A stretch of 64,000 nucleotides of DNA. It comes from Candidatus Latescibacterota bacterium (GTDB lineage: Bacteria; Krumholzibacteriota; Krumholzibacteriia; WVZY01; JAKEHA01). Location: the NCBI GenBank assembly GCA_963707635.1, contig OY970173.1, positions 2,400,001-2,464,000 of the forward strand. The letters run 5' to 3'. Under the pieces are notes generated by a model that was given only the letters and a program-made list of their open reading frames with translations, made no database searches and had not been told where the DNA came from. The position numbers were made by a program, and so were the translations under genes. Below, one piece after another: positions 1-64,000 of this stretch (its first letter is position 1; every line of letters starts with the position of its first letter).

Positions 1-335
1 CCCTTCAATTCGACGTGAACGTCGACGCGAATCTTCTCGTCGAGGCGAATCCGCTGGAGATCCACGTGGAGAAGGTGGCCGCTGGCCGGGTGGCGCTGGA
101 CGTCGCGAATGATCGCGTTGACCGCTCCCCCGCTTCCGACCGTCAGGTCGACGATCGCGCTGTCCGGGTGCTTGCGCAGGATGTTGCGCACGTCCACCTC
201 GGCGAGCGAAAGCCCCACCGGCGATTCCCGGCGACCGTAGAGCACGGCCGGGATCCGGCCGCCGCCGCGCAGCTTGCGCGCCACGCCCTTGCCCGCCCCG
301 TCACGCATTTCCGATTGAAGCTGAAAACGTTCCAT
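1..335 (-). CDS. rplY: 50S ribosomal protein L25/Ctc (runs off the left window edge)
   Basis: Manual translation from ATG 335: MERFQLQSEMRDGAGKGVARKLRGGGRIPAVLYG...IIRDVQRHPASGHLLHVDLQRI; GGAGGG RBS; follows prs. Confidence 0.93.
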   Translation of the reverse strand, partial: MERFQLQSEMRDGAGKGVARKLRGGGRIPAVLYGRRESPVGLSLAEVDVRNILRKHPDSAIVDLTVGSGGAVNAIIRDVQRHPASGHLLHVDLQRIRLDEKIRVDVHVELK

Positions 336-351
336 GATCTCTCACCCTCCG

Positions 352-1284
352 CTACACGAACAACGTACTGACCGACTCGTTGTAATGAATCCGCTTGATG
401 GCCTCCGCGATCAGCCGCGACACATCCAGCACCTTCGCCTTGGGGCACTCCGCGAACCGGTCGAAGGGAAGCGAGTTGGTCACCACGACCTCGCGAATCG
501 GCGAGTTCATGATGAGCTTGCACGCGTCCCCGGCGAACACGGCGTGGCTCGCGCACGCGATCACGGAGCTGGCGCCTTTTTCCTGCACCGCGCGGGCGGC
601 CTTCACCAGCGTGCCACCGGTGGTGATCATGTCGTCGAGGATGACGACGTCACGCCCGCGGACGTCGCCGATCACGTTCATGACCTCGACGTTGTCCTTC
701 TCGGAACGACGCTTGTCCACAATCGCGAGGTCGACGTCCAGCCGCTTGGCGAAGGCGCGGCCGATCTTGGTGCTGCCCACGTCCGGCGATACGATCATCG
801 GGTGCTTGAGCCCGAGCTGCTTGATGTGCTCGAGCAGCACCGGCGCGGCGAACAGGTTGTCCGCCTGGATGTCGAAGAAGCCCTGGATCTGCGTGCTGTG
901 CAGGTCGAGGGTGAGAATCCGGTTGGCGCCGGCCACCTCGATCAGCTTGGCCACCAGCTTGGCGGTGATGGGAACGCGCGGCTGGTCCTTGCGGTCCTGG
1001 CGCGCGTAGCCGTAGTACGGAGTCACCACCGTGATCCGCTCGGCGGACGCGAGAAAGCACGCGTCGAGCAGGATCAAAAGCTCCATCAAGTTCTCGGCCG
1101 GCGGCTGCGTCGACTGGACGATGAAGACGTCCACGCCGCGGACGTTTTCGTTGATCTGACACTGGATCTCGCCGTCCGCAAAGCGATCCAGCGTGACGTC
1201 GCACAGCGGCACGCCCAGCTGTTCCGCGACCTTTTCCGCCAGGGGGCGGTTCGCGTTTCCAGCAATCAGCTTCAGTCCATCCAT
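352..1284 (-). CDS. prs: Ribose-phosphate pyrophosphokinase
   Basis: FADGEI, YYGYARQDRK, DLHSTQIQGFF, DDMITTGGT motifs; start set at MDGLKL. Confidence 0.97.
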   Translation of the reverse strand: MDGLKLIAGNANRPLAEKVAEQLGVPLCDVTLDRFADGEIQCQINENVRGVDVFIVQSTQPPAENLMELLILLDACFLASAERITVVTPYYGYARQDRKDQPRVPITAKLVAKLIEVAGANRILTLDLHSTQIQGFFDIQADNLFAAPVLLEHIKQLGLKHPMIVSPDVGSTKIGRAFAKRLDVDLAIVDKRRSEKDNVEVMNVIGDVRGRDVVILDDMITTGGTLVKAARAVQEKGASSVIACASHAVFAGDACKLIMNSPIREVVVTNSLPFDRFAECPKAKVLDVSRLIAEAIKRIHYNESVSTLFV

Positions 1285-1348
1285 GCGCGAAGCTCCAGGC
1301 AACTATGCAATCAGGCGATCCAGTCCGACGGCGCGCCCGCGCCTGCCG

Positions 1349-1423
1349 TGGTTGGGGCGGGAGGATTCGAACCTCCGAATGCTGGGACCAAAACCCAGTG
1401 ACTTGCCGCTTGTCGACGCCCCA
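1349..1423 (-). tRNA. tRNA-Gln(UUG)
   Basis: TGGGGCGTCGACAAGCGG...CTGGG-TTTTGGT-CCCAG...GGTTCGAATCC...CCA; classic position between ispE and prs. Confidence 0.95.
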
Positions 1424-1477
1424 GGAAAAAAACGAAGGGGAAACCCGCTCTGGAGGATCCCCGAGCCGACGTCTCGT

Positions 1478-1768
1478 CTAGCGCTCGGGGACGTTCGGAG
1501 CCTCTACCCGTGCCCGCTCCTTCTCCCTCCGGTACTCGGCGAGAATGATCCGCTCCATGTCTTCGCGGGCCTCGTTGGTGATCGGGTGGGCGATATCCTG
1601 GTACTCGCCGTCTTTGCGCCGGCGACTCGGCATCGCCACGAACGTCCCGGTCTTGCCTTCGATGATCTTCAGGCCGCGAATGACAAAGCTGTCATCGAGC
1701 GTGATGCTGGCAAAGGCCTTCAGCTTTGCGTCGTCTCGTAGAGACACCCTTACTTCGGTGATCTTCAT
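1478..1768 (-). CDS. spoVG: SpoVG family nucleic-acid-binding protein
   Basis: MKITEVRV...LKAFASITLDD.FVIRGLKIIEG..GTFVAMPSRR..DGEYQDIAHPI. Confidence 0.95.
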   Translation of the reverse strand: MKITEVRVSLRDDAKLKAFASITLDDSFVIRGLKIIEGKTGTFVAMPSRRRKDGEYQDIAHPITNEAREDMERIILAEYRREKERARVEAPNVPER

Positions 1769-1815
1769 CGGGCTCGCCTTCCTTTAACAAGCCGACATTC
1801 GCTTCAAAATACGCG

Positions 1816-2766
1816 CTAGAGAATGTCGATCGCTTGCTTCGCTGGTTTCGCGACGGAGGTGAACAACCCCCTCACCGAGAATCGTCGTGCTGCTTCGCGG
1901 GCCTGGTCCTCGCGCTCAAAAATCGCGAAAACCGCGGACCCGCTTCCGGTCATGGACGCAAAGCAAGGCCGCTCAGCGAGCAACTCCTCGAGCAACCGCG
2001 CCACCATCGGATACGCCGGCATGACAACGCCTTCCAGGGCGTTTCGAAACGGGAGCGCGGATCTCGGAAACCTTGCCAAAACGGAATTGGCCGACCTCAG
2101 GTTAAGTCGGGCCTTGTGGGATGTCAACCGAAAACTCAAGTTGGAGTAAACCCAAGCGGTTGGAATGCTTACCTCCGGCTTTACAATCACGAACACGCCC
2201 CGTTTCAGGGGCTGGAGCGGCACCAAAATCTCCCCCCTGCCCCTCCCCAGCATCGTTCCCCCGAACAGAAAGAACGGGACGTCGCTTCCCAGCCCGGCGG
2301 CGGTCGTGAGCAGGTCCTGCGGGGTGAGCCGCAACCCCATCCCGTGCCCGACCGCGAGCAGAATACCGGCTGCGTTCGAGCTGCCTCCCCCCAGCCCGGC
2401 CCCGGCCGGGATCCGCTTCCGGAGCCGGATGCGCGCGCCGAGGGAGTCGCCGGCCAGCGGCCGCATCGCCACGATGGCCCGATGGCACAGGTTGCGCTCG
2501 TCGGTCGGGATATCGGGGTCGGTGCACGTGATGTCGACGCGACCGTCGCGGGTGAGCTCCACCTCCATCTCGTCGGCGAGGTCGATGCACTGCAGCACGG
2601 TCTCGATTTCGTGGAAGCCGTCCGGGCGTTTCCGAATCACCTCCAGCGAAAGGTTGACCTTGGCGCGCGTGGCCAGGCGCAGGGTCGAGCCGCGGGTCGG
2701 CGCGGGGACGGTGGCGTCGGCGGAGCCAGGGGAGCGTCGGGCGCCCGTGGTGCGCCGCGGGCCCAC
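1816..2766 (-). CDS. ispE: 4-diphosphocytidyl-2-C-methyl-D-erythritol kinase
   Basis: AKVNLSL, KRIPAGAGLGGGSSNAA, LGSDVPFF, MTGSGS; start uncertain (GTG 2766). Confidence 0.93.
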   Translation of the reverse strand: MGPRRTTGARRSPGSADATVPAPTRGSTLRLATRAKVNLSLEVIRKRPDGFHEIETVLQCIDLADEMEVELTRDGRVDITCTDPDIPTDERNLCHRAIVAMRPLAGDSLGARIRLRKRIPAGAGLGGGSSNAAGILLAVGHGMGLRLTPQDLLTTAAGLGSDVPFFLFGGTMLGRGRGEILVPLQPLKRGVFVIVKPEVSIPTAWVYSNLSFRLTSHKARLNLRSANSVLARFPRSALPFRNALEGVVMPAYPMVARLLEELLAERPCFASMTGSGSAVFAIFEREDQAREAARRFSVRGLFTSVAKPAKQAIDIL

Positions 2767-2767
2767 G

Positions 2768-3670
2768 CTAGATTCCCCCGAGAATCGCAATCACCAGTAC
2801 GATCCACGCCAGCACGACCACCAGCAGGAAGCGTTCGTGCAGGAGCAGGTCGGACGGGTTGCCGCCCTTCTGCTTGTTGTACACGAGGTAGAGATAGCGC
2901 ATCACGCCGGTGAGCACCAGCGGCACCGTATACACCATGTTGGTGGTCCCGAACTTCTCCACCGTCTCCGGCCAGATGGTATAAATGGCGTACGCCAGCA
3001 CGGATCCCCCCGCCGTGATCGACACCAGCTGGTCGAGCAGGGCCGGCGAATACTCCTGCAACGATTCGCGGTGGTTGACGGCGTCCTCGAGGGTGAGGAG
3101 TTCGTGACGGCGCTTGCAGAACGCCAGGAACAGCGACAGGAACAGCGTGCAGATCAAGAGCCAGGGTGAAATGGCGATGCCGGGGTCGGCGCCGCGCAGC
3201 GCCTCGACGCCCCCGATCGCGCGCAGCACGAACGAAAGCGATATGCTCACCACGTCGAGCAGCACCAGGCGTTTGAGCCCGAACGAGTACAGCAGGTTGA
3301 GCGCGCAGAACACGCACGCGACGGCGAGGAAACCGCCGCCGAGGGTGTGCGCGAAATAGAGCGCGGCGCTGGCGGCGATCACCGACACCGTCACCGCGGT
3401 CGACTTGCGCAGGCGGCCCGAGGCCAGCGGGCGGTGTTGCTTGGTCGGATGCCGGCGATCCTTCTCGAGATCGGCGATGTCGTTGACAATATAGATGACG
3501 CCCGAGAGGACGCAGTAGATCACGAAGGCTTCGACGGCGCGAACGACCAGCTCGCCCTCGCGAAAATTCCGCGAGAAGATCAGGCCGGCGAACACGACCA
3601 GGTTCTTCGTCCATTGCGCCGGCCGCATCGACGCCAGGACGTAGTAGATCTGCTTCACGGCCGCCGTCAC
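2768..3670 (-). CDS. UbiA-family polyprenyl-phosphate phosphoribosyltransferase (DPPR-synthase-like)
   Basis: MRPAQWTKNL, YIVNDIADLEKDRRHPTKQHRPLASG, KRRHEL; multiple TM helices; GTGA coupling with upstream gene. Confidence 0.85.
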   Translation of the reverse strand: MTAAVKQIYYVLASMRPAQWTKNLVVFAGLIFSRNFREGELVVRAVEAFVIYCVLSGVIYIVNDIADLEKDRRHPTKQHRPLASGRLRKSTAVTVSVIAASAALYFAHTLGGGFLAVACVFCALNLLYSFGLKRLVLLDVVSISLSFVLRAIGGVEALRGADPGIAISPWLLICTLFLSLFLAFCKRRHELLTLEDAVNHRESLQEYSPALLDQLVSITAGGSVLAYAIYTIWPETVEKFGTTNMVYTVPLVLTGVMRYLYLVYNKQKGGNPSDLLLHERFLLVVVLAWIVLVIAILGGI

Positions 3671-6387
3671 TCGCGAATGGCCCTTTCGCCCGAACCCGCC
3701 ACCTGGTAGACCTGCCCCGCCACGGCTCGCAACCACTCGTCGCGCTCCGCGCGCGTGGTGTCGACCGGACCGGCGGCCACCAGCCGCCGGAACGGATCCG
3801 CGGCCGGGAACAATGGACTCAAGACGCGGCGCCCGCCCTCGATGCCGCACTCGTCGAGATGCTCGGATGGAAAGACGGGAGCCGCCCCGATGCGCGCGCG
3901 CGCCGGCGCGCGCTGGGCCGGGCCGGCCACGGCCGCCCGGCGCGCCGCCGCCACGTCGATCTCCGCCGCCGGCAGCACCACGTAGATGCCGCGGAAGCCG
4001 CCCGCGGCGACCTCGAGCACCAGGCGCGCCACTTCGCTCTCCAGGACCTCCGCGACGCCGCGGCCGCCCTCGTCCCGGAGACCCGCCGCCGTCAGCACCC
4101 GCGGCACGCGGACCACCGCGCAGGGCTCGGCGCCCGCGCGGTTGAGCACCATCGCCTCCATGATGGCCGCCATCGCGATCGATCGACTGCCGGGCTCCGC
4201 GCTCCCCCATTCGCACACGATGACGAACGGCCGGCCGGCACGGCGCCACACCGCGCGCGCCACCGCGTCGGCCTCGCGCACCAGGTGGTTCCACATGAAG
4301 TCGTCATCGTTGACCCCGCCGGGCGCAATCGCGCTGACCGAATGGATCACGACCTCGGGCGACGCCGCGTCGACGATCGCACCCGCATCGATGGCCAGCG
4401 ATCCGTACGCCCCCACGGCGCCGGCGTCGCCGCGCTCGCCCCCGGGGGCGACCCGGTGCACGACCGGGACCGCGTCGGCGGCTCGAAGCATGGCGACCAG
4501 GGAGGCGCCGACGCTCCCGCCGCCGTGGGTGACGAGTACGCGGCGGCCGCGCAGGGCCGCGGCCACGCGCGGTGAGGTGGCGACCGCCGGCCGTCCGAGC
4601 GCGGACGCGACCCGGTCGAGCACCAGCGCGCGCGGCTCGGAGTCGCCGGCCGTCGAACCGGGCGCACCTTCCAGGGGCACGTGCGCGGCGCGCGCACGGG
4701 CGAGCCACACCATGGCCGCGTCCTCGTCCGAACGGCCCGCCGCGTAGACCAGCGCATCGACCCGGCGCCGGCGGCAGATCTCGGGCAAGTCCGTGCCGGG
4801 TCCGTCGACGGGAATGCCGTGGAGCAGGAGGCCCCGCTTGCGCGGGTCGTCGTCGATGAAGCACACCACCGACTGCTGCGGCCCGCGGCCGCCGATCTCG
4901 CGCGCGAGGCGTTCGCCGTCGTCGCCCGCGCCGATGATGCCCAGGCGGCGCGCGTTTTCGCCGTGGGGCTCGCGCCCGATCTCGTGGAACAGCCGCGTCG
5001 AGAAACGCGCGCCCAGGACCAGCAAGATCAACATGAAATACTCGATCAGGAACAGGGTGCGCGGAAACGCCACGAAGCGATACAGCAGCACCACCGCCGC
5101 CAGGATGATCGCGGAACCGGCGGTCACCGCCTTGATGACGCGAATCACGTCCGAGACGCTGGTGTACCTCCACATGCTGCGGTAGAGGCCGTACTTGAAG
5201 AAGCACGCGCTGCGCACGATCACGACGATGGGGAACGCCCGCAGCACCGCCTTGCCTTCCGCCTCGGTAAACTCGAAGTTCATGCGCAGGAAATACGCGC
5301 CCAGGTAGGCCACCGCAATCGCGATCAGGTCGGTCGCGATCACGAACAGCGCCCGCCGCTCCCAGAACAAACGGTTGCCGCGCTCGAGGGCGCGGATCTT
5401 GAGAATCGCCAGCACGAAGGCGGTCACCCACGCAATACTCACGAACGGGCCGAACAGGGCCCCCGCGCGCACGTAGAGCAGCGCACTCGCCCCGAGCAGC
5501 AGCATGACCAGATACTCGAGGAGGGTCACCTGCTTGTGGTTGAGCCCGAGCTGCAGCAGCCGCTGGTAGTAGTGCATGCGGTGGGGCTGGAACACCGGCT
5601 CACCGCGCGCGAGCCGGTTGACGATGGTGAGCGCGGCGTCCACGTAGAGCGACGCCACCAGCAGCATCGACACGAAAAACGGAATTTCCGGCGTGCCGCT
5701 GTTTCCGGCCACCGCGAGGTAGGCGAAACAGTACCCGAAGAAGGTGCTGCCGCTGTCGCCCATGAACAACCGCGCCGGGGGAAAATTGAACTGGAGAAAC
5801 CCCAGCGCGCCGCCGGCGGCGATGAGCGCGATCACTGCGATCGCCGGCTGACCGACGAAACTGGCGATCAGCGCCAGAAACACGCCGGCGATGAATCCCC
5901 CGCCGGCGGCGAGGCCATCGATACCGTCGATGAAGTTGTAGAAATTCACGCTGGCGATGAAGACGATCGCCGTGAGCGGATACGCGAACCATCCGAAATC
6001 GACGTTACCCGCCACCGGCAGCGTGGCGCGGTGGAGCACGTTTCCCGCCGCGATCGCGATCAGCGCGGCGCCCACCTGCGCGCCGAGCTTGGCCCCGACT
6101 CCGAGCCCCCGCCAGTCGTCCAGGATTCCGGCGGCGAACAGGACCGCGCACCCCCCGGCCAGCGGCAGGAATGCGCGCAGCGGCGGGACCACCAGGCACG
6201 AGACGCCGAAGGTGACGAAGAACGCGCCGACGATGGCGATCCCGCCGAAGCGGAGCTTGGGCGTTTCGTGCGAGCTGCGCTCGTTGGGCATGTCGACGAA
6301 CGCCCGCGCCGGCGGGCGGCGCAACAGCAGCCGCGTGCCGGCGTAGGACATCGCCAGCGCGGAAACGAATGCAAGCATGGCAACCAT
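3667..6387 (-). CDS. WecA/MraY-family polyprenyl-phosphate sugar-1-P transferase fused to a degenerate CapD/PglF-like module
   Basis: N-term GILDD, NFIDGIDGLA, FMGDSGS; middle GLYRSMWRYTS, IIGAG, FIDDD; C-term VLVTHGGGSVG (eroded SDR fold). Confidence 0.8.
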   Translation of the reverse strand: MVAMLAFVSALAMSYAGTRLLLRRPPARAFVDMPNERSSHETPKLRFGGIAIVGAFFVTFGVSCLVVPPLRAFLPLAGGCAVLFAAGILDDWRGLGVGAKLGAQVGAALIAIAAGNVLHRATLPVAGNVDFGWFAYPLTAIVFIASVNFYNFIDGIDGLAAGGGFIAGVFLALIASFVGQPAIAVIALIAAGGALGFLQFNFPPARLFMGDSGSTFFGYCFAYLAVAGNSGTPEIPFFVSMLLVASLYVDAALTIVNRLARGEPVFQPHRMHYYQRLLQLGLNHKQVTLLEYLVMLLLGASALLYVRAGALFGPFVSIAWVTAFVLAILKIRALERGNRLFWERRALFVIATDLIAIAVAYLGAYFLRMNFEFTEAEGKAVLRAFPIVVIVRSACFFKYGLYRSMWRYTSVSDVIRVIKAVTAGSAIILAAVVLLYRFVAFPRTLFLIEYFMLILLVLGARFSTRLFHEIGREPHGENARRLGIIGAGDDGERLAREIGGRGPQQSVVCFIDDDPRKRGLLLHGIPVDGPGTDLPEICRRRRVDALVYAAGRSDEDAAMVWLARARAAHVPLEGAPGSTAGDSEPRALVLDRVASALGRPAVATSPRVAAALRGRRVLVTHGGGSVGASLVAMLRAADAVPVVHRVAPGGERGDAGAVGAYGSLAIDAGAIVDAASPEVVIHSVSAIAPGGVNDDDFMWNHLVREADAVARAVWRRAGRPFVIVCEWGSAEPGSRSIAMAAIMEAMVLNRAGAEPCAVVRVPRVLTAAGLRDEGGRGVAEVLESEVARLVLEVAAGGFRGIYVVLPAAEIDVAAARRAAVAGPAQRAPARARIGAAPVFPSEHLDECGIEGGRRVLSPLFPAADPFRRLVAAGPVDTTRAERDEWLRAVAGQVYQVAGSGERAIRE

Positions 6388-6426
6388 GGGATCGACCTCA
6401 AAGAATAGGGGCGCGGCGGTATCCGC

Positions 6427-7401
6427 TCAAGCAGTATCGCGCTCGGTTCGCAGCGCGGCGACGATCGCGGGGAGCGTCCCTTCGAGGCCGTGACGCGGTG
6501 CAAAGCCGAGCTCACGGACGATTGTCTCGGCGGCGTACTCGGCGCTGCCGAACAACTTCCGGTAGGCCGCGCGATCGAACGGCGCGCGTCGCCCGGTAGC
6601 CGCCCCCACCGCGTCGCCCACGCGCGCCAGGGCGCGAAACACCGCGTCGGGCACGACGGCGCGCGGCGGCCGCCGCCCGAGCGCGGCGCGCGTCCAGGCG
6701 CAGATCTCGTGCGTGGAATACGCGCGGCCGTCCGTCACCGTGTAGGTGCGACCCGCCGCGCGCGGGCTCTCCGCAACGAGCACCAGCGCCGCGACGGCAT
6801 CGTCGACGTGGAGCATCGAGCGTCGATTGGCGACCGGCGCAATGGCGGGAAATCGGCGTGCGGTGATCGCCTCCACCATTCGCGCCAGATTGCCGGGCAT
6901 CCCCGGGCCGTAGAGGAGCGGGAGGCGGAGCACCACCGGTTCCGCCATGAGTTCGCGCACGAGCGCTTCCGCGGCCAGCTTGCTCCTCCCGTACGCCGAG
7001 GAAGGCGCCGGCGTCTCGTCTTCCTCGACACGCCGTTCGTCCGCATCCGCGAACACGGCCACGCTACTCGCGAACACGAGCCGCCGCACCCCCGCCGCGC
7101 GCGCCGCCGCGCACAGTCGCCGCGTCCCCTCGACGTTGACCGCTGCATACACGCGATCGTCGGCGAGCGCCGCGTCGTGGCGGTGCGCGGTGCCGGCGAG
7201 GTGGAGCACGGCGTCGATGTCCTGCAGCAGTGCCGCGGGCAGCGGTTCCCCGGCCAGGTCCGCGGGGATCGTGTCGTGCCACGGCCCGCTCTCCGGCAGG
7301 CTGCGCGCCGTCGCGCGCACGAACCCCCGCGGGTAGAGCGCGGCGCACGCGCGCTGACCCAGGAAACCGGTCGCGCCGGTGACCAGAAAACGCGCCGTCA
7401 C
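6427..7401 (-). CDS. NAD-dependent epimerase/dehydratase
   Basis: VTGATGFLG, HLAG, SSVAV, YGRSK; GTGA overlap with upstream stop. Confidence 0.9.
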   Translation of the reverse strand: MTARFLVTGATGFLGQRACAALYPRGFVRATARSLPESGPWHDTIPADLAGEPLPAALLQDIDAVLHLAGTAHRHDAALADDRVYAAVNVEGTRRLCAAARAAGVRRLVFASSVAVFADADERRVEEDETPAPSSAYGRSKLAAEALVRELMAEPVVLRLPLLYGPGMPGNLARMVEAITARRFPAIAPVANRRSMLHVDDAVAALVLVAESPRAAGRTYTVTDGRAYSTHEICAWTRAALGRRPPRAVVPDAVFRALARVGDAVGAATGRRAPFDRAAYRKLFGSAEYAAETIVRELGFAPRHGLEGTLPAIVAALRTERDTA

Positions 7402-8576
7402 CCCGCCTCCCCTCCGGCAATGCTGCGGTAGAGCGAGAGCATCTGCGCCACGATCACCTCGTCGGAATAGTCGGCTACCACGCGCTCGCGCGAGCGCCGG
7501 CCCATGCGCCGGCGCAGCTCTTCGTCGCCCGCGAGGCGCGCGATCGCGTCCGCGAGAGCGGGGACATCGTGGAGCGGAACCAGTATCCCATTGTCCCCGT
7601 CCCGGACGATCTCCCGGCAGCCCGGCACGTCGGTGGCGACGAGTGCGCGGCCGCAGGCGGCGGCTTCCAGAAGCGTGCGCGGCATTCCTTCCCGGTAGCT
7701 CGGCAGCACGCCGACGTGCGCGGCCCTCCACACCTCGAGCATGTCGTCGACGCGCGGCACCCACTCGACGATGCCCTCGTCGGCCCACGCGTTCAGTTCC
7801 CGCGCCGATATCGTCTCCGGGTTCTCGGGGTCCGGGTCGCCGACCAGCCGCACACGCACCGCGGCGTTACGCGCGCGCAACCGACGCGCCGCTTCCACCA
7901 GTTCGACGACTCCCTTGGAACGGATCAGCCGGCTGGCGAGCACCGCGGTTACGGGGCCGGGCGGCTCCGGCGCGGGCACGAAATGGCGCGCGTCGACCCC
8001 CGACCCTCGAATCAGGTGGACACGGTCGGCGGCGAAAAGGCGACCTCGGAGCACCTCGGCCTGGTCGTCCGGGTTCTGGACGACGAGGTGAGAGCGCGGA
8101 CTCGAGAGCACGCGGCGAAACACGGCGTGCACGAGAGCGCGCGCCACGCGTGCGCGCGCACGCGACGACGTGGACACCCAGCCGAACCCGGCCAGCGTGT
8201 GCACCTGCGGCGGACGCCCGGCACCCAGCGCCGCCAGCCCGCCATAGACGGCCGCCTTGACGCCCACGTGGTGCACGAGGTCGGGGGCGAGGCGCCGATA
8301 CAAGCCAACCAGCTGGACGAATGCCCGCGCCTCCGCGAAGGGATTGCGTGCGCCGCGTCGCCAGACCAGCGGGACGACGCGAAATCCCTCGCGCGCGATT
8401 CGCTCGCCGTGCGCCGCGACGCGGGTGGCGACCGTTACCTCCGCGCCCGCGGCGCGGGCGGCGCGGGCGAGTGCGAGCCGGTGCGACCAGAACATCCAGT
8501 CCTCGTTGACCACCAGCACGATGCGCAGCGGCGTTCCGTCCGCGCGCCGCAGCCCTTTCGCGAGCTCACGGGTCAT
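7398..8576 (-). CDS. Glycosyltransferase family 4
   Basis: LPSYREGMPRTLLEAAACG, TDVPGC. Confidence 0.92.
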   Translation of the reverse strand: MTRELAKGLRRADGTPLRIVLVVNEDWMFWSHRLALARAARAAGAEVTVATRVAAHGERIAREGFRVVPLVWRRGARNPFAEARAFVQLVGLYRRLAPDLVHHVGVKAAVYGGLAALGAGRPPQVHTLAGFGWVSTSSRARARVARALVHAVFRRVLSSPRSHLVVQNPDDQAEVLRGRLFAADRVHLIRGSGVDARHFVPAPEPPGPVTAVLASRLIRSKGVVELVEAARRLRARNAAVRVRLVGDPDPENPETISARELNAWADEGIVEWVPRVDDMLEVWRAAHVGVLPSYREGMPRTLLEAAACGRALVATDVPGCREIVRDGDNGILVPLHDVPALADAIARLAGDEELRRRMGRRSRERVVADYSDEVIVAQMLSLYRSIAGGEAG

Positions 8577-9633
8577 GCGCCACCGCCCGCCCCTCGGCAA
8601 CCGCGCGCAGGATGGCCACCAGACGCGGCCCGTAGGTCGCGAGGTTGTAGTGGGCCAGCACCCACTCGCGCGCGCGGCCCCCCATGCGTGCGCGCCGCTG
8701 TGCGTCGCCCACCAGTGCCACCAGCCGTTCCGTCCATTCATCGCCGGTGCGGGCGACAAAGCCGTTGTCGCCGTCGCGCACGATGTCGCCGACGCTGCCG
8801 GACGGCGACGACACCGTCGCCAGCCCCGTGCTCATGTACTGGAGGAGCTTGAGCGAACACTTTCCCATCGCCCATTCGTCGTCCCGCAGCGGCATCACGC
8901 CCACGTCGAAGCCGCGCAGCTCGTCCGCCTCCCGCTCGTACTCCCACGCCCGCGCCTCCAGCTCGATCCCGGCGGCGGCGAAGCGTTCGTCGCCGACGAC
9001 GCGCAGCACGAAGTCGGCGCGCGCCTGTGCGCGCGCGAGCGCCGGGACCGCGTCGGCGAGAAAGCGCGCCGTCTCCGGGCTTCCCATCCACCCCACCACC
9101 ACCGGCCCGGCCGCTGGGCGGGCGGCGCGCGGCGTGAAGCGCTCCGCGTCGACCACGGTCGGAAAGTGGACGGTGTGGGGGTTGAACGCGCGCGCGTAGT
9201 CGGCCAGCCAGCGGTTTCCGGCCAGGACCAGCGAGGCGCGCGCGATGGCAGTGGGGATCTTTCGCGCCAGCAGCGGACGCCCCCGGTACGGGAGGTGGAT
9301 CGCGTCGTCGATGTCCAGGATCACGCGCGCGCGGGCGATCGACAGCACCCATTCGACGATCGGGGGCGCCCACGGAAACAGTTCCTTCTGGACGAAGACG
9401 ACGTCGAAACGCCGCGACGCCAGCAGCACGCGCGCGCGATAGAGCGAGCGCGCCGCGAGATACCTGGGCCCCGGTCGCCACCCCGCAAACCGGGCGGCCA
9501 GGTAGCGATCGTCGAGCAGCGGTTCGAGCCGGTACTCGATGCCCGCGCGGTCGAGGTGGGGTAGAAACTGGACGACGCGATAGCGGCTGCTGGGACCGCC
9601 GGCGGCGTAGCGGGTGAGGAAGAGGACGCGCAC
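8566..9633 (-). CDS. Glycosyltransferase family 4
   Basis: SSRYRVVQF, DIDDAI, GKCSLKLLQYM. Confidence 0.9.
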   Translation of the reverse strand: MRVLFLTRYAAGGPSSRYRVVQFLPHLDRAGIEYRLEPLLDDRYLAARFAGWRPGPRYLAARSLYRARVLLASRRFDVVFVQKELFPWAPPIVEWVLSIARARVILDIDDAIHLPYRGRPLLARKIPTAIARASLVLAGNRWLADYARAFNPHTVHFPTVVDAERFTPRAARPAAGPVVVGWMGSPETARFLADAVPALARAQARADFVLRVVGDERFAAAGIELEARAWEYEREADELRGFDVGVMPLRDDEWAMGKCSLKLLQYMSTGLATVSSPSGSVGDIVRDGDNGFVARTGDEWTERLVALVGDAQRRARMGGRAREWVLAHYNLATYGPRLVAILRAVAEGRAVAHDP

Positions 9634-9646
9634 GCGGCCTCGCCCG

Positions 9647-10243
9647 TCAGGGCGCGCCCGCGCCGCCGGGGCCGGCGAGCGCGCGCTCGACCATCTCGCA
9701 CAGGAGATGGATCACCAGCAGGTGGATCTCCTGCACGCGCGGCGTGTCCGTGTCCGGAACCCGGATCGCCAGCGTGCACGCCTCGGCGGCGCGACCCCCG
9801 CTTTCCCCGGTGAGCGCGATCGCGGCGGCGCCGGCCGCGCGGGCCGCGGCGCACGCGCGCACCACGTTCTCCGAGTTGCCGCTGGTGGAGAGCGCGAGCA
9901 GGCAGTCGCCGGGCCGGATCACCCCGGCGAGCTGGCGCGAAAACACCTCCGCGAATTCATAGTCGTTGGCGATCGAGGTCAGCGTGGCCGCGTTGTCGAC
10001 CAGCGACACGGCGCGCAACGCGCGCCGTTCGCGCTTGAACCGTCCCACCAGCTCGGCCACGAAGTGCGCCGCCTGCGACGCGCTGCCGCCGTTTCCGCAC
10101 GCGTACACCATCCCGCCGCCGCGGAGACAGGCCGTGATCGCGTCCGCCGCCTGCTCGATACGCCCCGCCAGAACCGCGGCTCGCTCGAGCGACTGCGCGC
10201 GCGCGGCGAAGGCGGCGCGAATATCGTCGCCGGTCGCGCTCAC
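9647..10243 (-). CDS. gmhA: Sedoheptulose-7-phosphate isomerase (SIS domain)
   Basis: CGNGGSASQAAHFVAELVGRF, ANDY, STSGNS, RVQEIH. Confidence 0.92.
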   Translation of the reverse strand: MSATGDDIRAAFAARAQSLERAAVLAGRIEQAADAITACLRGGGMVYACGNGGSASQAAHFVAELVGRFKRERRALRAVSLVDNAATLTSIANDYEFAEVFSRQLAGVIRPGDCLLALSTSGNSENVVRACAAARAAGAAAIALTGESGGRAAEACTLAIRVPDTDTPRVQEIHLLVIHLLCEMVERALAGPGGAGAP

Positions 10244-11304
10244 AGCACCGTGATCTCGCTGTTGTCCCCGACCATCAGGCGGTAGGCGCGGGGCGGCTTG
10301 GTGCCGCGGCGCACGACGACGTTCTTGCCGATGAGGCTGTCGCTCATGCGGCTCCCGATATCGAGAATTGTGCAGTGCTCGAGGATGATGCTGTTCTCCA
10401 CCTCGCTGCTCTCGATGTGCGAGCCGGGTCCGATGCTGGTAAAGGGACCCACGTAGGCATTGATGATGCGCGAGCCCCGCCCGATGATGCACGGGCCGCG
10501 CAGAATGCTCCCGCGCACCTCGACGTCGTCGTCGAGGTGGACGTGGCCGTGGATCTCCGAGTCCTCCAGCTGCTTCGACTCGACGCGCGTCGCCATCCCG
10601 GTGAGCACCATCCGGTTGGCGTCGAGCATGTCCTCCAGCTTGCCGGTGTCCTTCCACCAGCCCTCGACGATGTGGGACTGGACGTGGTAGCCGTGCTCGA
10701 TCAGGTACTGGATGGCGTCGGTGATCTCGAGCTCGCCCCGCCCGCTGGGCTTGATCTTGTCGGTGGCTTCGAAGATCGAGGTCGTGAACATGTACACCCC
10801 CACCAGCGCGTAGTCGCTCTTGGGCCGCTTCGGCTTCTCCTCGAGGCCGACCACGCGGTCGCCCTTGAGCTCCGCGACGCCGAAGTCGCTCGGGTTCTTG
10901 ACCCGGGTCAGCAGAATCTGCGCGTCGTACTTGCCGCGCGTGAATTCGTCGACGAAATTCTTGATGCCGCCCGAGAGCAGGTTGTCGCCCAGGTACATGA
11001 CGAACGGGTCTTCCCCCATGTAGTCGCGCGATATCTTGACCGCGTGCGCGAGGCCGAGCGGCGCCTCCTGGCGAATGTATTGCACGCGCGCGCCGAACTG
11101 CGACCCGTCCCCCACCGCCTGTTTCACTTCGTCCGCGGTGTCGCCCACGATGATCGCGATGTCCTCGATGCCCGCCGCGCGGATCGCCTCGATGCCGTAG
11201 AAGAGGATCGGCTTGTTCGCGATCGGCACCAGCTGCTTGGCGCTGGTGTGGGTGATCGGGCGCAGCCGGGTGCCTTTGCCGCCGGCGAGGATCAATGCTT
11301 TGAT
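10240..11304 (-). CDS. rfbA: Glucose-1-phosphate thymidylyltransferase, long form (probable ATC start)
   Basis: (I/M)KALILAGGKGTRLRPITHTSAKQLVP, LEEKP, RGELEITDA, WWKDTG; C-terminal hexapeptide-like domain. Confidence 0.9.
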   Translation of the reverse strand: MKALILAGGKGTRLRPITHTSAKQLVPIANKPILFYGIEAIRAAGIEDIAIIVGDTADEVKQAVGDGSQFGARVQYIRQEAPLGLAHAVKISRDYMGEDPFVMYLGDNLLSGGIKNFVDEFTRGKYDAQILLTRVKNPSDFGVAELKGDRVVGLEEKPKRPKSDYALVGVYMFTTSIFEATDKIKPSGRGELEITDAIQYLIEHGYHVQSHIVEGWWKDTGKLEDMLDANRMVLTGMATRVESKQLEDSEIHGHVHLDDDVEVRGSILRGPCIIGRGSRIINAYVGPFTSIGPGSHIESSEVENSIILEHCTILDIGSRMSDSLIGKNVVVRRGTKPPRAYRLMVGDNSEITVL

Positions 11305-11334
11305 GGTCGGTCCCTCCCTCGGGAACGGTCGGGG

Positions 11335-12834
11335 TCAGTCCTTGATGACGGCGTACACGGACAGGAACAGGCTGGTCAGCGTCACCGCACCGATGAACAG
11401 GTTGCCCAGGATCACGCCCGTGCGCCGTTTGACCAGGATCGTCTCGCCGCGGTACACGACGCTGTCGTGGTTGCCCGAGCGCGTGTGACCGTGGTTGTCG
11501 TAGATCTCGAGCTTGTTGATGCTGCCGCGGTCGCCCGGTCCGCCCGCCATGGCGATGTAACGCCCCGCGGGCAGACCGCGCTGGAATTCGATCGGCCCCG
11601 GGTCGACCACTTCGCCGGAAACGAACACCACGTCGTCGAGCCGCGGGATGTTGATCACGTCGCCCGACAGGAGTGCGATGCTCGTCGTGGTGTCGCCCTC
11701 GACCAGCCGGGAGAGGTCCACCGGGATGAACTCTGCGCTGCCGTCGGACTTGATGCGCTCGATGCGCGAGTTGGCGAGGTCGTGGTCGTTGCGCAAGCGG
11801 ATGAACCGGGGCAGGAATGACGCGATCGTCTCGCCCGGCTCCAGATAGATGCGCCCGTCGCGCCCGCCACCGCCCTGCACGCGCACGAAGTCGATCCCGG
11901 GAAAACTGCGCAGGTCGGGAACGACAATCACGTCGCGGTCGCGCACGGTGGTCGTGCGGGCGCCGGCTTCGTCCAGCGCGATGATCGAAACGTCGCCGCT
12001 GTCGCTCACGCGCTCGAGCACGAGCCGGCCGAGATCCGCGTTGGTGGTGAACCCGCCGCCCAGATTGATCAGGTCCATCAGGGTCTCGCCCTCCACGATC
12101 TCGTAGACCTCGGTGCGCCACACTTCGCCCGCCACCTCCGCCGTCGCGCCGCGCGACGGCACGAACACGCTCTGTCCCTCGTGCAGCATCGGGTTCTGCG
12201 TCAGGTCGCCGAGCCGCTGGAACTTCAGCAGGTCGTAGCGCGCAACCGTGCCGTCGTTCACCCGGACCTCGACCTTGCGCTGGGACCCGGTCCCGAGCGC
12301 TCCACCCGCCGCCCGGATCACGCTGTCGAGGCGAAACGGAGCCGAGAGCTCGACCGGTCCCGGGTTGCGAATGCCGCCCAGCACGTAGACCACGAAGGTG
12401 CGCGGGATCACCAGCTCGACGTACACTTCGCCGGAGCGATAGAACGACCCGAGTGATTTCGATAGCTCGGCCCGAAACGCCGTGATCGTCAGTCCCGCCG
12501 CCCGGACGAGTCCGGCGTTGGGCACGAGCACGGTTCCCTCCGGCAGCACGCGCAGCGGGACTTCGGTCCCGGCCGCCTTCATGAACAGCACGAACTGGTC
12601 GCCTGGCCCGATCACGTACTGGTCGGGGTTGATCGGCGCATCCAAACCTTTGGGCACCAGCGCCAGCGCGGCCGCCGCCGAGTCGGCCGCTGTCACGCCC
12701 GGCGTTGTCGATGTCGACGGCGCCTGCCGAAACGGATCCCGTGTGCGGCGCGGCGTCGTGAACATCTGCGCCGGCGCGGCGGTGGTAACGACCATCACCA
12801 GAATCATCATCGAAGCGGTCACCCGAAACAGCAT
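11335..12834 (-). CDS. Polysaccharide export protein with SLBB domains (Wza/KpsD-like)
   Basis: Signal peptide, YVIGPGD, repeated VxGxVxxPG / AGG SLBB units, C-terminal hydrophobic helix. Confidence 0.85.
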   Translation of the reverse strand: MLFRVTASMMILVMVVTTAAPAQMFTTPRRTRDPFRQAPSTSTTPGVTAADSAAAALALVPKGLDAPINPDQYVIGPGDQFVLFMKAAGTEVPLRVLPEGTVLVPNAGLVRAAGLTITAFRAELSKSLGSFYRSGEVYVELVIPRTFVVYVLGGIRNPGPVELSAPFRLDSVIRAAGGALGTGSQRKVEVRVNDGTVARYDLLKFQRLGDLTQNPMLHEGQSVFVPSRGATAEVAGEVWRTEVYEIVEGETLMDLINLGGGFTTNADLGRLVLERVSDSGDVSIIALDEAGARTTTVRDRDVIVVPDLRSFPGIDFVRVQGGGGRDGRIYLEPGETIASFLPRFIRLRNDHDLANSRIERIKSDGSAEFIPVDLSRLVEGDTTTSIALLSGDVINIPRLDDVVFVSGEVVDPGPIEFQRGLPAGRYIAMAGGPGDRGSINKLEIYDNHGHTRSGNHDSVVYRGETILVKRRTGVILGNLFIGAVTLTSLFLSVYAVIKD

Positions 12835-12857
12835 GTCGACCTCTCGAATAGGGGGAG

Positions 12858-15545
12858 CTACGCGGCTTCGAGCGCCGCTTTCAGGAACGCGCGCACCCGG
12901 CCGAATTCCGACACGTTGGGGATTCCGAACTGGGCCATGTGTGGCTTGCCGCCGCCGCGGTATCCCAGCCCCTCCGCGACCCGTTTCGCCAGGTCGTCGG
13001 CCCGGACCCCCCGCTCATTTATAGCAGAGTCGCTGGAGACTAACAAACAGACCGGTTTCTCGACTCCCGATTGACACACCAGCGCCACACCGAGTCCGAT
13101 CTTCCCGCGCAGCGCGTCTCCGTAGGTGCGCAGGGCATTCACGTCCGGGGCCTCCACCGTGGTTGCGACGAAGCGGATACCGCCCACGTCCTCGCCGGCC
13201 GAGAGCGCTTCCACCGCTTCCGATTGCGCCCGGCGGGCGTCGTCCTTCTTGCGTTCGCGCTGCAGTGCTTCGTGCTCGTCGAGCAGCGCGCGGACCCGTT
13301 TCTCCACCTCGGCGGGCGCGACCCGCAGCAGCGCCGCCACCTGGTTCCACTCGCCCAGCGCGCGCCGCGCGCTGTCGAGCGCCACCGTGCCGGTGATCGC
13401 CTCCACCCGGCGCACGCCCGAGGCCACCGCGGCCTCCTGCCGGATGAAGAACGCTCCGATCTCGCCGGTGCGCTTGAGGTGGGTTCCTCCGCAGAGCTCT
13501 TTCGAAAAACCTTCGATGGACACGACCCGGACCACGTCGCCGTATTTCTCGCCGAAGAGCGCCATCGCGCCGGTCTTCATCGCCTCCGCGTACGGCAAAT
13601 TGGCGGTGGTGACCGCCAGGTCTTCCATCACCTTCTCGTTCACCAGCCGCTCCACCTCCGCCACCTCGTCGGGCTTCATGGCCTGGAAATGGTGGAAGTC
13701 GAAACGCATCCGGTCGGGCGCCACCAGCGAGCCGGCCTGCGCCACGTGGTCGCCGAGCACCTTGCGCAGCGCGGCGTGGACCAGGTGGGTCGCGGTGTGG
13801 TTACGCATGGTCGCGAAGCGGCGTTCGCGATCGACGTGGAGGCGTCCCATGGGCCGGTCGGAGATGCCCTTGCTTACCTGCGTGAGCATGTCGTCCGCGA
13901 CTCGCGCAAGGTGGGCAATACGTTCGCCGGAACGATACGCGTCGACGACGTCCAGTTTGCTCTCAGCAAACGACACGGAGCCGGCGTCGCCCACCTGACC
14001 CCCGCCTTCGGGATAAAACACGGAACGGTCGGTCGTGAACTCGACGAAAGGTCCGTCTGTCCCCTGGCGTGCCACGCGATCCGGTCGCGCCGAACCCAGC
14101 GTCACCACCTCCGCGTCACAGTCCAGCGCGTCGTAGCCCAAGAACTCGGTGCGCGGCACGTCGCGAAACACGACCTCCCCGCGGAATGCCTCGGTGAAGG
14201 TCACCTTCTCGTCGACGCGATGAAAGCTCGCCCCCCGCGCGCGTTCCTTCTGTTCCTTCATCGCCTGCTCGAAGCCTTTGGTGTCGATTTCGAGCCCGCG
14301 GTCCTGCGCCATTTCGCTCGTCAACTCGGGCGGGAAGCCGAAGGTGTCGTACAGTTGAAACACGTCCGCTCCGGCCACCCGCTTCGATCGCCTGGCCGCG
14401 TCGAAGAGGACCTCGAGGCGGTTCATCCCCAGCTCGAGCGTGTCGAGGAAGCGCGTCTCCTCCGCGGTGATGACTTCCCTGACCAGTGACGCGCGCGGGG
14501 CCAGCTCGGGGTAGCGCGGGCCCATCGCTTTCACCACCGCGTCCACCGCGCGCGCCAGAAACGGTTCGCGCACGCCGAACGGGTGCATCTTGGTGAGCGC
14601 GCGCCGCAGGAGGCGCCGCAGCACGTAGCCGCGCCCGTCGTTGGACGGCATGATTCCCTCCGCGAGCGCGAAGGTCAGCGCGCGGACGTGGTCCGAGGCG
14701 GCGTTGATCGCCAGCGCGGCTTTCGCCGCGTCCGCGCCGCGCGGGAGCGCCGCCGCGATCGCGCTGCGGATGGGGAGAAACTCGTCGGTGTGAAAATTGT
14801 CCTCGGCGCCCTGCAGGATGAACGCGAGGCGTTCGAGCCCGAGCCCGGTGTCGATACCCGGCTTCGGGAGCGGGTCGTAGACGCCCTGGTCGGTATAAAA
14901 GAACTGGGGAAATACCAGATTCCAGTACTCGATGTAGCGATCGTTGTCGTCGTGGTGGCCGGGGCCCCCGTCCGGGCCGGGACGCCCGGTGTCGTAGTGC
15001 AGCTCCGACGACGGGCCGCACACCCCGGTGTCCCCCACCGGGCCCCAGAAGTTGTCTTTTCTGCCCAGCCGCTTGATGCGCGCCTTCGGGAAACCGATGT
15101 GCGCAGACCACAGCTCGAACGCCTCGTCGTCGTTCTCGAAGATCGTGACCCAGATGCGCTCGCGGTCGAGCTTCCACACGTCGATCGACAGCTCCCACCC
15201 CCACTCGATCGCCTCGCGCTTGAAATAGTCTCCGAACGAGAAATTTCCCAGCATCTCGAAGAAGGTGTGGTGACGCAGCGTCCGGCCCACGTTCTCGAGG
15301 TCGCTCTGCTTGCCGCCGGCGCGCAGACACTTCTGCACGCTGGCCGCGCGGCGGTACGGCGCCCGCGACGGATCGCGGTAGTACGCCTTGAACGGGACCA
15401 TCCCCGCCGCGGTGAACAGGAGCGTCGGGTCCTCGGGCAACAGCGGCGCGCTCGGCACGACGGTATGGCCGCGGGACTCGAAGAACGAGAGATAGTCCTT
15501 CACCAGCCGCGCGACCGCGTAGCGATTCTTCGTTTCATTCACCAT
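12858..15545 (-). CDS. alaS: Alanine--tRNA ligase
   Basis: DPTLLFTAAGM, HHTFFEMLGNFSFGDYFK, HTATH, ELCGGTH, GGGKP. Confidence 0.98.
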   Translation of the reverse strand: MVNETKNRYAVARLVKDYLSFFESRGHTVVPSAPLLPEDPTLLFTAAGMVPFKAYYRDPSRAPYRRAASVQKCLRAGGKQSDLENVGRTLRHHTFFEMLGNFSFGDYFKREAIEWGWELSIDVWKLDRERIWVTIFENDDEAFELWSAHIGFPKARIKRLGRKDNFWGPVGDTGVCGPSSELHYDTGRPGPDGGPGHHDDNDRYIEYWNLVFPQFFYTDQGVYDPLPKPGIDTGLGLERLAFILQGAEDNFHTDEFLPIRSAIAAALPRGADAAKAALAINAASDHVRALTFALAEGIMPSNDGRGYVLRRLLRRALTKMHPFGVREPFLARAVDAVVKAMGPRYPELAPRASLVREVITAEETRFLDTLELGMNRLEVLFDAARRSKRVAGADVFQLYDTFGFPPELTSEMAQDRGLEIDTKGFEQAMKEQKERARGASFHRVDEKVTFTEAFRGEVVFRDVPRTEFLGYDALDCDAEVVTLGSARPDRVARQGTDGPFVEFTTDRSVFYPEGGGQVGDAGSVSFAESKLDVVDAYRSGERIAHLARVADDMLTQVSKGISDRPMGRLHVDRERRFATMRNHTATHLVHAALRKVLGDHVAQAGSLVAPDRMRFDFHHFQAMKPDEVAEVERLVNEKVMEDLAVTTANLPYAEAMKTGAMALFGEKYGDVVRVVSIEGFSKELCGGTHLKRTGEIGAFFIRQEAAVASGVRRVEAITGTVALDSARRALGEWNQVAALLRVAPAEVEKRVRALLDEHEALQRERKKDDARRAQSEAVEALSAGEDVGGIRFVATTVEAPDVNALRTYGDALRGKIGLGVALVCQSGVEKPVCLLVSSDSAINERGVRADDLAKRVAEGLGYRGGGKPHMAQFGIPNVSEFGRVRAFLKAALEAA

Positions 15546-15553
15546 TGCTTCGG

Positions 15554-16210
15554 TCAGTCCCTCGCGGCGTCGGGCGCTTCGTCGGCGTCGTCGCGCTTCA
15601 CCCGGCGCGCGAGGTCGTAGCCCACGCGGTTGACCACCGCGAAATCGTAGCCCTTGCGCGCGAGCATTCCCATGATCCGGCGCACGGTCTTCTCGTTCAC
15701 CCCGCCCGCGCCCACCTGTCGCTCGGCCAGGGCGCGCGCCATGGCTTCCTGCTCGTCGGCCGAGAACGCGTGCAGCGCGCCGTCGACGACGTCCCGGCTC
15801 ACCCCGAGCTTCTTCAGGTCGGAGCGGAGCCGGTGCGGCCCCAGCCGCCGCACGTCTTTCTTGACGGAAACGAATTCGCGGGCGAAGCGCGCGTCGTCGA
15901 CGAGTCCGGACTCCTCGAGTTCGGCCAGGAGGCCGCGCCGCACCGCGTCGGACAACCCGAGCGCGCGCAGCGCGTCGTCGACCTCGCGGCGCGAGCGGGC
16001 GCGGATCGCGAGCATGCGCATGGCCTTGTCGCGCCCGCGCAGGCTCTGGTCGATGCCGTCCAGCCGTGCGATGTCCTCGTCGGACAACTCGGCCCCGACC
16101 GCCAGCGCCGCCGCCGCTTCCTCCGGAATGGCAAAAAACCGCCCCCCGGAGAGTCGGATGACCACTCGGTCCCGGGGGCGCGGTTTTCGCTCGACGATGT
16201 GCTCGGACAT
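15554..16210 (-). CDS. recX: Regulatory protein RecX
   Basis: Directly downstream of recA; RSRRE, LVDDARFA, GPHRL, LARKGY. Confidence 0.88.
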   Translation of the reverse strand: MSEHIVERKPRPRDRVVIRLSGGRFFAIPEEAAAALAVGAELSDEDIARLDGIDQSLRGRDKAMRMLAIRARSRREVDDALRALGLSDAVRRGLLAELEESGLVDDARFAREFVSVKKDVRRLGPHRLRSDLKKLGVSRDVVDGALHAFSADEQEAMARALAERQVGAGGVNEKTVRRIMGMLARKGYDFAVVNRVGYDLARRVKRDDADEAPDAARD

Positions 16211-17374
16211 CTACGTTCGCGCGCGAACGACACCCGGCTTCCGGCGCGGGTTGGCCGACAGCGCGTCTCCACCGCCGCCTTCCGACGGATCCACCGTGAC
16301 GGCGGCCGCCAGCGCCTCGGTGGTAGCCGCGCCCGCAACCGCCGGCGCAGGCTTGGCGTCCACGTCGAAGTGGCTGCGGATCCGGTCGGCGATCTCGGTG
16401 GCGATCGCGGGGTGTTCCTTCAGGAACCGGCGCGCCGCCTCCTTGCCCTGCCCCAGGCGCTCGTCGCCGTAGGCGAACCAGGTCCCGCTCTTCTTGACGA
16501 TGTCGACGCTCGCGCCGATGTCGACGATGTCGCCTTCCAGGCTGATGCCTTCGCCGTAGATGATGTCGAACTCGCAGGTGCGAAACGGCGCCGCCACCTT
16601 GTTCTTCACGACCTTCACCTTGGTGCGGCTCCCGGAGACGACCTCGCCTTCCTTGATGGCCGCGATGCGGCGAATGTCCATGCGGACGCTGGAGTAGAAC
16701 TTGAGCGCGTTGCCGCCCGACGTCGTCTCGGGGTTTCCGAACATGACGCCGATCTTCATGCGAATCTGGTTGGTGAAGATCAAGCAGGTCTTGGTCTTGC
16801 TGACCGTGCCGGTGAGCTTACGCAGCGCCTGCGACATGAGCCGCGCCTGCAGCCCCACGTGCTGGTCGCCCATTTCGCCGTTGATCTCGGCCTGCGGCAC
16901 CAGCGCCGCCACCGAGTCGACGACGATCACGTCGAGCGCACCGCTGCGGATCAGGACCTCGGCGATCTCGAGCGCCTGCTCGCCCGTATCGGGCTGCGAG
17001 ATGAGGAGATTGTCGATGTCGAGGCCGATCTTCTTGGCGTAGCCGACGTCGAACGCGTGCTCGGCGTCGATGAACGCCGCCAGGCCGCCGCGGCGCTGGG
17101 CGTTGGCGATGATCGAACACGTGAGCGTGGTCTTGCCGGACCCTTCCGGCCCGAAGATCTCGACGATGCGTCCCCGCGGCACCCCGCCCACGCCGAGTGC
17201 GAGGTCGAGCGCCAGGCTCCCGGTCGGGATGATCTCGACCGGCACGACGGCGTAGTTGGCACCCAGGCGCATGATCGACCCCTGACCGAACTGCTTTTCG
17301 ATCTGCTGCACGGCGAGTTCGATCGCCTTGCCTTTTTCTTCCGACGTCCCCGTTGTCTGTGGTCTGGTTGACAT
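16211..17374 (-). CDS. recA: Recombinase RecA
   Basis: [33 protein letters not shown]; Ala-rich C-terminal tail. Confidence 0.99.
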
Positions 17375-17507
17375 TATCGTCTCCCTTGCAAATACTCGAG
17401 TGGCTGGCCCATCCCATCCGCACCGCGCCCCCGCGTCCAGCCGCTCGCGGGGCGCATCAACAAATATGTGTTCCGACCAACGTGCAGCCGGATACTAGCA
17501 CGGGGTT

Positions 17508-18065
17508 TCACGGCAAGGCAAAGGGTTTGACCACCGAATACTGGGCGCCGGTACGGCCCAAACGGCTTTCCGTGAGCGTGAAGGTGGAAACGCGGAAGAC
17601 GGGAGTGACAAGCGCGGGGACAGTCGCCAGCCTCGCCGCCACCGACGCCGGCAGCGGCTCCTTGACGCGCGCCACCGTCACGTGGGCGTGGAAAGGACGC
17701 GATTCCGGTTTCAATCCGATCGCGGCCTCGAGCGCGGTGTCGATTTCACGCGCCAGCGCGGCGAGCGCGGGCGCACCCTGCTCCACCCGGTAGAAGAGCA
17801 CGCGCGGCGAGCGCAGGTCGGGAAACGCCCCGAAGCGGCCGAGCGTCCCGTCGAAGGCAGCGTGGTGTGAGCGCACGTCCTCGAGCGCCACCAGCGCGCG
17901 TTCGAGCTGGTCGCTTGATGTCTCGCCCAGGAACTTGAGGGTCAGGTGCCAGGTCTCCGGCGAGGACCACCTCCACGGGGGCCGCTCGACCGGGAATCGA
18001 TCGATCGCGTCGCGAATCGCGGCGCGGATGGTGTCGTCGAAGTCGACGGCGACGAAAAGGCGCAT
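17508..18065 (-). CDS. thpR: RNA 2',3'-cyclic phosphodiesterase (2H family)
   Basis: MRLFVAV, HLTLKFLG and HVTVAR 2H motifs. Confidence 0.93.
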   Translation of the reverse strand: MRLFVAVDFDDTIRAAIRDAIDRFPVERPPWRWSSPETWHLTLKFLGETSSDQLERALVALEDVRSHHAAFDGTLGRFGAFPDLRSPRVLFYRVEQGAPALAALAREIDTALEAAIGLKPESRPFHAHVTVARVKEPLPASVAARLATVPALVTPVFRVSTFTLTESRLGRTGAQYSVVKPFALP

Positions 18066-18066
18066 C

Positions 18067-19329
18067 TCACCCCCGGCGTCGCAACTGGTCGTACAGGAGC
18101 CACAGCGCGCCGTGGGCGGCGCGGTCGCGGATGGCGCCGCGGTCGCCCGGATAGATGACGCGCCGGACCTGCGAGCCGCCCTCCCACGCGACACCGATGA
18201 ACGTGAGTCCAACCGGCTTGTGCGGCGTGGCCCCGCCGGGTCCCGCGATGCCGGTGGTGGCGATCCCGTACGTCGCCTTCCCTCGCCGGCGGATGCCATG
18301 CGCCATTTCCGTGCACGTCTCCTCGCTCACGGCGCCGAATTGTTCCAGGGTTTCGCCTCGCACGCCGAGAAGGTCCACCTTGCTCTCGTTCGAGTACGCG
18401 ACCACGCCTGCGCGGAAGTAGTCGCTGCTGCCCGTGTGCTCGGTGGCGAGGCGACCGATGGTTCCACCGGTGAGCGACTCCGCGGCGGCGAGGGTCTCGC
18501 CGCGCGCCTTGAGGAGGTCGCCGACCACCTGCGCCAGAGTGCGCTCTCCGCGTTCGTAACACTTCGTGCCCAGGACTTCCTCGAGCCGGGCGTGCAGCCG
18601 TGCCGCCTCCGCGTCGAGGTGCTCCGTGTCCGCGCCCGGCTTCTGCGTCAATACGACGTCGACGCCGGCCACGTTGGGCAGCCACGAGATCGAGTACGCG
18701 TTCACACGCCAGGCGTCGGCGCCGACAGCGTCCACCAGCTGGGACTCGCCCACGCCGATGGTCCGAAACGTCTCCACCCGCAGCCTCGGCCGGGCGAACG
18801 CGCGCTCGAGGCGCGCGAGCACGAACGACTCCACCATCGGTTGCAGCTCTCCCGGCGGGCCCGGCAGCACGAACACCAGCGTGTCGCCCGCCGCCGCGCA
18901 GAAACCGGACGCGGTGCCGCGCTCGTTCACGATGATCTCGGCTCCGACCGGAAAGTGGGCCTGGCGGCGATTGGCCTCGGTGGCGACCCGCCCGCGTGTG
19001 CCGAAGAACGCCTCGATGCGTTTCCATTCGTCCTCGTGAAACTCGAGCACCGCGTCCAGCGCCTCGGCCACGCCTTCGCGGGTGGTGTCGTCGTCGGTGG
19101 GGCCGAGGCCGCCGGTCACCACCAGCGCCCGCGTGTGCGATATCCGGGAGCGCACCACCTCCGCAATCTTCGCCACATCGTCGCCGACGGTGTGCGCCGC
19201 GTGTACCCGCACCCCGTGGCGCGCGCACGCGCGCGCAATGAACGGCAGGTGGGCGTCGCGGCGTTCGCCGCGCAGGAGCTCGTCGCCGACCAGGACGACT
19301 TCGACATCGTGCATCACGTGGGGTGTCAT
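18067..19329 (-). CDS. cinA: CinA-family protein (MocF-like domain + NMN deamidase)
   Basis: GDELLRG, GGLGPTDDDTT, LPGPP, AESLTGG, TGIAGPGG. Confidence 0.93.
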   Translation of the reverse strand: MTPHVMHDVEVVLVGDELLRGERRDAHLPFIARACARHGVRVHAAHTVGDDVAKIAEVVRSRISHTRALVVTGGLGPTDDDTTREGVAEALDAVLEFHEDEWKRIEAFFGTRGRVATEANRRQAHFPVGAEIIVNERGTASGFCAAAGDTLVFVLPGPPGELQPMVESFVLARLERAFARPRLRVETFRTIGVGESQLVDAVGADAWRVNAYSISWLPNVAGVDVVLTQKPGADTEHLDAEAARLHARLEEVLGTKCYERGERTLAQVVGDLLKARGETLAAAESLTGGTIGRLATEHTGSSDYFRAGVVAYSNESKVDLLGVRGETLEQFGAVSEETCTEMAHGIRRRGKATYGIATTGIAGPGGATPHKPVGLTFIGVAWEGGSQVRRVIYPGDRGAIRDRAAHGALWLLYDQLRRRG

Positions 19330-19345
19330 CGGGTCGGGGGGGTGA

Positions 19346-19753
19346 TCACGGTTGCGCGTCCGGAGCACCATCCAGCCACGCCAGCGCTTCGTCCATGGTC
19401 CGAAACACGCGCACCGCTTTCGTGCTGCGAGGATCGAGCTCGCGATACGTCGAGTACATGCGCCCCAGCCCGAACGCGAGGTCGCCCGGGGCCACGATCG
19501 CAAACCGGGACGCCTGGCTCGGGTGGTCCATGCCGGCCGCCAGCGCGGCCAGGTCCCGCATCCCGTCCGCCGACGGCGCTGGCACGTCGATGTGATCGGC
19601 GGCGCTCACGTCGACGATCTGGTCGAACCCGGCGACCTCGGGCCGCGCCCACACGTCGTGCTGGTAGGCGTAGATGTCCTGCTCGGTCACGACCCCCGAC
19701 CCGCGCGCGACCACGCGGCGGCGGTCATGGTCGATCTGGTATTCGATTGGCAT
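19346..19753 (-). CDS. Hypothetical protein, STAS/SpoIIAA-like
   Basis: MPIEYQID...AIVAPGDLAFGLGRMY...VRVFRTMDEALAWL pattern. Confidence 0.7.
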   Translation of the reverse strand: MPIEYQIDHDRRRVVARGSGVVTEQDIYAYQHDVWARPEVAGFDQIVDVSAADHIDVPAPSADGMRDLAALAAGMDHPSQASRFAIVAPGDLAFGLGRMYSTYRELDPRSTKAVRVFRTMDEALAWLDGAPDAQP

Positions 19754-19800
19754 ATGACCCTGATGATACCGCCGCGCGCGCGTTTCGGGGACCCGGGATT

Positions 19801-20268
19801 TCAGACCAAGAAACGGCCGAGCACCGGGGTGACGAACGAGGCCAGCACGAGCGCGGCGCGCGAGTACACCCCCGCCAGCACGTCGTCGGCCACGACTCCC
19901 CACCCACCCGGGAAGGACTGTAGCCGGTCGATCGGAAACGGCTTCCACACGTCGAAAATCCGGAAGAGCGCGAACGCTGCAATCACCCCGGCGAACGTCG
20001 GCTCGGCGGCGACGAGCACGATTTGGATGCCGACGATCTCGTCGATCACGACGCAGTGCGGGTCCTTGCCGTACCTCGTCTCCATGGCCGTGGAAGCGGG
20101 AACCGAGAGGATGGCGGTGACCAGGCATACCAGCGGATGCACCAGCCACTCGCCACCGGGCACGAGCCGGTATACAAGGAGGAACACCGCGGTCGCGAAC
20201 GTCGCCGGGGCGAACGGAAAATGTCCGCTGTAAGCGAACGTGGCGAACGCGCGGACAAGCGCCTTCAC
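19801..20268 (-). CDS. pgpA: Phosphatidylglycerophosphatase A
   Basis: DPHCVVIDE, FRIFDVWKPFPI, GVVADD. Confidence 0.93.
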   Translation of the reverse strand: MKALVRAFATFAYSGHFPFAPATFATAVFLLVYRLVPGGEWLVHPLVCLVTAILSVPASTAMETRYGKDPHCVVIDEIVGIQIVLVAAEPTFAGVIAAFALFRIFDVWKPFPIDRLQSFPGGWGVVADDVLAGVYSRAALVLASFVTPVLGRFLV

Positions 20269-20417
20269 CCGACCACCTGGCCACGTGCGCGCGCGAGGCG
20301 GCGAAGGCGTGGAGTGGGCGCTGGAGATGACGCGTGGTTCGTCATGAAGAAAAACTCGTTGCGGGGCGACGACGGAATAGTATCACGTTTGACAGACGGA
20401 CGGTATACTGGCACGCG

Positions 20418-21308
20418 ATGCAATTCGCCGACCCGCCGAGTCCGCGCCGCACGGTCGCCCTCACGGCCCTCACGATGGTGGCATTCGCCTCCAATTCGAT
20501 TCTCTGCCGCCTCGCCCTGCAGACGCGCGCCATCGATCCGGCCAGCTTCACGCTGGTGCGCATTCTCGCGGGCGCCGTCGCCCTGCTGGTCATCGTACGG
20601 ATGGTCAATCCGGCTGCGCGCGTAGTCTCGCTCCGGCGGTGGACCGGCGCGGCGTTCCTGTTTCTTTACGCGGCGGCGTTCTCGTTCGCGTACACGAGCT
20701 TGAGCGCCGGGACGGGTGCGCTGATTCTGTTCGGGTGCGTACAGGCGACCATGCTCGCGGTCGCGCTCCGCTCGGGCGAACGACCGCGCCCGCTGGAATG
20801 GATCGGGCTGGCGATCGCGGTGGCGGGGCTCGTCTACCTGGTCGCGCCGGGCCTCCAGGCGCCCGCCCCCGTGGGGTGTGCGTTGATGGCGATCGCGGGA
20901 GTGGCGTGGGGCTTCTACAGCCTCACCGGGCGCGGGAGCACGAACCCGCTAGCCGACACGAGCCGCAACTTCACCCGTGCCGCGCCGCTGGCGCTGGCGG
21001 TCGCCCTCGTGGCGCGCCTGGCCGGCGCGGACGTCCACGCGACGCGCGCGGGCGTGCTCTTGGCGATCGCCTCCGGCGCGCTCTCCTCCGGCCTCGGCTA
21101 CGCCATCTGGTACGCGGCGCTGCGCGGGCTCTCCGCCACGCGCGCCGCCACCGTCCAGCTCTCGGTGCCGGTGATCGCCGCGCTCGGCGGCGTTTCGTTT
21201 CTCTCGGAGACAATTACGCTGCGGCTGGTGCTGTCCGCGATCCTGATCCTGGGCGGCGTGGGCGCCGCCCTCGCCGGGCGATCGTCGGGGCGGACCGCGG
21301 CGCGCTAG
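20418..21308 (+). CDS. DMT/EamA-family transporter
   Basis: AFASNSILCR, ~10 TM helices, SGLGYAIWY, QLSVPVIA. Confidence 0.88.
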   Translation: MQFADPPSPRRTVALTALTMVAFASNSILCRLALQTRAIDPASFTLVRILAGAVALLVIVRMVNPAARVVSLRRWTGAAFLFLYAAAFSFAYTSLSAGTGALILFGCVQATMLAVALRSGERPRPLEWIGLAIAVAGLVYLVAPGLQAPAPVGCALMAIAGVAWGFYSLTGRGSTNPLADTSRNFTRAAPLALAVALVARLAGADVHATRAGVLLAIASGALSSGLGYAIWYAALRGLSATRAATVQLSVPVIAALGGVSFLSETITLRLVLSAILILGGVGAALAGRSSGRTAAR

Positions 21309-21631
21309 CGGCGACGGCGGCGGCGCGGCTCCCAACCAAAACGATCGAGCGCGATGCGGTCATTGGCTCCGAACCGGACTCCCTCCGCTTCCAACAGCGC
21401 GCGCTGGAGCGAGTCGGCGCCGGGACTCGATCGAATGCTCACCCGCCCGGCCGCGTTCACGATCCGGTACCACGGCACCGGCGCCTGCGCCGGGAGCGCG
21501 TGCAGCGCGTAGCCCACCTGGCGCGGACCCGACGCGCGCGCGATCTCCGCAATCTGTCCATAGGTCGCCACGCGCCCCCGGGGAACGCGACGGATCGCGG
21601 CATAAATCCGACGATAGACTTCCGAGGTCAT
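21305..21631 (-). CDS. MGMT-family alkyltransferase-like (ATL) protein
   Basis: GRVATYGQIA, RQVG, PWYRIV (Trp in place of the catalytic Cys). Confidence 0.9.
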   Translation of the reverse strand: MTSEVYRRIYAAIRRVPRGRVATYGQIAEIARASGPRQVGYALHALPAQAPVPWYRIVNAAGRVSIRSSPGADSLQRALLEAEGVRFGANDRIALDRFGWEPRRRRRR

Positions 21632-21785
21632 CGGCCAACACCCTCCGCGAAGGAGTCTAGCGCACGCGGCGCGCGCGCAAAACCACCTTGACGATTCCGC
21701 TCCGGTGCCGTCTTATTGAGGAAGCCGCACATCCGCCGGCCCCGGCGCCGGACCCGTTCTCACGACCGAATCAAGGACACCTTCC

Positions 21786-23189
21786 ATGCCGAGTCAACGT
21801 TCCTGGGCCGAGCCCTGGAAAGTGAAGATGGTCGAGCACCTGCGCATGACCACGCGCGAGGAACGAACGCGCGAGCTCGCCGCCGCCGGCTTCAACACCT
21901 TCCTCCTCCCGAGCCAGTACGTCTACATCGACCTCCTGACCGACTCCGGGACCTCCGCCATGAGCGACACCCAATGGGCCGGACTCATGAAGGGCGACGA
22001 GGCCTACGCCGGCTCGATGAACTTCTATCACCTGGAGTCGGCCGTGCAGAAGGTCTACGGGTACCGCCACCTGATTCCCACCCACCAGGGGCGCGGCGCG
22101 GAACACATCTTGAGCCAGCTGTGCATCCGGCCGGGCCAGGTCGTCCCCGGCAACATGTACTTCACCACCACCAAGGTGCACCAGGAGCTCGCGGGCGGGA
22201 AATTCGTTGACGTCATCGTCGACGAGGCCCACGACCCGGACAGCGAGTTCCCCTTCAAGGGCAACGTCGACCTGGAGAAGCTGGAGCGGCTCATCCGCGA
22301 CACCGGCGCCGGGAACATCGCCTACCTCTCGCTCGAGACCAACGTGAACATGGCGGGCGGCCAGCCGTGCAGCATGGAGAACATCCGCGCCGCGTGTGCG
22401 CTCTGCCACCGCCATGGCATCGCCGTCTACCTCGACGCCACTCGCGCGGTCGAGAACACCTATTTCATCAAGATGCGCGAGGCGGCGCACGCGTCGCGCT
22501 CGCTCGGCGAGATCCTGCGCGAAATCTGCGACCAGACCGACGGGTGCACGATGTCCGCCAAGAAGGACGCGCTGGTCAACATTGGCGGCTTTCTCGCCGT
22601 CAACGACGACGATCTTGCCGAGCGCGCGCGCAACATGGTGGTCATCTACGAAGGGCTGCACACCTACGGCGGCCTGGCGGGGCGCGACATGGAGGCAATG
22701 GCGATCGGGATCGAGGAATCCGTGCACCTCGACCACATGCACGCCCGCGTGGGCCAGGTGGAATACCTGGGAGAGAAGCTGCAGCAAGCCGGGATTCCCA
22801 TCGTGCGCCCGATCGGCGGGCACGGCGTGTTCATCAACGCCGCCAGGTTCCTGCCGCACATCCCGCGCGACCAGTTCCCCGCCCAGGCGCTCGCGGCCGC
22901 GCTGTACGTGGATTCCGGCGTACGCGCCATGGAGCGCGGCGCCGTGTCCGCGGGTCGCGACGCCCAGACCGGAGAAAACCTGTTTCCCGCGCTCGAACTG
23001 GTTCGGCTCACGATCCCGCGCCGGGTCTACACCCAGGCGCACATGGACGTCACCGCCGAGTCGGTGATCGCGCTTTACGAGAATCGGGACAGGATCGTCG
23101 GGCTGCGCTTCACCCACGAACCGAAACACCTGCGCTTCTTCCAGGCGCGGTTCGAGCCGGTGAGCGGCGATGCCGTGCTCCGAGGATGA
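21786..23189 (+). CDS. tpl: Tyrosine phenol-lyase
   Basis: [13 protein letters not shown] (PLP lysine); TPL-specific FTTT, MERG and LRFF residues. Confidence 0.88.
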   Translation: MPSQRSWAEPWKVKMVEHLRMTTREERTRELAAAGFNTFLLPSQYVYIDLLTDSGTSAMSDTQWAGLMKGDEAYAGSMNFYHLESAVQKVYGYRHLIPTHQGRGAEHILSQLCIRPGQVVPGNMYFTTTKVHQELAGGKFVDVIVDEAHDPDSEFPFKGNVDLEKLERLIRDTGAGNIAYLSLETNVNMAGGQPCSMENIRAACALCHRHGIAVYLDATRAVENTYFIKMREAAHASRSLGEILREICDQTDGCTMSAKKDALVNIGGFLAVNDDDLAERARNMVVIYEGLHTYGGLAGRDMEAMAIGIEESVHLDHMHARVGQVEYLGEKLQQAGIPIVRPIGGHGVFINAARFLPHIPRDQFPAQALAAALYVDSGVRAMERGAVSAGRDAQTGENLFPALELVRLTIPRRVYTQAHMDVTAESVIALYENRDRIVGLRFTHEPKHLRFFQARFEPVSGDAVLRG

Positions 23190-23241
23190 GGCGGGTGGCA
23201 TCGAGCCGGGGTCCCCGCGGACGAAGTCCCGCGGGGTGGCG

Positions 23242-23274
23242 AGATGACAGGACCCGCAAGATGACAGGACCCGC
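23242..23274 (+). repeat. 16-bp direct repeat AGATGACAGGACCCGC x2
   Basis: Copies at 23242-23257 and 23259-23274, just upstream of the tnaA start. Confidence 0.9.
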
Positions 23275-23286
23275 GCTATCCGTTCT

Positions 23287-24651
23287 ATGAAAACCATCAT
23301 CGAACCGTTTCGCATCAAGGTCGTCGAGCCGATTCGCATGACCACGCCCGCGGAGCGCGAAGACATCCTGCGCCGGGCCGACTTCAACCTGTTTCGGATC
23401 CACGCCGACGACGTGCTCATCGACCTGTTGACCGACAGCGGCACCGGCGCCATGAGCAGCCTGCAGTGGGCCGGCATGCATGCGCGGCGACGAATCGTAC
23501 GCGGGGGCGAAGAGCTGGTTCGTGCTTCGAGTCGTCGGTGCGCGAGTTGACCGGCTTGCAGCACATTCTGCCCACCCACCAGGGGCGGGCCAGCGAGCGC
23601 ATCCTCTTCGAGCTGGTCGGCGGGCCCGGGAAGGTCGTCCCCAACAACAGCCACTTCGACACCACCCGCGCCAACGTCGAGCATTCCGGGCGCGCGCGCC
23701 GTCGACCTGCTCGATCCCCGAGGGCAAGGATCCGCGTTCGCGCCACCCGTTCAAGGGCAATATGGACGTCGCCGCGCTGGAGCGTCTGATCGCCGAGCAC
23801 GGCGCCGGCGCGATTCCGCTGGTGATGGTGACGGTGACCAACAACACGGGCGGCGGCCAGCCGGTGAGCCTGGCCAACCTCCGCGCCGTGCGCGCGGTCT
23901 GCGACCGGCACGGCGTTCCGCTCTTTCTCGACGCCTGCCGGTTCGCGGAGAACGCCTACCTGATCAAGAAGCGCGAGCCAGGGCAGGAGATCGCGCGCGG
24001 TCAACGAGATCGTCCGCGAGATGTTCGACCTGGCCGACGGCGCCACGATCAGCGCCAAGAAGGACGGGCTGGTCAACATCGGCGGGGTCCTGCTTGCTGC
24101 GCGACGCCGCGCTGGTCGCGCGCGCCGACGAACTCGCTGATCCTGACCGAGGGCTTCGTCACCTACGGCGGCCTCGCCGGCCGCGATCTGGAAGCGATGG
24201 CCCAGGGGTTTCGCGAAGTGCTCGACGAGGACTACCTGCACTACCGCATTCGCAGCGTCGAGTACCTCGGCGAACGGCTGCTGCGGGCCGGGATCCAGAT
24301 CGTCGAGCCGCCGGGCGGGCACGCGATCTACATCGACGCGGCGGCCTTCGCGCCGCACATCCCGCCGGAGCAGCTTCCCCGGGCAGGCGCTGGCGGTGGC
24401 GCTGTACCGCGCGGCGGGCATCCGCGCGTGCGAGATCGGGAGCGTCATGTTCGGCAAGGGACGGCAATCGGCCGGCGATGGAACTGGTGCGGCTCGCCAT
24501 TCCGCGCCGCGTGTACACGCAGAGCCACATCGACTACGTGATCGAGGCGATGGAGGAGATCGTCGGGCGGCGCGAGACGCTGCGCGGGCTCAAGATCGTC
24601 GAGGAGCCACCCTCATTGCGTCACTTCACGGCGCGCTTCGAGGAGGTCTGA
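23287..24651 (+). pseudogene. tnaA: Tryptophanase with about 8-9 frameshifts (pseudogene or sequencing errors)
   Basis: [36 protein letters not shown] spread over all three frames; FDTT and RHF are tryptophanase-specific. Confidence 0.85.
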
Positions 24652-24669
24652 CAGTATCCGCCCGGGGGC

Positions 24670-24699
24670 TTGACGTGGTGTTAAGCGCGAGCTTACAAT
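24670..24699 (+). promoter_or_regulatory. Sigma70-like promoter TTGACG-N18-TACAAT
   Basis: Near-consensus boxes 38 nt upstream of ATG 24738. Confidence 0.5.
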
Positions 24700-24737
24700 C
24701 GCGAGTGTCGACGGCCGCCAGGTTTGGAGATGGTCTC

Positions 24738-25445
24738 ATGAAGACTCTTGCGGTCGCGTGCTGCGTTCTTCTTTTCGCTGTGGGTGCAACAGGCGACGTC
24801 CTCTACCCTGCCGCACTGACGTTCGAACCCGGTTACGCGAGCGGCCCTCCCGCGGGCTTTCCAGTGCACGACGTGGCTCCCCACTACGGTGACCCTCTCA
24901 CGATCGTCGGTCGCGTGGCCGAAGTAAAACAGCCGTTCGACGACCTCCTGCCCGCGGACACGTACGAACTCACCTTTGTGTTCGAAGGGACCACATGCAC
25001 ACAGTGGGGCATGTGGGACGACATACCGTGTGCCGGAGGGATTTTCGGGACCTTCCAGGGTGGTACCGTGGCGATCTACCTAGACGCGTCTCCGGACGCC
25101 GACTTCGCGAACCCCCAGACATTCCATGACGGCGACCTCGTCCTGCTCGGCAGTTTGTCTATTGTGTCGGTGCTTGACAGCGACCCCTACATAGCCTGCC
25201 CACCTCGGTCGGATGAGCCAGACGTAGGTGCGTTTTTCACGTTCATCGGCGGCACGTGGTTTTCGCGCGTGAGCAACGACGGCGTCGGCTTCGATGCGAT
25301 AAGCGAGGGGGAACTGGACGACAACGTATCGGCGGAACTTCGAGCTCTGGGCTATACGTTCCGTGTGGACGGCACGGTGGACATCTACGGTCCCGTGGCT
25401 ACCGAGCCCGTCACCTGGGGCCGCGTCAAGGCGCTGTACCGGTAG
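24738..25445 (+). CDS. Secreted hypothetical protein with C-terminal TWGRVKALYR motif
   Basis: Signal peptide MKTLAVACCVLLFAVGA; acidic beta-rich body; ends VATEPVTWGRVKALYR. Confidence 0.8.
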   Translation: MKTLAVACCVLLFAVGATGDVLYPAALTFEPGYASGPPAGFPVHDVAPHYGDPLTIVGRVAEVKQPFDDLLPADTYELTFVFEGTTCTQWGMWDDIPCAGGIFGTFQGGTVAIYLDASPDADFANPQTFHDGDLVLLGSLSIVSVLDSDPYIACPPRSDEPDVGAFFTFIGGTWFSRVSNDGVGFDAISEGELDDNVSAELRALGYTFRVDGTVDIYGPVATEPVTWGRVKALYR

Positions 25446-25454
25446 TCCGCGATG

Positions 25455-26039
25455 TCAGTTCTGGGATAGCTTCTTGAGGACGCCCTTCGCCACGCACTTG
25501 AGCGTGTCGAAGACCCCGTCGCCCTTGACCGCCACCGCCGGAAAGCTGGGAAACTTCTCCGGGTTGAGTTCCTGCTCCAGTTCCTCCACCGCGATCACGT
25601 CCGGCATGTCGCGCTTGTTGTACTGGAGAACGAACGGAACGTCGTCCAGCTTGAGCTTGTACTCCTCCAGATTCTCGTGGAGGTTGTAGAGACTCTCGAT
25701 GTTGGCGTCATAGCGCGCCGTCTGCGAATCGGCCACGAACACGATGCCGTCCACGCCGCGCAGAATCAGCTTGCGGGACGCATCGTAGTAGACCTGCCCC
25801 GGCACCGTGTACAGGTGGAAGCGCGTCTTGAATCCCTTCACCGTCCCGAGCTCGAGCGGGAGGAAGTCGAAGAACAATGTTCGGTCCATCTCCGTCGCCA
25901 GGGTGATGAGCTTGCCCTTGGTCGAGGGATCGACCTTCTGGTACACGTACTGGAGATTCGTCGTCTTGCCGCACAGCCCGGGGCCGTAGTAGACGATCTT
26001 GCAGTTGATCTCCCGGGAGGAGTAGTTGATGAGCGACAT
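25455..26039 (-). CDS. mglA: Small GTPase MglA
   Basis: [43 protein letters not shown]. Confidence 0.96.
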
Positions 26040-26073
26040 GTCGCTTGCCTCGACGTCGGTGCGTTAGTCTACG

Positions 26074-26571
26074 TTAGTCTTTGAACAGCGAATCGATCTC
26101 TTTGTTGAGCTCGTCGGCAAAGCCGGCGTCGAACTGCTTCAAGTCCTCGTTCTCGTACTCCAGTTTGTTGAACAACCGGTTGAGCACGTTGTCGAGGTTG
26201 TCGACGGCTTTCTTGACGCGCAGGCGCACGAGACCGAGCGTGGTGCGCTTGTTGAACAGCACCACGAGGATGATGTGCTGGGCGACGCGGGAGAGATACA
26301 TGCTCTCGTCGACGCCCTGGTGGTACAGGGTGGAGAAATCTTTCTCCCCGATCAGCTTGGCGAGTTGGGCGTTGGCCTCGAAGTCGGCCGCGCACAGCGA
26401 CGCGAAGCTCATCAGGTCGAACTCGGGCTCCATGCCGACGCTCGCGATGAGCTGGCCGGTCTTGTCGATCAAGAGGACGCTCGTCGAGTTGGAATTCTCG
26501 ATGAGCTCCTTCAGGACCGAGTTTATCGCCCAGTAGTCCTGTTCGTAGATTGTCCAGTCGGCACGTACCAT
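26074..26571 (-). CDS. mglB: Roadblock/LC7 protein MglB
   Basis: LLIDKTGQLI, LAKLIGEKDF..LYHQG, TTLGLVRLRV; upstream of mglA. Confidence 0.93.
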   Translation of the reverse strand: MVRADWTIYEQDYWAINSVLKELIENSNSTSVLLIDKTGQLIASVGMEPEFDLMSFASLCAADFEANAQLAKLIGEKDFSTLYHQGVDESMYLSRVAQHIILVVLFNKRTTLGLVRLRVKKAVDNLDNVLNRLFNKLEYENEDLKQFDAGFADELNKEIDSLFKD

Positions 26572-26646
26572 AGTCGCTCCGAAGGTCGGGGGGGTCGCCG
26601 CCGGTCGGGGCCCGGGATCGGTCCGTCCGATCCAGACCCGAAAGAA

Positions 26647-27246
26647 CTAGAGCGTTTCCCGGCGGTCGATGGCTCGGGCGAGGGTGATATCGTCAACGAA
26701 TTCAAGGGCCCCGCCCATCGGAAGCCCTCTAGCAAGTCTCGTGACAGTGCACCCGTAGGGAGCGACGGCGCGGGCGATGAAGAGGGCGGTGGCGTCGCCC
26801 TCCACGGTAGGATTCGTGGCCACAATGAGTTCCCGGACGGCGCCGTCCCGGACCCGGGCCTCCAGGGTTCGCAGGTTCAGATTTTCCGGCCCCACCCCGT
26901 CTACCGGAGACAGGACCCCATGCAATACGTGGTAGCGCCCCCGGAACCGCCGGGTCCGCTCCATGACGATCACGTCCTGGGGCTGTTCGACGACGCAGAT
27001 CAGGTCGGTGGTCCGGGACTTATCTTCGCAAATTGCACACTCTTGGGCCTCGGTGATCGAGCCGCAGATCGAACAGAACCGGACCTTTTGCTTGAGGTCG
27101 ACCAGTAGCTGCGAGATCCTCTCGGCCTCCGTGTTATCGGGGCGGAGCAGGTGCAGGGCGAGGCGCAGGGCGGTCTTGGTGCCGATTCCAGGCAGCCGCG
27201 ACAGGGACTTTACCAGGGCGGTCAGCGTCTCGGAGCCGAGATCCAT
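26647..27246 (-). CDS. recR: Recombination mediator RecR
   Basis: LPGIGTKTA, C4 zinc finger, YHVLHG, NPTVEGDATA. Confidence 0.96.
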   Translation of the reverse strand: MDLGSETLTALVKSLSRLPGIGTKTALRLALHLLRPDNTEAERISQLLVDLKQKVRFCSICGSITEAQECAICEDKSRTTDLICVVEQPQDVIVMERTRRFRGRYHVLHGVLSPVDGVGPENLNLRTLEARVRDGAVRELIVATNPTVEGDATALFIARAVAPYGCTVTRLARGLPMGGALEFVDDITLARAIDRRETL

Positions 27247-27266
27247 CGCCGGACGCCTCCCGTTTC

Positions 27267-27578
27267 CTAGGTCAGTCCGGGGATGTTCATGCCCCCGGTG
27301 ATGGCGGCGATTCGCTCCCGGGCGAGCTCGGACGCCTTCTCGTGCGCCTCGTTCACGGCGGCGGTGATCAAGTCCTCGAGCATCTCGCGGTCGCCGTCCT
27401 TGAAGACGTCGTCGCGGATCGAAAGGCGCACCAGCTTCTGCTTCCCGTTCATGCGCACGGTGACGGCCCCACCCCCGCTCGAGACGTCGAACTCTTCGGC
27501 GGCAAGCTCTTCCTCGAGCTTCGCCATCTTCGACTGCATCTGCTGCGCCTGCTTGACCATCTTCATGAAGTCCGCCAT
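27267..27578 (-). CDS. ybaB: YbaB/EbfC nucleoid-associated protein
   Basis: KQAQQMQ, SGGGAV, EMLEDLITAAVN; dnaX-ybaB-recR order. Confidence 0.94.
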   Translation of the reverse strand: MADFMKMVKQAQQMQSKMAKLEEELAAEEFDVSSGGGAVTVRMNGKQKLVRLSIRDDVFKDGDREMLEDLITAAVNEAHEKASELARERIAAITGGMNIPGLT

Positions 27579-27590
27579 GCGAATGCCCCT

Positions 27591-29390
27591 CTAGGTTTGG
27601 TAGCGAACGATTTCGCCGTCGAATTCGCTGATGAGTTTCTGGAGCACGGGACGCTTGTCGTCGGAGATGTCGCGAAAGCGCTCCTCGGGCGCCTTCTGCT
27701 GCTCGAGCGCCTGTTCCAGCGCCACGGTCCGCTCCTCGCCCTCGGAGAAACACGCGATCTCGGCGGCCCGCCCGAAGTAGCGCGCGAACGACTCCTGCAC
27801 GAACTGGATGCTCTCGGGCCGGGAGGCCTGCTCGCGCTGTAGCGCGAAGCTCTTCAGGAACCGGATGAGGAGACGGTTGCCGTCGAAGGAGTGCGGGCGC
27901 CCCGAGATGAGGCACACGCCGAGCGAGACGCGTTTCTGACGCACGAAGGTGACGAAGCCCTCCCACAATTCCTGGATCTTGGCCAGATCGAGCTCGCCGT
28001 CCGCGAGGCTCGCGGGCCGTTCGCGGTCGGCCGCTTCCTCCTCGCGGTCCTCGCGGCGCCGTCCGCCCACGAGTGCCTCGGGTCCAACCAACGGAGGCAT
28101 TCCCACCTTCGCGGCACCCACGGGTCCTGCGGCCGCGCGCGCGGCGCCACCCGGCACCGGGTCCAGCGCGGGCTCGTGCGACGGGCCTGCCGCCGGCGAC
28201 GCCGACTTGCCAGGGCGCTTCGTGGCGCCCGCCCCGTCGGCCGGCCCGCCGGCGTTCGTCTCGCCGTCGAGACGGGCGATCAGCGTGCGGATGTCCGTCT
28301 GGCGGTCGAGTAGCGCCAGATCGACCAGGACGCCTTCGAGAAAAATGCGCGGGTCGGACATGCCGCGCAGGCGCCCGGCCGCGTTGCACAGCCGCTCGAC
28401 CACGACGACGAGATCGGCGAGCTCGTAGTGCGCGAGGCTCTGGCGCAGGTGGTCGATCTCGCTCTGCGACCGGAACAGGAGCGACGTCAGGTCGCCCGGC
28501 ACCGCGAGCACCATCAGGTCGCGGTAGCCTTCGATCAGGGCGGAGAGCAGATCGGGCAGGTCCACGCCCTCGTTCACCGCCTGCTCCAGCAGCACGAGCG
28601 GCGCCGACGCGTCCCCGCTCGCGATGCCGTCGACGAACGCGAGCACCTTCTCCTGGTCGATGAGACCGAGAATGTCGCGCACCGCCGCGGCGGTCACGTT
28701 ACCGCCCGACGCCGTCACGCACTGGTCGAGCAGGCTGGTGCCGTCGCGCATGCTCCCGTCGGCCTTGCGGGCCAAGAGGCGCAGGCCGTCGGCCTCGTAC
28801 TGGACCTTCTCCGCCCGGCAGATGACTTCCAGCTGGCCGGCGATCTCGGCGTTCTCTAGCCGCTTGAAATGGTGGCGCTGGCAGCGGGACTTGATCGTGT
28901 CGGGGATCTTCTGCGGCGAAGTGGTCGCGAAGACGAAATAGACGTGCGCGGGCGGCTCTTCCAGCGTCTTGAGCAGCGCGTTGAACGCGTGCGTCGAGAG
29001 CATGTGCACTTCGTCGATCACGTACACCTTGTTGCGACTCTGGCTCGGCGTGAAGCCGATGCTCTCCTGGAGCTCGCGCACCTCGCCCACACCGGTGTGC
29101 GAGGCGCCGTCGATTTCCATCACGTCGAGGTGGTTGCCGCGCATGACCGCGACGCACGACGGGCACTGGTTGCAGGGGTTACCGTTCTGGAGATTCTCGC
29201 AGTTGATGACGCGGGCGAGTATGCGCGCCGTGCTGGTCTTGCCGCACCCGCGCGGGCCCGAAAAGAGATACGCGTGCGACACACGCCCGCTCTCGACCGC
29301 CTTCTTGAGCGTGCGCGTGATGTGCTCCTGGCCGACGACGTCGTCGAAGGTCAGGGGTCGCCACTTGCGGGCCAGGACCTCGTAGCTCAT
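27591..29390 (-). CDS. dnaX: DNA polymerase III subunit gamma/tau
   Basis: VLARKWRP, GPRGCGKTS, IDEVHML, NALLKTLEEPP, SRC. Confidence 0.97.
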   Translation of the reverse strand: MSYEVLARKWRPLTFDDVVGQEHITRTLKKAVESGRVSHAYLFSGPRGCGKTSTARILARVINCENLQNGNPCNQCPSCVAVMRGNHLDVMEIDGASHTGVGEVRELQESIGFTPSQSRNKVYVIDEVHMLSTHAFNALLKTLEEPPAHVYFVFATTSPQKIPDTIKSRCQRHHFKRLENAEIAGQLEVICRAEKVQYEADGLRLLARKADGSMRDGTSLLDQCVTASGGNVTAAAVRDILGLIDQEKVLAFVDGIASGDASAPLVLLEQAVNEGVDLPDLLSALIEGYRDLMVLAVPGDLTSLLFRSQSEIDHLRQSLAHYELADLVVVVERLCNAAGRLRGMSDPRIFLEGVLVDLALLDRQTDIRTLIARLDGETNAGGPADGAGATKRPGKSASPAAGPSHEPALDPVPGGAARAAAGPVGAAKVGMPPLVGPEALVGGRRREDREEEAADRERPASLADGELDLAKIQELWEGFVTFVRQKRVSLGVCLISGRPHSFDGNRLLIRFLKSFALQREQASRPESIQFVQESFARYFGRAAEIACFSEGEERTVALEQALEQQKAPEERFRDISDDKRPVLQKLISEFDGEIVRYQT

Positions 29391-29435
29391 TCGATCCTTC
29401 CGGACGACGGCGCGGCGCCCGCGGCGGCGCCGCGT

Positions 29436-29552
29436 CACGAGTGGCGGTCAGGCGTGTCCACGTCACATGAGCAGATCCGCTTACCGCTGCTACCTTCCGG
29501 TCCTGACGGAATTCACGGCAACTCATTGCGTGGGACCCGACCGCCACTCGTG
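29436..29552 (-). ncRNA. ffs: Signal recognition particle RNA (4.5S type)
   Basis: Core TCAGGACCGGAAGGTAGCAGC; closing helix CACGAGTGGCGGTC / GACCGCCACTCGTG; upstream of dnaX. Confidence 0.92.
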
Positions 29553-29606
29553 CACGCGAGCACGGCCGCCGCGCTGCCGGACCCGCGGGCCCGGCGTGGA
29601 GAAAAA

Positions 29607-29682
29607 TGGTGGAGATGAGCGGGCTCGAACCGCCGACCTCCTCGTTGCGAACGAGGCGCTCTCCCAGCTGAGCTACATCCCC
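29607..29682 (-). tRNA. tRNA-Ala(CGC)
   Basis: GGGGATGTAGCTCAGCTGG...CCTCG-TTCGCAA-CGAGG...GTTCGAG...CCA. Confidence 0.95.
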
Positions 29683-29730
29683 ACCTGCCCGGCCGATCGC
29701 CCCGGGGTGGTGTCAAATCTAACAAAAAAA

Positions 29731-29820
29731 TGGCGGAGAGAGAGGGATTCGAACCCTCGGAACGCTTGCGCGCTCAACGGTTTTCGAGACCGCCCCATTC
29801 AACCGCTCTGGCATCTCTCC
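29731..29820 (-). tRNA. tRNA-Ser(CGA)
   Basis: GGAGAGATG...GCGGT-CTCGAAA-ACCGT, long variable arm, GCCA end. Confidence 0.95.
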
Positions 29821-29891
29821 GGGCGGATACTACTAGAGGTCGAACGCGAAGGCAAGTCTCGACATCGCCGCCAGAACCGCGGCGCGTGGCC

Positions 29892-30101
29892 TCATTCGAG
29901 GGGTGGGCGCTTCGCTTCTTCCCGGCGGGCGCGGCGCGTGGAAACCGAATCGAGCACAAGGAGCTTTTCTTCCGGAGTCATCCCCGACCACATCGCGATC
30001 TCGTCGAGTGTGCGCAGACAGCCGGCGCAGAGGTCGGTGACGGGATCGACCGAGCACAGGTTGGTGCACGGAGACGGCGGGTGCGGCATCGAGTCCGACA
30101 T
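29892..30101 (-). CDS. DUF1289-family Cys-rich small protein
   Basis: PSPCTNLC......CAGCLRTLDEIAMW. Confidence 0.85.
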   Translation of the reverse strand: MSDSMPHPPSPCTNLCSVDPVTDLCAGCLRTLDEIAMWSGMTPEEKLLVLDSVSTRRARREEAKRPPLE

Positions 30102-30110
30102 GAGAGCAAA

Positions 30111-31181
30111 CTAGGCCGATTCCAGCCGGCGAGCAAACCCCTTCGAGACCTCGAGCGCCAGCTCGAACGAGCGGCGGCAGGTCGCTTCGCTCGACCCCGC
30201 CAGGCCGCACGACGCCGTCACCAGCGACCGGGCGCGAATGCGATCGAGGTCGACTCCCTCCCCCGCGTCCACCAGCCGCCGGGCCGAATCGAACCAGCGC
30301 GCGGCCAGCGCGTCGGCGTCGACACCGCTCAAGTCGTCGAGGGTGGGGATCCATCCCCAGGCGACGTTCCCACCGCCCGCCACGTAGCGGCGGGCGTCCG
30401 CGTCGCGCGCGAAGTCGCCTCCCCCGCGGTAGGCATCGAACGAATAGAGGTCCGGCTCGAGGTCGGCGATGACCGACAGAGGAACTTGATCGCAGCAGTG
30501 CAGTCCGACCAGGACGCCGGGCCGGCGCACGCGCAGGATGACGGAACGCAGCAGGTCGACGATCGCCGCGCGCCGGTCCGGCTCCCGGCGCAGCGCGACG
30601 CCGAGATAGGCGTCGTCGAGCACCAGCAGCACCGACGGGGCGTGGCGGAGCAGGGCCTCCGACTGCCAGCGGGCGAGGCGAACGATGTAGTTGCCTATCG
30701 CCGCGCGCGCCTCCGGGCGATCGAGCAGCGGCGAGCCTTCGGCGAGCAGCATGCACGCCACCGTGACCGGCCCCATCACCTGTCCCTTGATGGCGCGCGC
30801 GCGCGCAAACATCCCGCGCTCGAGCCCCTCCACGAACGCGAAGTAGCCGGAGGCGGCGCCCGGCTCGAAACGTGCCTCCCCGTTCTCGAGCGCCGCGAGC
30901 AGTCGATCGATGCGCTCGACCGGCACCGCGAACGCGTGCTCGCCGCGCACGGCGACGACGTGGCGAAAAGCGGCGCCCAGGGTCTGCGGAATCATGGCCT
31001 CACGGGTGCACTTGCGGCGCAGCTGCGGCCAGAACGGAACCTCGGGCGCGTACTCGGCGACGAACCGGACCGCGGCGGCGGGGTCGAGGAACGGGAGGCT
31101 TCCCACGCCGGAAACCGAACCGTCGCCGCAGAACCACACGGATGGTGCGCGTATCGGAACGTCGTCGCCCTGAACAGTCAT
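30111..31181 (-). CDS. Single-barrel ('core') methionine-synthase-like protein
   Basis: GVGSLP, FWPQL, KGQVMGPVT, GLHCC, WGWIPT, TASCGL (Zn ligands HxC and C); start uncertain. Confidence 0.7.
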   Translation of the reverse strand: MTVQGDDVPIRAPSVWFCGDGSVSGVGSLPFLDPAAAVRFVAEYAPEVPFWPQLRRKCTREAMIPQTLGAAFRHVVAVRGEHAFAVPVERIDRLLAALENGEARFEPGAASGYFAFVEGLERGMFARARAIKGQVMGPVTVACMLLAEGSPLLDRPEARAAIGNYIVRLARWQSEALLRHAPSVLLVLDDAYLGVALRREPDRRAAIVDLLRSVILRVRRPGVLVGLHCCDQVPLSVIADLEPDLYSFDAYRGGGDFARDADARRYVAGGGNVAWGWIPTLDDLSGVDADALAARWFDSARRLVDAGEGVDLDRIRARSLVTASCGLAGSSEATCRRSFELALEVSKGFARRLESA

Positions 31182-31243
31182 TTGTCCCTTGTGGCTCGAT
31201 CGACGAACGCAGCCGACTCGAGCCCCATCAGCGGTAAATACTA

Positions 31244-31333
31244 TGGCGGAGAGAGAGGGATTCGAACCCTCGGAACGCTTTCGCGCTCACACGATTTCCA
31301 ATCGTGCCGATTAAACCACTCTCGCATCTCTCC
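31244..31333 (-). tRNA. tRNA-Ser(GGA)
   Basis: GGAGAGATG...CACGA-TTGGAAA-TCGTG, long variable arm, GCCA end. Confidence 0.95.
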
Positions 31334-31358
31334 CTAAGACCATGGCCGACGCCGCGCG

Positions 31359-31814
31359 TTACGCGCGGCGCGCCTCGAAAAACCGTTGCATGAGTTCACG
31401 GCACCGCGCTTCCTCCACCCCACCGATGACGGTCACGCGGTGGAGCAGACGCGGTTCGTTGGGTATCGCCAGGACGCTTTCACACGCGCCCATTTTCGGC
31501 TCGCGCGCGCCGAAGACGACGCGCGGCAGCCGGGCGAGGAGCACCGCACCGATGCACATGACGCAGGGCTCGATGGTCGAATAGAGCACCGCCTGCCCGA
31601 GATCGTGCGCGCCAACGGTTGCGACCGCCTGCCACAGCGCGAGAATCTCCGCGTGCTCGAAGGGCTGGCCGGTGCGAACGCTGCGATTGTGCCCCCGACC
31701 GACCACCCGCTCTTCCAGCACCACCACCGCTCCCACCGGAACTTCGCCGGCCTCGTACGCCGTCTCCGCCTCGCGGATGGCCTCGGCCATCCACCGCGCG
31801 TCCGAGTCCGTCAT
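31359..31814 (-). CDS. tadA: tRNA adenosine(34) deaminase
   Basis: GEVPVGAV, HAE, EPCVMC. Confidence 0.9.
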   Translation of the reverse strand: MTDSDARWMAEAIREAETAYEAGEVPVGAVVVLEERVVGRGHNRSVRTGQPFEHAEILALWQAVATVGAHDLGQAVLYSTIEPCVMCIGAVLLARLPRVVFGAREPKMGACESVLAIPNEPRLLHRVTVIGGVEEARCRELMQRFFEARRA

Positions 31815-31830
31815 AACGCCTTTGAGCCGC

Positions 31831-32535
31831 TCACCGGGCCGGGAGGCTCGCCGCCAGCGACTGTGCAACCTTGATCGCCACGTCCTCGAACGGGGGCGCG
31901 CGATGGACCTTCTTCCCCAGGTCGGCGTAGACGGCTCCCGACCCGCTGGTCACGAGCGAGCGATCCGCCGTCTCGGAACGGGCCCCCTCAATATAGTCCT
32001 CGTCAGTGGCCCGGAACAGCGTCGTGCCGTCCTTCGCATCCACCACCGTGATGGTGGCGCCGACGTAGGTCGCAGGCGTGGCGTTCTCGGTGATGTCGAC
32101 CTCGTCTTTCTGCCACAGGTCGACTACCGGGATCAGAAATGCATCGCACTGCAACTGGCGGGCGAGCTCGCCCAGGAACTTCATATCCGGCTTGTCCGTG
32201 TTCGCATACGACGTCAGGCAGTTCGCGTACGCGGCGGTCCACTGGTTCTGCTCGACGGCGTAGTCGACCGTGCCCGGGGCGATGAACTTGTAGTCCTTGC
32301 GCGTCGCCAGCGCCTCATCCAGGTATCGCTCCAACGTCTTCGGCGCGACGCCGTCGGGATCGTCCTGATGATTGAGCGAGCTCGCAAACCGCAGCACCGC
32401 GATCTTGCTGAATTGTTGCGCGACCGGGACTTTGGTGTCGGTGAAGCGCGGGTCGACGAAGACGTTGATCGGGTGCTGCTTGCGGCAGGACACCAACGCC
32501 ACCAGGAGGATCGCGGCAACGACCAAACGCCTCAT
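31831..32535 (-). CDS. Lipoprotein of unknown function
   Basis: MRRLVVAAILLVALVS-C lipobox; KIAVLRF start resembles the CsgG/LpoB-type fold (tentative). Confidence 0.72.
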   Translation of the reverse strand: MRRLVVAAILLVALVSCRKQHPINVFVDPRFTDTKVPVAQQFSKIAVLRFASSLNHQDDPDGVAPKTLERYLDEALATRKDYKFIAPGTVDYAVEQNQWTAAYANCLTSYANTDKPDMKFLGELARQLQCDAFLIPVVDLWQKDEVDITENATPATYVGATITVVDAKDGTTLFRATDEDYIEGARSETADRSLVTSGSGAVYADLGKKVHRAPPFEDVAIKVAQSLAASLPAR

Positions 32536-32650
32536 TCGTGAACTCCTTCTCGCCGTTGCGACGGTCGACGGCGAAGGCATCTAGAGTATCCCCCGCGCCA
32601 GCGCCTGTCAACCGCACGGCGACTTCGATAGTGGGTCCGAGTCCTGCTTT

Positions 32651-32680
32651 TTGACAACCGTCCCCGCGCACGCGTACACT
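32651..32680 (+). promoter_or_regulatory. Sigma70-like promoter TTGACA-N18-TACACT
   Basis: Near-consensus boxes ending 7 nt before GTG 32688. Confidence 0.55.
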
Positions 32681-32687
32681 CGCCCGG

Positions 32688-33788
32688 GTGAGTACGTCCC
32701 GGGGTGACGAGCGACCGCGCATGCTGCTGCTCGGTGACGCGCGCCAGGTGCATCTGCGACGCTGGGCGGCGTATTTCACGGAGCACGGCTACGATGTGCT
32801 CACGCTCTCGCTCGAGCCGGGAGAGGGATTTCCCTCGCGATTCCGGAAACTCTCCGTCCCCGACCTGCTTCCCGACGCGCTGCGCTACCCGCTCGCGGCG
32901 GTCGCGGTGCGCCGCGCCTGCCGGGAGTTTCGTCCCCACGTCGTGAGCGCGCATTTCGTCCCCAACTACGGACTGATCGCGGCATTGGTGCGGCCGCGCT
33001 CATGGGTCTTGAGCACCTGGGGCAGCGACGTGATGACCGACCCGGACAAGAGCGCGTTTCACCGCTGGCGCGCCGGCTTCGTGCTTCGCCGCGCGCCCTA
33101 CGTGACCTCGGACGCGCGGGTGCTCACCGAACGAATCCGCAGCTTCGGCGTCGACGAGCAGAAGATCCTCACCTTCCCCTACGGGGTCGACGAGCGGTTG
33201 TTCTACCCGGCCACCACCACTCCGGCCGCCGGTCCCCGGATCGTGAGCAACCGCAAACTCGAGCCCCTCTACCGCGTCGATACCGTAATCGACGCCTTCG
33301 CCGGGGTCCGCGAGGCCCTGCCCGACGCGGCGTTGACCGTCGCCGGCGACGGGGGGAGCCGAGCCGTGCTGGCCCGCCGCGCGGAGCGCTCCACCGCGTC
33401 GGCGGCGATCACCTTCGTCGGCGCGCTGGACCACGCGCGCATGCCGGCGCTGCTGCGCGAACACCACCTCTATGTGTCCGCCTCGCCGCACGACACCACC
33501 TCGGTCTCTCTGCTCGAGGCGATGGCGTGCGGCCTGTTTCCGGTGGTGACCGACATTCCCGCGAACCGGGAGTGGATCGTCGACGGCGAGAATGGAAGGC
33601 TGGTGGCGGCTGGTCAGGCGACGCGCTTCGCCGTCACCCTGATCGATTCGTGGCGCGACACGGGGCTGCGGGAACGCGCCCGGCGGCGAAACCTGGAGAT
33701 CATCGCGGCCCGCGGGCGCTGGGAAGATTCCATGCAGCCCGCCCGCGATCTGTTCGATTCGCTGGTCGAACGTTCCGGCCTCACTTGA
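32688..33788 (+). CDS. Glycosyltransferase family 4
   Basis: WGSDV, SLLEAMACG, TDIPANRE. Confidence 0.9.
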   Translation: MSTSRGDERPRMLLLGDARQVHLRRWAAYFTEHGYDVLTLSLEPGEGFPSRFRKLSVPDLLPDALRYPLAAVAVRRACREFRPHVVSAHFVPNYGLIAALVRPRSWVLSTWGSDVMTDPDKSAFHRWRAGFVLRRAPYVTSDARVLTERIRSFGVDEQKILTFPYGVDERLFYPATTTPAAGPRIVSNRKLEPLYRVDTVIDAFAGVREALPDAALTVAGDGGSRAVLARRAERSTASAAITFVGALDHARMPALLREHHLYVSASPHDTTSVSLLEAMACGLFPVVTDIPANREWIVDGENGRLVAAGQATRFAVTLIDSWRDTGLRERARRRNLEIIAARGRWEDSMQPARDLFDSLVERSGLT

Positions 33789-33831
33789 CAACCGGCCTCC
33801 GCTCGGCAAGAATACCTGCTCTCTATCCACC

Positions 33832-34296
33832 ATGTCGACGTCACGCACCCCCGGCATCGTTCTGGTAGTCATCGGCGGCCTCCTGCTGGGCGCCGGGGTC
33901 ACCGCCTACTCGAGCGCGAGCCGAAAGGCGATCCCGATCCGCCAGCGCATCGAGTCCGACCAGGCGCTGCTCGACAGCACGCGCACCGAGTTGCGCGAAG
34001 TCAGCCTTCGCTACCAGGGTTTCTCGAAGAGCGGCCAGGAAGTGCCGGACTCCATCCGGCGCTACGAAGCGGGCACGGTATGGAAGCTGGATAAGAAGTA
34101 CGGAAACCGAATCTACCTCCTCGAGAGGAAAGAACGGGACTTGACGTTCGAGATGACGAGGCTACGCATGCGCGAGGGCGCCGCGAAGCGGCGCGGGCTG
34201 GTGGTTTCGGTACCGCTGGCCGTGTTCGGAGCCGGCGTGTCGCTCGCCGGAGTCCTCATGCTGAAGCGTTCGCGGCCCCGCCCGGTTGCGGCTTGA
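33832..34296 (+). CDS. Hypothetical membrane protein (two TM helices flanking a coiled coil)
   Basis: Hydrophobic N- and C-terminal segments; TTGACA-N17-AAGAAT upstream. Confidence 0.6.
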   Translation: MSTSRTPGIVLVVIGGLLLGAGVTAYSSASRKAIPIRQRIESDQALLDSTRTELREVSLRYQGFSKSGQEVPDSIRRYEAGTVWKLDKKYGNRIYLLERKERDLTFEMTRLRMREGAAKRRGLVVSVPLAVFGAGVSLAGVLMLKRSRPRPVAA

Positions 34297-34387
34297 CGAG
34301 TCGCCAGGCCGCGGCATACGCTCCCGTGGTTATGCGCGCCCACGCAGGCGCGTGCCGCGCGTCTCGATTTCCCTGCAAGGAGCCAGC

Positions 34388-34693
34388 ATGACGTACGTCG
34401 TCACAGGCAACTGTCAGCGGTGCCGCTACACGGATTGTGTCGTCGTGTGTCCCGTGGACTGTTTCCACGCTGACGCCGAGATGCTCTACATTGACCCGGA
34501 TTCGTGCATCGACTGCGACGCGTGCGCGCCCGAGTGCCCGGTCGAGGCGATCTATCCGGAAGAAGACGTGCCCGACGACCAGAAGCAGTGGATCGAGATC
34601 AACCGGGATCGCGCCGCCGCGAACCCGATCATCACCGACAAGCAGCCCCCGCTCCCCACCGCCGAGGCGCGGAAGAAGGAACTGGGCTTCTAG
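34388..34693 (+). CDS. Ferredoxin, FdxA (7Fe/8Fe) type
   Basis: MTYVVTGNCQRCRYTDCVVVCPVDCF...CIDCDACAPECP. Confidence 0.93.
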   Translation: MTYVVTGNCQRCRYTDCVVVCPVDCFHADAEMLYIDPDSCIDCDACAPECPVEAIYPEEDVPDDQKQWIEINRDRAAANPIITDKQPPLPTAEARKKELGF

Positions 34694-34713
34694 CGCGTCT
34701 CAAAGACGGGAAG

Positions 34714-34750
34714 AAAAACGGGCCCCGATCGCATGGTCGGGGCCCGTTCT
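34714..34750. terminator. Bidirectional intrinsic terminator
   Basis: AACGGGCCCCGATC-GCAT-GGTCGGGGCCCGTT with an A-tract on the left, between convergent genes. Confidence 0.75.
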
Positions 34751-34767
34751 CGTTCCGGTTCCGCTAA

Positions 34768-34857
34768 GGAGGAATGCACTCCCTCCGACGCCAATCCGCA
34801 GTCGCGCATTTCAACAATGTGCGCGGGCGGACGGCGGCAGAGGGAGTGCATTCCTCC
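34768..34857. repeat. ~90-nt imperfect inverted repeat
   Basis: Perfect 18-bp arms GGAGGAATGCACTCCCTC / GAGGGAGTGCATTCCTCC with nested inner stems. Confidence 0.85.
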
Positions 34858-34862
34858 CTTTC

Positions 34863-36227
34863 TCAACTCGCCTTCGGCTTGTCTTTCACCAGGTCCGCGC
34901 GCCGCAGGCGCAGCCCGTCGTAGCTGTCCGCCGAGATCACGTAGTACCACTTCGCGAACCGTGCGTTGAGCGCGTCCGCGCGCTTGCGCCCCGCTTCGAC
35001 CTTCTGGCTCCAGCGATCGTGCACGTCCTGGATGTCCTTCTGCCGGCGATCCACCGGGGTCCACGTGCTGTCCGGCTTCGTCTGGAACGCGAGGATCGTG
35101 GCCTTCGCCGGCTCCGGGAACCGTGACGGATCGAACGACGCTGTGATCATGAGGTAGCGGTTCTCGCCGGCCGCGCCCTCGCCCGGCGCGGTGCTGCCCG
35201 CGCTGACCGCTTCGCCGTCGCCAAAGGCCACCTCGCCGAACCGGAGCGTGTACGACACGCCGTCGTTGGTGCGCACCTGCAACTCGCCTTCGTTCGACAC
35301 CAGGCGTCCGTCCCGGGCAAAGTAGAAGCCGTGGCTCTGGAGCGATACCATGTCGGCCTGGGTGATGGATACGCCGGCAGCCGCCCGCGAGAGCGACGCG
35401 GTGACGCCTTCCGGCTTCGGACGCACGCCCTCGATCGAAAGCTCGTCGACCGCCTTCAGCAGGTTGTTGACCTTGTAGGTGTCGAGCTCCTTGCCGGCGG
35501 GTGTTCCCGCCATCGCCCACTGCTCGCCGTTCTTCGTCACCACGATGTCGTCGCGAACGTCGAGCCGGCCCGACCGCTCGTCGATGGAGTAGTCCTTCAG
35601 GTCGAAGCGCTCGATCTCCTCTTTCTCGATCTGCATCAGATCCGCTTCGATCCAATCCTTGAACTTGGTGGAGATATCGAGGTTCACCCGCGCGCCATAC
35701 ACCCGCTTCTGGCCGGGCACGCGCACGAGCCGGAACCCTTCGCGCCCTTCGAACGACTTGCCGATGATGAGATCGGCCAGCACCACGTCGTTCTCCCCCT
35801 TGATGGTCACGCGCTTGCCGCGCCCCTTGAGGCTCGGGCTGGTCATGTCGAGGGGGTCGATGACGCCGCACGCCTCGTGGTCGGTGACGTTGTCGGTGCG
35901 GAAATCGTCCTTGGTGATCCCGATCATTCCGGCGGCCGTCTTGGCCAGACGGTCCTTGCCGTCGGCCGGGTAGCCGTGGTGCGAGGGGATCGTCCACTTC
36001 CCGCCCTGAAACGTCACCTTGAACGGCACCGCCGCGCCGGTCTGCTCGTCCCAGTCCACGACTTCCAGCGTCCGCGCGGCGTTGGGGTCAGTGAAATCCG
36101 GGAAGAACGCTTCGCCCTGATCGAAGAACGCTTCCGGCGTCTTCTGACGCGGCGCCGTCAATATGGACAAGGCCGCGAGCACCACCGCACCGGCGGCAAA
36201 ATAGATCGTCTTGCGCATCTCGCTCAT
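34863..36227 (-). CDS. DUF4340-domain protein
   Basis: N-terminal anchor, WTIPSHHGYPAD, LIIGK; last gene of a GldA/F/G-like operon. Confidence 0.75.
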   Translation of the reverse strand: MSEMRKTIYFAAGAVVLAALSILTAPRQKTPEAFFDQGEAFFPDFTDPNAARTLEVVDWDEQTGAAVPFKVTFQGGKWTIPSHHGYPADGKDRLAKTAAGMIGITKDDFRTDNVTDHEACGVIDPLDMTSPSLKGRGKRVTIKGENDVVLADLIIGKSFEGREGFRLVRVPGQKRVYGARVNLDISTKFKDWIEADLMQIEKEEIERFDLKDYSIDERSGRLDVRDDIVVTKNGEQWAMAGTPAGKELDTYKVNNLLKAVDELSIEGVRPKPEGVTASLSRAAAGVSITQADMVSLQSHGFYFARDGRLVSNEGELQVRTNDGVSYTLRFGEVAFGDGEAVSAGSTAPGEGAAGENRYLMITASFDPSRFPEPAKATILAFQTKPDSTWTPVDRRQKDIQDVHDRWSQKVEAGRKRADALNARFAKWYYVISADSYDGLRLRRADLVKDKPKAS

Positions 36228-36242
36228 CGTCGTCCTCCGTGC

Positions 36243-38903
36243 CTACCCGCGCAGCCGGTGGGCGGCTGCGGCGCCTTCCCGCTCGCGCCGTCGGCGCTTC
36301 ATGAAGATGAACACCCCGAGCACGAACACCGGCACGGGGGGAAGCAGCCCGGCCAGCGTCTTGATGCCGCTCTGGATGCGCCGCACCTGCGACTCCATGT
36401 CTTCCTTGCTGCGCTCGATCTTCACGTCGCGCTCGGATTCGATGGTCGCCTTCATGGTCTCGAAGCGCCGGTTCTCGGTCTCCTGCAGGCTGCGCGCCAT
36501 GATCTGCTTGGTGGTCGCGTCGAGGTCGGTGCGGCTCTCCACCTCGCTGACGCGCTCGTTCAGCCGCTGCTGCGCCTCCGCCAGCGCGGCCTGGGCGTCG
36601 GCCTGCGCCTGCTGCTCTTCCCCGGCCCGGCGTTCCGCGAACGCGCGGGTGCGCGACTCGACGGCGGTCAGGGTCCGGTGCTGGACCCGCCGGCGGCGCA
36701 GATCGACGAACGACTGGTCGCCGACCAGCACGTCGATGCAGTTGAGGAAGAACGAAACGTTGTCAAAATCCAGGTTCTCCAACCCGCGCCGCCGGATCTC
36801 GAAGAACTGGTCGGAGATGAAGTCCAGGTCGGCGATGAAGATGACGTTCACGTGGGTGGTGTCGCCGGCCGCGACTTTCTCGCCGGTCACGCGCGCGGCG
36901 ATCGGGTAGTCGGTCGAGGTCGCGTAGCGCGGTCCCTGGTAGGGCACCAGCCCCACGCCGAAGAAGCTCTTCTGCACGACCTGGCTGTAGTCGGTCGTCC
37001 CCGACGACGTGCTGCTCTTGATGATGGGCTCGAACGAAAACGGCGAGCCGCTCACCTTGGTAATGGCGCCGGGGAACAGGAACACGAGCTCCTGCAGCCC
37101 CTTCGACGCCGGGAAGGCGTCGTTGAAGGATTCGTTGTTGCCGTTGCCGCGTCCGACGAACACCACTTCGGGCGGAAGGTTCGCGAGCTCGGGGTGCGGG
37201 TTGTAGCGGTCCCACACGATCTGGGTCTTGCTCCAGAGCAACCCGAAGTTCCCCAGGAAGGTGCCGATGCCGCCCTTGGGCTTGGGTTGAGGGCCACGGT
37301 TGCGCATGAACGGGTTCACGTTGGCGCCGCTCTCCTCGTTCGGCCCGAGCCCAATGTCGAAGACCGGTACGGGGTCGTCGATCAGGAGCGCCGGGTGCCC
37401 GCGCCCGATGTATTCCTCGACGTGGTCCATCTCCTCCTGCGACAACGACGACGGGAGTGCCACCACCAGCGCGTCCAGCTTCTCCTGGATCGAATCCTGC
37501 GCCGAGACCTGCACCACCTCGTACTGTTTCTGCAACTCACCGACCACCGGCCACGGAGGCGTGCTCTGGAAGGTGTTGAAGTCCAGGCCGCCGAACATGC
37601 GCACCTGGGTCGTGACCACTCCCACCCGCTTGCGCGACGTGCGCGCAACCACCCGGATCGAACGCGCGATCTCGTACTCGGTCGGGAGCCCGCGGTCGAA
37701 GAAGCTGATCACGCTCTCTTCGCCGCCGCAGGTGAAGGCGACCCCCATGAACACCTTCATCACGTTGGCCTGCGAGCCTTCGATGTCGGGCACGTCCATC
37801 GGCAGGATGCCGAACTTCTCGCGCGCGTCGCGCGCCTCCTGGCTGTACGGCTCGGTGTCGTGGATCACCAGGTGGATCCGGTTGCCGCCGACCGCGTCGA
37901 ACTCGCGCAAGAACCCGAGCAGGTTCTCCCTCGGCTGCACGTACGCCCGCGGCACGTTCTTGCTGACGTAGGCCTGGATGAAGACCGGGCGATCGCCGGA
38001 GATCTCGTGGATCAGGCTCCGGCTCTCACCGGAAAGCGAATGCAGCCGCTCCGCGGTGACGTCGACACGCGCGCCCGCGCGCGTGAGCAGCGCGTGCGCG
38101 CTGATCAGCGCCACCGCGATCGCCACCGTGCGGATCGCAAAATGGAATCCCATGCGGTGCCCGCCGGCCGTCGGCGGCCAGTGGCGGCGCCCCACCAGCA
38201 CGACGTTGAGATAGAGCATCACGGCGACGATGCCCGCGAAATAGACGATCCCGGAGAGGCTCACCACGCCGCGCGCAAAGTCGCCGAAATAGTCGAACAC
38301 GGCCAGGCGCGCGCCGAAATCTGCGGCCGCCGGTCCGAAAACGCCCAGGACCCGCTCGACGTACACGAACCCGGCGCAGAAGATCGCCCCCAGAATGAAC
38401 GCAACCGTCACGTTCGCGCTCAAGCGCGACGCCAGCATCCCCACCGAGATGAACGCGGCGCCGATCAGCCAGTACCCCAGGTAGTTCCCGAGCATGAGCC
38501 CCAGGTCGGGGCGGCCGAGCCAGAACAGGACCAGCAGGTGGCTCAAGGACAGCAGTACCGCGCCGGTGAACACGCCGAGCGTCGCCAGATACTTGCCCAG
38601 CACCACCTCGAGGTCGGTGGCGGGCAGGGTGAGCAGGAGTTCCTCCGTCCCCTGCTTGCGCTCCTCGGACCACACCCCCATGGTGATGGCCGGCACGAAG
38701 AAGAGGAGCAGGTACGGGAACACGTCGTTGAGCTGCGACAGATTGGCGAGGTTGTTGAGGAAGAAGCGATCCTGCCAGAACGCAGCGGCCGCCGACAGGA
38801 ATATGAACAGCGTGATGAAGACGTACCCCGTCGGGTTGGAAAAATAGAGGCGAAGGTCGCGGCGGACGATCGCCCGGGTCACCACCCAGTTGATGGATCT
38901 CAT
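36243..38903 (-). CDS. Fused ABC permease (GldF-like) and GldG-family auxiliary domain
   Basis: YFSNPTGY, WSEERKQGTEELLLTLP, DVTAERLHSLS, EYEIARSI. Confidence 0.85.
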   Translation of the reverse strand: MRSINWVVTRAIVRRDLRLYFSNPTGYVFITLFIFLSAAAAFWQDRFFLNNLANLSQLNDVFPYLLLFFVPAITMGVWSEERKQGTEELLLTLPATDLEVVLGKYLATLGVFTGAVLLSLSHLLVLFWLGRPDLGLMLGNYLGYWLIGAAFISVGMLASRLSANVTVAFILGAIFCAGFVYVERVLGVFGPAAADFGARLAVFDYFGDFARGVVSLSGIVYFAGIVAVMLYLNVVLVGRRHWPPTAGGHRMGFHFAIRTVAIAVALISAHALLTRAGARVDVTAERLHSLSGESRSLIHEISGDRPVFIQAYVSKNVPRAYVQPRENLLGFLREFDAVGGNRIHLVIHDTEPYSQEARDAREKFGILPMDVPDIEGSQANVMKVFMGVAFTCGGEESVISFFDRGLPTEYEIARSIRVVARTSRKRVGVVTTQVRMFGGLDFNTFQSTPPWPVVGELQKQYEVVQVSAQDSIQEKLDALVVALPSSLSQEEMDHVEEYIGRGHPALLIDDPVPVFDIGLGPNEESGANVNPFMRNRGPQPKPKGGIGTFLGNFGLLWSKTQIVWDRYNPHPELANLPPEVVFVGRGNGNNESFNDAFPASKGLQELVFLFPGAITKVSGSPFSFEPIIKSSTSSGTTDYSQVVQKSFFGVGLVPYQGPRYATSTDYPIAARVTGEKVAAGDTTHVNVIFIADLDFISDQFFEIRRRGLENLDFDNVSFFLNCIDVLVGDQSFVDLRRRRVQHRTLTAVESRTRAFAERRAGEEQQAQADAQAALAEAQQRLNERVSEVESRTDLDATTKQIMARSLQETENRRFETMKATIESERDVKIERSKEDMESQVRRIQSGIKTLAGLLPPVPVFVLGVFIFMKRRRREREGAAAAHRLRG

Positions 38904-38916
38904 CGCTCCCACCCCC

Positions 38917-39666
38917 CTAGCGGCTCGCCGACGCTCGCGCGTCGGACCCGGTGAGCCGGTAAAACGTCTGCTCGAGTGTGCCCGCCTGGCGCAACTGCGC
39001 GGGCGGCCCGTCGAGGACCAGGCGGCCGTCGTTGATCAGGATCACGCGATCCGCGACTGCCTCGACTTCCTGGAGAATGTGCGTGGAGATGAGGATCGTC
39101 TTGGTGCGGCCGAGTACCTTGATGTTTTCGCGAAAGTCCCGGATCTGGTTGGGGTCAAGCCCGGCTGTCGGCTCGTCCATGATGAGCACGGCGGGGTCGT
39201 GGAGGAGCGCTTGCGCCAGCCCCACCCGCTGCCGGTACCCGCGCGAAAGCTTGCCGATGGGCTTCTCGATCACGTCGCGCAGCGCGCACTGGGTCACGAC
39301 CACGTCGATGCGCTCCTTGCACTTCGCCCCGAGCTCGCGCGCCTCGCCGAAGAAGCGCAGCAGCTCCAGCGGCGTCATGTCGTTGTACAGCGGCCCGTTC
39401 TCGGGCAGGTACCCGAGTGCGCGCGCGCCCTGGAGCCGCTGGCGGGTCATGTCGAAACCCGCAATGCGCGCGATCCCCGCGCTCGCCGCCAGGTAGCCGG
39501 AGAGGATCTTCATGGTGGTGGATTTCCCGGCGCCATTGGGCCCGAGAAACGACACGATCTGCCCCTCCGGGATGGAGAAGCTGACATCCTTTATAGCGAC
39601 GAACGGCCCGTAGTATTTCGACAGGCCCTCCGCCTCGATCATTACGCGACGCGGGGCATCCGCCAT
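38917..39666 (-). CDS. ABC transporter ATP-binding protein (GldA-like)
   Basis: GPNGAGKST, LSRGYRQRVGLAQAL, DEPTAGLDPNQI, STHIL. Confidence 0.93.
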   Translation of the reverse strand: MADAPRRVMIEAEGLSKYYGPFVAIKDVSFSIPEGQIVSFLGPNGAGKSTTMKILSGYLAASAGIARIAGFDMTRQRLQGARALGYLPENGPLYNDMTPLELLRFFGEARELGAKCKERIDVVVTQCALRDVIEKPIGKLSRGYRQRVGLAQALLHDPAVLIMDEPTAGLDPNQIRDFRENIKVLGRTKTILISTHILQEVEAVADRVILINDGRLVLDGPPAQLRQAGTLEQTFYRLTGSDARASASR

Positions 39667-39877
39667 GGGCGACTCCTCAAAGACGACGGTTCATACCGGG
39701 ATGAGCGAGAGAATTGACCGCTTATACAGAGGCCACCCCGAGAAGTTCACAAAGACTTTGCGCTCGTCTCAAGATGGCCTTCCAGGAACGAATCGGTATG
39801 GTAGCCGGGGCACCCCCATCCCGCAACCCCCTTTTCCGGGAACGCTCGCCGATGGCGGATAATCGCATAGATGACGA

Positions 39878-40969
39878 CTACAAAGCCGGTTGCACGGACG
39901 GCTTCAAGTCGATTCCGGGTCCGCTCCATACCGTCAGGCGCGGGCCTTCATAGCCGTACCCGCCCTCGTGGGGGTCGGCGTCCATGAGCAGCGGCGTGTC
40001 GAGATCGAGGTGGTCCACCCCGCCGAGCCCGAGCGCCAGCGCGTACGAGAACGACATCGCCAGGCGGGTCTCCATCATGCCGCCGACCATGAGGCCCAGC
40101 CCCGCCTTGCGCACGGCGCGCGCGATCGCGATCGTCTCCGCCAGACCGCACTTCATGATCTTGAGGTTGACGCAATCCGCCGCGCCGGCAGCAATGACCG
40201 CGTGCGCGTCGTCGAGGGTGAAGACCGATTCGTCGGCCGCGATCGGAGCCACCCGCGCGGCTCGCAGTCCGGCCATGCCCTCGAGGTCGCCGCGCGGCAG
40301 CGGTTGCTCGATGAGCCGGATCCGTCGCTTCAATGCGGCCACTCCGTGCACGAATGCGTGCGCCTGCGACCGGTCGAAGCCCTGGTTGGCATCGAGGACG
40401 AACGAAACGTCGGCAAATCGTTCGGCGAGTCGGGCGACCCGTGCCACGTCCGCGTCCACGTCGCCGCCCACCTTGAGTTTGAAGGTCCGGAATCCGCGCC
40501 CGTGCCACTGCGCCGCCAGTTGATCGACCCGCGCCTCGTCCAGTATCGGTATGGTGATGTCGGTTTCGCGCGCGCGCACGTCGGCGCCGCCGAAGAAAGC
40601 GTAGAGCGTCTGCCCGCGCAGGCGGGCGAGCGCGTCGACCACGGCGCATTCGATTCCGGTCCGCGCGGCGGGCTCGCCCGGCGCCCGGGCCGCCAGGGTG
40701 GCGCCCAGCGCGGGCCACTCTGACGCGCGCGCGCCCACGACGGTGACGCCCAGCCGGCGCGCGGCCTCGAGGCTCGCGTCGCGGGTTTCGCCGGTCAGGG
40801 CTTCGAAGGGCGCGATTTCCCCGAACCCCACCACTCCGTCCGCCAGGCGCACCCGCACCACGGCGACTTCCGCTTTCGCCAGCGCGCCGCGCGCAATGAC
40901 GAATCGGTCGGTCAGGGGAACGTCGAGGGGCCAGACCGCTACGGCCGTGATCGCGTCGGGGTGGGTCAT
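39878..40969 (-). CDS. L-Ala-D/L-Glu dipeptide epimerase (enolase superfamily)
   Basis: FKLKVG, DANQG, IEQP, ADES, NLKIMK, DLD motif. Confidence 0.88.
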   Translation of the reverse strand: MTHPDAITAVAVWPLDVPLTDRFVIARGALAKAEVAVVRVRLADGVVGFGEIAPFEALTGETRDASLEAARRLGVTVVGARASEWPALGATLAARAPGEPAARTGIECAVVDALARLRGQTLYAFFGGADVRARETDITIPILDEARVDQLAAQWHGRGFRTFKLKVGGDVDADVARVARLAERFADVSFVLDANQGFDRSQAHAFVHGVAALKRRIRLIEQPLPRGDLEGMAGLRAARVAPIAADESVFTLDDAHAVIAAGAADCVNLKIMKCGLAETIAIARAVRKAGLGLMVGGMMETRLAMSFSYALALGLGGVDHLDLDTPLLMDADPHEGGYGYEGPRLTVWSGPGIDLKPSVQPAL

Positions 40970-41025
40970 GGGAGATCCGAACGCGGCGCGCACGAGGACG
41001 CCGCGGGGTTCCAATCCGTCAGGAT

Positions 41026-41060
41026 TTTCGCCGTTAAGACTTTCGCCGCTAAGACTTTCG
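41026..41060. repeat. 15-bp tandem repeat (2.3 copies) duplicating a gene end
   Basis: TTTCGCCGTTAAGAC TTTCGCCGCTAAGAC TTTCG. Confidence 0.85.
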
Positions 41061-41963
41061 AAAGATGCGCCCGAACTCTTCCGCCAGCTCGAACGACGCG
41101 TCCACCGAACGCGGGTTGCGCGAATCGAGGTACTCGACGTTGACACCCAGCCGATCCTCCGGAAACCCGATCTGGGTGGCGAACGACGAGAGCCGGTCCC
41201 ACACCCCGGTCAGACACGAGATCGACGCCTCGCGCATGCTGCGCGCGCCTTTGAGCATCCTCTCGACGTCGCGGGGCATGAACACGCCGAGCGTCTTCTT
41301 GGCGAAGGTGATGTCCTCGGGTGCCACGAACGGCGAGAAGGTGAGGAACACCTTGGGCAGCTCGGACACCTCGAGCCGCTGCACCAGATCGAGCAGCAGA
41401 CAGCACATCCACTCGCTCTCGTATAGAATCTGCGTGCTGAAGAAGCGAAACCCGTGCGCCTGGATCTTCTGGATGACGCGATCCACTTCGTCTTCGGAGG
41501 CGGGGCGGGCGACGAACTGGCGCCGTCGCGTCGGGATGATGATGCCGCCGCAGCGAAAGCCGCGCGCGGCGGCGAGTGCCGCGGCCGCGCCCAGCGTCAG
41601 CGCGCCGTCCGGATAGGCCTTCGCACCCGAATCTCCACCCACCACGAAGATGTCCCGGCACCCGATCGCCGCGGCGCGGTCCAGCCACACTTCCATCTCG
41701 GCGGGGGTGACGCCGGCAGCCACCTTGTACAGGCTGAGCGGCTTTTCGGTCAGCTCGCGAATCCAGCGCGCGAATTCCTCGTTGGGGACGCGCTCGCGCT
41801 CGCGCTGGAACTCGCCCGAGTCCTGCAGGTCGGGGACGCTCACGGCGTGGAACGAGTTGTAGCACGCGAAGCTCTGGCGCAGGACGGCGTACGCCTTGTC
41901 GCGGTCCGCGAGCGGCGGCGGACACGCCTCCAGGATGACACGAACGTTGGTAATTTCGGACAC
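41049..41963 (-). CDS. Methylenetetrahydrofolate-reductase-like protein (resembles the mycobacterial type)
   Basis: LEACPP, FVVGGD, GGIIIPTR, FSTQILY, FLTFSPF; start uncertain. Confidence 0.6.
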   Translation of the reverse strand: MSEITNVRVILEACPPPLADRDKAYAVLRQSFACYNSFHAVSVPDLQDSGEFQRERERVPNEEFARWIRELTEKPLSLYKVAAGVTPAEMEVWLDRAAAIGCRDIFVVGGDSGAKAYPDGALTLGAAAALAAARGFRCGGIIIPTRRRQFVARPASEDEVDRVIQKIQAHGFRFFSTQILYESEWMCCLLLDLVQRLEVSELPKVFLTFSPFVAPEDITFAKKTLGVFMPRDVERMLKGARSMREASISCLTGVWDRLSSFATQIGFPEDRLGVNVEYLDSRNPRSVDASFELAEEFGRIFRKS

Positions 41964-42246
41964 GTCAGTCGACAGCAGACACCGGCGTCGGGCGGGCGCT
42001 CCCCCGGCCTTCAGGGGGGCGTAGCCACGCCGCAAGAGGCGGTAGTATGCGTGAAGTCGCGCGAATACTACTGCACGCGACCGCGGGGCACAACAGGAAA
42101 CCCGGGTGGGAAAAAGCTCGGGTCCGGCGCGTCAACCGACCCAGAACGGACGAGGTGGGTCCGCGTAAGCATCGATTCTCCAATCGACTCGCCGGTGGCA
42201 CGCGCGTTGCCCCGTACCCTGGCGGTGGTCCGCCGCCACCGTCACG

Positions 42247-45200
42247 ATGCACATCCGCCCAGTCATCGCCGCCGCCCTGGTGGCGGTCGCGCTCGCCGCC
42301 GACCTCCACGCCCAGACCCTGCCCGGGGGATTCTACGTCGAGAATGCCGCTTCCGGCGCGACTTTCGACACGCCGGTCGCGGTGGCGTTCGCGGCGGATG
42401 GCCGCGTCTTCGTGGCGGAAAAGTCAGGCGTGGTCTACGTCATCCAGAACGGGATCAAACTCGCGGCGCCGTTCATCGACCTCTCGTGGGACGTGCTGAA
42501 CCACCACGATCGGGGACTGCTGGGCATCGCCCTTGACCCGAGTTTTACGACCAACGGCCATGTCTACTTCCTCTATACCTTCGACTGGAACCAGGCCGGC
42601 GACACGCAGCGCACCGACGTGCCGGGTCGCCTCGTCCGTTACACGGCGAGTACAGCCAACCCAAACCTGGCCGACATCAATTCGCGGCTGGTGTTGCTGG
42701 GAAGCTCGTTTGCGAACGCGATTCCCGCGTGCTACTTCTCGCACGCGCCGGGTGCCCTGCGCTTCGGCACGGACGGCACCCTGCTGATCGCGGCCGGCGA
42801 CGGTGCCAGCTACAACGAGGTGGACCCGGGCGGTCTGTACCCGGACTGCTTCGGGTCCGGAAAGCTCCCGACCACCCAGGACATCGGTGCGTTCCGCGCC
42901 CAGTGGATTCAGAGCTACGCGGGCAAGATTCTCCGCGTCGATCCGGCGACGGGCAACGGGCTCCCGTCGAATCCGTATTACACGGGTAATGCCGCCGACA
43001 TCCAGTCGAAGGTGTGGGCGTACGGCCTGCGCAACCCCTATCGTTTCGGCGTACGGCCCAACGGCAGCGGGAATCCCGCCGACGGCAACCCGGGTTCCTT
43101 GTATATCGGCGACGTGGGCTGGAACACTTACGAAGAAATCAACGTCGCGCGCGCCGGTGGCGGCGAGAACTTCGGCTGGCCGTGCTACGAGGGCCCGAAT
43201 CCAAACGGCGCCTACCAGGCCGCGAACCCCGCGCACCACGGCTGCGCGACGATCGGGACCCCGCAGAATCCGTCGCCGCAAGTCCCCCCGCTCACCTACT
43301 GGCACCACGACAACGGCGGGCTGTCGTTCCCGCCCGGTGTCACCGGCGCCACGTCGATCGGCGGCGCGTTCTACACCGGCACGAAGTACCCGCCGTCGTA
43401 CCAGGGCGCCTACTTCTACGGCGACTACTCCGGCCAGTGGATCAAGGCGCTGGTGGTCAACACCAGCGACGATTACGTCTCCCAGTCCGACTTCGGCTCG
43501 TCGATGGGAGGGATCGTCGACATTCAGTACAACCCGGTCGACCAGTACCTCTATTACATCGATATCTTCAACGGGCAGGTCTTCCAGATCCGCCACGTCG
43601 ACGGAGACGCCAACAGCCCGCCAGTGGTGAGCGCGGCCGTCACGCCGCGCTGGGGCTACGCGCCGCTCCTGGTCCAGTTCGACGGAACCGCGTCGTACGA
43701 CCCGGATCAGGACCCGATCACCTTTGCATGGGATTTCGGCGACGGGGCGAGTGCCACCGGCGCCGTGACGTCCCACTCCTACGCCACCAACGGGACCTAC
43801 GTAGCCACGCTCACCGTGCGCGACGACTTCGGTGCCACCGCCACGGGGGTGGTCTCCATTTCGGTCGGCAATACCCCACCGCACGGGATCATCCGCTCCC
43901 CGGATAATGGCGCCAGCGCCTCGGTCGGTGACCAGATGCTGCTCTGGGCCCAGGCGACCGACGCCGAGTCGCCGGGGCAACTTTCCTTCCACTGGGAAGT
44001 GATTCAGACCCACAACCATCACGACCATCCGAACTTCTTCACCGCCGACGGTCCGATCGCGCAGTTCTACATCGCGGAACACGGACTCCCGAACGAGGTG
44101 AACTTCCTGCGCGTCGAACTGCGCGTGACCGACGCCGGCGGCCTGACCGACACCAGCCGGGTGTACATCGCGCTCAATCGCAACGGCGAGGCCGACATCA
44201 CGGACGAGGGCGCGGCCGGAGCACTCGTCACTTCGCCCGGCGGGTCCGGCAGCCCCGACCTCGCGGTGATTCACGACGGCGTGTTCCCCCCGGCCGGCAG
44301 CGGCGACCCGCTCGCGCAGTACGACACGTTCACCGACGGATCGCCGCGCGCACAGGACTGGGTTGAATACACCTTCCCGGGAACGCGCTATTTCTCGAAG
44401 CTGGTCTTTCAGGAGGGAATGCATTTCCCCAACGGAGGGTGGTTCGAAGCGCCCGGAGTCGAAGTGTTTGCCGACGGTATCTGGTCACCGGTCGAGTTCC
44501 TCCAGGCGGTCCCGCCCTACCGCGGCAACGACGGGGTCAGTTACGACATTTACGCCCTCACGTTCAAGGCGCACGCCGGAACCGGGATCCGCCTCATCGG
44601 GGCCCCGGGCGGGTCCGGCGACTACATCTCGATCGGCGAGCTCCGGGTCTTCGAGATCCCGCGCGCCCAGTTCAGCGCTGACACCCGAGCCGGCTCCAAC
44701 CCGCTCACGGTCCACTTCACCGACGAGTCGAACGTGACCGAACCCGAATCGTGGCTGTGGCGCTTCGGCGACGGCGCGACCAGCACCGAACAGCACGCTG
44801 CCCACGTGTACACGGTGCCCGGTCCCCACACGGTGAGCCTGACGGTGACGAGTGCGCAGGGCACCTACTTCGAGGAGAAACACGCGTACATCCTGGTGGG
44901 AGCGCCAGGGCTCGCCGCGGAGTACTTCGACGATCTCGGCCTGGCGACTCCCCGGCTGGCGCGTATCGACGCGGCGATCGACTTCAACTGGGGTACCGCT
45001 TCGCCCGACCCGTCCATCGGCGCGGACTCGTTCTCCGTGCGCTGGTCCGGATGGCTCCAGCCGCGGTACACGGAGACCTACCTGCTCCGCACGACGACCG
45101 ACGACGGGGTTCGCCTCTGGGTTGACGGTGCGCTCGTCATCGACAAGTGGGTCGATCAGTCCGCCACGGAGTGGAGCGCGTCGCTTCCACTGGTCGCCGA

Positions 45201-46269
45201 CGAGTTGCACGAGATCCGGATGGAATACTATGAGAAGGGAGGGGGCGCCACTGCACGGCTGCGATGGTCCTCGCCTGGCCAGGCGCTCGAGGTCATTCCG
45301 CAGTCGCGGCTGTGGGCGCGCGAGTGCGGAGCCGGTACCGGCGACATGGACGGCAACGGCACGCTGACCCCCGGCGACGCGTTGTGCGCGTTCAGCACAT
45401 TCTTGAACGGCCAGACGGTGCCTCCCTCGTGCGACGCGGCGAATTACGACTGCGAACGGGCGGCCGCGGACACCGATTGCAACGGCGCCGTCACTCCGGC
45501 GGATGCGCTGGCGGTCTATCAGCACTACCTCGCCGGACTCCCGCTCCAGATCTGCCTGGGACAGGCTGCGCCGGCGTCCTTCACGTCCAGCGTGGCAACG
45601 CCCCGGGTGTCGGTGGCGGTCGTGTCGTCGCCGGTCGACGGCTCGGTAGAGGTGTCGGCCACGGCGCTGGACGCGAGCGGGCTCGACGCCTTCGGCGCAC
45701 GCGTGGTCTTTCCCGCCGACGAGTTCACCTTCGATCGTCTGCTGCCCTCGCCGGATACCGGCGACTGGCTGATGCTGGACGCGCGGGCCACCGTCGCCGG
45801 GTCCGCTCAGGTCGGCGGCTGCAACCGCCACGGCCTCGGCAGCGAACCCGCGGAGCTGTTCCGGGTACGACTCCTTCCCGCCGGTGCCAACGCGCAGGCG
45901 AGTCACATCGTCGTTACGGATTTCGTCGACGACCTCGCGGGCGCCGTCGTGACCGATGCCCCCCCATCCGCGGCGCCGTCATCCGCGTTTCGCCTCCACC
46001 AGAATCGCCCGAATCCGTTCAACCCGGTCACGCGTATCTCCTTCGAAGTGCCCGCCGGCGCGGGGCGGGTGCCGGTCCGGCTGGCCGTGTACTCGGTGCG
46101 CGGCGAACTCGTGCGGGTGCTCGCGGACGGCGAACGCGCGCCCGGACCCTACGAAGCCACGTGGGACGGCCGTGACGAGCGCGGCGCGCCCGTGACCTCC
46201 GGCATCTACTTCTACCATCTGCGCGCCGGGACGTATTCCGCGTCGCGGCGCATGGTGCTGCTCAAATGA
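42247..46269 (+). CDS. Secreted modular protein: PQQ sugar-dehydrogenase propeller, PKD domains, PA14, dockerin-like, cohesin-like, FlgD-Ig tail
   Basis: RGLLGIALDP, GKILRVD, GLRNPYR, GDVGW; WDFGDG and WRFGDG; DSFSVRW, DDGVRLW; GDMDGNG..DTDCNG; NRPNPFNP..RMVLLK. Confidence 0.85.
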   Translation: MHIRPVIAAALVAVALAADLHAQTLPGGFYVENAASGATFDTPVAVAFAADGRVFVAEKSGVVYVIQNGIKLAAPFIDLSWDVLNHHDRGLLGIALDPSFTTNGHVYFLYTFDWNQAGDTQRTDVPGRLVRYTASTANPNLADINSRLVLLGSSFANAIPACYFSHAPGALRFGTDGTLLIAAGDGASYNEVDPGGLYPDCFGSGKLPTTQDIGAFRAQWIQSYAGKILRVDPATGNGLPSNPYYTGNAADIQSKVWAYGLRNPYRFGVRPNGSGNPADGNPGSLYIGDVGWNTYEEINVARAGGGENFGWPCYEGPNPNGAYQAANPAHHGCATIGTPQNPSPQVPPLTYWHHDNGGLSFPPGVTGATSIGGAFYTGTKYPPSYQGAYFYGDYSGQWIKALVVNTSDDYVSQSDFGSSMGGIVDIQYNPVDQYLYYIDIFNGQVFQIRHVDGDANSPPVVSAAVTPRWGYAPLLVQFDGTASYDPDQDPITFAWDFGDGASATGAVTSHSYATNGTYVATLTVRDDFGATATGVVSISVGNTPPHGIIRSPDNGASASVGDQMLLWAQATDAESPGQLSFHWEVIQTHNHHDHPNFFTADGPIAQFYIAEHGLPNEVNFLRVELRVTDAGGLTDTSRVYIALNRNGEADITDEGAAGALVTSPGGSGSPDLAVIHDGVFPPAGSGDPLAQYDTFTDGSPRAQDWVEYTFPGTRYFSKLVFQEGMHFPNGGWFEAPGVEVFADGIWSPVEFLQAVPPYRGNDGVSYDIYALTFKAHAGTGIRLIGAPGGSGDYISIGELRVFEIPRAQFSADTRAGSNPLTVHFTDESNVTEPESWLWRFGDGATSTEQHAAHVYTVPGPHTVSLTVTSAQGTYFEEKHAYILVGAPGLAAEYFDDLGLATPRLARIDAAIDFNWGTASPDPSIGADSFSVRWSGWLQPRYTETYLLRTTTDDGVRLWVDGALVIDKWVDQSATEWSASLPLVADELHEIRMEYYEKGGGATARLRWSSPGQALEVIPQSRLWARECGAGTGDMDGNGTLTPGDALCAFSTFLNGQTVPPSCDAANYDCERAAADTDCNGAVTPADALAVYQHYLAGLPLQICLGQAAPASFTSSVATPRVSVAVVSSPVDGSVEVSATALDASGLDAFGARVVFPADEFTFDRLLPSPDTGDWLMLDARATVAGSAQVGGCNRHGLGSEPAELFRVRLLPAGANAQASHIVVTDFVDDLAGAVVTDAPPSAAPSSAFRLHQNRPNPFNPVTRISFEVPAGAGRVPVRLAVYSVRGELVRVLADGERAPGPYEATWDGRDERGAPVTSGIYFYHLRAGTYSASRRMVLLK

Positions 46270-46279
46270 GGCCGGAGCG

Positions 46280-48106
46280 ATGAGAACGACGATCCTTTTC
46301 GCCGCCGTCGGTGTCGTCCTCGCGGCGTCCGTCGCACGCGCGCAGATTTCCGTCAACCCGGCCGCATCGACCGCCGGCTCCGGCGGTCAGTACGCCTACG
46401 TCGCGCTCGACCTCGACAACCCGGCGGGGACACCGATCGATGCGTTCGGCTTCCAGATCGCGTATCCGACGAACCTGCTCACGTTCCAGTCGATGTCCAG
46501 CGCCGCGACGCTGACCCAGGGCTGGTTCGTCGTCTCGGGGTCCGAGAATTCCCCCGGTGTCGTGCAGGTCGGAGGCTTTCACTCGACGGCGACCACCGGC
46601 ACGGGCGTGCTCGTCTACGCGGTGTTCCTGGTGAAACCGAATGCGCTCGGCACCGGCGCCATCGCGCTGTCCGACTTCGTCGACGACTTCGCCGGTGCCA
46701 CCACCGTGAACGGTGTCTTCCAGGCGGGTGTCGCGCCCGGCGCCGCGGGGTTGCTCGGACACTACTACGACAACATCAACTTCACCGGCGCGTTGCTCAC
46801 CCGCGTCGATCCCGTCGTCAACTTCGACTGGGCCAGCGGCGCACCCGACCCGTCGATGGGAATCAACGATTTCTCGGTTCGGTGGACGGGCTGGGTACGG
46901 CCCGCTTTCACCGAGACCTACACGTTCTACAGCCAGACCGACGACGGCGTACGCGTGTGGGTAAACAACCAGCAGATCATCAACCACTGGGTCGACCAGT
47001 CCGTCACCGAATGGAACGGGAGCATCGCGCTCACCGCCGGAGCGCTGGTGCCGATCACGATGGAGTTCTACGAACGCGGCGGGACGGCGGTGGCGCGGCT
47101 CCTGTGGTCCTCCCCGAGCCTCGCGAAGCAGGTGATTCCCAGTTTGCGACTGCAGGCGACGCCGTGCGCGCAGGGCGTGGGCGACGTCGATGGAGACGGC
47201 CTCCTCGAGACGAGCGACGCCGTCTGCGCGTTCAGCGTGTTCCTGGAAGGCCAGCAACTCGCGCCCGGGTGTGACTATTCGACCAACGCGTGCGAGCTCG
47301 CCGCCGCCGACGCGAACTGCGACGGCGAGGTGACCCCGGGCGATGCCCAGGCCATCGAGCAGCGGCGCGCGGCCGGCCTTCCGCCCGCCGCGTGCTTCGC
47401 CACCGCGGCGGCGCCGGCCCAACCTCTCCAGCTTGCGCTCACGCAGGATGTGGTCGACGACGCGGGTACGCCGCGCCTTCTCGTCACGATCGCGGCGCAG
47501 GATGCGGCTGGCCTCGACGCCTTCGGCGGCAGACTCGTCTTTCCGGCGGCGGAGCTAACGTTCCAACGCGTCGAGTCCGGGTATGCCACCCGCGACTGGC
47601 TCGCCGTGGACGCGCGAATCGCCGACGCCGGTCAGCTTCGGATCGGCGGGTACGAACCCGTGGTCGCGGCCGAACCCGGCCCCGCTGTCATCTGCCACCT
47701 TTATTTCGACTTCAGCGGCCCGCCCCACGTCGTCGGCGGGCTCGCTTTCTCCGATCTGGTAGACGACTTTGCCGGGGCGACGATCGTGGGCACGGTCACC
47801 GCGGTGCCGTCGCTCACCGGCGAGTACCGACTGCACCAGAATCGGCCCAACCCGTTCAACCCGTCGACCCAGATCCCATACGAGGTGGCGGGCCCCCGCT
47901 CGGGAGAACACGTTCGCATCGCCATCTACGACGTGCGTGGGGCACTCATCCGCCTCCTGGTCGACGCCGACCACCCACCCGGCTCCTACCTCGCCACCTG
48001 GGATGGGCGTGCGAACGACGGGGCCGAAGTGTCCTCGGGAGTCTATTTCTGCTCGATGCGGGCGGGAGGGTATGCGCAGTCGCGTCGGATGGTCCTGCTC
48101 AAGTAG
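46280..48106 (+). CDS. Secreted modular protein: cohesin-like, PA14, dockerin-like, cohesin-like, FlgD-Ig tail
   Basis: Signal peptide; IDAFGFQIAYP; DFSVRW, DDGVRVW; GDVDGDG..DANCDG; LDAFGGRLVFP; NRPNPFNP..RMVLLK. Confidence 0.83.
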   Translation: MRTTILFAAVGVVLAASVARAQISVNPAASTAGSGGQYAYVALDLDNPAGTPIDAFGFQIAYPTNLLTFQSMSSAATLTQGWFVVSGSENSPGVVQVGGFHSTATTGTGVLVYAVFLVKPNALGTGAIALSDFVDDFAGATTVNGVFQAGVAPGAAGLLGHYYDNINFTGALLTRVDPVVNFDWASGAPDPSMGINDFSVRWTGWVRPAFTETYTFYSQTDDGVRVWVNNQQIINHWVDQSVTEWNGSIALTAGALVPITMEFYERGGTAVARLLWSSPSLAKQVIPSLRLQATPCAQGVGDVDGDGLLETSDAVCAFSVFLEGQQLAPGCDYSTNACELAAADANCDGEVTPGDAQAIEQRRAAGLPPAACFATAAAPAQPLQLALTQDVVDDAGTPRLLVTIAAQDAAGLDAFGGRLVFPAAELTFQRVESGYATRDWLAVDARIADAGQLRIGGYEPVVAAEPGPAVICHLYFDFSGPPHVVGGLAFSDLVDDFAGATIVGTVTAVPSLTGEYRLHQNRPNPFNPSTQIPYEVAGPRSGEHVRIAIYDVRGALIRLLVDADHPPGSYLATWDGRANDGAEVSSGVYFCSMRAGGYAQSRRMVLLK

Positions 48107-48143
48107 GCGCTCGTCTCCGGTCGGGGCGCGGCGGCAAAGAAAA

Positions 48144-48219
48144 TGGTGCGAAGGGACGGAATTGAACCGCCGACACAGGGATTTTCAGTCCCTTGCTCTA
48201 CCAACTGAGCTACCTTCGC
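48144..48219 (-). tRNA. tRNA-Phe(GAA)
   Basis: GCGAAGGTAGCTCAGTTGG...AGGGA-CTGAAAA-TCCCT...GTTCAATTCC...CCA. Confidence 0.95.
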
Positions 48220-48319
48220 ACCTGGGAATGGGATTCTGGAGCACTGGATCGTAGGAGAACGGGACCGGCCCCGTCAACCGGAATGCGTTTGGCGCCGCCG
48301 GCGCGGGCCCCTCCGGCCA

Positions 48320-48355
48320 CAAAGACACGGCGGGGCCCCCGAGGGGGCCCCGCCG
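48320..48355 (-). terminator. Intrinsic terminator of the porin-cytochrome operon
   Basis: CGGCGGGGCCCC-N4-GGGGCCCCGCCG followed by TGTCTTT on the minus strand. Confidence 0.65.
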
Positions 48356-48390
48356 CGCGGGAAACCACAATTCACGGATCTGCGCGTCGT

Positions 48391-49428
48391 CTAGCGCGAG
48401 CCCTCTCCTCCGTCTTCCTTGCGCGCCGCAATCGGTGCCGGCGGCGGCGGCGGGTTGTTGTTCAGGTAGTCGATCGCCGACAGCAGGAGCCCGCTCATGT
48501 ACTGGCGGTTGTGCACGCCGATACTCCGGTCCTCCTCGACCAGCAGGAAGTTCCAGATCGCCCCGGCCTCGTCCGAGGTTCTGGTTCCGGCCGTGGGCAA
48601 GCCGGTCGAGGCATTGAGGAAGCCCCGCCCGACGAGGAGGGTGCGCAGCGAATCCACGAGTTCGGCGGTCTCGGTCTGCACCCCATCGATGTCAAAGTTG
48701 GTCGTGGTGCCGTGGCAAGGCACACAGGCAGCGGTGTTGAGGATCTCGCCCTCCTCGTCCACCCAGCGCATGTTCCAGGTGTGACCGCCCACCTTGCTGT
48801 TCCGCGTGTATTTCATGTGACAGTCCCAGCACCCGTTCTCGGTGGCAGAACGGTGCTCGGTTTGCTGGTACGAGTAGCCCGCATACTCGTATCCGTTCGA
48901 GCCCATGATCATGTCGCCCTGCACGCTGTGGTGGGGACCCCAGCGATTGTTGGCGATGGTGACGGTTCCGCCCTCCACGTACGTTTCGACATTCTCGCGT
49001 GCGTGGTGGCACGAGGCGCACAGGTTTCCGAAGCCGAGGTCGAACTTGAACCCGTTCTGCAACGCCTGCGTCTCTGTCACGCGGAGTCTGAAGTCGCCGT
49101 TGGTGTGCGGCGCGTGGCAGGTGAAGCAGTGGATTGCGGTGGGGTTATCGACGTTGGCCGGCATCGTCCCGGTTTCGATCCGCGACACAAACCCCTCGCT
49201 GGTATGACACCCGTTGCACGGCGTCGTGCTGCGGTTGGTGTTGAGACTGCTCCCGTGAACGGAATGCTCCCATTGCAAGGTATTTGCAATGATCTCCGTG
49301 TCCTGGTCCGAGTGACAGTTGAAACACGTTTGTGGAGTGGTGTCCTCGGCCACGGTCGTCACGCTACGGTCACACGCGTAGAGCGACGCCGCGGCTGCGA
49401 CACACACCCAGATTCGAAGTTGTTTCAT
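48391..49428 (-). CDS. Hexaheme c-type cytochrome lipoprotein
   Basis: Lipobox LYA-C; 6 CxxCH (CFNCH, CNGCH, CFTCH, CASCH, CWDCH, CVPCH); C-terminal DRSIGVHN. Confidence 0.88.
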   Translation of the reverse strand: MKQLRIWVCVAAAASLYACDRSVTTVAEDTTPQTCFNCHSDQDTEIIANTLQWEHSVHGSSLNTNRSTTPCNGCHTSEGFVSRIETGTMPANVDNPTAIHCFTCHAPHTNGDFRLRVTETQALQNGFKFDLGFGNLCASCHHARENVETYVEGGTVTIANNRWGPHHSVQGDMIMGSNGYEYAGYSYQQTEHRSATENGCWDCHMKYTRNSKVGGHTWNMRWVDEEGEILNTAACVPCHGTTTNFDIDGVQTETAELVDSLRTLLVGRGFLNASTGLPTAGTRTSDEAGAIWNFLLVEEDRSIGVHNRQYMSGLLLSAIDYLNNNPPPPPAPIAARKEDGGEGSR

Positions 49429-49469
49429 CGTGGTTTCCCTCCTGCAGCGCCGGCTCATCGCCGGCTGTC

Positions 49470-51059
49470 TCACTCCGTTGAAAAATCGTATCCGACGTTC
49501 AGCCAGACGACGTTCGCCGTGTAGTAGCGAGCGGCGACGAGGTAATCGTCGTAGTTGTAGACGTTGTACTTCGCATCGACGCTGAAACCCCGCGGAAGCG
49601 CGCAGCCGAGGTCGAACGAGAGGATCGACTTGACGATGTCCAGATCGTCGGTGATGCTCACGACGGTGACGCCGGCGCCCGCCGTGAGCCTGTCGAACAC
49701 ATCCGCGTGGACGCGCCCGGTGACAAAGTCGCTCTTCACGTGGTACCCACCCACGGTGTTGACATAATCGTCATCCGAATACTGATAGCTCACTTCCACG
49801 TGGGCCGCGTCGAGGCCGGCGTCGCCCGAGAACTCGTGGTCGTAGCGGCCGTAGGCCGAGGCGTAGAAGCCATCCGCCTGCGAGCCGATATCCGGCATCT
49901 CGCGGTTGCGCTCGGCGAGGCGACCGCCCACCGTGATGCCCGTTACGGGTTTGGTTTCGATGCGCGCGTCCCAGCGGTCGTACTCGGTGTCGCGCAGGAG
50001 CGTCTGGTCCTCTTCGTCTTCCTTGCTGCGCGTCGACCAGGAGAATCGGGCCGAAACCTTGTCCGCGCGCAGTGCGAGGGCCGCGCGGAGGTTGTCGTAC
50101 GTGGTCACCGAGCGGTCGTCGTCCCACGCCTCCCAGCCGTACCCGCCCGAGAGCGTCGCGATGCGGTAGCGCACCTCGATGTCGCCGTCGTGGATATACC
50201 GGTTGGTCCGGAGATTCGTCGCCTCGTCGTCGACCTGTCCGCCGTAGAAGCGGTATTTCGCGCGCAGCGCCGGCCACAGCGCGAGCACGCCCGTGTACTG
50301 GATCGTCTCCATGTCGTACCCGAGGCCCGACTCCTTGAGTTCGTTGCGTCCGATCGACGCGCGCACCACGTGGGTGAGTCGGTCGAAGAACAGGCCCGGG
50401 ACGTGCAGGTTCGCGGAATACACCCGCCCCTCGCGCTCGTTGAGCGCCGACACGTGGTCGGTCAGATTGGCGACGTCGGCCGCGATGGTCCCGCCGATGC
50501 CGTTGGACGCGCGCATCTGGGCCTCGATGCGGTAACGGTTCAGGTCGAAGTCGTAGGTCGTGCCCAGCGCGCTCTGGACACCGGACGGGTACCCGATCCG
50601 GTCGCCCTCCCGCGTCTGGAGGCCGTAGTCGGCCGAGAGCCAGATCCACTTCGCCGGGGTGAGCGACAGCGTCGACCAGAAGTCGCGCCGCATCGCGTCC
50701 ACCGCGCCCGCCGGGTCGAACACAAAGCGGCTCTCGTCGTAGCGCGACCGGAAGTGCAGCATCCCGGTACGGCGGAAGTCGAGCGTGCCGTTACGATCGT
50801 CGAGGTTGATGTCGTTGAGGTTGAAGCGAAGGTGCGTCTTCGGATTGAATCGGCCCTTGAGGTAGAGCGAGGTGACCGAGTAGCCCTCGTAGACGTTGAA
50901 CGTCTCCTGCATCACGCTCTGGTCGCCGACTTCGTCCTTGACGATACCGCCCATGCGGATCCCTCCGTCCCACACCGAGGTGGAATCGGCCCGGGCGCTC
51001 CCCGCGATCAGCATCGCGCTCGCCCATGCAAGGAGAATCAGGATCCGTCTCATGGTCAT
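49470..51059 (-). CDS. Outer-membrane beta-barrel, MtrB/PioB-like porin
   Basis: Signal peptide; alternating Y/D/R-rich strands; terminal strand WLNVGYDF; sits between decaheme and lipoprotein cytochromes. Confidence 0.78.
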   Translation of the reverse strand: MTMRRILILLAWASAMLIAGSARADSTSVWDGGIRMGGIVKDEVGDQSVMQETFNVYEGYSVTSLYLKGRFNPKTHLRFNLNDINLDDRNGTLDFRRTGMLHFRSRYDESRFVFDPAGAVDAMRRDFWSTLSLTPAKWIWLSADYGLQTREGDRIGYPSGVQSALGTTYDFDLNRYRIEAQMRASNGIGGTIAADVANLTDHVSALNEREGRVYSANLHVPGLFFDRLTHVVRASIGRNELKESGLGYDMETIQYTGVLALWPALRAKYRFYGGQVDDEATNLRTNRYIHDGDIEVRYRIATLSGGYGWEAWDDDRSVTTYDNLRAALALRADKVSARFSWSTRSKEDEEDQTLLRDTEYDRWDARIETKPVTGITVGGRLAERNREMPDIGSQADGFYASAYGRYDHEFSGDAGLDAAHVEVSYQYSDDDYVNTVGGYHVKSDFVTGRVHADVFDRLTAGAGVTVVSITDDLDIVKSILSFDLGCALPRGFSVDAKYNVYNYDDYLVAARYYTANVVWLNVGYDFSTE

Positions 51060-51065
51060 CACCCG

Positions 51066-52004
51066 CTAGAACTGATGGCACCCCACCACCGTGCAGCCCT
51101 GCGCCGCCAGCGAGGGGTCGAGCAGTTTCGCGTTGTCATACGAGCCGTGGACGTCCACGTGACAATCGTTGCACGGCACACCCGCCCACGAGGTGCCATG
51201 ATTCACGTTGTTCAGGTGCTTGGGCACAGCGTGACACTGCAAACACAACGCGAAGTCCGGCGATTCATAGCTCTGTTTGAGCAGGCGCGGCTGCGTCGAC
51301 CCGTGTGCCGCGTGGCAATTCAAGCACCCGCCCTCTTCCGTGGAGTAGTCGACGGCCGCCTGGTGCTCGTACGGGAACGGCCCCTCGAATTGCGCGTGGC
51401 ACGTGGTGCAGGTCGTCCCCGGCCCGGTGTAAACGTGCTGCTTGGAGCTCTGCGCCACCGACAGATGGCAGTCGCTGCACGCCACCACACCCTCCATCAC
51501 CGGATGGTGGGACGGCATGGCAAAGTCGCCCTGCGCGGACGCGTGGCACGAAAAGCACAGCGTGGGCTGCTCGTCCTTGAGCAGACCGAGGTGGGCGCTG
51601 CTGTGAACCTGGTGACAGCCCGTACAGGAAACGTCCGCGTCCGCGTGCGGATCCCGCTCGAAGAGATTCAGCGTGTGTGGGTGCTCGTGGCAGGTCGTGC
51701 ACACCGCCGTCACCGAGTCGGCTCGCATGTGGGCCGGATTGACCGCCGGGTTCTCGTCCGGGTCGTCGAGGTGCTGGTCGGTCGCCGCGCCGGCGTGGCA
51801 GCCCAGGCACGACACGACCTTCCCGGCGGCAGGATCGTGGGGAGTGCCGGCCATGGCGTGCACCTGTGATTCGTGGCAATCCAAGCACGCCTCGTCGGAA
51901 GCTGCATCGGTCTGGGTGGAACGCGCTCCACCGATCGCGAAAACGAACGCGAAACTCAAGAGGATGAGGGCGAAGGCGAAGATGGTGCGACGAGGGTGTC
52001 TCAT
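51066..52004 (-). CDS. MtrA/DmsE-family decaheme cytochrome c with an extra CX4CH
   Basis: 10 CxxCH; SHHPV, GPFPYEH, CHAAHGS, CHVDVHGS signatures; terminal CTVVGCH. Confidence 0.88.
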   Translation of the reverse strand: MRHPRRTIFAFALILLSFAFVFAIGGARSTQTDAASDEACLDCHESQVHAMAGTPHDPAAGKVVSCLGCHAGAATDQHLDDPDENPAVNPAHMRADSVTAVCTTCHEHPHTLNLFERDPHADADVSCTGCHQVHSSAHLGLLKDEQPTLCFSCHASAQGDFAMPSHHPVMEGVVACSDCHLSVAQSSKQHVYTGPGTTCTTCHAQFEGPFPYEHQAAVDYSTEEGGCLNCHAAHGSTQPRLLKQSYESPDFALCLQCHAVPKHLNNVNHGTSWAGVPCNDCHVDVHGSYDNAKLLDPSLAAQGCTVVGCHQF

Positions 52005-52020
52005 TGCAAGTTCTTGCATC

Positions 52021-52048
52021 AGTATATTCCGGTCCGATTCTCTGTCAA
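52021..52048 (-). promoter_or_regulatory. Sigma70-like promoter TTGACA-N16-TATACT
   Basis: Near-consensus boxes in an AT-rich intergenic stretch upstream of the MtrA-like gene. Confidence 0.65.
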
Positions 52049-52074
52049 TAAACTACTGACTGTCCTGTATAGGT

Positions 52075-52092
52075 TTGCGTAGAGTTTCACAA
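52075..52092. promoter_or_regulatory. Rex-like operator TTGCGTA-GAGT-TTCACAA
   Basis: 12 of 14 positions match TTGTGAA-N4-TTCACAA. Confidence 0.45.
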
Positions 52093-52218
52093 AGAAAAAT
52101 TGAATCACATATACCCATGACATTATATGCGCGCTGGCATACGGCGATCGAGGCGTGCGCGCTGAGTCGGTCTGCGTCCTGACGCCGTCCTTCCCAACCG
52201 AAATCGGATCGGACACCG

Positions 52219-53541
52219 TTAGCGTGAATCGAGCTGCCGTATCTTGAGAAACAGCGCGAGCGCGAGGATGGTCGTAAACAGGGTCGCCATCCCGAACCCG
52301 CGCCGGCGCACGTGGAAGTCCTTGATCTGTCGGGCGGCGAGATCGAGGGCTTCGTTCGCCTTGGCGAGACCCTCCGACGTCTTGGCCCCTACCTTCTCGG
52401 GGTCGAACGTGTGCACGAGCGTTCGCGATTCGATCAGGCTCTGGTGCGATTCCTGAAGGAGGAACCCGATGTCGACGTCGTCCATGCCGATGCGCTGGAC
52501 TTCGGCCTGACGGTTGAGAGCATCCTCCTGCGCCGCGGAAAGCGACGCGAGACTGACATGGATCTTCCCGGCGGTCTCGAAACCGACGTCACCCTCCGAA
52601 TGGCAATCGATGCAGACCGCGCCGCTGACGTTCCCGACCATGGAATCGGAGGTCTTTTTCACGCCATGGTTGCCGTGACACTCCTCACAGCCATGGTAGC
52701 CCTCCTCCACGAACGCGCGGCCCATTCGTGACTCGGTGAAATACCGCATATTGTTGGCATGGCATTGTCCGCACACCTGGGTGATGGACGTGATCCCCGG
52801 CGGCGTCGCGCCGTGGTTTCCGTGGCAGTCGTTGCACGCGGGAGCACCGGTATCCTCTTTCTCGAGCAGCGCGACCCCGTGCACGCTGTGCTTGAACTCC
52901 TCGAGCTGATTGGTGGGGATGCCGTAGGGCGCCATGTACTCCGCGTCCCCGTGACACCTCCCGCACGTTGCCGGGACGTTCATCGCGTTCACCGTCGATC
53001 GAGTGTCGGACGCGGGGAGGATTCCGTGGGCGGTGTGGCAGCTCGTGCAATCCGCGACCTTCTGGTCGTGCTGCTTCAGCTTGTGTCCGTGCACGGAGGA
53101 GGCATACTGGCTCTCCTGGTCGGTCGGAATGCGCGGCTGGTACTGCCGCATGAAGTCGATGTCCGAATGACAGCGACCGCAGAACGCGGGGATTTGTTCC
53201 TTCGAAGGGACGCCCCGAAACCCGGCCGTGGCGCTCATGGCGCGATCCTGATCGTCCTCGGCGGGGTTGCCGCCGTGACACCCCGCGCACGACAACCCGG
53301 GCTTCATGTGGATGTCGGCCTCGAGGAAGTGCTCGGGCAGATTGTCGTCCTCGGTGTGACACGCGACGCAATGATCGACCGCGGGTTCCTTCGCCGACAC
53401 TTCGGCCGCCTCGTCTTTGCGCGCTGCTTCATCTTCTTCGTCGGCCAGACCCGGGCCGACGACGAGGATCGACAGCCCGAGCCACACCACCACTGTCCAC
53501 GCCCGCCCGTGGCGGGCCACGGCCGCACGACCGGTCGTCAT
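52219..53541 (-). CDS. Nonaheme c-type cytochrome with C-terminal membrane anchor
   Basis: 9 CxxCH; signal peptide; C-terminal TM helix; ATGA-coupled to cytochrome b. Confidence 0.9.
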
Positions 53542-54662
53542 ACCAGGTACCCCCAGACGGTCATCGCGATGATGTAGAGGATCGCGATCACGCCGACCAG
53601 CGTCATGGGCCGCACGCGATCACCCGGCCGGCGCCGGGCCTCCCAGAACGGCACCAACAGCCACGCGAGCGCCAGCAGCCCGAACCCCAGGATGCCCAGC
53701 ACCTCTCCTTCCATGAAAAGCACGTGCGCGGGCAGGAGCTTGAGCGTCTGGAACATGAACATGAAATACCACTCCGGGCGGATGCCCTTCGGGGCCGACG
53801 TGAACGGGTCGGCCTTCTCCCCCAGCTCCCACGGAAAGAAGACGGCCAGAAAAAGGAGCACGTTCAGCACCAGCAGCCATAGGAGCATGTCGCGCAGGAG
53901 AAAGTTCGGAAAGAACGGGATGGTCCTGCGGCGCGCTGGTTCGAGCCGCTGCACGTACTCGGGCTCGTGCATCCCCTGTCTCTGCACGAACAGGAGATGC
54001 GCGAACAGAATGGCCGTGAAGATGGCCGGCAAGAGGGCGATGTGAATGGCGTAGAAACGGGTGAGAGTCGCGCCGGTAACGTCCTCCCCTCCACGCAGCA
54101 GAATCTTGATGGGATTGCCCAGGAGCGGCACCACCCCCGCGATATCGGTCCCCACTTTGGTCGCGAAGAACGCCAGCTGGTTCCAGGGAAGGAGGTAGCC
54201 GGTGAATCCGAACCCGAGCGCAAGGCACATGAGCACGAACCCGGTGACCCAGGTCAGCTCCCGCGGCGCGCGGAACGCCCGGGTGAAGAACGTGCTGAAC
54301 ATGTGAATGAAGACGAACAAGACCATGAGGTTGGCCGACCAGCTGTGGACCGATCGCATCAGCCAGCCAAACGACACCTTGGTCGTGATGAAACGCACAC
54401 TCTCGAAGGCGTTCGCTTCGTCGGGCTTATAGTAGAGAACGAGCAGAATCCCGGACGCCACCTGCACCATGAAAAGGAAGAGCGCGACACCGCCCATGTA
54501 ATACCACACGGTGTGGCGGTGGACCGGCACCTGCTTGTGCCGCATGAAATCGATCAGCGGGGTGATGTGGAAGCGATCGTCGAGCCAGCGGTAGACCCGG
54601 CGGGCTGCCCCGACGGGTGCTCGGCGTTGTCGCGTGACCGAGTCTCTGGGTGCGTCAGCCAT
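53538..54662 (-). CDS. Cytochrome b of a Rieske/cytochrome b complex
   Basis: [41 protein letters not shown]. Confidence 0.94.
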
Positions 54663-54668
54663 CGGCGC

Positions 54669-55100
54669 TCACGCCATCCTGGAAACGAGGATTTCGCCCG
54701 CGATTACGTTGACGGCGTATTCGTCGAGTGGCCGCGGCGGCGGCCCGGAAACGTTGCGCCCCTTGAGGTCATAGAGACCGTTGTGGCACGCGCACCAGAT
54801 CTGCTTGAGGTCGCCGCGGTACTGCACGATGCACTCGAGGTGGGTGCAGGTGGCGGAGAACGCGCGGAACTCGCCGGACTCCTCGCGGATGAGGATCACG
54901 GGCTTGCGGCCGAACTTCACGATTTGCGCCGTGTTGACGGCAAAGGCTGACTCGGGGCCCGCCTTGACGGCCTGCACGGTCGCCTCGGGGACTCGCGGGG
55001 GGCGCAGGTAGGAGAACACCGGGTACAACACGCTCCCCAACCACCCGAGGGCTCCGCCGGTCAGGAGCAGTTGAGTGAATTCTCGGCGCGTCATACCCAT
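54669..55100 (-). CDS. Rieske 2Fe-2S subunit
   Basis: Tat motif TRREF; CTHLEC and CACHNG; GPPPRPL. Confidence 0.94.
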   Translation of the reverse strand: MGMTRREFTQLLLTGGALGWLGSVLYPVFSYLRPPRVPEATVQAVKAGPESAFAVNTAQIVKFGRKPVILIREESGEFRAFSATCTHLECIVQYRGDLKQIWCACHNGLYDLKGRNVSGPPPRPLDEYAVNVIAGEILVSRMA

Positions 55101-55267
55101 TAACGAATCCGATTATCCGGTATACGAGGCAGTCTATTCAAGTGGGCCCGTAACGTCCACCGGTAATTCGCGTAAACTCGGGCCCGCGTGTCCGGGCGGG
55201 AACCGGAGCCCGAGGTTGACAGGGCCGCCGGTGCCGTCATAGCATGCAGAACAGCCGCTCGTCATTC

Positions 55268-57400
55268 ATGCGCCCTCCAGCCATCCTCTTTGGCAGCCGG
55301 CACGTGCCGCGCAACCGCGTCGTCACGGCGCTGACGCTCCTTGCGGTCACCCTCCTTGCGCCCGGGGCGCTCCCGGTCCGCGCCCAGGTGGACACCGCCG
55401 CCTGTCTCGATTGCCACGACGACGCGTCGATGAAATCGGACGCCGGGCGCCCCATCGGCGTGGTGGCGAAGGCGTTCCACGCCGGAGCGCACGGCGGGCA
55501 GGAATGCGTGGACTGCCACGCGGCGCCCGGCAACTACGACGACGCCCCCCACTACGCGAAATACACGCCGGTCGATTGCTCCCGGTGCCACGACGATGTC
55601 GGGCCGGAGTTCAAGGGGTCGATCCACGAGAGCCTCTTTACCGATGGCGACATGGCGTGCACGACTTGCCACTCGATCCACGACCGCACCCCGACTCCGC
55701 GCGAGGCGCTCGCCGCGTGCGGCGGCTGTCACGAAGATGCCGCGGCCGACTACGCCACCAGCGTTCATCACGCGGGCCGCAAGCGCAACGGGCAGAGCGC
55801 GGCGACGTGCACCAGCTGCCACGGGAGCCACCACGTCGTCGCGGTGACCGACTCGACGTCACCGGTGCATCCACGCAACGTGCCGCGGCTGTGCGGGGAA
55901 TGTCACGCCAAGGAGTCGCCCATCACCGCTGACTTCGTCCGGCTTCCGATTTCGGTACCCGCGTATCTCAAGTCGGTGCACGGCCAGGGGTGGCAGCAGG
56001 GCAAGAAGACCGCCGTCTGCACGGACTGTCACGGCGCCCACGACTCGCGCCCCGCGTCCGACCCGAAGTCCCACATCAACCGGCTGAACGTGGCGGCGAC
56101 CTGTGGACGGTGTCACGACCAGATCGGCGCTGAATTCGCAAGCTCGATCCACGGGAAAGCGGTTGCGCTCGGCATTACGGACTCTCCGACCTGCATCGAC
56201 TGCCACAACGAGCACCTGATCCAGCGACCCCAGGATCCAACCGCCGCGATCAGTCCCGAGCACCGCGCGCGCGAGTTGTGCGGCAACTGCCACACCGACC
56301 CCGAGCTGATCGCGAAGTACGGGATCGCGTCCGGAGTCGTGGAGACATACCTCGACAGCTACCACGGCTGGGCAGTCGCTCGCGGCAGCGACCTGGTCGC
56401 GACCTGCACGGACTGCCACAACGTCCACGAGATCAGAAGCCCGCTCGACTCGCTTTCGACGGTGCACCCCGCCAACGTGGCCAGGACCTGCACGAAATGC
56501 CACGCCGGTGCCACCGAGCGCTTCGCGCAGAGCTACACCCACCTGGGTGCCCTCGCGGCGCGCGGCCCGCACGGGTGGGTCCGCACGATCTATCTCTGGC
56601 TGATCGGTGCGGTGCTCGGGGGCATGGCGCTGCACAACGCCGTCATCGTCCGCCACGAAATGAAACGGCACATCGCGCACGTGCGCCGCGAGCCGTATGT
56701 CCGCCGCTGGCACAGCGCCGAGAAGATCCAGCACCTGGTCCTGTTCTTGAGCTTCGCCGGGCTGGCCGTCACCGGCTTCGCGCTGCGTTTTCCCGACGCC
56801 TGGTGGGTCCGGCTCGTGGGCCTCGAGAGCCATGAAGGGCTGCGAGCCAACCTGCACCGGGCGTTCGCGGTCGTGCTCGTGGCCTCGGCGATCTACCACG
56901 CGGCGTGGATCGTCGCCACTCGACGTGGGCGCGTCTCGCTGCGCGCGATGGCGCCGGCCTTCCACGACCTGCGCCAGGCGGGCGAGAATATCGCCTATCA
57001 CATCGGCCGCCGCCCATCGCGCCCCGCCTTTGGCACGTTCGACTATACGCAGAAGGCGGAGTACTGGGCGCTGGTCTGGGGAACGGGGATCATGGCGTTG
57101 ACGGGGCTCGTGCTCTGGTACCCGGCGCTGGCGACGAACCGATTCCCGGTGTGGATCGTGCGCGTCGCCGAAGTGATTCACTTCTACGAGGCGATTCTCG
57201 CCGTTTCCGCCATCTTCATCTGGCATTTCTTCTTCGTGATCTTCCTGCCGGCGGTATACCCCATGAGTACCACCTGGCTCGACGGCCGCATCCCCGCCCG
57301 CGAATGGAAGGAGTTCCACGCCGGGGAATACGCGGAGAAAGGCGATCGGGAAATCCTGGAACCCGGGGAGGACGATCCCTCCCCACCCGGCGGCGCGTGA
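55268..57400 (+). CDS. CbcL-like multiheme c (13 hemes) / cytochrome b fusion
   Basis: 13 CxxCH followed by FdnI-type b domain (QHLVL, LHR, QKAEYWALVWG, IHFYEA); start uncertain. Confidence 0.87.
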   Translation: MRPPAILFGSRHVPRNRVVTALTLLAVTLLAPGALPVRAQVDTAACLDCHDDASMKSDAGRPIGVVAKAFHAGAHGGQECVDCHAAPGNYDDAPHYAKYTPVDCSRCHDDVGPEFKGSIHESLFTDGDMACTTCHSIHDRTPTPREALAACGGCHEDAAADYATSVHHAGRKRNGQSAATCTSCHGSHHVVAVTDSTSPVHPRNVPRLCGECHAKESPITADFVRLPISVPAYLKSVHGQGWQQGKKTAVCTDCHGAHDSRPASDPKSHINRLNVAATCGRCHDQIGAEFASSIHGKAVALGITDSPTCIDCHNEHLIQRPQDPTAAISPEHRARELCGNCHTDPELIAKYGIASGVVETYLDSYHGWAVARGSDLVATCTDCHNVHEIRSPLDSLSTVHPANVARTCTKCHAGATERFAQSYTHLGALAARGPHGWVRTIYLWLIGAVLGGMALHNAVIVRHEMKRHIAHVRREPYVRRWHSAEKIQHLVLFLSFAGLAVTGFALRFPDAWWVRLVGLESHEGLRANLHRAFAVVLVASAIYHAAWIVATRRGRVSLRAMAPAFHDLRQAGENIAYHIGRRPSRPAFGTFDYTQKAEYWALVWGTGIMALTGLVLWYPALATNRFPVWIVRVAEVIHFYEAILAVSAIFIWHFFFVIFLPAVYPMSTTWLDGRIPAREWKEFHAGEYAEKGDREILEPGEDDPSPPGGA

Positions 57401-57525
57401 ACCGCGCTGCGCCGGAGCCTATCCAAAACTATGCAACGAATCTGTTGGTGAAGCGCGCCTCGCGCGCTATGCTATCATTGGCTGCATTGGACTGCCGCCT
57501 CTGCGGCGCCGAAAGGAGAAACGCA

Positions 57526-58116
57526 ATGAAACGAGTTGGCGGGGGTGTCATCGCGCTGTGGGCCGCAGGTGCCTTCGTGGTCGCGCAAACCGGGGCAGCC
57601 GCGGCGGCCGACCACGCGTTCGTGGGAGCGGCGAAGTGCGCGACCTGTCACAAGACGGTCGCGCAGGGCGAGCAGTTCCCGAAGTGGCAGGCGAGCATGC
57701 ACGCGAAGGCCTACGAGACCCTGGCCGGTGAAAAAGCCAAGGAGATCGCGAAGGCCAAAGGCATCGCCGACCCGCAGAAGGCTCCCGAGTGCCTCAAGTG
57801 CCACGTGACCGGATACGGAGCCGCGGCGGCGCTGCTCGGCGAGAAGTACGCGGTCACCGACGGCGTCGGGTGCGAGTCCTGCCACGGCGCCGGCGGCGAC
57901 TACGTCAAGAAGGCGACGATGGAAGGCGTCATGAACGGCACCATCACGGCCGCGTCCGTCGGCCTGGTGAAGCCCGACAAGGCGACGTGTGAGAAGTGCC
58001 ACAACAAGGAGAGCCCATCGTTTACCTCGTTCGACTTCGACAAGTCGTACGCGAAGATCAAGCACGAGATGCCGGCGGAGCGCAAAGCGAAGTACAAGGC
58101 GCCTGCGGGCGGCTAG
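57526..58116 (+). CDS. Tetraheme cytochrome c554-like periplasmic protein
   Basis: AAGGAG RBS; signal peptide; FVGAAKCATCH, HAKAY, CLKCH, GVGCESCHGAG, CEKCH. Confidence 0.88.
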   Translation: MKRVGGGVIALWAAGAFVVAQTGAAAAADHAFVGAAKCATCHKTVAQGEQFPKWQASMHAKAYETLAGEKAKEIAKAKGIADPQKAPECLKCHVTGYGAAAALLGEKYAVTDGVGCESCHGAGGDYVKKATMEGVMNGTITAASVGLVKPDKATCEKCHNKESPSFTSFDFDKSYAKIKHEMPAERKAKYKAPAGG

Positions 58117-58176
58117 GCACCGGCGGGTGCGCGGCTCCCCGGGCAGAGCGAAAGCCGGGCGTCGACCAGAACCAGA

Positions 58177-58214
58177 CGGGCGGGTTCATCGAGAACCCGC
58201 CCGATCTTTTTTTT
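58177..58214 (+). terminator. Intrinsic terminator
   Basis: CGGGCGGGTTC-ATCGA-GAACCCGCCCG followed by T8. Confidence 0.85.
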
Positions 58215-58233
58215 CCCCCCGGCCCCGTGCCGT

Positions 58234-61015
58234 CTACTTGTAGCCGAAAATCACCGAATAGATGATGAGCGCGATCAGGATCAGCCCCACGCCGAGGAAG
58301 AGCGACCCCGCCACGCGTACGCCGATTTCCCACCGGCGCGACAGCGCCCCTTTCACGAGGCGACGGCGGAGTTCACCCGTGCGCTTCATCTCCTCGTATT
58401 CGACGGGACGATCTTTGATGTAGTCCTCTAGCGGGGTCAGCCCGGTGAAGACCACGGTGTCCATCGGGAAGGCTTCGGGGCGCAGGTGCGTATTGAAGAA
58501 ATGGATGGTAAAGATGAAACCCACCGCGAGCAATGCCTCGTCGCTGTGGATGATCGTCGCCACGTTGATCAGCGCGCCGGGAAGGAAGCGCGTAAAGAGT
58601 ACCGGGAGCCACAGCATCAGCCCGGACGCCCCGATGATCGCGACCCCCCAGAACACCGCGAGGTAGTCGAATTTCTCCCAGTAGGTCCAGCGCCCGTAGC
58701 GCGGACGCGCTCCCGCGCCGAAGAACCACTTGAGCGTCCCGACGAAGTCATTTAGGTCCTTGCGGTTGAACATCAGCGAGTTCGGCCCGAAGGCGAGCTC
58801 TCGCCAGCTCAACCGCCGCTCGCGCTTGTGTCGCACCAGCGATGCGACGTGGAAGCTGAAGTACCCGAACGTCGCCACCGCGGCAATGCGGTGGATGACG
58901 CCAGCGACGCGGACGCCGCCGAGCACGCCGGAGAGGAAGGCCGCCCACGGCATCGCGGAGAACTTCAGTATCATGCCGGTGAGGGCCAGCGAGAGGAAGC
59001 TGGTGATGACGAACAAGTGCGTGATCCGCTGCGCACGCGTAAAACGCCGTATGTAATATTTCGTCTCGCGTTTTTGCGCCCCGCGCTTGCGTTCGAGCAT
59101 GTGGCGGAACGAACGCGGCAGCCACAGCACCGTGTGCAACCCGAAAAAACTGAACACACCCACCAGCAGGAACGTCATCGCCCAGTACGAATAGTAGAGG
59201 AACGGATACTTGTCCGGGTCGTGGTGCGTCGCGTGCGTCAGGTAGCCGGTGAAGCGCTGGTTTGCGTCCTCGTGACACTGACGGCACGTCCCCACGATGT
59301 TCTTGAATCCCACCTTCGAATTCGGATTGTTGGTCGCAAGGATCTCGTGCGCGCCGTGACAATCGGAACACCTCGCCGCCTTGAAATAGCCAAGCCGGTA
59401 GGCCTTGCCGTGCATCGTCTCGAGGTAGGTCTTGGACAGCTCGCCGTGGCACGAGCCGCACTGCTGCGTCACCTCGAAGAGAAAATCGTCTTTCTCGACG
59501 TCGCCGATGGTATGGGACGAGTGACAGCTTGCACAGTTGGGCAGCTTGTCCACGTCTTTCCCGCTCGCCGCGTAGTGAACGCTCTTGATAAACTGCTTGT
59601 AGATCCCGCGGTGGCACACTGCGCACGTCGCGGGCAGGTTCTGCTTCGAGACTGTTGAGCGCTCGTCCGTGTGCTTGAGCACCATGTGGGACGAGTGGCA
59701 GTCGATGCAGATCGCGCTGGGAAGCAGCCCTTTTTCCGTGAGCGCCCGCCCGTGCACGCTCTGCGAGTAGTCGGCGAACGCCGACACCTGCGAGAGGGTC
59801 GCGACCTTCGACGCTTTCCCCTCCTCCCGGTGGCAATCGCCGCACAACGCCGGCACCGCTGCGCGATACGTGCGCGACGATTCCTGCAGGTGGGAAAGCG
59901 TGCCGTGAGATCCATGGCAGGTCGTGCAGTAGGGGGCCTCCTCGACGCCCCGCGCGTGCGCCTGGCCGTGCCCACTCACCGTGTACTCCTCCGAGATTTT
60001 CGCGTGACAGTTCGAGCAGTCTACGCGTCCGGACGTTTCGCACGGGCGCTTGCGGCGCGGGTCGACGTCCGCGTGGCACTTCACGCACGGTATGGTCTGG
60101 TGGACCGACGACGCAAGTTCTTCACGGTCGACCGTCATCGAAACCGTGTCGCCGGCCTCGACCCCGAACAGGTTGGGCTGTTCGTGACAGCGCAGGCAGT
60201 CGCGGTCGGCGATGGCGAGCGACGCCGCCTCCTTGCGCACCTTGTGCGGCACATGGCAGTCGGTGCACGCGGGGATCGCGCCCGGCGCCTTTTCCCACAG
60301 TTCCCCCCGGATGACCTTGGTGTGGACCTCTTCGATCTTCGCGTGGCACTTCATGCAGGTCGCGGTGATGTTGCGGGGCGAGATCGAAGCGCGCGGCTCC
60401 GTGTGCGGAAGGATCAGGTGCGCATTGTGGCAGTCCGCGCACGCCGCGGTCACGATCAGGCCCTTCTTGAACAGGCCCTCTCCATGAATGCTCTCGCTGT
60501 AGTTCTCCAGGATGTTGTGCGCCGAGATTTCGTACGTGTTCGCGACGGGTGCACCCTCCCGGTGGCATTTCCCGCACAAGTACGGCACGTTCATCTTGTA
60601 TGCGGTCGAACGCCCGTCCCGGGGCGAGAGGATGTCGTGCACCCCGTGACAGTCCTTGCACGACGGTGCGTACGGCGCGTGGCGCTTCAGCGCCTGGCCG
60701 TGGATGCTGGCGTCGAAGTCGAGTTGCTCGTCGTCGTGGCAGGTCCCGCAGTAGACGGGGTGGAGGTCGTCGGCGTGCGGCAGGTCCTCGGGGTCGACGT
60801 CCGCGTGGCAGGCTGTGCAGTTCAGGTCCCGGTGAACGGACGCCCCGAAGATCTTCGCGTCGAAGAACGGTGTCTCGTCGTCGTGCTCGCCGTGGCACTC
60901 GAGACAGGTGTCGTGGTCCGTGGCGGATGCGTTGGCGTCCGGAAGGAGGAGGAGCGGGACCAGCAAAGCGATCGGGAGCAGAACACGCCGAATGGCGATG
61001 CGGCGCGCCGAGGGA

Positions 61016-61044
<29 letters not shown>
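58234..61044 (-). CDS. CbcL-like multiheme c (19 hemes) / cytochrome b fusion
   Basis: 19 CxxCH; YGRWTYWEKFDYLAVFWG, IIHSDEALLA, HFFNTHLRPE. Confidence 0.9.
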
Positions 61045-62570
<1,526 letters not shown>

Positions 62571-62697
62571 TTTTCCGATAATCGGCTCCGAATGTCAAGT
62601 CTAAAGCGGGACACGCGGCGGGGACGGCGGGCCCGCCTGACCGGACAAGCCGGGAAGCGGCGCCCGCGGCCCCGCGGTCTCACCCGGCGCGTGTGAC

Positions 62698-63096
62698 TTA
62701 CTTCGCGACCGGCTCGAGCAGCGCGTGAATCCGGTCGAGGAGCCCTTCGAGGTCGAAGGGTTTGTACAGGCAGGCGTCCGCCTTCGACCACGTCGACACG
62801 AACTCCTCCCGCACCGCGTGGTCGAGCTTGCGCGCCGTGATCAGAAGGATCTTGAACGGCGCCACGTCGCCGCGCGCCATGTCGTCCTTGAGCGCGCGCG
62901 ATACTTCGTAGCCGTTCTTGCCGGGCAGCATCACGTCCAGGATCAGCACCGCGTAGTGCCCCGTGCGCGCCCGGCTCAACGCCGCGTTGCCGTCGTAGGC
63001 GACGTCGACTTCGAACCCGCGGAGTTCGAGACTGTACTTGACCGTGTCGACGATATCCTGCTCGTCATCCACCAGGAGAATCCGCAGCTTGTTCAT
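62698..63096 (-). CDS. Single-domain response regulator (receiver)
   Basis: ILLVDDE, LDVMLPGKNG, ITA, KPF; ATGA-coupled to the kinase. Confidence 0.92.
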   Translation of the reverse strand: MNKLRILLVDDEQDIVDTVKYSLELRGFEVDVAYDGNAALSRARTGHYAVLILDVMLPGKNGYEVSRALKDDMARGDVAPFKILLITARKLDHAVREEFVSTWSKADACLYKPFDLEGLLDRIHALLEPVAK

Positions 63097-64000
63097 GCTT
63101 GCTCCTCGGTGCCGGCGCGAACACCGGCCACCAACCAGTCCAGATCCACCGCGCTCGCCTCCAGCACCGACAGCGACGCGAGCGAACGGGCCATGCGCGC
63201 GGCCGCGCGGCTCAGCGCGGCCGCGATCGACGCGCCGTCGGCGACGCGCGCCGCACCCAGCGCATACCCGCCCATCGACCAGGCGCCCTCTTCGCAGCGC
63301 CGGACCCACGGGCCGACCACGCCGGCGATGTCGGCTTCGCTTTCGGCGGGAATGACCGCCAGCGCGAGGTCGTGCCGGATGGTCCACAGCGACGCGTCGG
63401 CGAACGCTTCGCCGCGCGCCGGGTTCAGCGCCGGCGGACACGCCCACGCGCGCGCGATGTCGGCCCAGTCCTCGCCGTCCGGCTTTCCGAGCACGAGCAC
63501 GCTGGTCGAGCGTTTGGCGGCGCGCAGGCGCGCCATCGCCGTGGTGGCCGCGCGCGCGCGCGCCACCGACGTCGCGGTGCGCCGATCGGCGGGGACGACG
63601 AAGCTGACGGTGGTTCCCTCTCCCAGCCGGCTCTCCGCGCGCAGCCAGCCGTCGTGGGCCTCCACCAGCGCGCGCGAGATGTGCAGCCCGAGGTGGGCCC
63701 CGCCGCCTTCGCCGGTGTCGTGGTAGCGATCGAAGATGTGCGCGAGCGTGGCAGACGCCATCCCCAGCCCGCGGTCGACGACGTCCACGCGCAGGAGCCG
63801 GGGATCGCCGAGCAGGTCCCACGGGAGCAGGCGCATGTCGTCGTCCATCGCTTCGCGGCCGGCCACCCCGACCCGCACGGTGACGCGCTCGCCGTTGGGG
63901 GTGAAGCGGATCGCGTTCGCGAGCAGATTCACCAGCACCTGCTCGATCCGATCGCGATCCAGGCACGCGGTGTCGACCTCGGACGCCATCTCGCAATCGA
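63093..64000 (-). CDS. Sensor histidine kinase, C-terminal part (HATPase plus degenerate extension)
   Basis: IEQVLVNLLANAIRF, DRGLG, LGLHIS, GEGT; 5' end outside the window. Confidence 0.85.
   Translation of the reverse strand, partial: DCEMASEVDTACLDRDRIEQVLVNLLANAIRFTPNGERVTVRVGVAGREAMDDDMRLLPWDLLGDPRLLRVDVVDRGLGMASATLAHIFDRYHDTGEGGGAHLGLHISRALVEAHDGWLRAESRLGEGTTVSFVVPADRRTATSVARARAATTAMARLRAAKRSTSVLVLGKPDGEDWADIARAWACPPALNPARGEAFADASLWTIRHDLALAVIPAESEADIAGVVGPWVRRCEEGAWSMGGYALGAARVADGASIAAALSRAAARMARSLASLSVLEASAVDLDWLVAGVRAGTEEQA

Follow-up and report, generated by a model that had tools for sequence, protein, structure and literature searches.

Two adjacent secreted proteins of an uncultured bacterium share a dockerin-cohesin tail with a likely type IX secretion tag: predicted cis capping and possible exchange

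Two adjacent genes in the window (the whole 64,000-nucleotide stretch of DNA analysed) encode secreted proteins, here P1 and P2, that each carry a dockerin directly followed by a cohesin and a FlgD-Ig domain. The chances are judged about even that the dockerins of P1 and P2 fold onto their own cohesins and that P1, after likely type IX export, attaches by exchange to the N-terminal cohesin that P2 has spare. The locus represents a small, well-predicted test case of two 210-residue dockerin-cohesin dyads (one symmetric, one asymmetric) and one spare cohesin.

Gene organization and domain content

The two open reading frames, of 1340 (P1) and 608 (P2) amino acids, are separated by 10 nt. The features of the locus are listed below.

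42247..46269, + strand: P1 gene; signal peptide, glucose/sorbosone dehydrogenase (GSDH) six-blade propeller, PKD, Ig-like, F5/8-like, PKD, PA14, dockerin, cohesin, FlgD-Ig
P1 aa ~1-22: signal peptide, judged by eye
42364..43557 (aa 40-437), + strand: P1 GSDH-family propeller (PF07995, E 4e-29)
43612..43857 (aa 456-537), + strand: P1 first PKD domain (PF18911, two stretches)
44179..44670 (aa 645-808), + strand: P1 probable F5/8 type C (discoidin/CBM32-like) domain (Atlas features, 0.93 to F5/8 clusters)
P1 aa ~808-884: second PKD domain, placed by reading the sequence
44899..45303 (aa 885-1019), + strand: P1 PA14 domain (PF07691, E 7e-27; DDG motif at 952)
45319..45570 (aa 1025-1108), + strand: P1 dockerin, with two calcium-loop motifs, six Cys and symmetric helices
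45592..45975 (aa 1116-1243), + strand: P1 cohesin, immediately behind the dockerin
45991..46266, + strand: P1 FlgD-Ig C-terminal domain (PF13860), likely type IX secretion tag
46280..48106, + strand: P2 gene; signal peptide (by eye), cohesin, PA14, dockerin, cohesin, FlgD-Ig
46343..46729 (aa 22-150), + strand: P2 N-terminal spare cohesin, its conserved face residues identical to those of the tail cohesins
46742..47140 (aa 155-287), + strand: P2 PA14 domain (PF07691, E 5e-22; DDG motif at 221)
47159..47410 (aa 294-377), + strand: P2 dockerin, asymmetric
47414..47806 (aa 379-509), + strand: P2 cohesin, immediately behind the dockerin and predicted to pack against it
47825..48103, + strand: P2 FlgD-Ig C-terminal domain, preceded by a low-confidence linker (aa 508-513)
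48144..48219, - strand: tRNA-Phe(GAA), boundary between the pair and convergent cytochrome genes, outside the system

An earlier note made from the sequence had both proteins ending in PA14, dockerin, cohesin and FlgD-Ig, and this order was confirmed by the open reading frames, by Pfam and by a common tail with 46% identity across 474 columns (E 6e-128). The two PKD domains and the probable F5/8 type C domain of P1 were absent from that note; the latter is a lead only, and its region had no match in Pfam or in a PDB sequence search. The P2 PA14 domain had Foldseek matches to sugar-bound PA14 domains. No catalytic domain was found in P2, which has two cohesins, one of them likely capped; the scaffold-like character previously proposed for it is supported, as scaffold or adaptor. 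Among 16 further genomes of the genus, seven have P2, and the P1-P2 pair is conserved; the pair was not found in the other nine, which are 68-91% complete.

Divergent dockerin and cohesin folds

Profile search and Foldseek, of the kind proposed with the earlier note, and a structural comparison identified both modules as true, divergent dockerin and cohesin folds. With Pfam alone, Dockerin_1 on P2 scored 14.5 bits (cut-off 22.9) and Cohesin on P2 13.5 bits (cut-off 24.1), while P1 was listed for neither. Because the modules lie under the Pfam cut-off, annotation pipelines mostly miss the tail.

The best 10 matches of a dockerin family profile to the PDB were all dockerins or dockerin-bearing cellulosome chains (top 8ajy_B, E 1.5e-4). 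Helices 18-29, 46-50 and 60-71 of the P2 dyad model (pLDDT 86-98) form the loop-helix, short helix, loop-helix fold, and comparison of the modelled dockerin with 4fl4_A, 2ccl_B, 8ajy_D and 6kg9 gave middling Z scores of 7.5-7.7 (rmsd 2.6-3.9 A, 62-76 residues). Loop motifs start at P1 1032 and 1075 and at P2 301 and 344, each with the F-hand ligands D/N at positions 1, 3, 5 and 12 (DDND/DDND in P1, DDDD/DNDD in P2). Across the family the calcium ligands of the two loops are kept in 166 and 146 of 175, and six cysteines are conserved (148-173 of 175), in agreement with the twin calcium loops and several conserved Cys described earlier. Three disulfides are predicted within the dockerin.

Repeat symmetry was detected at 12 of 24 equivalent positions (z>4 at the true offset versus 0-2 of 24 at four false offsets, from shuffles with z-values that ignore kinship). 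The P1 dockerin is two-fold symmetric, all 8 face positions matching, and the P2 dockerin is asymmetric (2 of 8). Among the dockerins listed, all seven of P1 type scored 8 of 8 and all ten of P2 type scored 0-2, the range also of the P2 orthologues. In solved complexes, as outlined in PMC5934362, dockerin symmetry corresponds to a dual binding mode and asymmetry to a single mode; the dual mode may be ancestral, with selection for it unproven (PMC12484212).

The three cohesin repeats are pairwise 24-33% identical (36/127, 30/124 and 41/125), and the motifs that they were said to share were located in each, DAFG at P1 1147 and P2 54 and 413, and VDD(L/F) at P1 1227 and P2 134 and 494. The Archaeoglobus cohesin 2xdh was the top PDB match of the cohesin family profile (E 1.3e-3) and the best Foldseek match of the modelled C-terminal cohesin of P2 (E 2.6e-7). 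In the VIA structural comparison the top 20 rows were all cohesins (Z 9.2-12.7, rmsd ~3 A; the best, at Z 12.7, with rmsd 2.9 A over 121 residues) and the next unrelated row stood at 8.1. The modelled P2 C-terminal cohesin has the nine strands of the jelly-roll; the P2 N-terminal cohesin and the P1 cohesin were assigned by homology. The P1 cohesin carries a Cys where 166 of 173 have Phe or Tyr.

The A-F-G of the cohesin face aligns to N-C-D of the type I cohesin 4ums, and the Asn/Asp recognition residues that type I cohesins have on strand 3 (N37/D39 type) are absent. N37 is a type I recognition residue, and the putative face was assigned from type I numbering together with the 4ums alignment. 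The residue D39 is described as a dockerin contact in type I cohesin (PMC4728124). All cohesin classes conserve Gly/Ala at strand positions that point outward. Putative face residues are retained alike whatever the position of the cohesin; G416, for example, is kept in 164 of 173 post-dockerin, 84 of 93 pre-dockerin and 32 of 34 other cohesins, and D495, likewise a putative face residue, in 158 of 173, 81 of 93 and 31 of 34, respectively.

It is highly improbable that the modules no longer bind each other and are structural or adhesive domains kept for their fold alone. The Pfam scores below cut-off, the missing type I Asn/Asp face residues and the lack of inter-domain coupling described below would fit such a role, but the retained calcium ligands, the conserved outward Gly/Ala, the fixed module order and the confident packing in the model argue against it.

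A portable dyad, probably closed in cis

The dyad search recovered 423 protein clusters with unrelated cargo, and an answer on capping and exchange would extend to the tail in all of them. In 36 genomes of the order, a cohesin follows in the same frame after 4-15 codons in 43 of 44 dockerin matches; the remaining match contains an internal stop. Among the 150 representatives listed, a cohesin follows the dockerin in 141 of 146, a count biased by the use of the dyad itself as query. The order of dockerin, cohesin and tag is fixed.

The AlphaFold model of the P2 dyad contains 3 helices and 9 strands (pLDDT 92.9, pTM 0.90), the larger domain comprising only ~60% of the chain; as the model is of one chain, cis binding and head-to-tail binding between chains look alike in it. 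The full P2 model had a pTM of 0.64, and the dyad linker a pLDDT of 82. Between the last Cys and cohesin strand 1 runs a tether rich in Ala/Pro/Ser/Thr, 12-37 aa long in 162 of 164 dyads, with a sharp floor at 12. Direct-coupling analysis of 169 dyads gave no dockerin-cohesin signal above that of shuffled pairings (top z 5.0 versus 4.1-5.1). As AlphaFold packs the dockerin and the adjacent cohesin together, capping in cis is likely, and branching polymers, which the earlier note had derived from one dockerin and two cohesins, would therefore not be the default outcome. That proposal is weakened, as the dockerin and the next cohesin behave as a unit, close to the intramolecular case that the note itself had named as refuting.

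Cis closure in both dyads would leave one free cohesin per P1-P2 pair. Trans binding is still likely from the sequences, the same face being retained in spare cohesins and in those of dockerin-less proteins. In the 36 order genomes, 34 of 77 cohesin matches have no dockerin immediately before them. For pre-dockerin cohesins the spacing of the fusion is constant (20-24 residues in 82 of 92), without a tether to reach round. Small cohesin-only genes lie directly behind dyad genes in four genomes (G050, G086, G113 and G014), and dockerin-less proteins with 4-5 cohesins of this family occur in other samples, one ending in a hydrophobic stretch and a basic tail. A more divergent multi-cohesin gene is located elsewhere in the host genome (G000).

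An unlikely alternative is that dockerin and cohesin form an intramolecular clasp only, a rigid base stabilised by calcium and disulfides between cargo and anchor, with P1 and P2 independent surface proteins and the spare cohesin a spacer. Consistent with this are the near-obligate adjacency, the dyad pTM, the tether floor of 12 aa and the presence of an export and anchoring tag on every chain. Furthermore, the propeller of P1 occurs without a dockerin in four other genomes, and docking is therefore not needed for propeller function. However, such a clasp gives no reason for dockerin halves as alike as those of P1; spare, rigidly fused and dockerin-less cohesins retain the same small-residue face, and cohesin-only genes lie directly behind dyad genes.

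Conversely, the dockerins might bind only or mainly in trans, P1 and P2 chaining head to tail and branching at the two cohesins of P2 into a surface mesh, with the cis packing an artefact of folding one chain. This is considered decidedly unlikely. The pair holds three cohesins versus two dockerins, faces are conserved on all cohesins, the P1 dockerin is symmetric, and a precedent exists in Ruminococcus bromii Amy4, whose cohesin binds its own dockerin and for which multimers have been proposed (PMC4611034). However, the length of the tether permits a confident cis model and is rarely below 12 aa, as a reach limit would give, and cis closure, once possible, should dominate.

Export and cargo

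The host genome, likely one of the Krumholzibacteria, contains matches over cut-off to TIGR04189 (231.7 bits), PF19572 (74.1 bits) and NF033707 (529.7 bits), representing SprA, PorV and PorU, and 96 open reading frames end in a FlgD-Ig tag. P1 and P2 both combine a signal peptide, as judged by eye, with an Ig-like C-terminal domain, the features by which a type IX substrate was recognised. FlgD_ig is over cut-off in both, with a weak Por_Secre_tail on P2, and in both proteins the FlgD-Ig matches the PorU model in its C-terminal domain region. With SprA, PorV and PorU encoded in the genome, the FlgD-Ig probably serves as a tag for type IX secretion. The presence of PorU, together with the low-confidence linker before the P2 tag, points to a tag that would be cleaved and to chains that would be attached to the surface.

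Dockerin-bearing glycoside hydrolases, lyases or esterases were not found among the cargo: P1 has a GSDH propeller, the two further dockerin proteins detected in the host genome have repeats or a beta-helix, and a sample of 43 relatives contained peptidases, propellers, FG-GAP, RCC1, CotH and others. The description of the proteins as secreted and non-cellulosomal is upheld.

P1 propeller and neighbouring cytochrome genes

His166, Arg262 and Asn263 of P1 are invariant in 8 homologues, the Arg-Asn pair aligning to that of E. coli Asd (2g8s); His166 is taken, by motif, to be the equivalent of the catalytic His144. HHIP and P. aerophilum Asd scored about equally as the best PDB sequence matches of the propeller, and the lectin-like domains fused to it are swapped between homologues. 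The roles of the His and of the Arg-Asn pair at PQQ follow PMC6881789. In blade 6, GGIVD aligns to RIRD of 2g8s, and the RxRD arginines (Arg406/Arg408 type, pairing PQQ carboxylates) are missing. P1 has other Arg invariant in 8 homologues, and in a fungal AA12 enzyme one such arginine is replaced by Arg elsewhere (PMC6881789), so that P1 may still use PQQ. None of pqqB, pqqC and pqqE was over cut-off in the host genome (96% complete), where sub-cut-off matches were scattered. For the PQQ-type aldose dehydrogenase proposed earlier, the family, the catalytic His and the Arg-Asn pair are retained, but the assignment is uncertain, since two arginines that bind PQQ are absent.

The cytochrome genes lie on the opposite strand from the pair, beyond the tRNA-Phe, which has an equivalent position in 6 of 7 relative loci; a DmsE/MtrA-like decaheme gene is 3 kb away. 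Extracellular sugar oxidation feeding this conduit had been suggested speculatively and is not supported, and P1 as a working PQQ aldose dehydrogenase passing electrons into the porin-cytochrome conduit is regarded as very unlikely. The GSDH family match, the invariant His, Arg and Asn, the distance of the decaheme gene and a cytochrome cluster adjoining the pair in 5 of 7 relative loci are in its favor. However, the cluster is on the other strand with the tRNA-Phe in between, and the adjacency is not selective because the whole region is syntenic, ABC and epimerase genes included. Furthermore, of 16 genus genomes 13 have the decaheme gene, and in 7 of these the pair was not found; in G071 the pair is present but the cluster does not adjoin it. 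The missing RxRD arginines and pqqB/C/E below cut-off also argue against it, and no heme domain was found in P1 or P2.

Proposed mechanism

Under capping and exchange, the dockerin of each protein is predicted to close on the neighbouring cohesin of its own chain. PorU would remove the tag and anchor each chain via its own C-terminus, and the modules would therefore cross-link anchored proteins, not recruit them. With the cis cap in place, the dockerin would stay closed and open only on meeting a free cohesin. The one-orientation dockerin of P2 would remain capped, making P2 a lectin-bearing adaptor with one free socket, while the two-orientation dockerin of P1 would swap onto that cohesin, giving P1-P2 dimers or short chains and not a branched gel. 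Exchange may be rare, because a short-tethered cis partner should outcompete a free cohesin. P1 likely binds, and possibly oxidises, surface or substrate sugars.

More tentatively, and with considerable doubt, the dockerin-cohesin-tag tail may be a self-inhibited 'snap' of general use on type IX-secreted proteins in uncultured diderm bacteria, cis-capped in export, with free cohesins of adaptors triggering exchange at the surface. Each exchange would free a new cohesin, and mixed-cargo chains would therefore grow from the adaptor. If true, this would be a latched, nucleated mode of assembly, none such being described for cohesin-dockerin systems in the literature searched. A disulfide-stapled, probably orthogonal, self-latching pair could also serve designer scaffolds.

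Comparison with known systems

Cohesin-dockerin pairs are known outside cellulosomes. The non-cellulosomal Archaeoglobus fulgidus cohesin 2xdh, the best profile and Foldseek match and tied best by VIA (Z 12.6), is archaeal and 13% identical; its system is not known to have PA14, a catalytic domain or a secretion tag. The A. fulgidus pairs presumably multimerise (cited in PMC4611034). In Amy4 of the R. bromii amylosome, according to the same text, the cohesin binds its own dockerin, and, as here, a secreted protein carries both modules on one chain. Amy4 is a Firmicute GH13 amylase whose dockerin is C-terminal and whose scaffoldin is anchored by sortase; in contrast, the present tail has a Cys-rich dockerin directly before the cohesin, a short tether, a type IX-like tag and hundreds of cargo proteins.

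The cellulosome-like structure of Ca. Stygibacter (Cloacimonadota; PMC8542988) is likewise genome-inferred in an uncultured diderm, with secreted modules, a C-terminal surface-attachment domain and non-cellulolytic cargo. Its enzyme dockerins are C-terminal and served by one 3,755-aa tandem-cohesin scaffoldin, whereas here every dockerin has its own cohesin and every chain its own tag. The planctosome of Nemodlikiaceae is also a proposed non-cellulosomal complex whose adaptor has a dockerin N-terminal to a cohesin (PMC6461901); in contrast, it belongs to Planctomycetes, has a hyaline-repeat domain between the two and peptidase cargo, and the part of its description consulted includes no type IX tag.

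The P1 propeller shares its six-blade family and the catalytic His and Arg-Asn with A. calcoaceticus sGDH (1c9u), E. coli Asd and HHIP, and differs from sGDH and Asd in the missing blade-6 arginines and the fused lectin-like domains. Cellulosomal type I pairs (1ohz, 2ccl, 2vn5) and adaptor scaffoldins (8ajy, 5n5p) share the folds, the twin calcium loops and the occurrence of symmetric and asymmetric dockerins. Unlike type I pairs, the system described here combines cargo free of glycoside hydrolases, an A-F-G face in place of N-C-D and a six-Cys dockerin with cognate-looking modules in one chain.

Domain architecture and module identity

The genome containing the window (G000) is a single contig of 3.2 Mb, estimated to be 96% complete. 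Two adjacent genes separated by 10 nt encode the following proteins.

42247-46269, + strand: P1; signal peptide, GSDH propeller, PKD, Ig-like, probable F5/8 type C, PKD, PA14, dockerin, cohesin, FlgD-Ig
46280-48106, + strand: P2; signal peptide, cohesin, PA14, dockerin, cohesin, FlgD-Ig

Signal peptides were called by eye, and the probable F5/8 type C region (P1 aa 645-808) had no match in Pfam or in a PDB sequence search. The common tail is 46% identical between the proteins, and the domain layout agrees with the earlier note, in which both ended in PA14, dockerin-like, cohesin-like and FlgD-Ig modules.

The feature is real. In a Pfam search of P1 and P2 the dockerin and cohesin modules fell under the cut-off; family profiles were built, using 31 dockerin and 50 cohesin sequences from relatives. 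Against the PDB, solved dockerins headed the list for the dockerin profile (best E 1.5e-4) and cohesins that for the cohesin profile (best 2xdh, E 1.3e-3). The predicted structure of the P2 dyad, i.e. the dockerin with the cohesin directly behind it (aa 294-509, pLDDT 92.9), comprised three helices and nine strands. Cohesins ranked first in Foldseek and VIA searches with this model (Z 9.2-12.7 for the top 20 VIA rows), and its helical part aligned with four dockerins at middling VIA scores (Z 7.5-7.7). The modules are thus true cohesins and dockerins, as had been proposed from sequence alone. Calcium ligands of the two dockerin loops were retained in 166/175 and 146/175. The conserved cysteines noted earlier were likewise confirmed, each of the six being retained in 148-173 of 175; coupling analysis paired C316 with C331 (z 7.2) and C296 with C338 (z 6.9), leaving C347-C372 as the third pair by elimination.

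Adjacency of dockerin and cohesin

Using a dockerin-only profile across 36 genomes of the order, an in-frame cohesin was found 4-15 codons after the dockerin in 43 of 44 matches, the one remaining dockerin carrying a stop; the profile was derived from dyads, so distant dockerins were possibly missed, and the second G000 locus reached merely E 0.02. A dyad search of 1.84 billion representatives yielded 423 clusters at E<=0.001, and among the 150 of these that were listed a cohesin followed the dockerin in 141 of 146 matches; of the other five, three ran into a chain end, one was a duplicate match and one has an apparent frameshift. The tether between the domains was of low complexity and spanned 12-37 residues in 162/164, with a sharp floor.

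The P2 dyad model had a pTM of 0.90, compared with 0.64 for full P2. Because the cohesin makes up only about 60% of the dyad chain, this value implies, from the definition of pTM, a confident relative orientation, in a one-chain model where binding in cis (within the chain) and head-to-tail between chains look alike. Direct-coupling analysis of 169 post-dockerin pairs detected no coupling between the domains (top z 5.0, against 4.1-5.1 in shuffled pairings), and for 93 pre-dockerin pairs all but three top matches lay inside the shuffle range. These three (z 7.3-8.7) reflected overlapping domain borders and were discarded as artefacts. As predicted by the model, the dockerin is probably capped in cis by its own adjacent cohesin.

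Probable capacity for binding between chains

Close to half of the cohesin matches (34/77) were not directly behind a dockerin. Pre-dockerin cohesins kept a fixed spacing (20-24 residues in 82/92), small cohesin-only genes followed dyad genes in related genomes (G050, G086, G113 and G014), and three dockerin-less, scaffoldin-like proteins (P0155, P0121 and P0104) carried 4-5 cohesins of the P1/P2 family joined by Pro/Thr linkers. Putative face residues A414, G416, G456, F/Y458 and D495 (P2 numbering), mapped by alignment to 4ums, D39 in the available text of PMC4728124 and type I cohesin numbering, are small and acidic. Their conservation was similar in 173 post-dockerin cohesins, 93 pre-dockerin ones and 34 others. 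A dyad serving as a clasp only would fit the near-constant adjacency; set beside these additional cohesins, it is possible but unlikely. Modules that bind nothing would fit the absence of an inter-domain coupling signal, and are hardly credible given the retained ligands and face residues.

Two genomes of a different family each carry a small gene of cohesin-FlgD type (L075 4242-5183, - strand; L076 1292-2164, + strand), placed immediately upstream of a gene for a P1-like propeller; no dockerin was detected in these propeller genes.

Equivalent positions of the two dockerin repeats agreed beyond shuffles (12/24 with z>4 versus 0-2/24 at false offsets, in z-values that ignore kinship). P1-type dockerins were symmetric at 8/8 face positions in all 7 shown, and P2-type dockerins were asymmetric, matching at 0-2 of 8 in all 10. 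In solved complexes, according to the available portion of PMC5934362, symmetric dockerins go with dual-mode and asymmetric ones with single-mode binding; selection for dual mode is unproven according to a review available in part (PMC12484212).

Probable export route and proposed surface attachment

SprA, PorV and PorU were each detected over their cut-offs in G000, in which 96 ORFs end in an FlgD-Ig-like domain of the P1/P2 type. This end domain matches the C-terminal region of the PorU model. In type IX secretion, PorU cuts such tags off and fixes the cargo to the surface; by this analogy each chain would be anchored individually, and cross-linking, not recruitment, would be the role of the modules.

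The genes at 34863-39666 (- strand) encode an ABC ATPase, a fused permease/ABC_transp_aux protein and a DUF4340 protein, are syntenic with P1/P2 in relatives, and resemble GldA/F/G of type IX-bearing bacteria. Separately, 39 G000 ORFs, including one in the window (about 24147-25442, + strand), have [TS]WGx[IVL]Kxx[YF] as a short terminal motif, in many cases with R after it. The same or a similar motif ends dockerin-less cohesin proteins behind dyad genes in relatives (L020, L051, L057 and L074). The motif is possibly a minimal sorting signal of a second kind.

Distribution of the pair and portability of the tail

Of the 16 other genus genomes, 7 were found to have P2, six of them with P1 immediately upstream. 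Only the tail of P1 was assembled in G122, P1 is frameshifted in G077, and P1 and P2 each lie at a contig end in G071. An open frame of 2439 aa in G077 that suggested a P1-P2 fusion was not accepted as one: the P1 tail runs on in another frame, which marks a frameshift or assembly error in the P1 cohesin. Weaker dyads occurred in 23/201 class genomes, G000 among them. Besides P1/P2, two further loci were found in G000.

G000:C1:1324692-1328303 (L009 8693-12304), + strand: third protein with a dockerin-cohesin tail; repeats of about 100 aa in tandem, dockerin with four Cys, extra domain ahead of FlgD-Ig
G000:C1:1647288-1654165 (L010 9289-16166), - strand: second, more divergent dockerin/cohesin gene pair

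Proteins similar to the former were found in most genus genomes. The first gene of the divergent pair encodes a beta-helix protein that closes with dockerin, cohesin-like and FlgD-Ig domains, and the next one a protein of cohesin/Big_2 repeats that also has FlgD-Ig; the two genes are apparently frameshifted, possibly through assembly errors.

Cargo among the 43 of the 150 listed representatives scanned with Pfam included M10, M64 and C1 peptidases, FG-GAP, RCC1, beta-helices, CotH and several propellers. In four other genomes the P1 propeller is combined with legume-lectin or LamG domains, and no dockerin was detected there. Judging by this variety of cargo and the propellers without a detected dockerin, the tail is a portable unit with exchangeable cargo.

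The P1 propeller and neighbouring cytochromes

The assignment of P1 as a PQQ-type aldose dehydrogenase is uncertain: 8 homologues all keep His166, Arg262 and Asn263, whereas the last blade reads GGIVD compared with RIRD in E. coli Asd. According to the available text of PMC6881789, RIRD-type arginines ion-pair with PQQ in bacterial enzymes, and a fungal enzyme replaces one of them from elsewhere; the accessible part of PMC1781467 places Arg406/Arg408 beside the active site and says no more. A model search of G000 found none of pqqB (91/245), pqqC (59/240) and pqqE (36/381) over cut-off, the scores coming from three distant places. Five further GSDH-family genes of G000 (660945, 1663097, 2318049, 3028321 and 3029451) showed no RxRD motif in local alignment, the one at 660945 being apparently frameshifted.

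48391-62570: large cluster of multiheme cytochromes; DmsE/MtrA-like decaheme (below the TIGR03508 cut-off), cytochrome b, several c7-type proteins fused to cytochrome b561-like domains

This cluster also encodes a 530-aa protein without a family match that reads like a beta-barrel. The earlier suggestion of sugar oxidation feeding the cytochromes draws on proximity. The cytochrome genes adjoin the pair in 5/7 relative loci; in G071 the adjoining contig lacks them, and G080 gave no call. The genes are convergent with P1/P2 and lie beyond tRNA-Phe, and the upstream ABC and epimerase genes are equally syntenic. The decaheme gene occurs in 13/16 genus genomes, in 7 of which (genomes 68-91% complete) the pair was not found, and in 18/22 other family genomes. 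A P1 enzyme feeding the cytochromes is therefore very improbable.

An ORF at 41049-42035 (- strand) overlapping an enolase-superfamily epimerase gene has no Pfam or NCBIfam match and is 80-83% identical in four relatives, above the conservation of its neighbours.

Proposed mechanism

We give about an even chance to the following scheme. P1 and P2 would be exported with each dockerin shut on its own cohesin. The one-orientation dockerin of P2 would remain shut, displaying one free cohesin and a PA14 lectin, and the P1 dockerin would swap onto this free cohesin, opening the P1 cohesin to another dockerin. Dimers or short chains would result. The module folds, their order, the symmetry pattern and the secretion genes behind this scheme are observed, the cis packing is a prediction, and anchoring, exchange and stoichiometry are inferred. 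The branching polymers of the earlier note would not be the default, given the recurrent dyad unit and its predicted packing; an open polymer, for which the spare cohesins would offer sites, is quite unlikely.

Comparison with known systems

Non-cellulosomal complexes have been proposed from genomes, in the available text of each source, for Cloacimonadota, there with a C-terminal attachment domain (PMC8542988), planctomycetes (PMC6461901), ANME archaea (PMC9012536) and Chlorobium (bioRxiv 10.64898/2026.03.19.712371), and an A. fulgidus cohesin-dockerin pair is in use as an orthogonal pair (PMC9705933, available in part). Among the papers listed in a search of mostly open literature, covering main texts, none dealt with a dockerin-cohesin-tag tail or a cis-capped dockerin (comparable architectures may be present in domain tables such as S4 Data of PMC9012536), and the search returned none combining cohesin and dockerin with Krumholzibacteri or Latescibacteri, or Krumholzibacteri with type IX secretion. 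The main text of the Latescibacteria paper PMC4454575 has no occurrence of four terms looked up for cohesin/dockerin scaffolds, and the available portions of PMC5590126 and PMC5864761 contain nothing on cis pairing or cohesin face residues. A known precedent is the enzyme Amy4 of R. bromii, in which the cohesin binds the protein's own dockerin (PMC4611034, available in part). New here are the fixed dockerin-cohesin-tag tail, probably self-capped according to the predicted structure, and the division of dockerins into symmetric (P1) and asymmetric (P2) types.

Follow-up and report, generated by a model that had tools for sequence, protein, structure and literature searches.

A predicted variant of the Mtr-type outer-membrane conduit with a likely eleven-heme cytochrome and an OcwA-like lipoprotein

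The window, the whole 64,000-nucleotide stretch of DNA that was analysed, contains a trio of genes that in our judgement probably encodes an Mtr-type outer-membrane conduit, in which an eleven-heme, MtrA-like cytochrome (A) sits inside a 26-strand beta-barrel (B) and passes electrons to a six-heme, OcwA-like lipoprotein (C), probably on the outside (Table 1). Comparison of loci showed that the order A-B-C and the motifs described below are conserved across many genomes, beyond chance, and the variant trio recurs in several uncultured lineages. B is present in 41 of the 151 genomes from the phylum of the window, which the names of homologues identify as Krumholzibacteria, and in 18 of 121 genomes of the Eisenbacteria phylum, and its family includes a Zixibacteria protein; a metagenome scan using a Zixibacteria porin gave no match. 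Among 97 distinct porin loci, the gene after B is C-type in 67 and another cytochrome in 10, nothing follows at 4, and the contig ends at 16. Statements about motifs, conservation, gene order and the tag of C are based on sequence, while those about the girth, strands and loops of B and the OcwA/NrfA core of C are based on predicted models. The trio suggests that uncultured Krumholzibacteriota, Eisenbacteria and Zixibacteria carry out extracellular electron transfer. No description of an eleven-heme MtrA or of an OcwA-like partner of MtrAB was found in the open-access literature searched.

Table 1. Positions of the trio, its sequence elements and the neighbouring genes in the window.
Feature	Position	Strand	Basis
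Gene A, MtrA/DmsE-like cytochrome, 312 aa, signal peptide	51066..52004	-	ORF, from ATG 52004
CTVVGCH in A, likely eleventh heme site; the corresponding end of MtrA points outward	51075..51095	-	conservation; orientation from PMC7198977 (excerpt)
Gene B, predicted outer-membrane beta-barrel, 26 strands, MtrB fold, short extracellular loops	49470..51062	-	ORF; model
Gene C, hexaheme lipoprotein, OcwA/OmhA/NrfA-superfamily core, His-His, C-terminal helix bundle	48391..49428	-	ORF; sequence and model
CDRSVT in C, lipid Cys and tag, candidate docking or sorting signal	49357..49374	-	conservation
Sigma70-like promoter, TTGACA-16-TATACT	52021..52048	-	11/12 matches, consensus match only
Possible terminator downstream of gene C, 15-bp GC hairpin with poor U tail	48325..48358	-	
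Upstream operon: Rieske protein, cytochrome b, membrane-anchored nonaheme cytochrome	52219..55100	-	
Island, further genes	55244..62570	both	
13-heme/cytochrome b561 fusion	55244-57400	+	
c554-like tetraheme	57526-58116	+	
19-heme/cytochrome b561 fusion	58234-61275	-	
NapC/NirT-like protein	61041-62570	-	

The relationship of the trio to the Mtr systems shows in the predicted structure of B. The protein is 530 residues long from its GTG start (527 from ATG 51053), contains no CXXCH, and matched no Pfam or NCBIfam family, including the MtrB/PioB family PF11854, for which three weak matches (best E 0.0014) were obtained among 72 B-family members. A profile of B had no match among PDB sequences at E 1. 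The predicted model (pLDDT 91.4) has 26 strands, and MtrB was its best match both by Foldseek (E 2.3e-15, TMq 0.77) and by VIA-align, with a Z of 27.1 and an rmsd of 2.9 Å over 485 of its 505 residues (the second-best match had Z 17.3). By this model, B has the strand count and girth of MtrB with short loops. The sequence-only reading had noted a short barrel and proposed a distinct class of conduit. The length of about 530 residues stands, but the barrel is neither different nor narrower: the idea of a narrow barrel is rejected on the 26 strands and the full-length overlay on MtrB. For the same reasons, the A-B core is likely an MtrAB-type conduit and the trio a variant within the Mtr type instead of a class of its own. 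Two marks of an MtrAB-type conduit were found, namely an MtrA-homologous multiheme protein with ten CXXCH motifs and a signal peptide (A) and, by model, a 26-strand barrel of MtrB fold encoded beside it (B).

As in Shewanella MtrCAB (PDB 6R2Q; Edwards et al. 2020, PMC7198977, excerpt), the gene for an MtrA homologue precedes one for a barrel that, by model, has 26 strands, the MtrB fold and girth, and a small helix between strands 1 and 2, and a lipoprotein cytochrome forms the third part. Unlike MtrCAB, the trio has an A protein that likely binds an eleventh heme and whose His ligands are re-wired, a barrel of about 505 mature residues (649 in the MtrB structure) with 11-12% identity, short loops and no PF11854 match, and a third part that is six-heme, OcwA-like and encoded after the barrel instead of a decaheme MtrC. 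The Geobacter Pcc systems (OmbB-OmaB-OmcB, ExtABCD; PMC4245776, excerpt) likewise combine a porin with a cytochrome on the inner side and, on the outer side, a lipoprotein cytochrome that varies, but the core here is of the MtrA/MtrB type. There is also a weak likeness to Geobacter GSU2203/GSU2204 (NF041028, NF041027), with A scoring 143.9 bits and 20 of 72 B homologues matching NF041027 (best E 4.3e-8). Identification of A-B as such a pair was rejected because the scores lie far below the cut-offs (325 and 350 bits) and B itself has neither a match nor a CXXCH.

A is homologous to MtrA (profile match to 6r2q_A, E 2.8e-42); against the DmsE family (TIGR03508) it scored 155.7 bits, below the curated cut-off of 192.2. 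Its ten CXXCH motifs are followed by C304-TVVG-C309-H310, two residues before the stop. The possibility that this is an eleventh heme site had been raised from the sequence, and its conservation now makes that very likely. A terminal C-Xn-CH was found in 120 of the 120 top homologues (n=4 in 106, n=6 in 12, n=5 in 1 and n=2 in 1) and at all 91 porin loci with a readable upstream cytochrome (n=4 in 77, n=1 in 8, n=6 in 3 and n=2 in 3). This spread of spacings from 1 to 6 residues would suit a different reading, in which the terminal Cys residues form a disulfide or bind another metal, leaving A a decaheme with H310 as a distal ligand. Conditions at the outer tip of A are oxidising, and the last His of MtrA (HPSG) is absent from A, both of which fit that reading; so does the lack of established heme attachment to CX5-6CH (PMC4245776, excerpt). 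Even so, we give it little credence. A His directly follows the second Cys in every case, and the motif is a canonical CXXCH at three loci, a count from which L077, an unrelated canonical decaheme, was excluded. These correspond to three changes on a quick tree of 83 rows (partial A proteins excluded), of which at least two are forced by well-supported branches. At the eight loci with n=1 the motif is CXCH, a poor disulfide former. Moreover, exactly 11 free His are invariant in all 120 homologues, equal to eleven hemes without counting H310; two of them, H110 and H269, occur in neither of the two canonical decahemes that served as alignment controls.

An eleventh heme on A also has parallels in the same lineage, where CX4CH replaces the CXXCH of homologues at heme 1 of an octaheme (L037 vs L047), and the genome carries the System I maturation genes ccmABCEF. 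In 2009, Allen and colleagues reportedly found that the E. coli Ccm system attaches heme to CXnCH with n of 2-6. The gene A family would offer a natural series (CX1, 2, 4, 5 and 6CH at one site) for probing the heme-attachment tolerance of System I. CXCH is a known contracted heme motif (PMC7096707, excerpt). Atypical CXnCH motifs are described for the outer cytochromes of Geobacter Pcc, and in the excerpted part of that 2014 survey none is reported for Mtr or Pcc inner cytochromes, whereas A carries one (PMC4245776). If A is inserted like MtrA, with its N-terminus in and its C-terminus out, heme 11 would lengthen the wire on the outside and, because the loops of B are short, would be exposed there.

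C is a protein of 345 residues with the lipobox LYA-C, six CXXCH motifs and the tail DRSIGVHN. Its best matches were the cell-surface reductases OcwA and OmhA (for OcwA, profile E 3.3e-11; Foldseek E 1e-5, TMq 0.55), with many nitrite reductases ranking after them in the fold search, and its model resembles the NrfA-core half of OcwA. The sequence-only reading had described an NrfA-related lipoprotein with six CxxCH and a DxSxGVHN tail that is not MtrC, and this description holds, with C belonging to the NrfA structural superfamily. MtrC was rejected on the six motifs, the OcwA-like fold and the lack of a TIGR03507 match, and the trio is therefore not an MtrCAB in the strict sense of one with a decaheme MtrC/OmcA outer lipoprotein. 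A genome census found no decaheme besides A, and hence no MtrC. NrfA itself was also rejected: neither CXXCK nor KxRH/KxQH, the diagnostic motif of NrfA, occurs in any of 120 homologues. The score against PF02335 was 24.2 bits (cut-off 24.1), covering residues 203-258 only.

In common with OcwA (Thermincola potens, 6I5B) and OmhA (Carboxydothermus ferrireducens, 6QVM), C has an NrfA-type core, a CXXCH at the open site, a His-His motif that by alignment would lie over the open heme, and a C-terminal helix bundle with S-x-G-x-H-N (PMC6703420, PMC7829351, excerpts). The nine or more hemes with a c554-like half that characterise these reductases are not found in C, whose six hemes match hemes 4-9 of OcwA; OcwA has 9 and OmhA 11 (same excerpts). 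C is a diderm lipoprotein tied to a porin-cytochrome pair, whereas the excerpted accounts name no porin partner for OcwA or OmhA. The homology between OmhA and OmcB is weak (PMC7829351, excerpt). Nonaheme stand-alone homologues of C occur in the phylum. C may resemble the C-terminal half of OmcB. The trio would unite two lines thought to be separate, the Mtr wire and the OcwA-type reductase known from Gram-positive cell walls. Because the barrel escapes the family profile and the outer partner is not MtrC, such conduits are undercounted by standard annotation.

Heme 2 of C would be five-coordinate beneath the His-His pair (H148 invariant, H149 in 106 of 120 homologues), like heme 5 of OcwA, and C would reduce outside acceptors such as Fe/Mn oxides, humics and electrodes, possibly also soluble N-oxides. 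The predicted open heme, together with the nitrite reductases in the fold search and the reduction of nitrite and hydroxylamine by OcwA (PMC6703420, PMC7829351, excerpts), could also mean that C, in the same architecture, acts mainly as a surface enzyme on nitrite, hydroxylamine, an oxyanion or the like in solution, with the conduit working like DmsEF feeding an extracellular reductase and not through mineral contact. This seems to us improbable, given the absence of the NrfA motifs from 120 homologues, the low nitrite turnover of OcwA (kcat 1 per min in the excerpted data) and the substitution of an octaheme or tetraheme for C at other loci.

C is probably on the outer face in place of MtrC. 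An Arg lies two residues after the lipid Cys in 74 of 76 lipoproteins encoded after B, hexaheme and octaheme alike (consensus C-[DEST]-R-x-[VI]-T), and in 0 of 19 stand-alone C homologues; this conserved tag is new here. C would dock at the outer tip and receive electrons from A, probably via this C-x-R-x-[VI]-T segment. A complex prediction for A + C (residues 1-308) scored 0.00 against a mark of 0.32, which speaks neither for nor against their contact. C is not obligatory, as homologues of it stand alone without a porin and a third cytochrome is lacking at four porin loci.

An alternative is that A-B is the whole outer conduit, as in MtoAB/PioAB, with heme 11 exposed, and that C is a periplasm-facing lipoprotein relaying electrons between A and the complexes of the inner membrane, perhaps so that the cell can take them up from Fe(II) or another external donor. 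The short loops and extra outer heme would permit direct substrate contact, C is missing at 4 of the 97 loci although the contig runs on far enough to show it, proteins of the NrfA family usually reside in the periplasm, and Rieske and cytochrome b genes adjoin the trio. C has Asp at position +2, an inner-membrane retention signal in enterobacteria, and its 120 homologues mostly have Glu (58) or Asp (40). The genome (96% complete) yielded no dedicated type II secretion system, with no GspC found and PilQ in pilMNOPQ as the sole secretin; Shewanella MtrC requires type II secretion (PMC7198977, excerpt). A similar cluster of MtrAB and PetAB in Zixibacteria was interpreted likewise, as iron oxidation (Castelle et al. 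2013, PMC3903129, excerpt). We nevertheless regard a periplasmic C as unlikely, though deserving of weight. Among solved structures, C is nearest to terminal reductases of the cell surface, the +2 residue is not fixed (12 homologues have Ser and 7 Thr), the island already has other periplasmic or membrane-anchored multihemes, and the third position holds several different cytochromes, as is the case for the outer partners of other conduits (PMC4245776, excerpt).

With C on the outside, a speculative and rather doubtful extension is that the lipoprotein caps (a hexaheme, an octaheme or the 14-heme fusion of the two) are interchangeable and are captured by a loop-trimmed MtrB barrel via the tag, which would pair with or thread through the barrel and display the cap without type II secretion, while the freely spaced CX1-6CH eleventh heme forms the outer contact. 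A PorP/SprF search of the genome gave no match, the controls being likewise unmatched. Should the tag serve in docking or export, it would allow electron conduits to be assembled from compact, swappable parts in E. coli and similar hosts.

The trio is flanked by quinol-linked cytochrome b/multiheme genes, and quinol would be the electron source, via these and NapC-like proteins. The Rieske/cytochrome b/nonaheme operon is likely a loosely linked inner-membrane partner, and the further island genes are likely quinol-to-periplasm feeders with a similarly loose link. The setting resembles the Zixibacteria RBG-1 cluster, from a related uncultured phylum, with its MtrA/MtrB homologues, Rieske/cytochrome b and several multihemes; as published, in the excerpted account, that cluster has a decaheme and no outer cytochrome (PMC3903129). 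The trio had been taken for a unit with its own promoter and terminator. This is overstated, as a larger cytochrome island surrounds it in 14 of 36 regions. The terminator is weak: the hairpin has a z of -2.08, 7 of 200 shuffles fold as well, and a terminator scan did not pick it. The promoter match is strong; 7.5 kb of sequence contains two such sites, whereas shuffled versions average 0.6. The reading frame of A reaches further 5', to ATG 52019, and the predicted transcription start, at about 52014, favours ATG 52004 as the start of A.

The strongest new points to come from the trio are a well-supported putative eleventh heme in its MtrA-like cytochrome (A) and an N-terminal tag common to the lipoproteins in third position. 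The motifs, sizes and order that the sequence-only reading gave for A, the barrel (B) and the hexaheme lipoprotein (C) are present on the minus strand. That reading had also given the trio its own promoter and terminator. The promoter match is strong (sigma70-like sites: 2 found versus 0.6 in shuffles), and the terminator is weaker, its hairpin not being picked by a terminator scan. The tRNA gene downstream has a separate, weak promoter-like site (48277-48248). GC content of the trio region is 0.63-0.66 versus 0.66-0.69 in the preceding 10 kb, too slight a difference to call horizontal transfer.

Features of the trio and its surroundings (window positions)
Feature	Position	Strand	Description
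Gene A	51066-52004	minus	312 aa; ten CXXCH plus CTVVGCH at residues 304-310
Gene B	49470-51062	minus	530 aa; without heme motif
Gene C	48391-49428	minus	345 aa; lipobox LYA-C, six CXXCH, DRSIGVHN
Sigma70-like site	52048-52021	minus	TTGACA-16-TATACT; 11/12 consensus matches
Possible terminator	48325-48358	minus	15-bp hairpin; z -2.08, poor U tail
tRNA-Phe	48144-48219		directly downstream of trio
Electron-transfer island	52219-62570		upstream of trio

The CTVVGCH of A, two residues from the stop, had been proposed as a possible heme site, and its conservation bears this out. Among the best 120 of 3,267 homologues, all 120 end in C-Xn-C-H, with n being 4 in 106, 6 in 12, 5 in 1 and 2 in 1. The upstream cytochrome was readable in 91 of 97 distinct porin loci (n=4 in 77, 1 in 8, 6 in 3 and 2 in 3), although these loci are related and counts over them are not independent. 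A canonical CXXCH occupies the site in three loci; on a quick tree this takes three changes, of which two or more are forced by strongly supported branches. The same 120 homologues have exactly eleven invariant histidines outside the motifs (H56, 78, 110, 120, 134, 167, 214, 234, 263, 269 and 286 of A). Two control decahemes of canonical type lack H110 and H269 in the alignment, and the histidine that MtrA has after heme 6 is absent from A, so that on balance A gains one ligand along with its one additional heme motif. CX4CH also appears in A's lineage at sites that are CXXCH in homologues, and the genome encodes ccmABCEF. Judged from these alignments, the terminal motif very probably binds an eleventh heme. 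CX4CH and the contracted form CXCH are recognized heme motifs (PMC11492766, PMC7096707); heme binding by CX5-6CH is not established according to a 2014 survey, which also describes Mtr cytochromes as being without atypical motifs (PMC4245776). Since the C-terminus of MtrA points outward with heme 10 alone exposed (PMC7198977), heme 11 would lengthen A's outer tip. CxxxGCH is widely used in A's lineage, and NapC-like proteins adjoining the trio carry three CXXCH and one CX4CH (L024:11132-11842, L035:6130-6816, L022:11173-11862).

B was shorter than MtrB, as noted earlier, but the concern that it might be too narrow for a decaheme does not apply. It matched nothing in Pfam or NCBIfam, and 3 and 20 of 72 homologues matched PF11854 and NF041027, respectively, all weakly. 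Its model (pLDDT 91.4) has 26 strands, the number reported for MtrB, which is its top Foldseek match (E 2.3e-15, TMq 0.77, 11% identity). VIA-align overlaid 485 of 505 residues on MtrB (Z 27.1, rmsd 2.9 A; runner-up Z 17.3), and by model B is not a new class of barrel. MtrB has loops ~45 A high that narrow its mouth (PMC7198977), whereas those on the predicted outer side of B average 6.8 residues (maximum 14). In the model, B is thus short rather than narrow, with its lid trimmed.

The third gene was rightly described as a six-CXXCH lipoprotein other than MtrC. A census of ORFs with at least three CXXCH found no decaheme besides A in the genome, and hence no MtrC. CXXCK or KxRH/KxQH is diagnostic of NrfA; neither occurs in any of 120 C homologues, so C is not NrfA. 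A C profile (132 sequences) best matched OcwA, the Thermincola potens surface reductase (E 3.3e-11), then its Carboxydothermus ferrireducens counterpart OmhA (4e-6) and NrfA proteins. The C model (pLDDT 91.9) likewise matched OcwA (E 1e-5, TMq 0.55), with OmhA next and nitrite reductases after it. By motif order in that alignment, hemes 2-6 of C line up with hemes 5-9 of OcwA, which make up the NrfA core. Heme 5 of OcwA is five-coordinate beneath a His-His pair (PMC6703420); in C, H148 is invariant in 120 homologues and H149 is kept in 106, with five further conserved histidines available for the other five hemes. By sequence and model, C resembles OcwA and fits neither MtrC nor NrfA.

C homologues begin C-[EDST]-R-x-[VI]-T at the lipid cysteine (R in 120/120, V/I in 116, T in 110). 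The first heme cysteine follows after 16-17 residues in 115 of 120, though model confidence is low over the tag segment. C gives way at several loci to a differently composed octaheme that begins with the same tag, and locus L162 encodes an octaheme-hexaheme fusion (13 CXXCH and one CX4CH). Arginine is at +3 in 74 of 76 third-position lipoproteins (lysine in the other 2). It is in none of 19 C homologues that stand alone, chosen among the weaker of 72 matches; most of these 19 start C-x-G-D-x-G-P. In the window's genome, 5 of 90 crudely called lipoproteins have arginine at +3, C alone carrying the full tag. This pattern suggests that the tag may be a barrel-linked signal for docking or sorting; alternatively, the tag could be inherited from a fused ancestor. 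At L182, octaheme and hexaheme are likewise fused in one lipoprotein (13 CXXCH) behind the same porin. Separately, a C-terminal tail, [ST]-W-[GS]-x-[IV]-K-x-L-[YF], occurs on 42 ORFs of the window's genome and is a candidate signal for secretion or sorting; in genome G024 a tetraheme with this tail (L037:10225-10911) replaces C after the porin.

B was present in 35 of 61 genomes in a sample of relatives (own genome counted), 41 of 151 in a phylum sample and 18 of 121 sampled from the phylum of an Eisenbacteria genome. Its profile gave 219 matches at E 0.001 among 1.84 billion representatives; the 66 full-length proteins among the matches listed span 504-557 aa. Named homologues are from Candidatus Krumholzibacteria, which assigns the host to that group, and one cluster bears a Zixibacteria name; MtrAB homologues are already known from Zixibacteria (PMC3903129). 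A C-type gene follows B in 67 of the 97 porin loci and another cytochrome in 10 (two cut by contig ends); 16 reach a contig edge and 4 lack a third cytochrome.

Structurally, the A-B core qualifies as an MtrAB-type conduit, though it scores below the profile cut-offs, and A-B-C is predicted to work like MtrCAB. Weighing against this reading, in which C would sit at the cell surface, are those 4 loci, the Asp at +2 of C, and a genome whose only secretin is PilQ in pilMNOPQ and in which GspC was not found; MtrC depends on type II secretion (PMC7198977). No description of the combination turned up in the literature searched (including bioRxiv 2020.09.22.307553, PMC9769843, PMC8805035, PMC12285233, PMC5541062, PMC13188914, PMC12133095, PMC13591261 and PMC7829351).

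The upstream island includes an operon for a Rieske protein, cytochrome b and a nonaheme cytochrome, along with 13- and 19-heme cytochrome b561 fusions, a c554-like tetraheme and a NapC-like protein of about 500 residues. Parts of it adjoin the trio in 14 of 36 regions and their order varies, which makes the association a loose one. Outward electron flow is favored because the neighbors are of quinol-oxidizing types and C is surface-reductase-like; a comparable Zixibacteria cluster without outer cytochrome was interpreted as iron oxidation (PMC3903129).

A second conduit type, comprising an octaheme lipoprotein, canonical decaheme, 671-aa barrel and 11-heme gene, was seen at L139/L146 (genome G087) and L136/L147 (G078), divergent from a nonaheme OcwA-like lipoprotein; its barrel, without Pfam match, was seen in G087 only. 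Frameshifts or breaks in A, B, C, the 19-heme gene or the octaheme at L030 (G013), L031 (G028) and L048 (G027) may be assembly errors. In the window's genome, 16- and 20-heme cytochromes form a separate cluster (L145:8011-13476, about 3.052-3.057 Mb), and window 42247-48106 encodes a pair of secreted proteins with PA14 and FlgD-Ig domains; PKD domains and a glucose/sorbosone dehydrogenase propeller are present in one of them.
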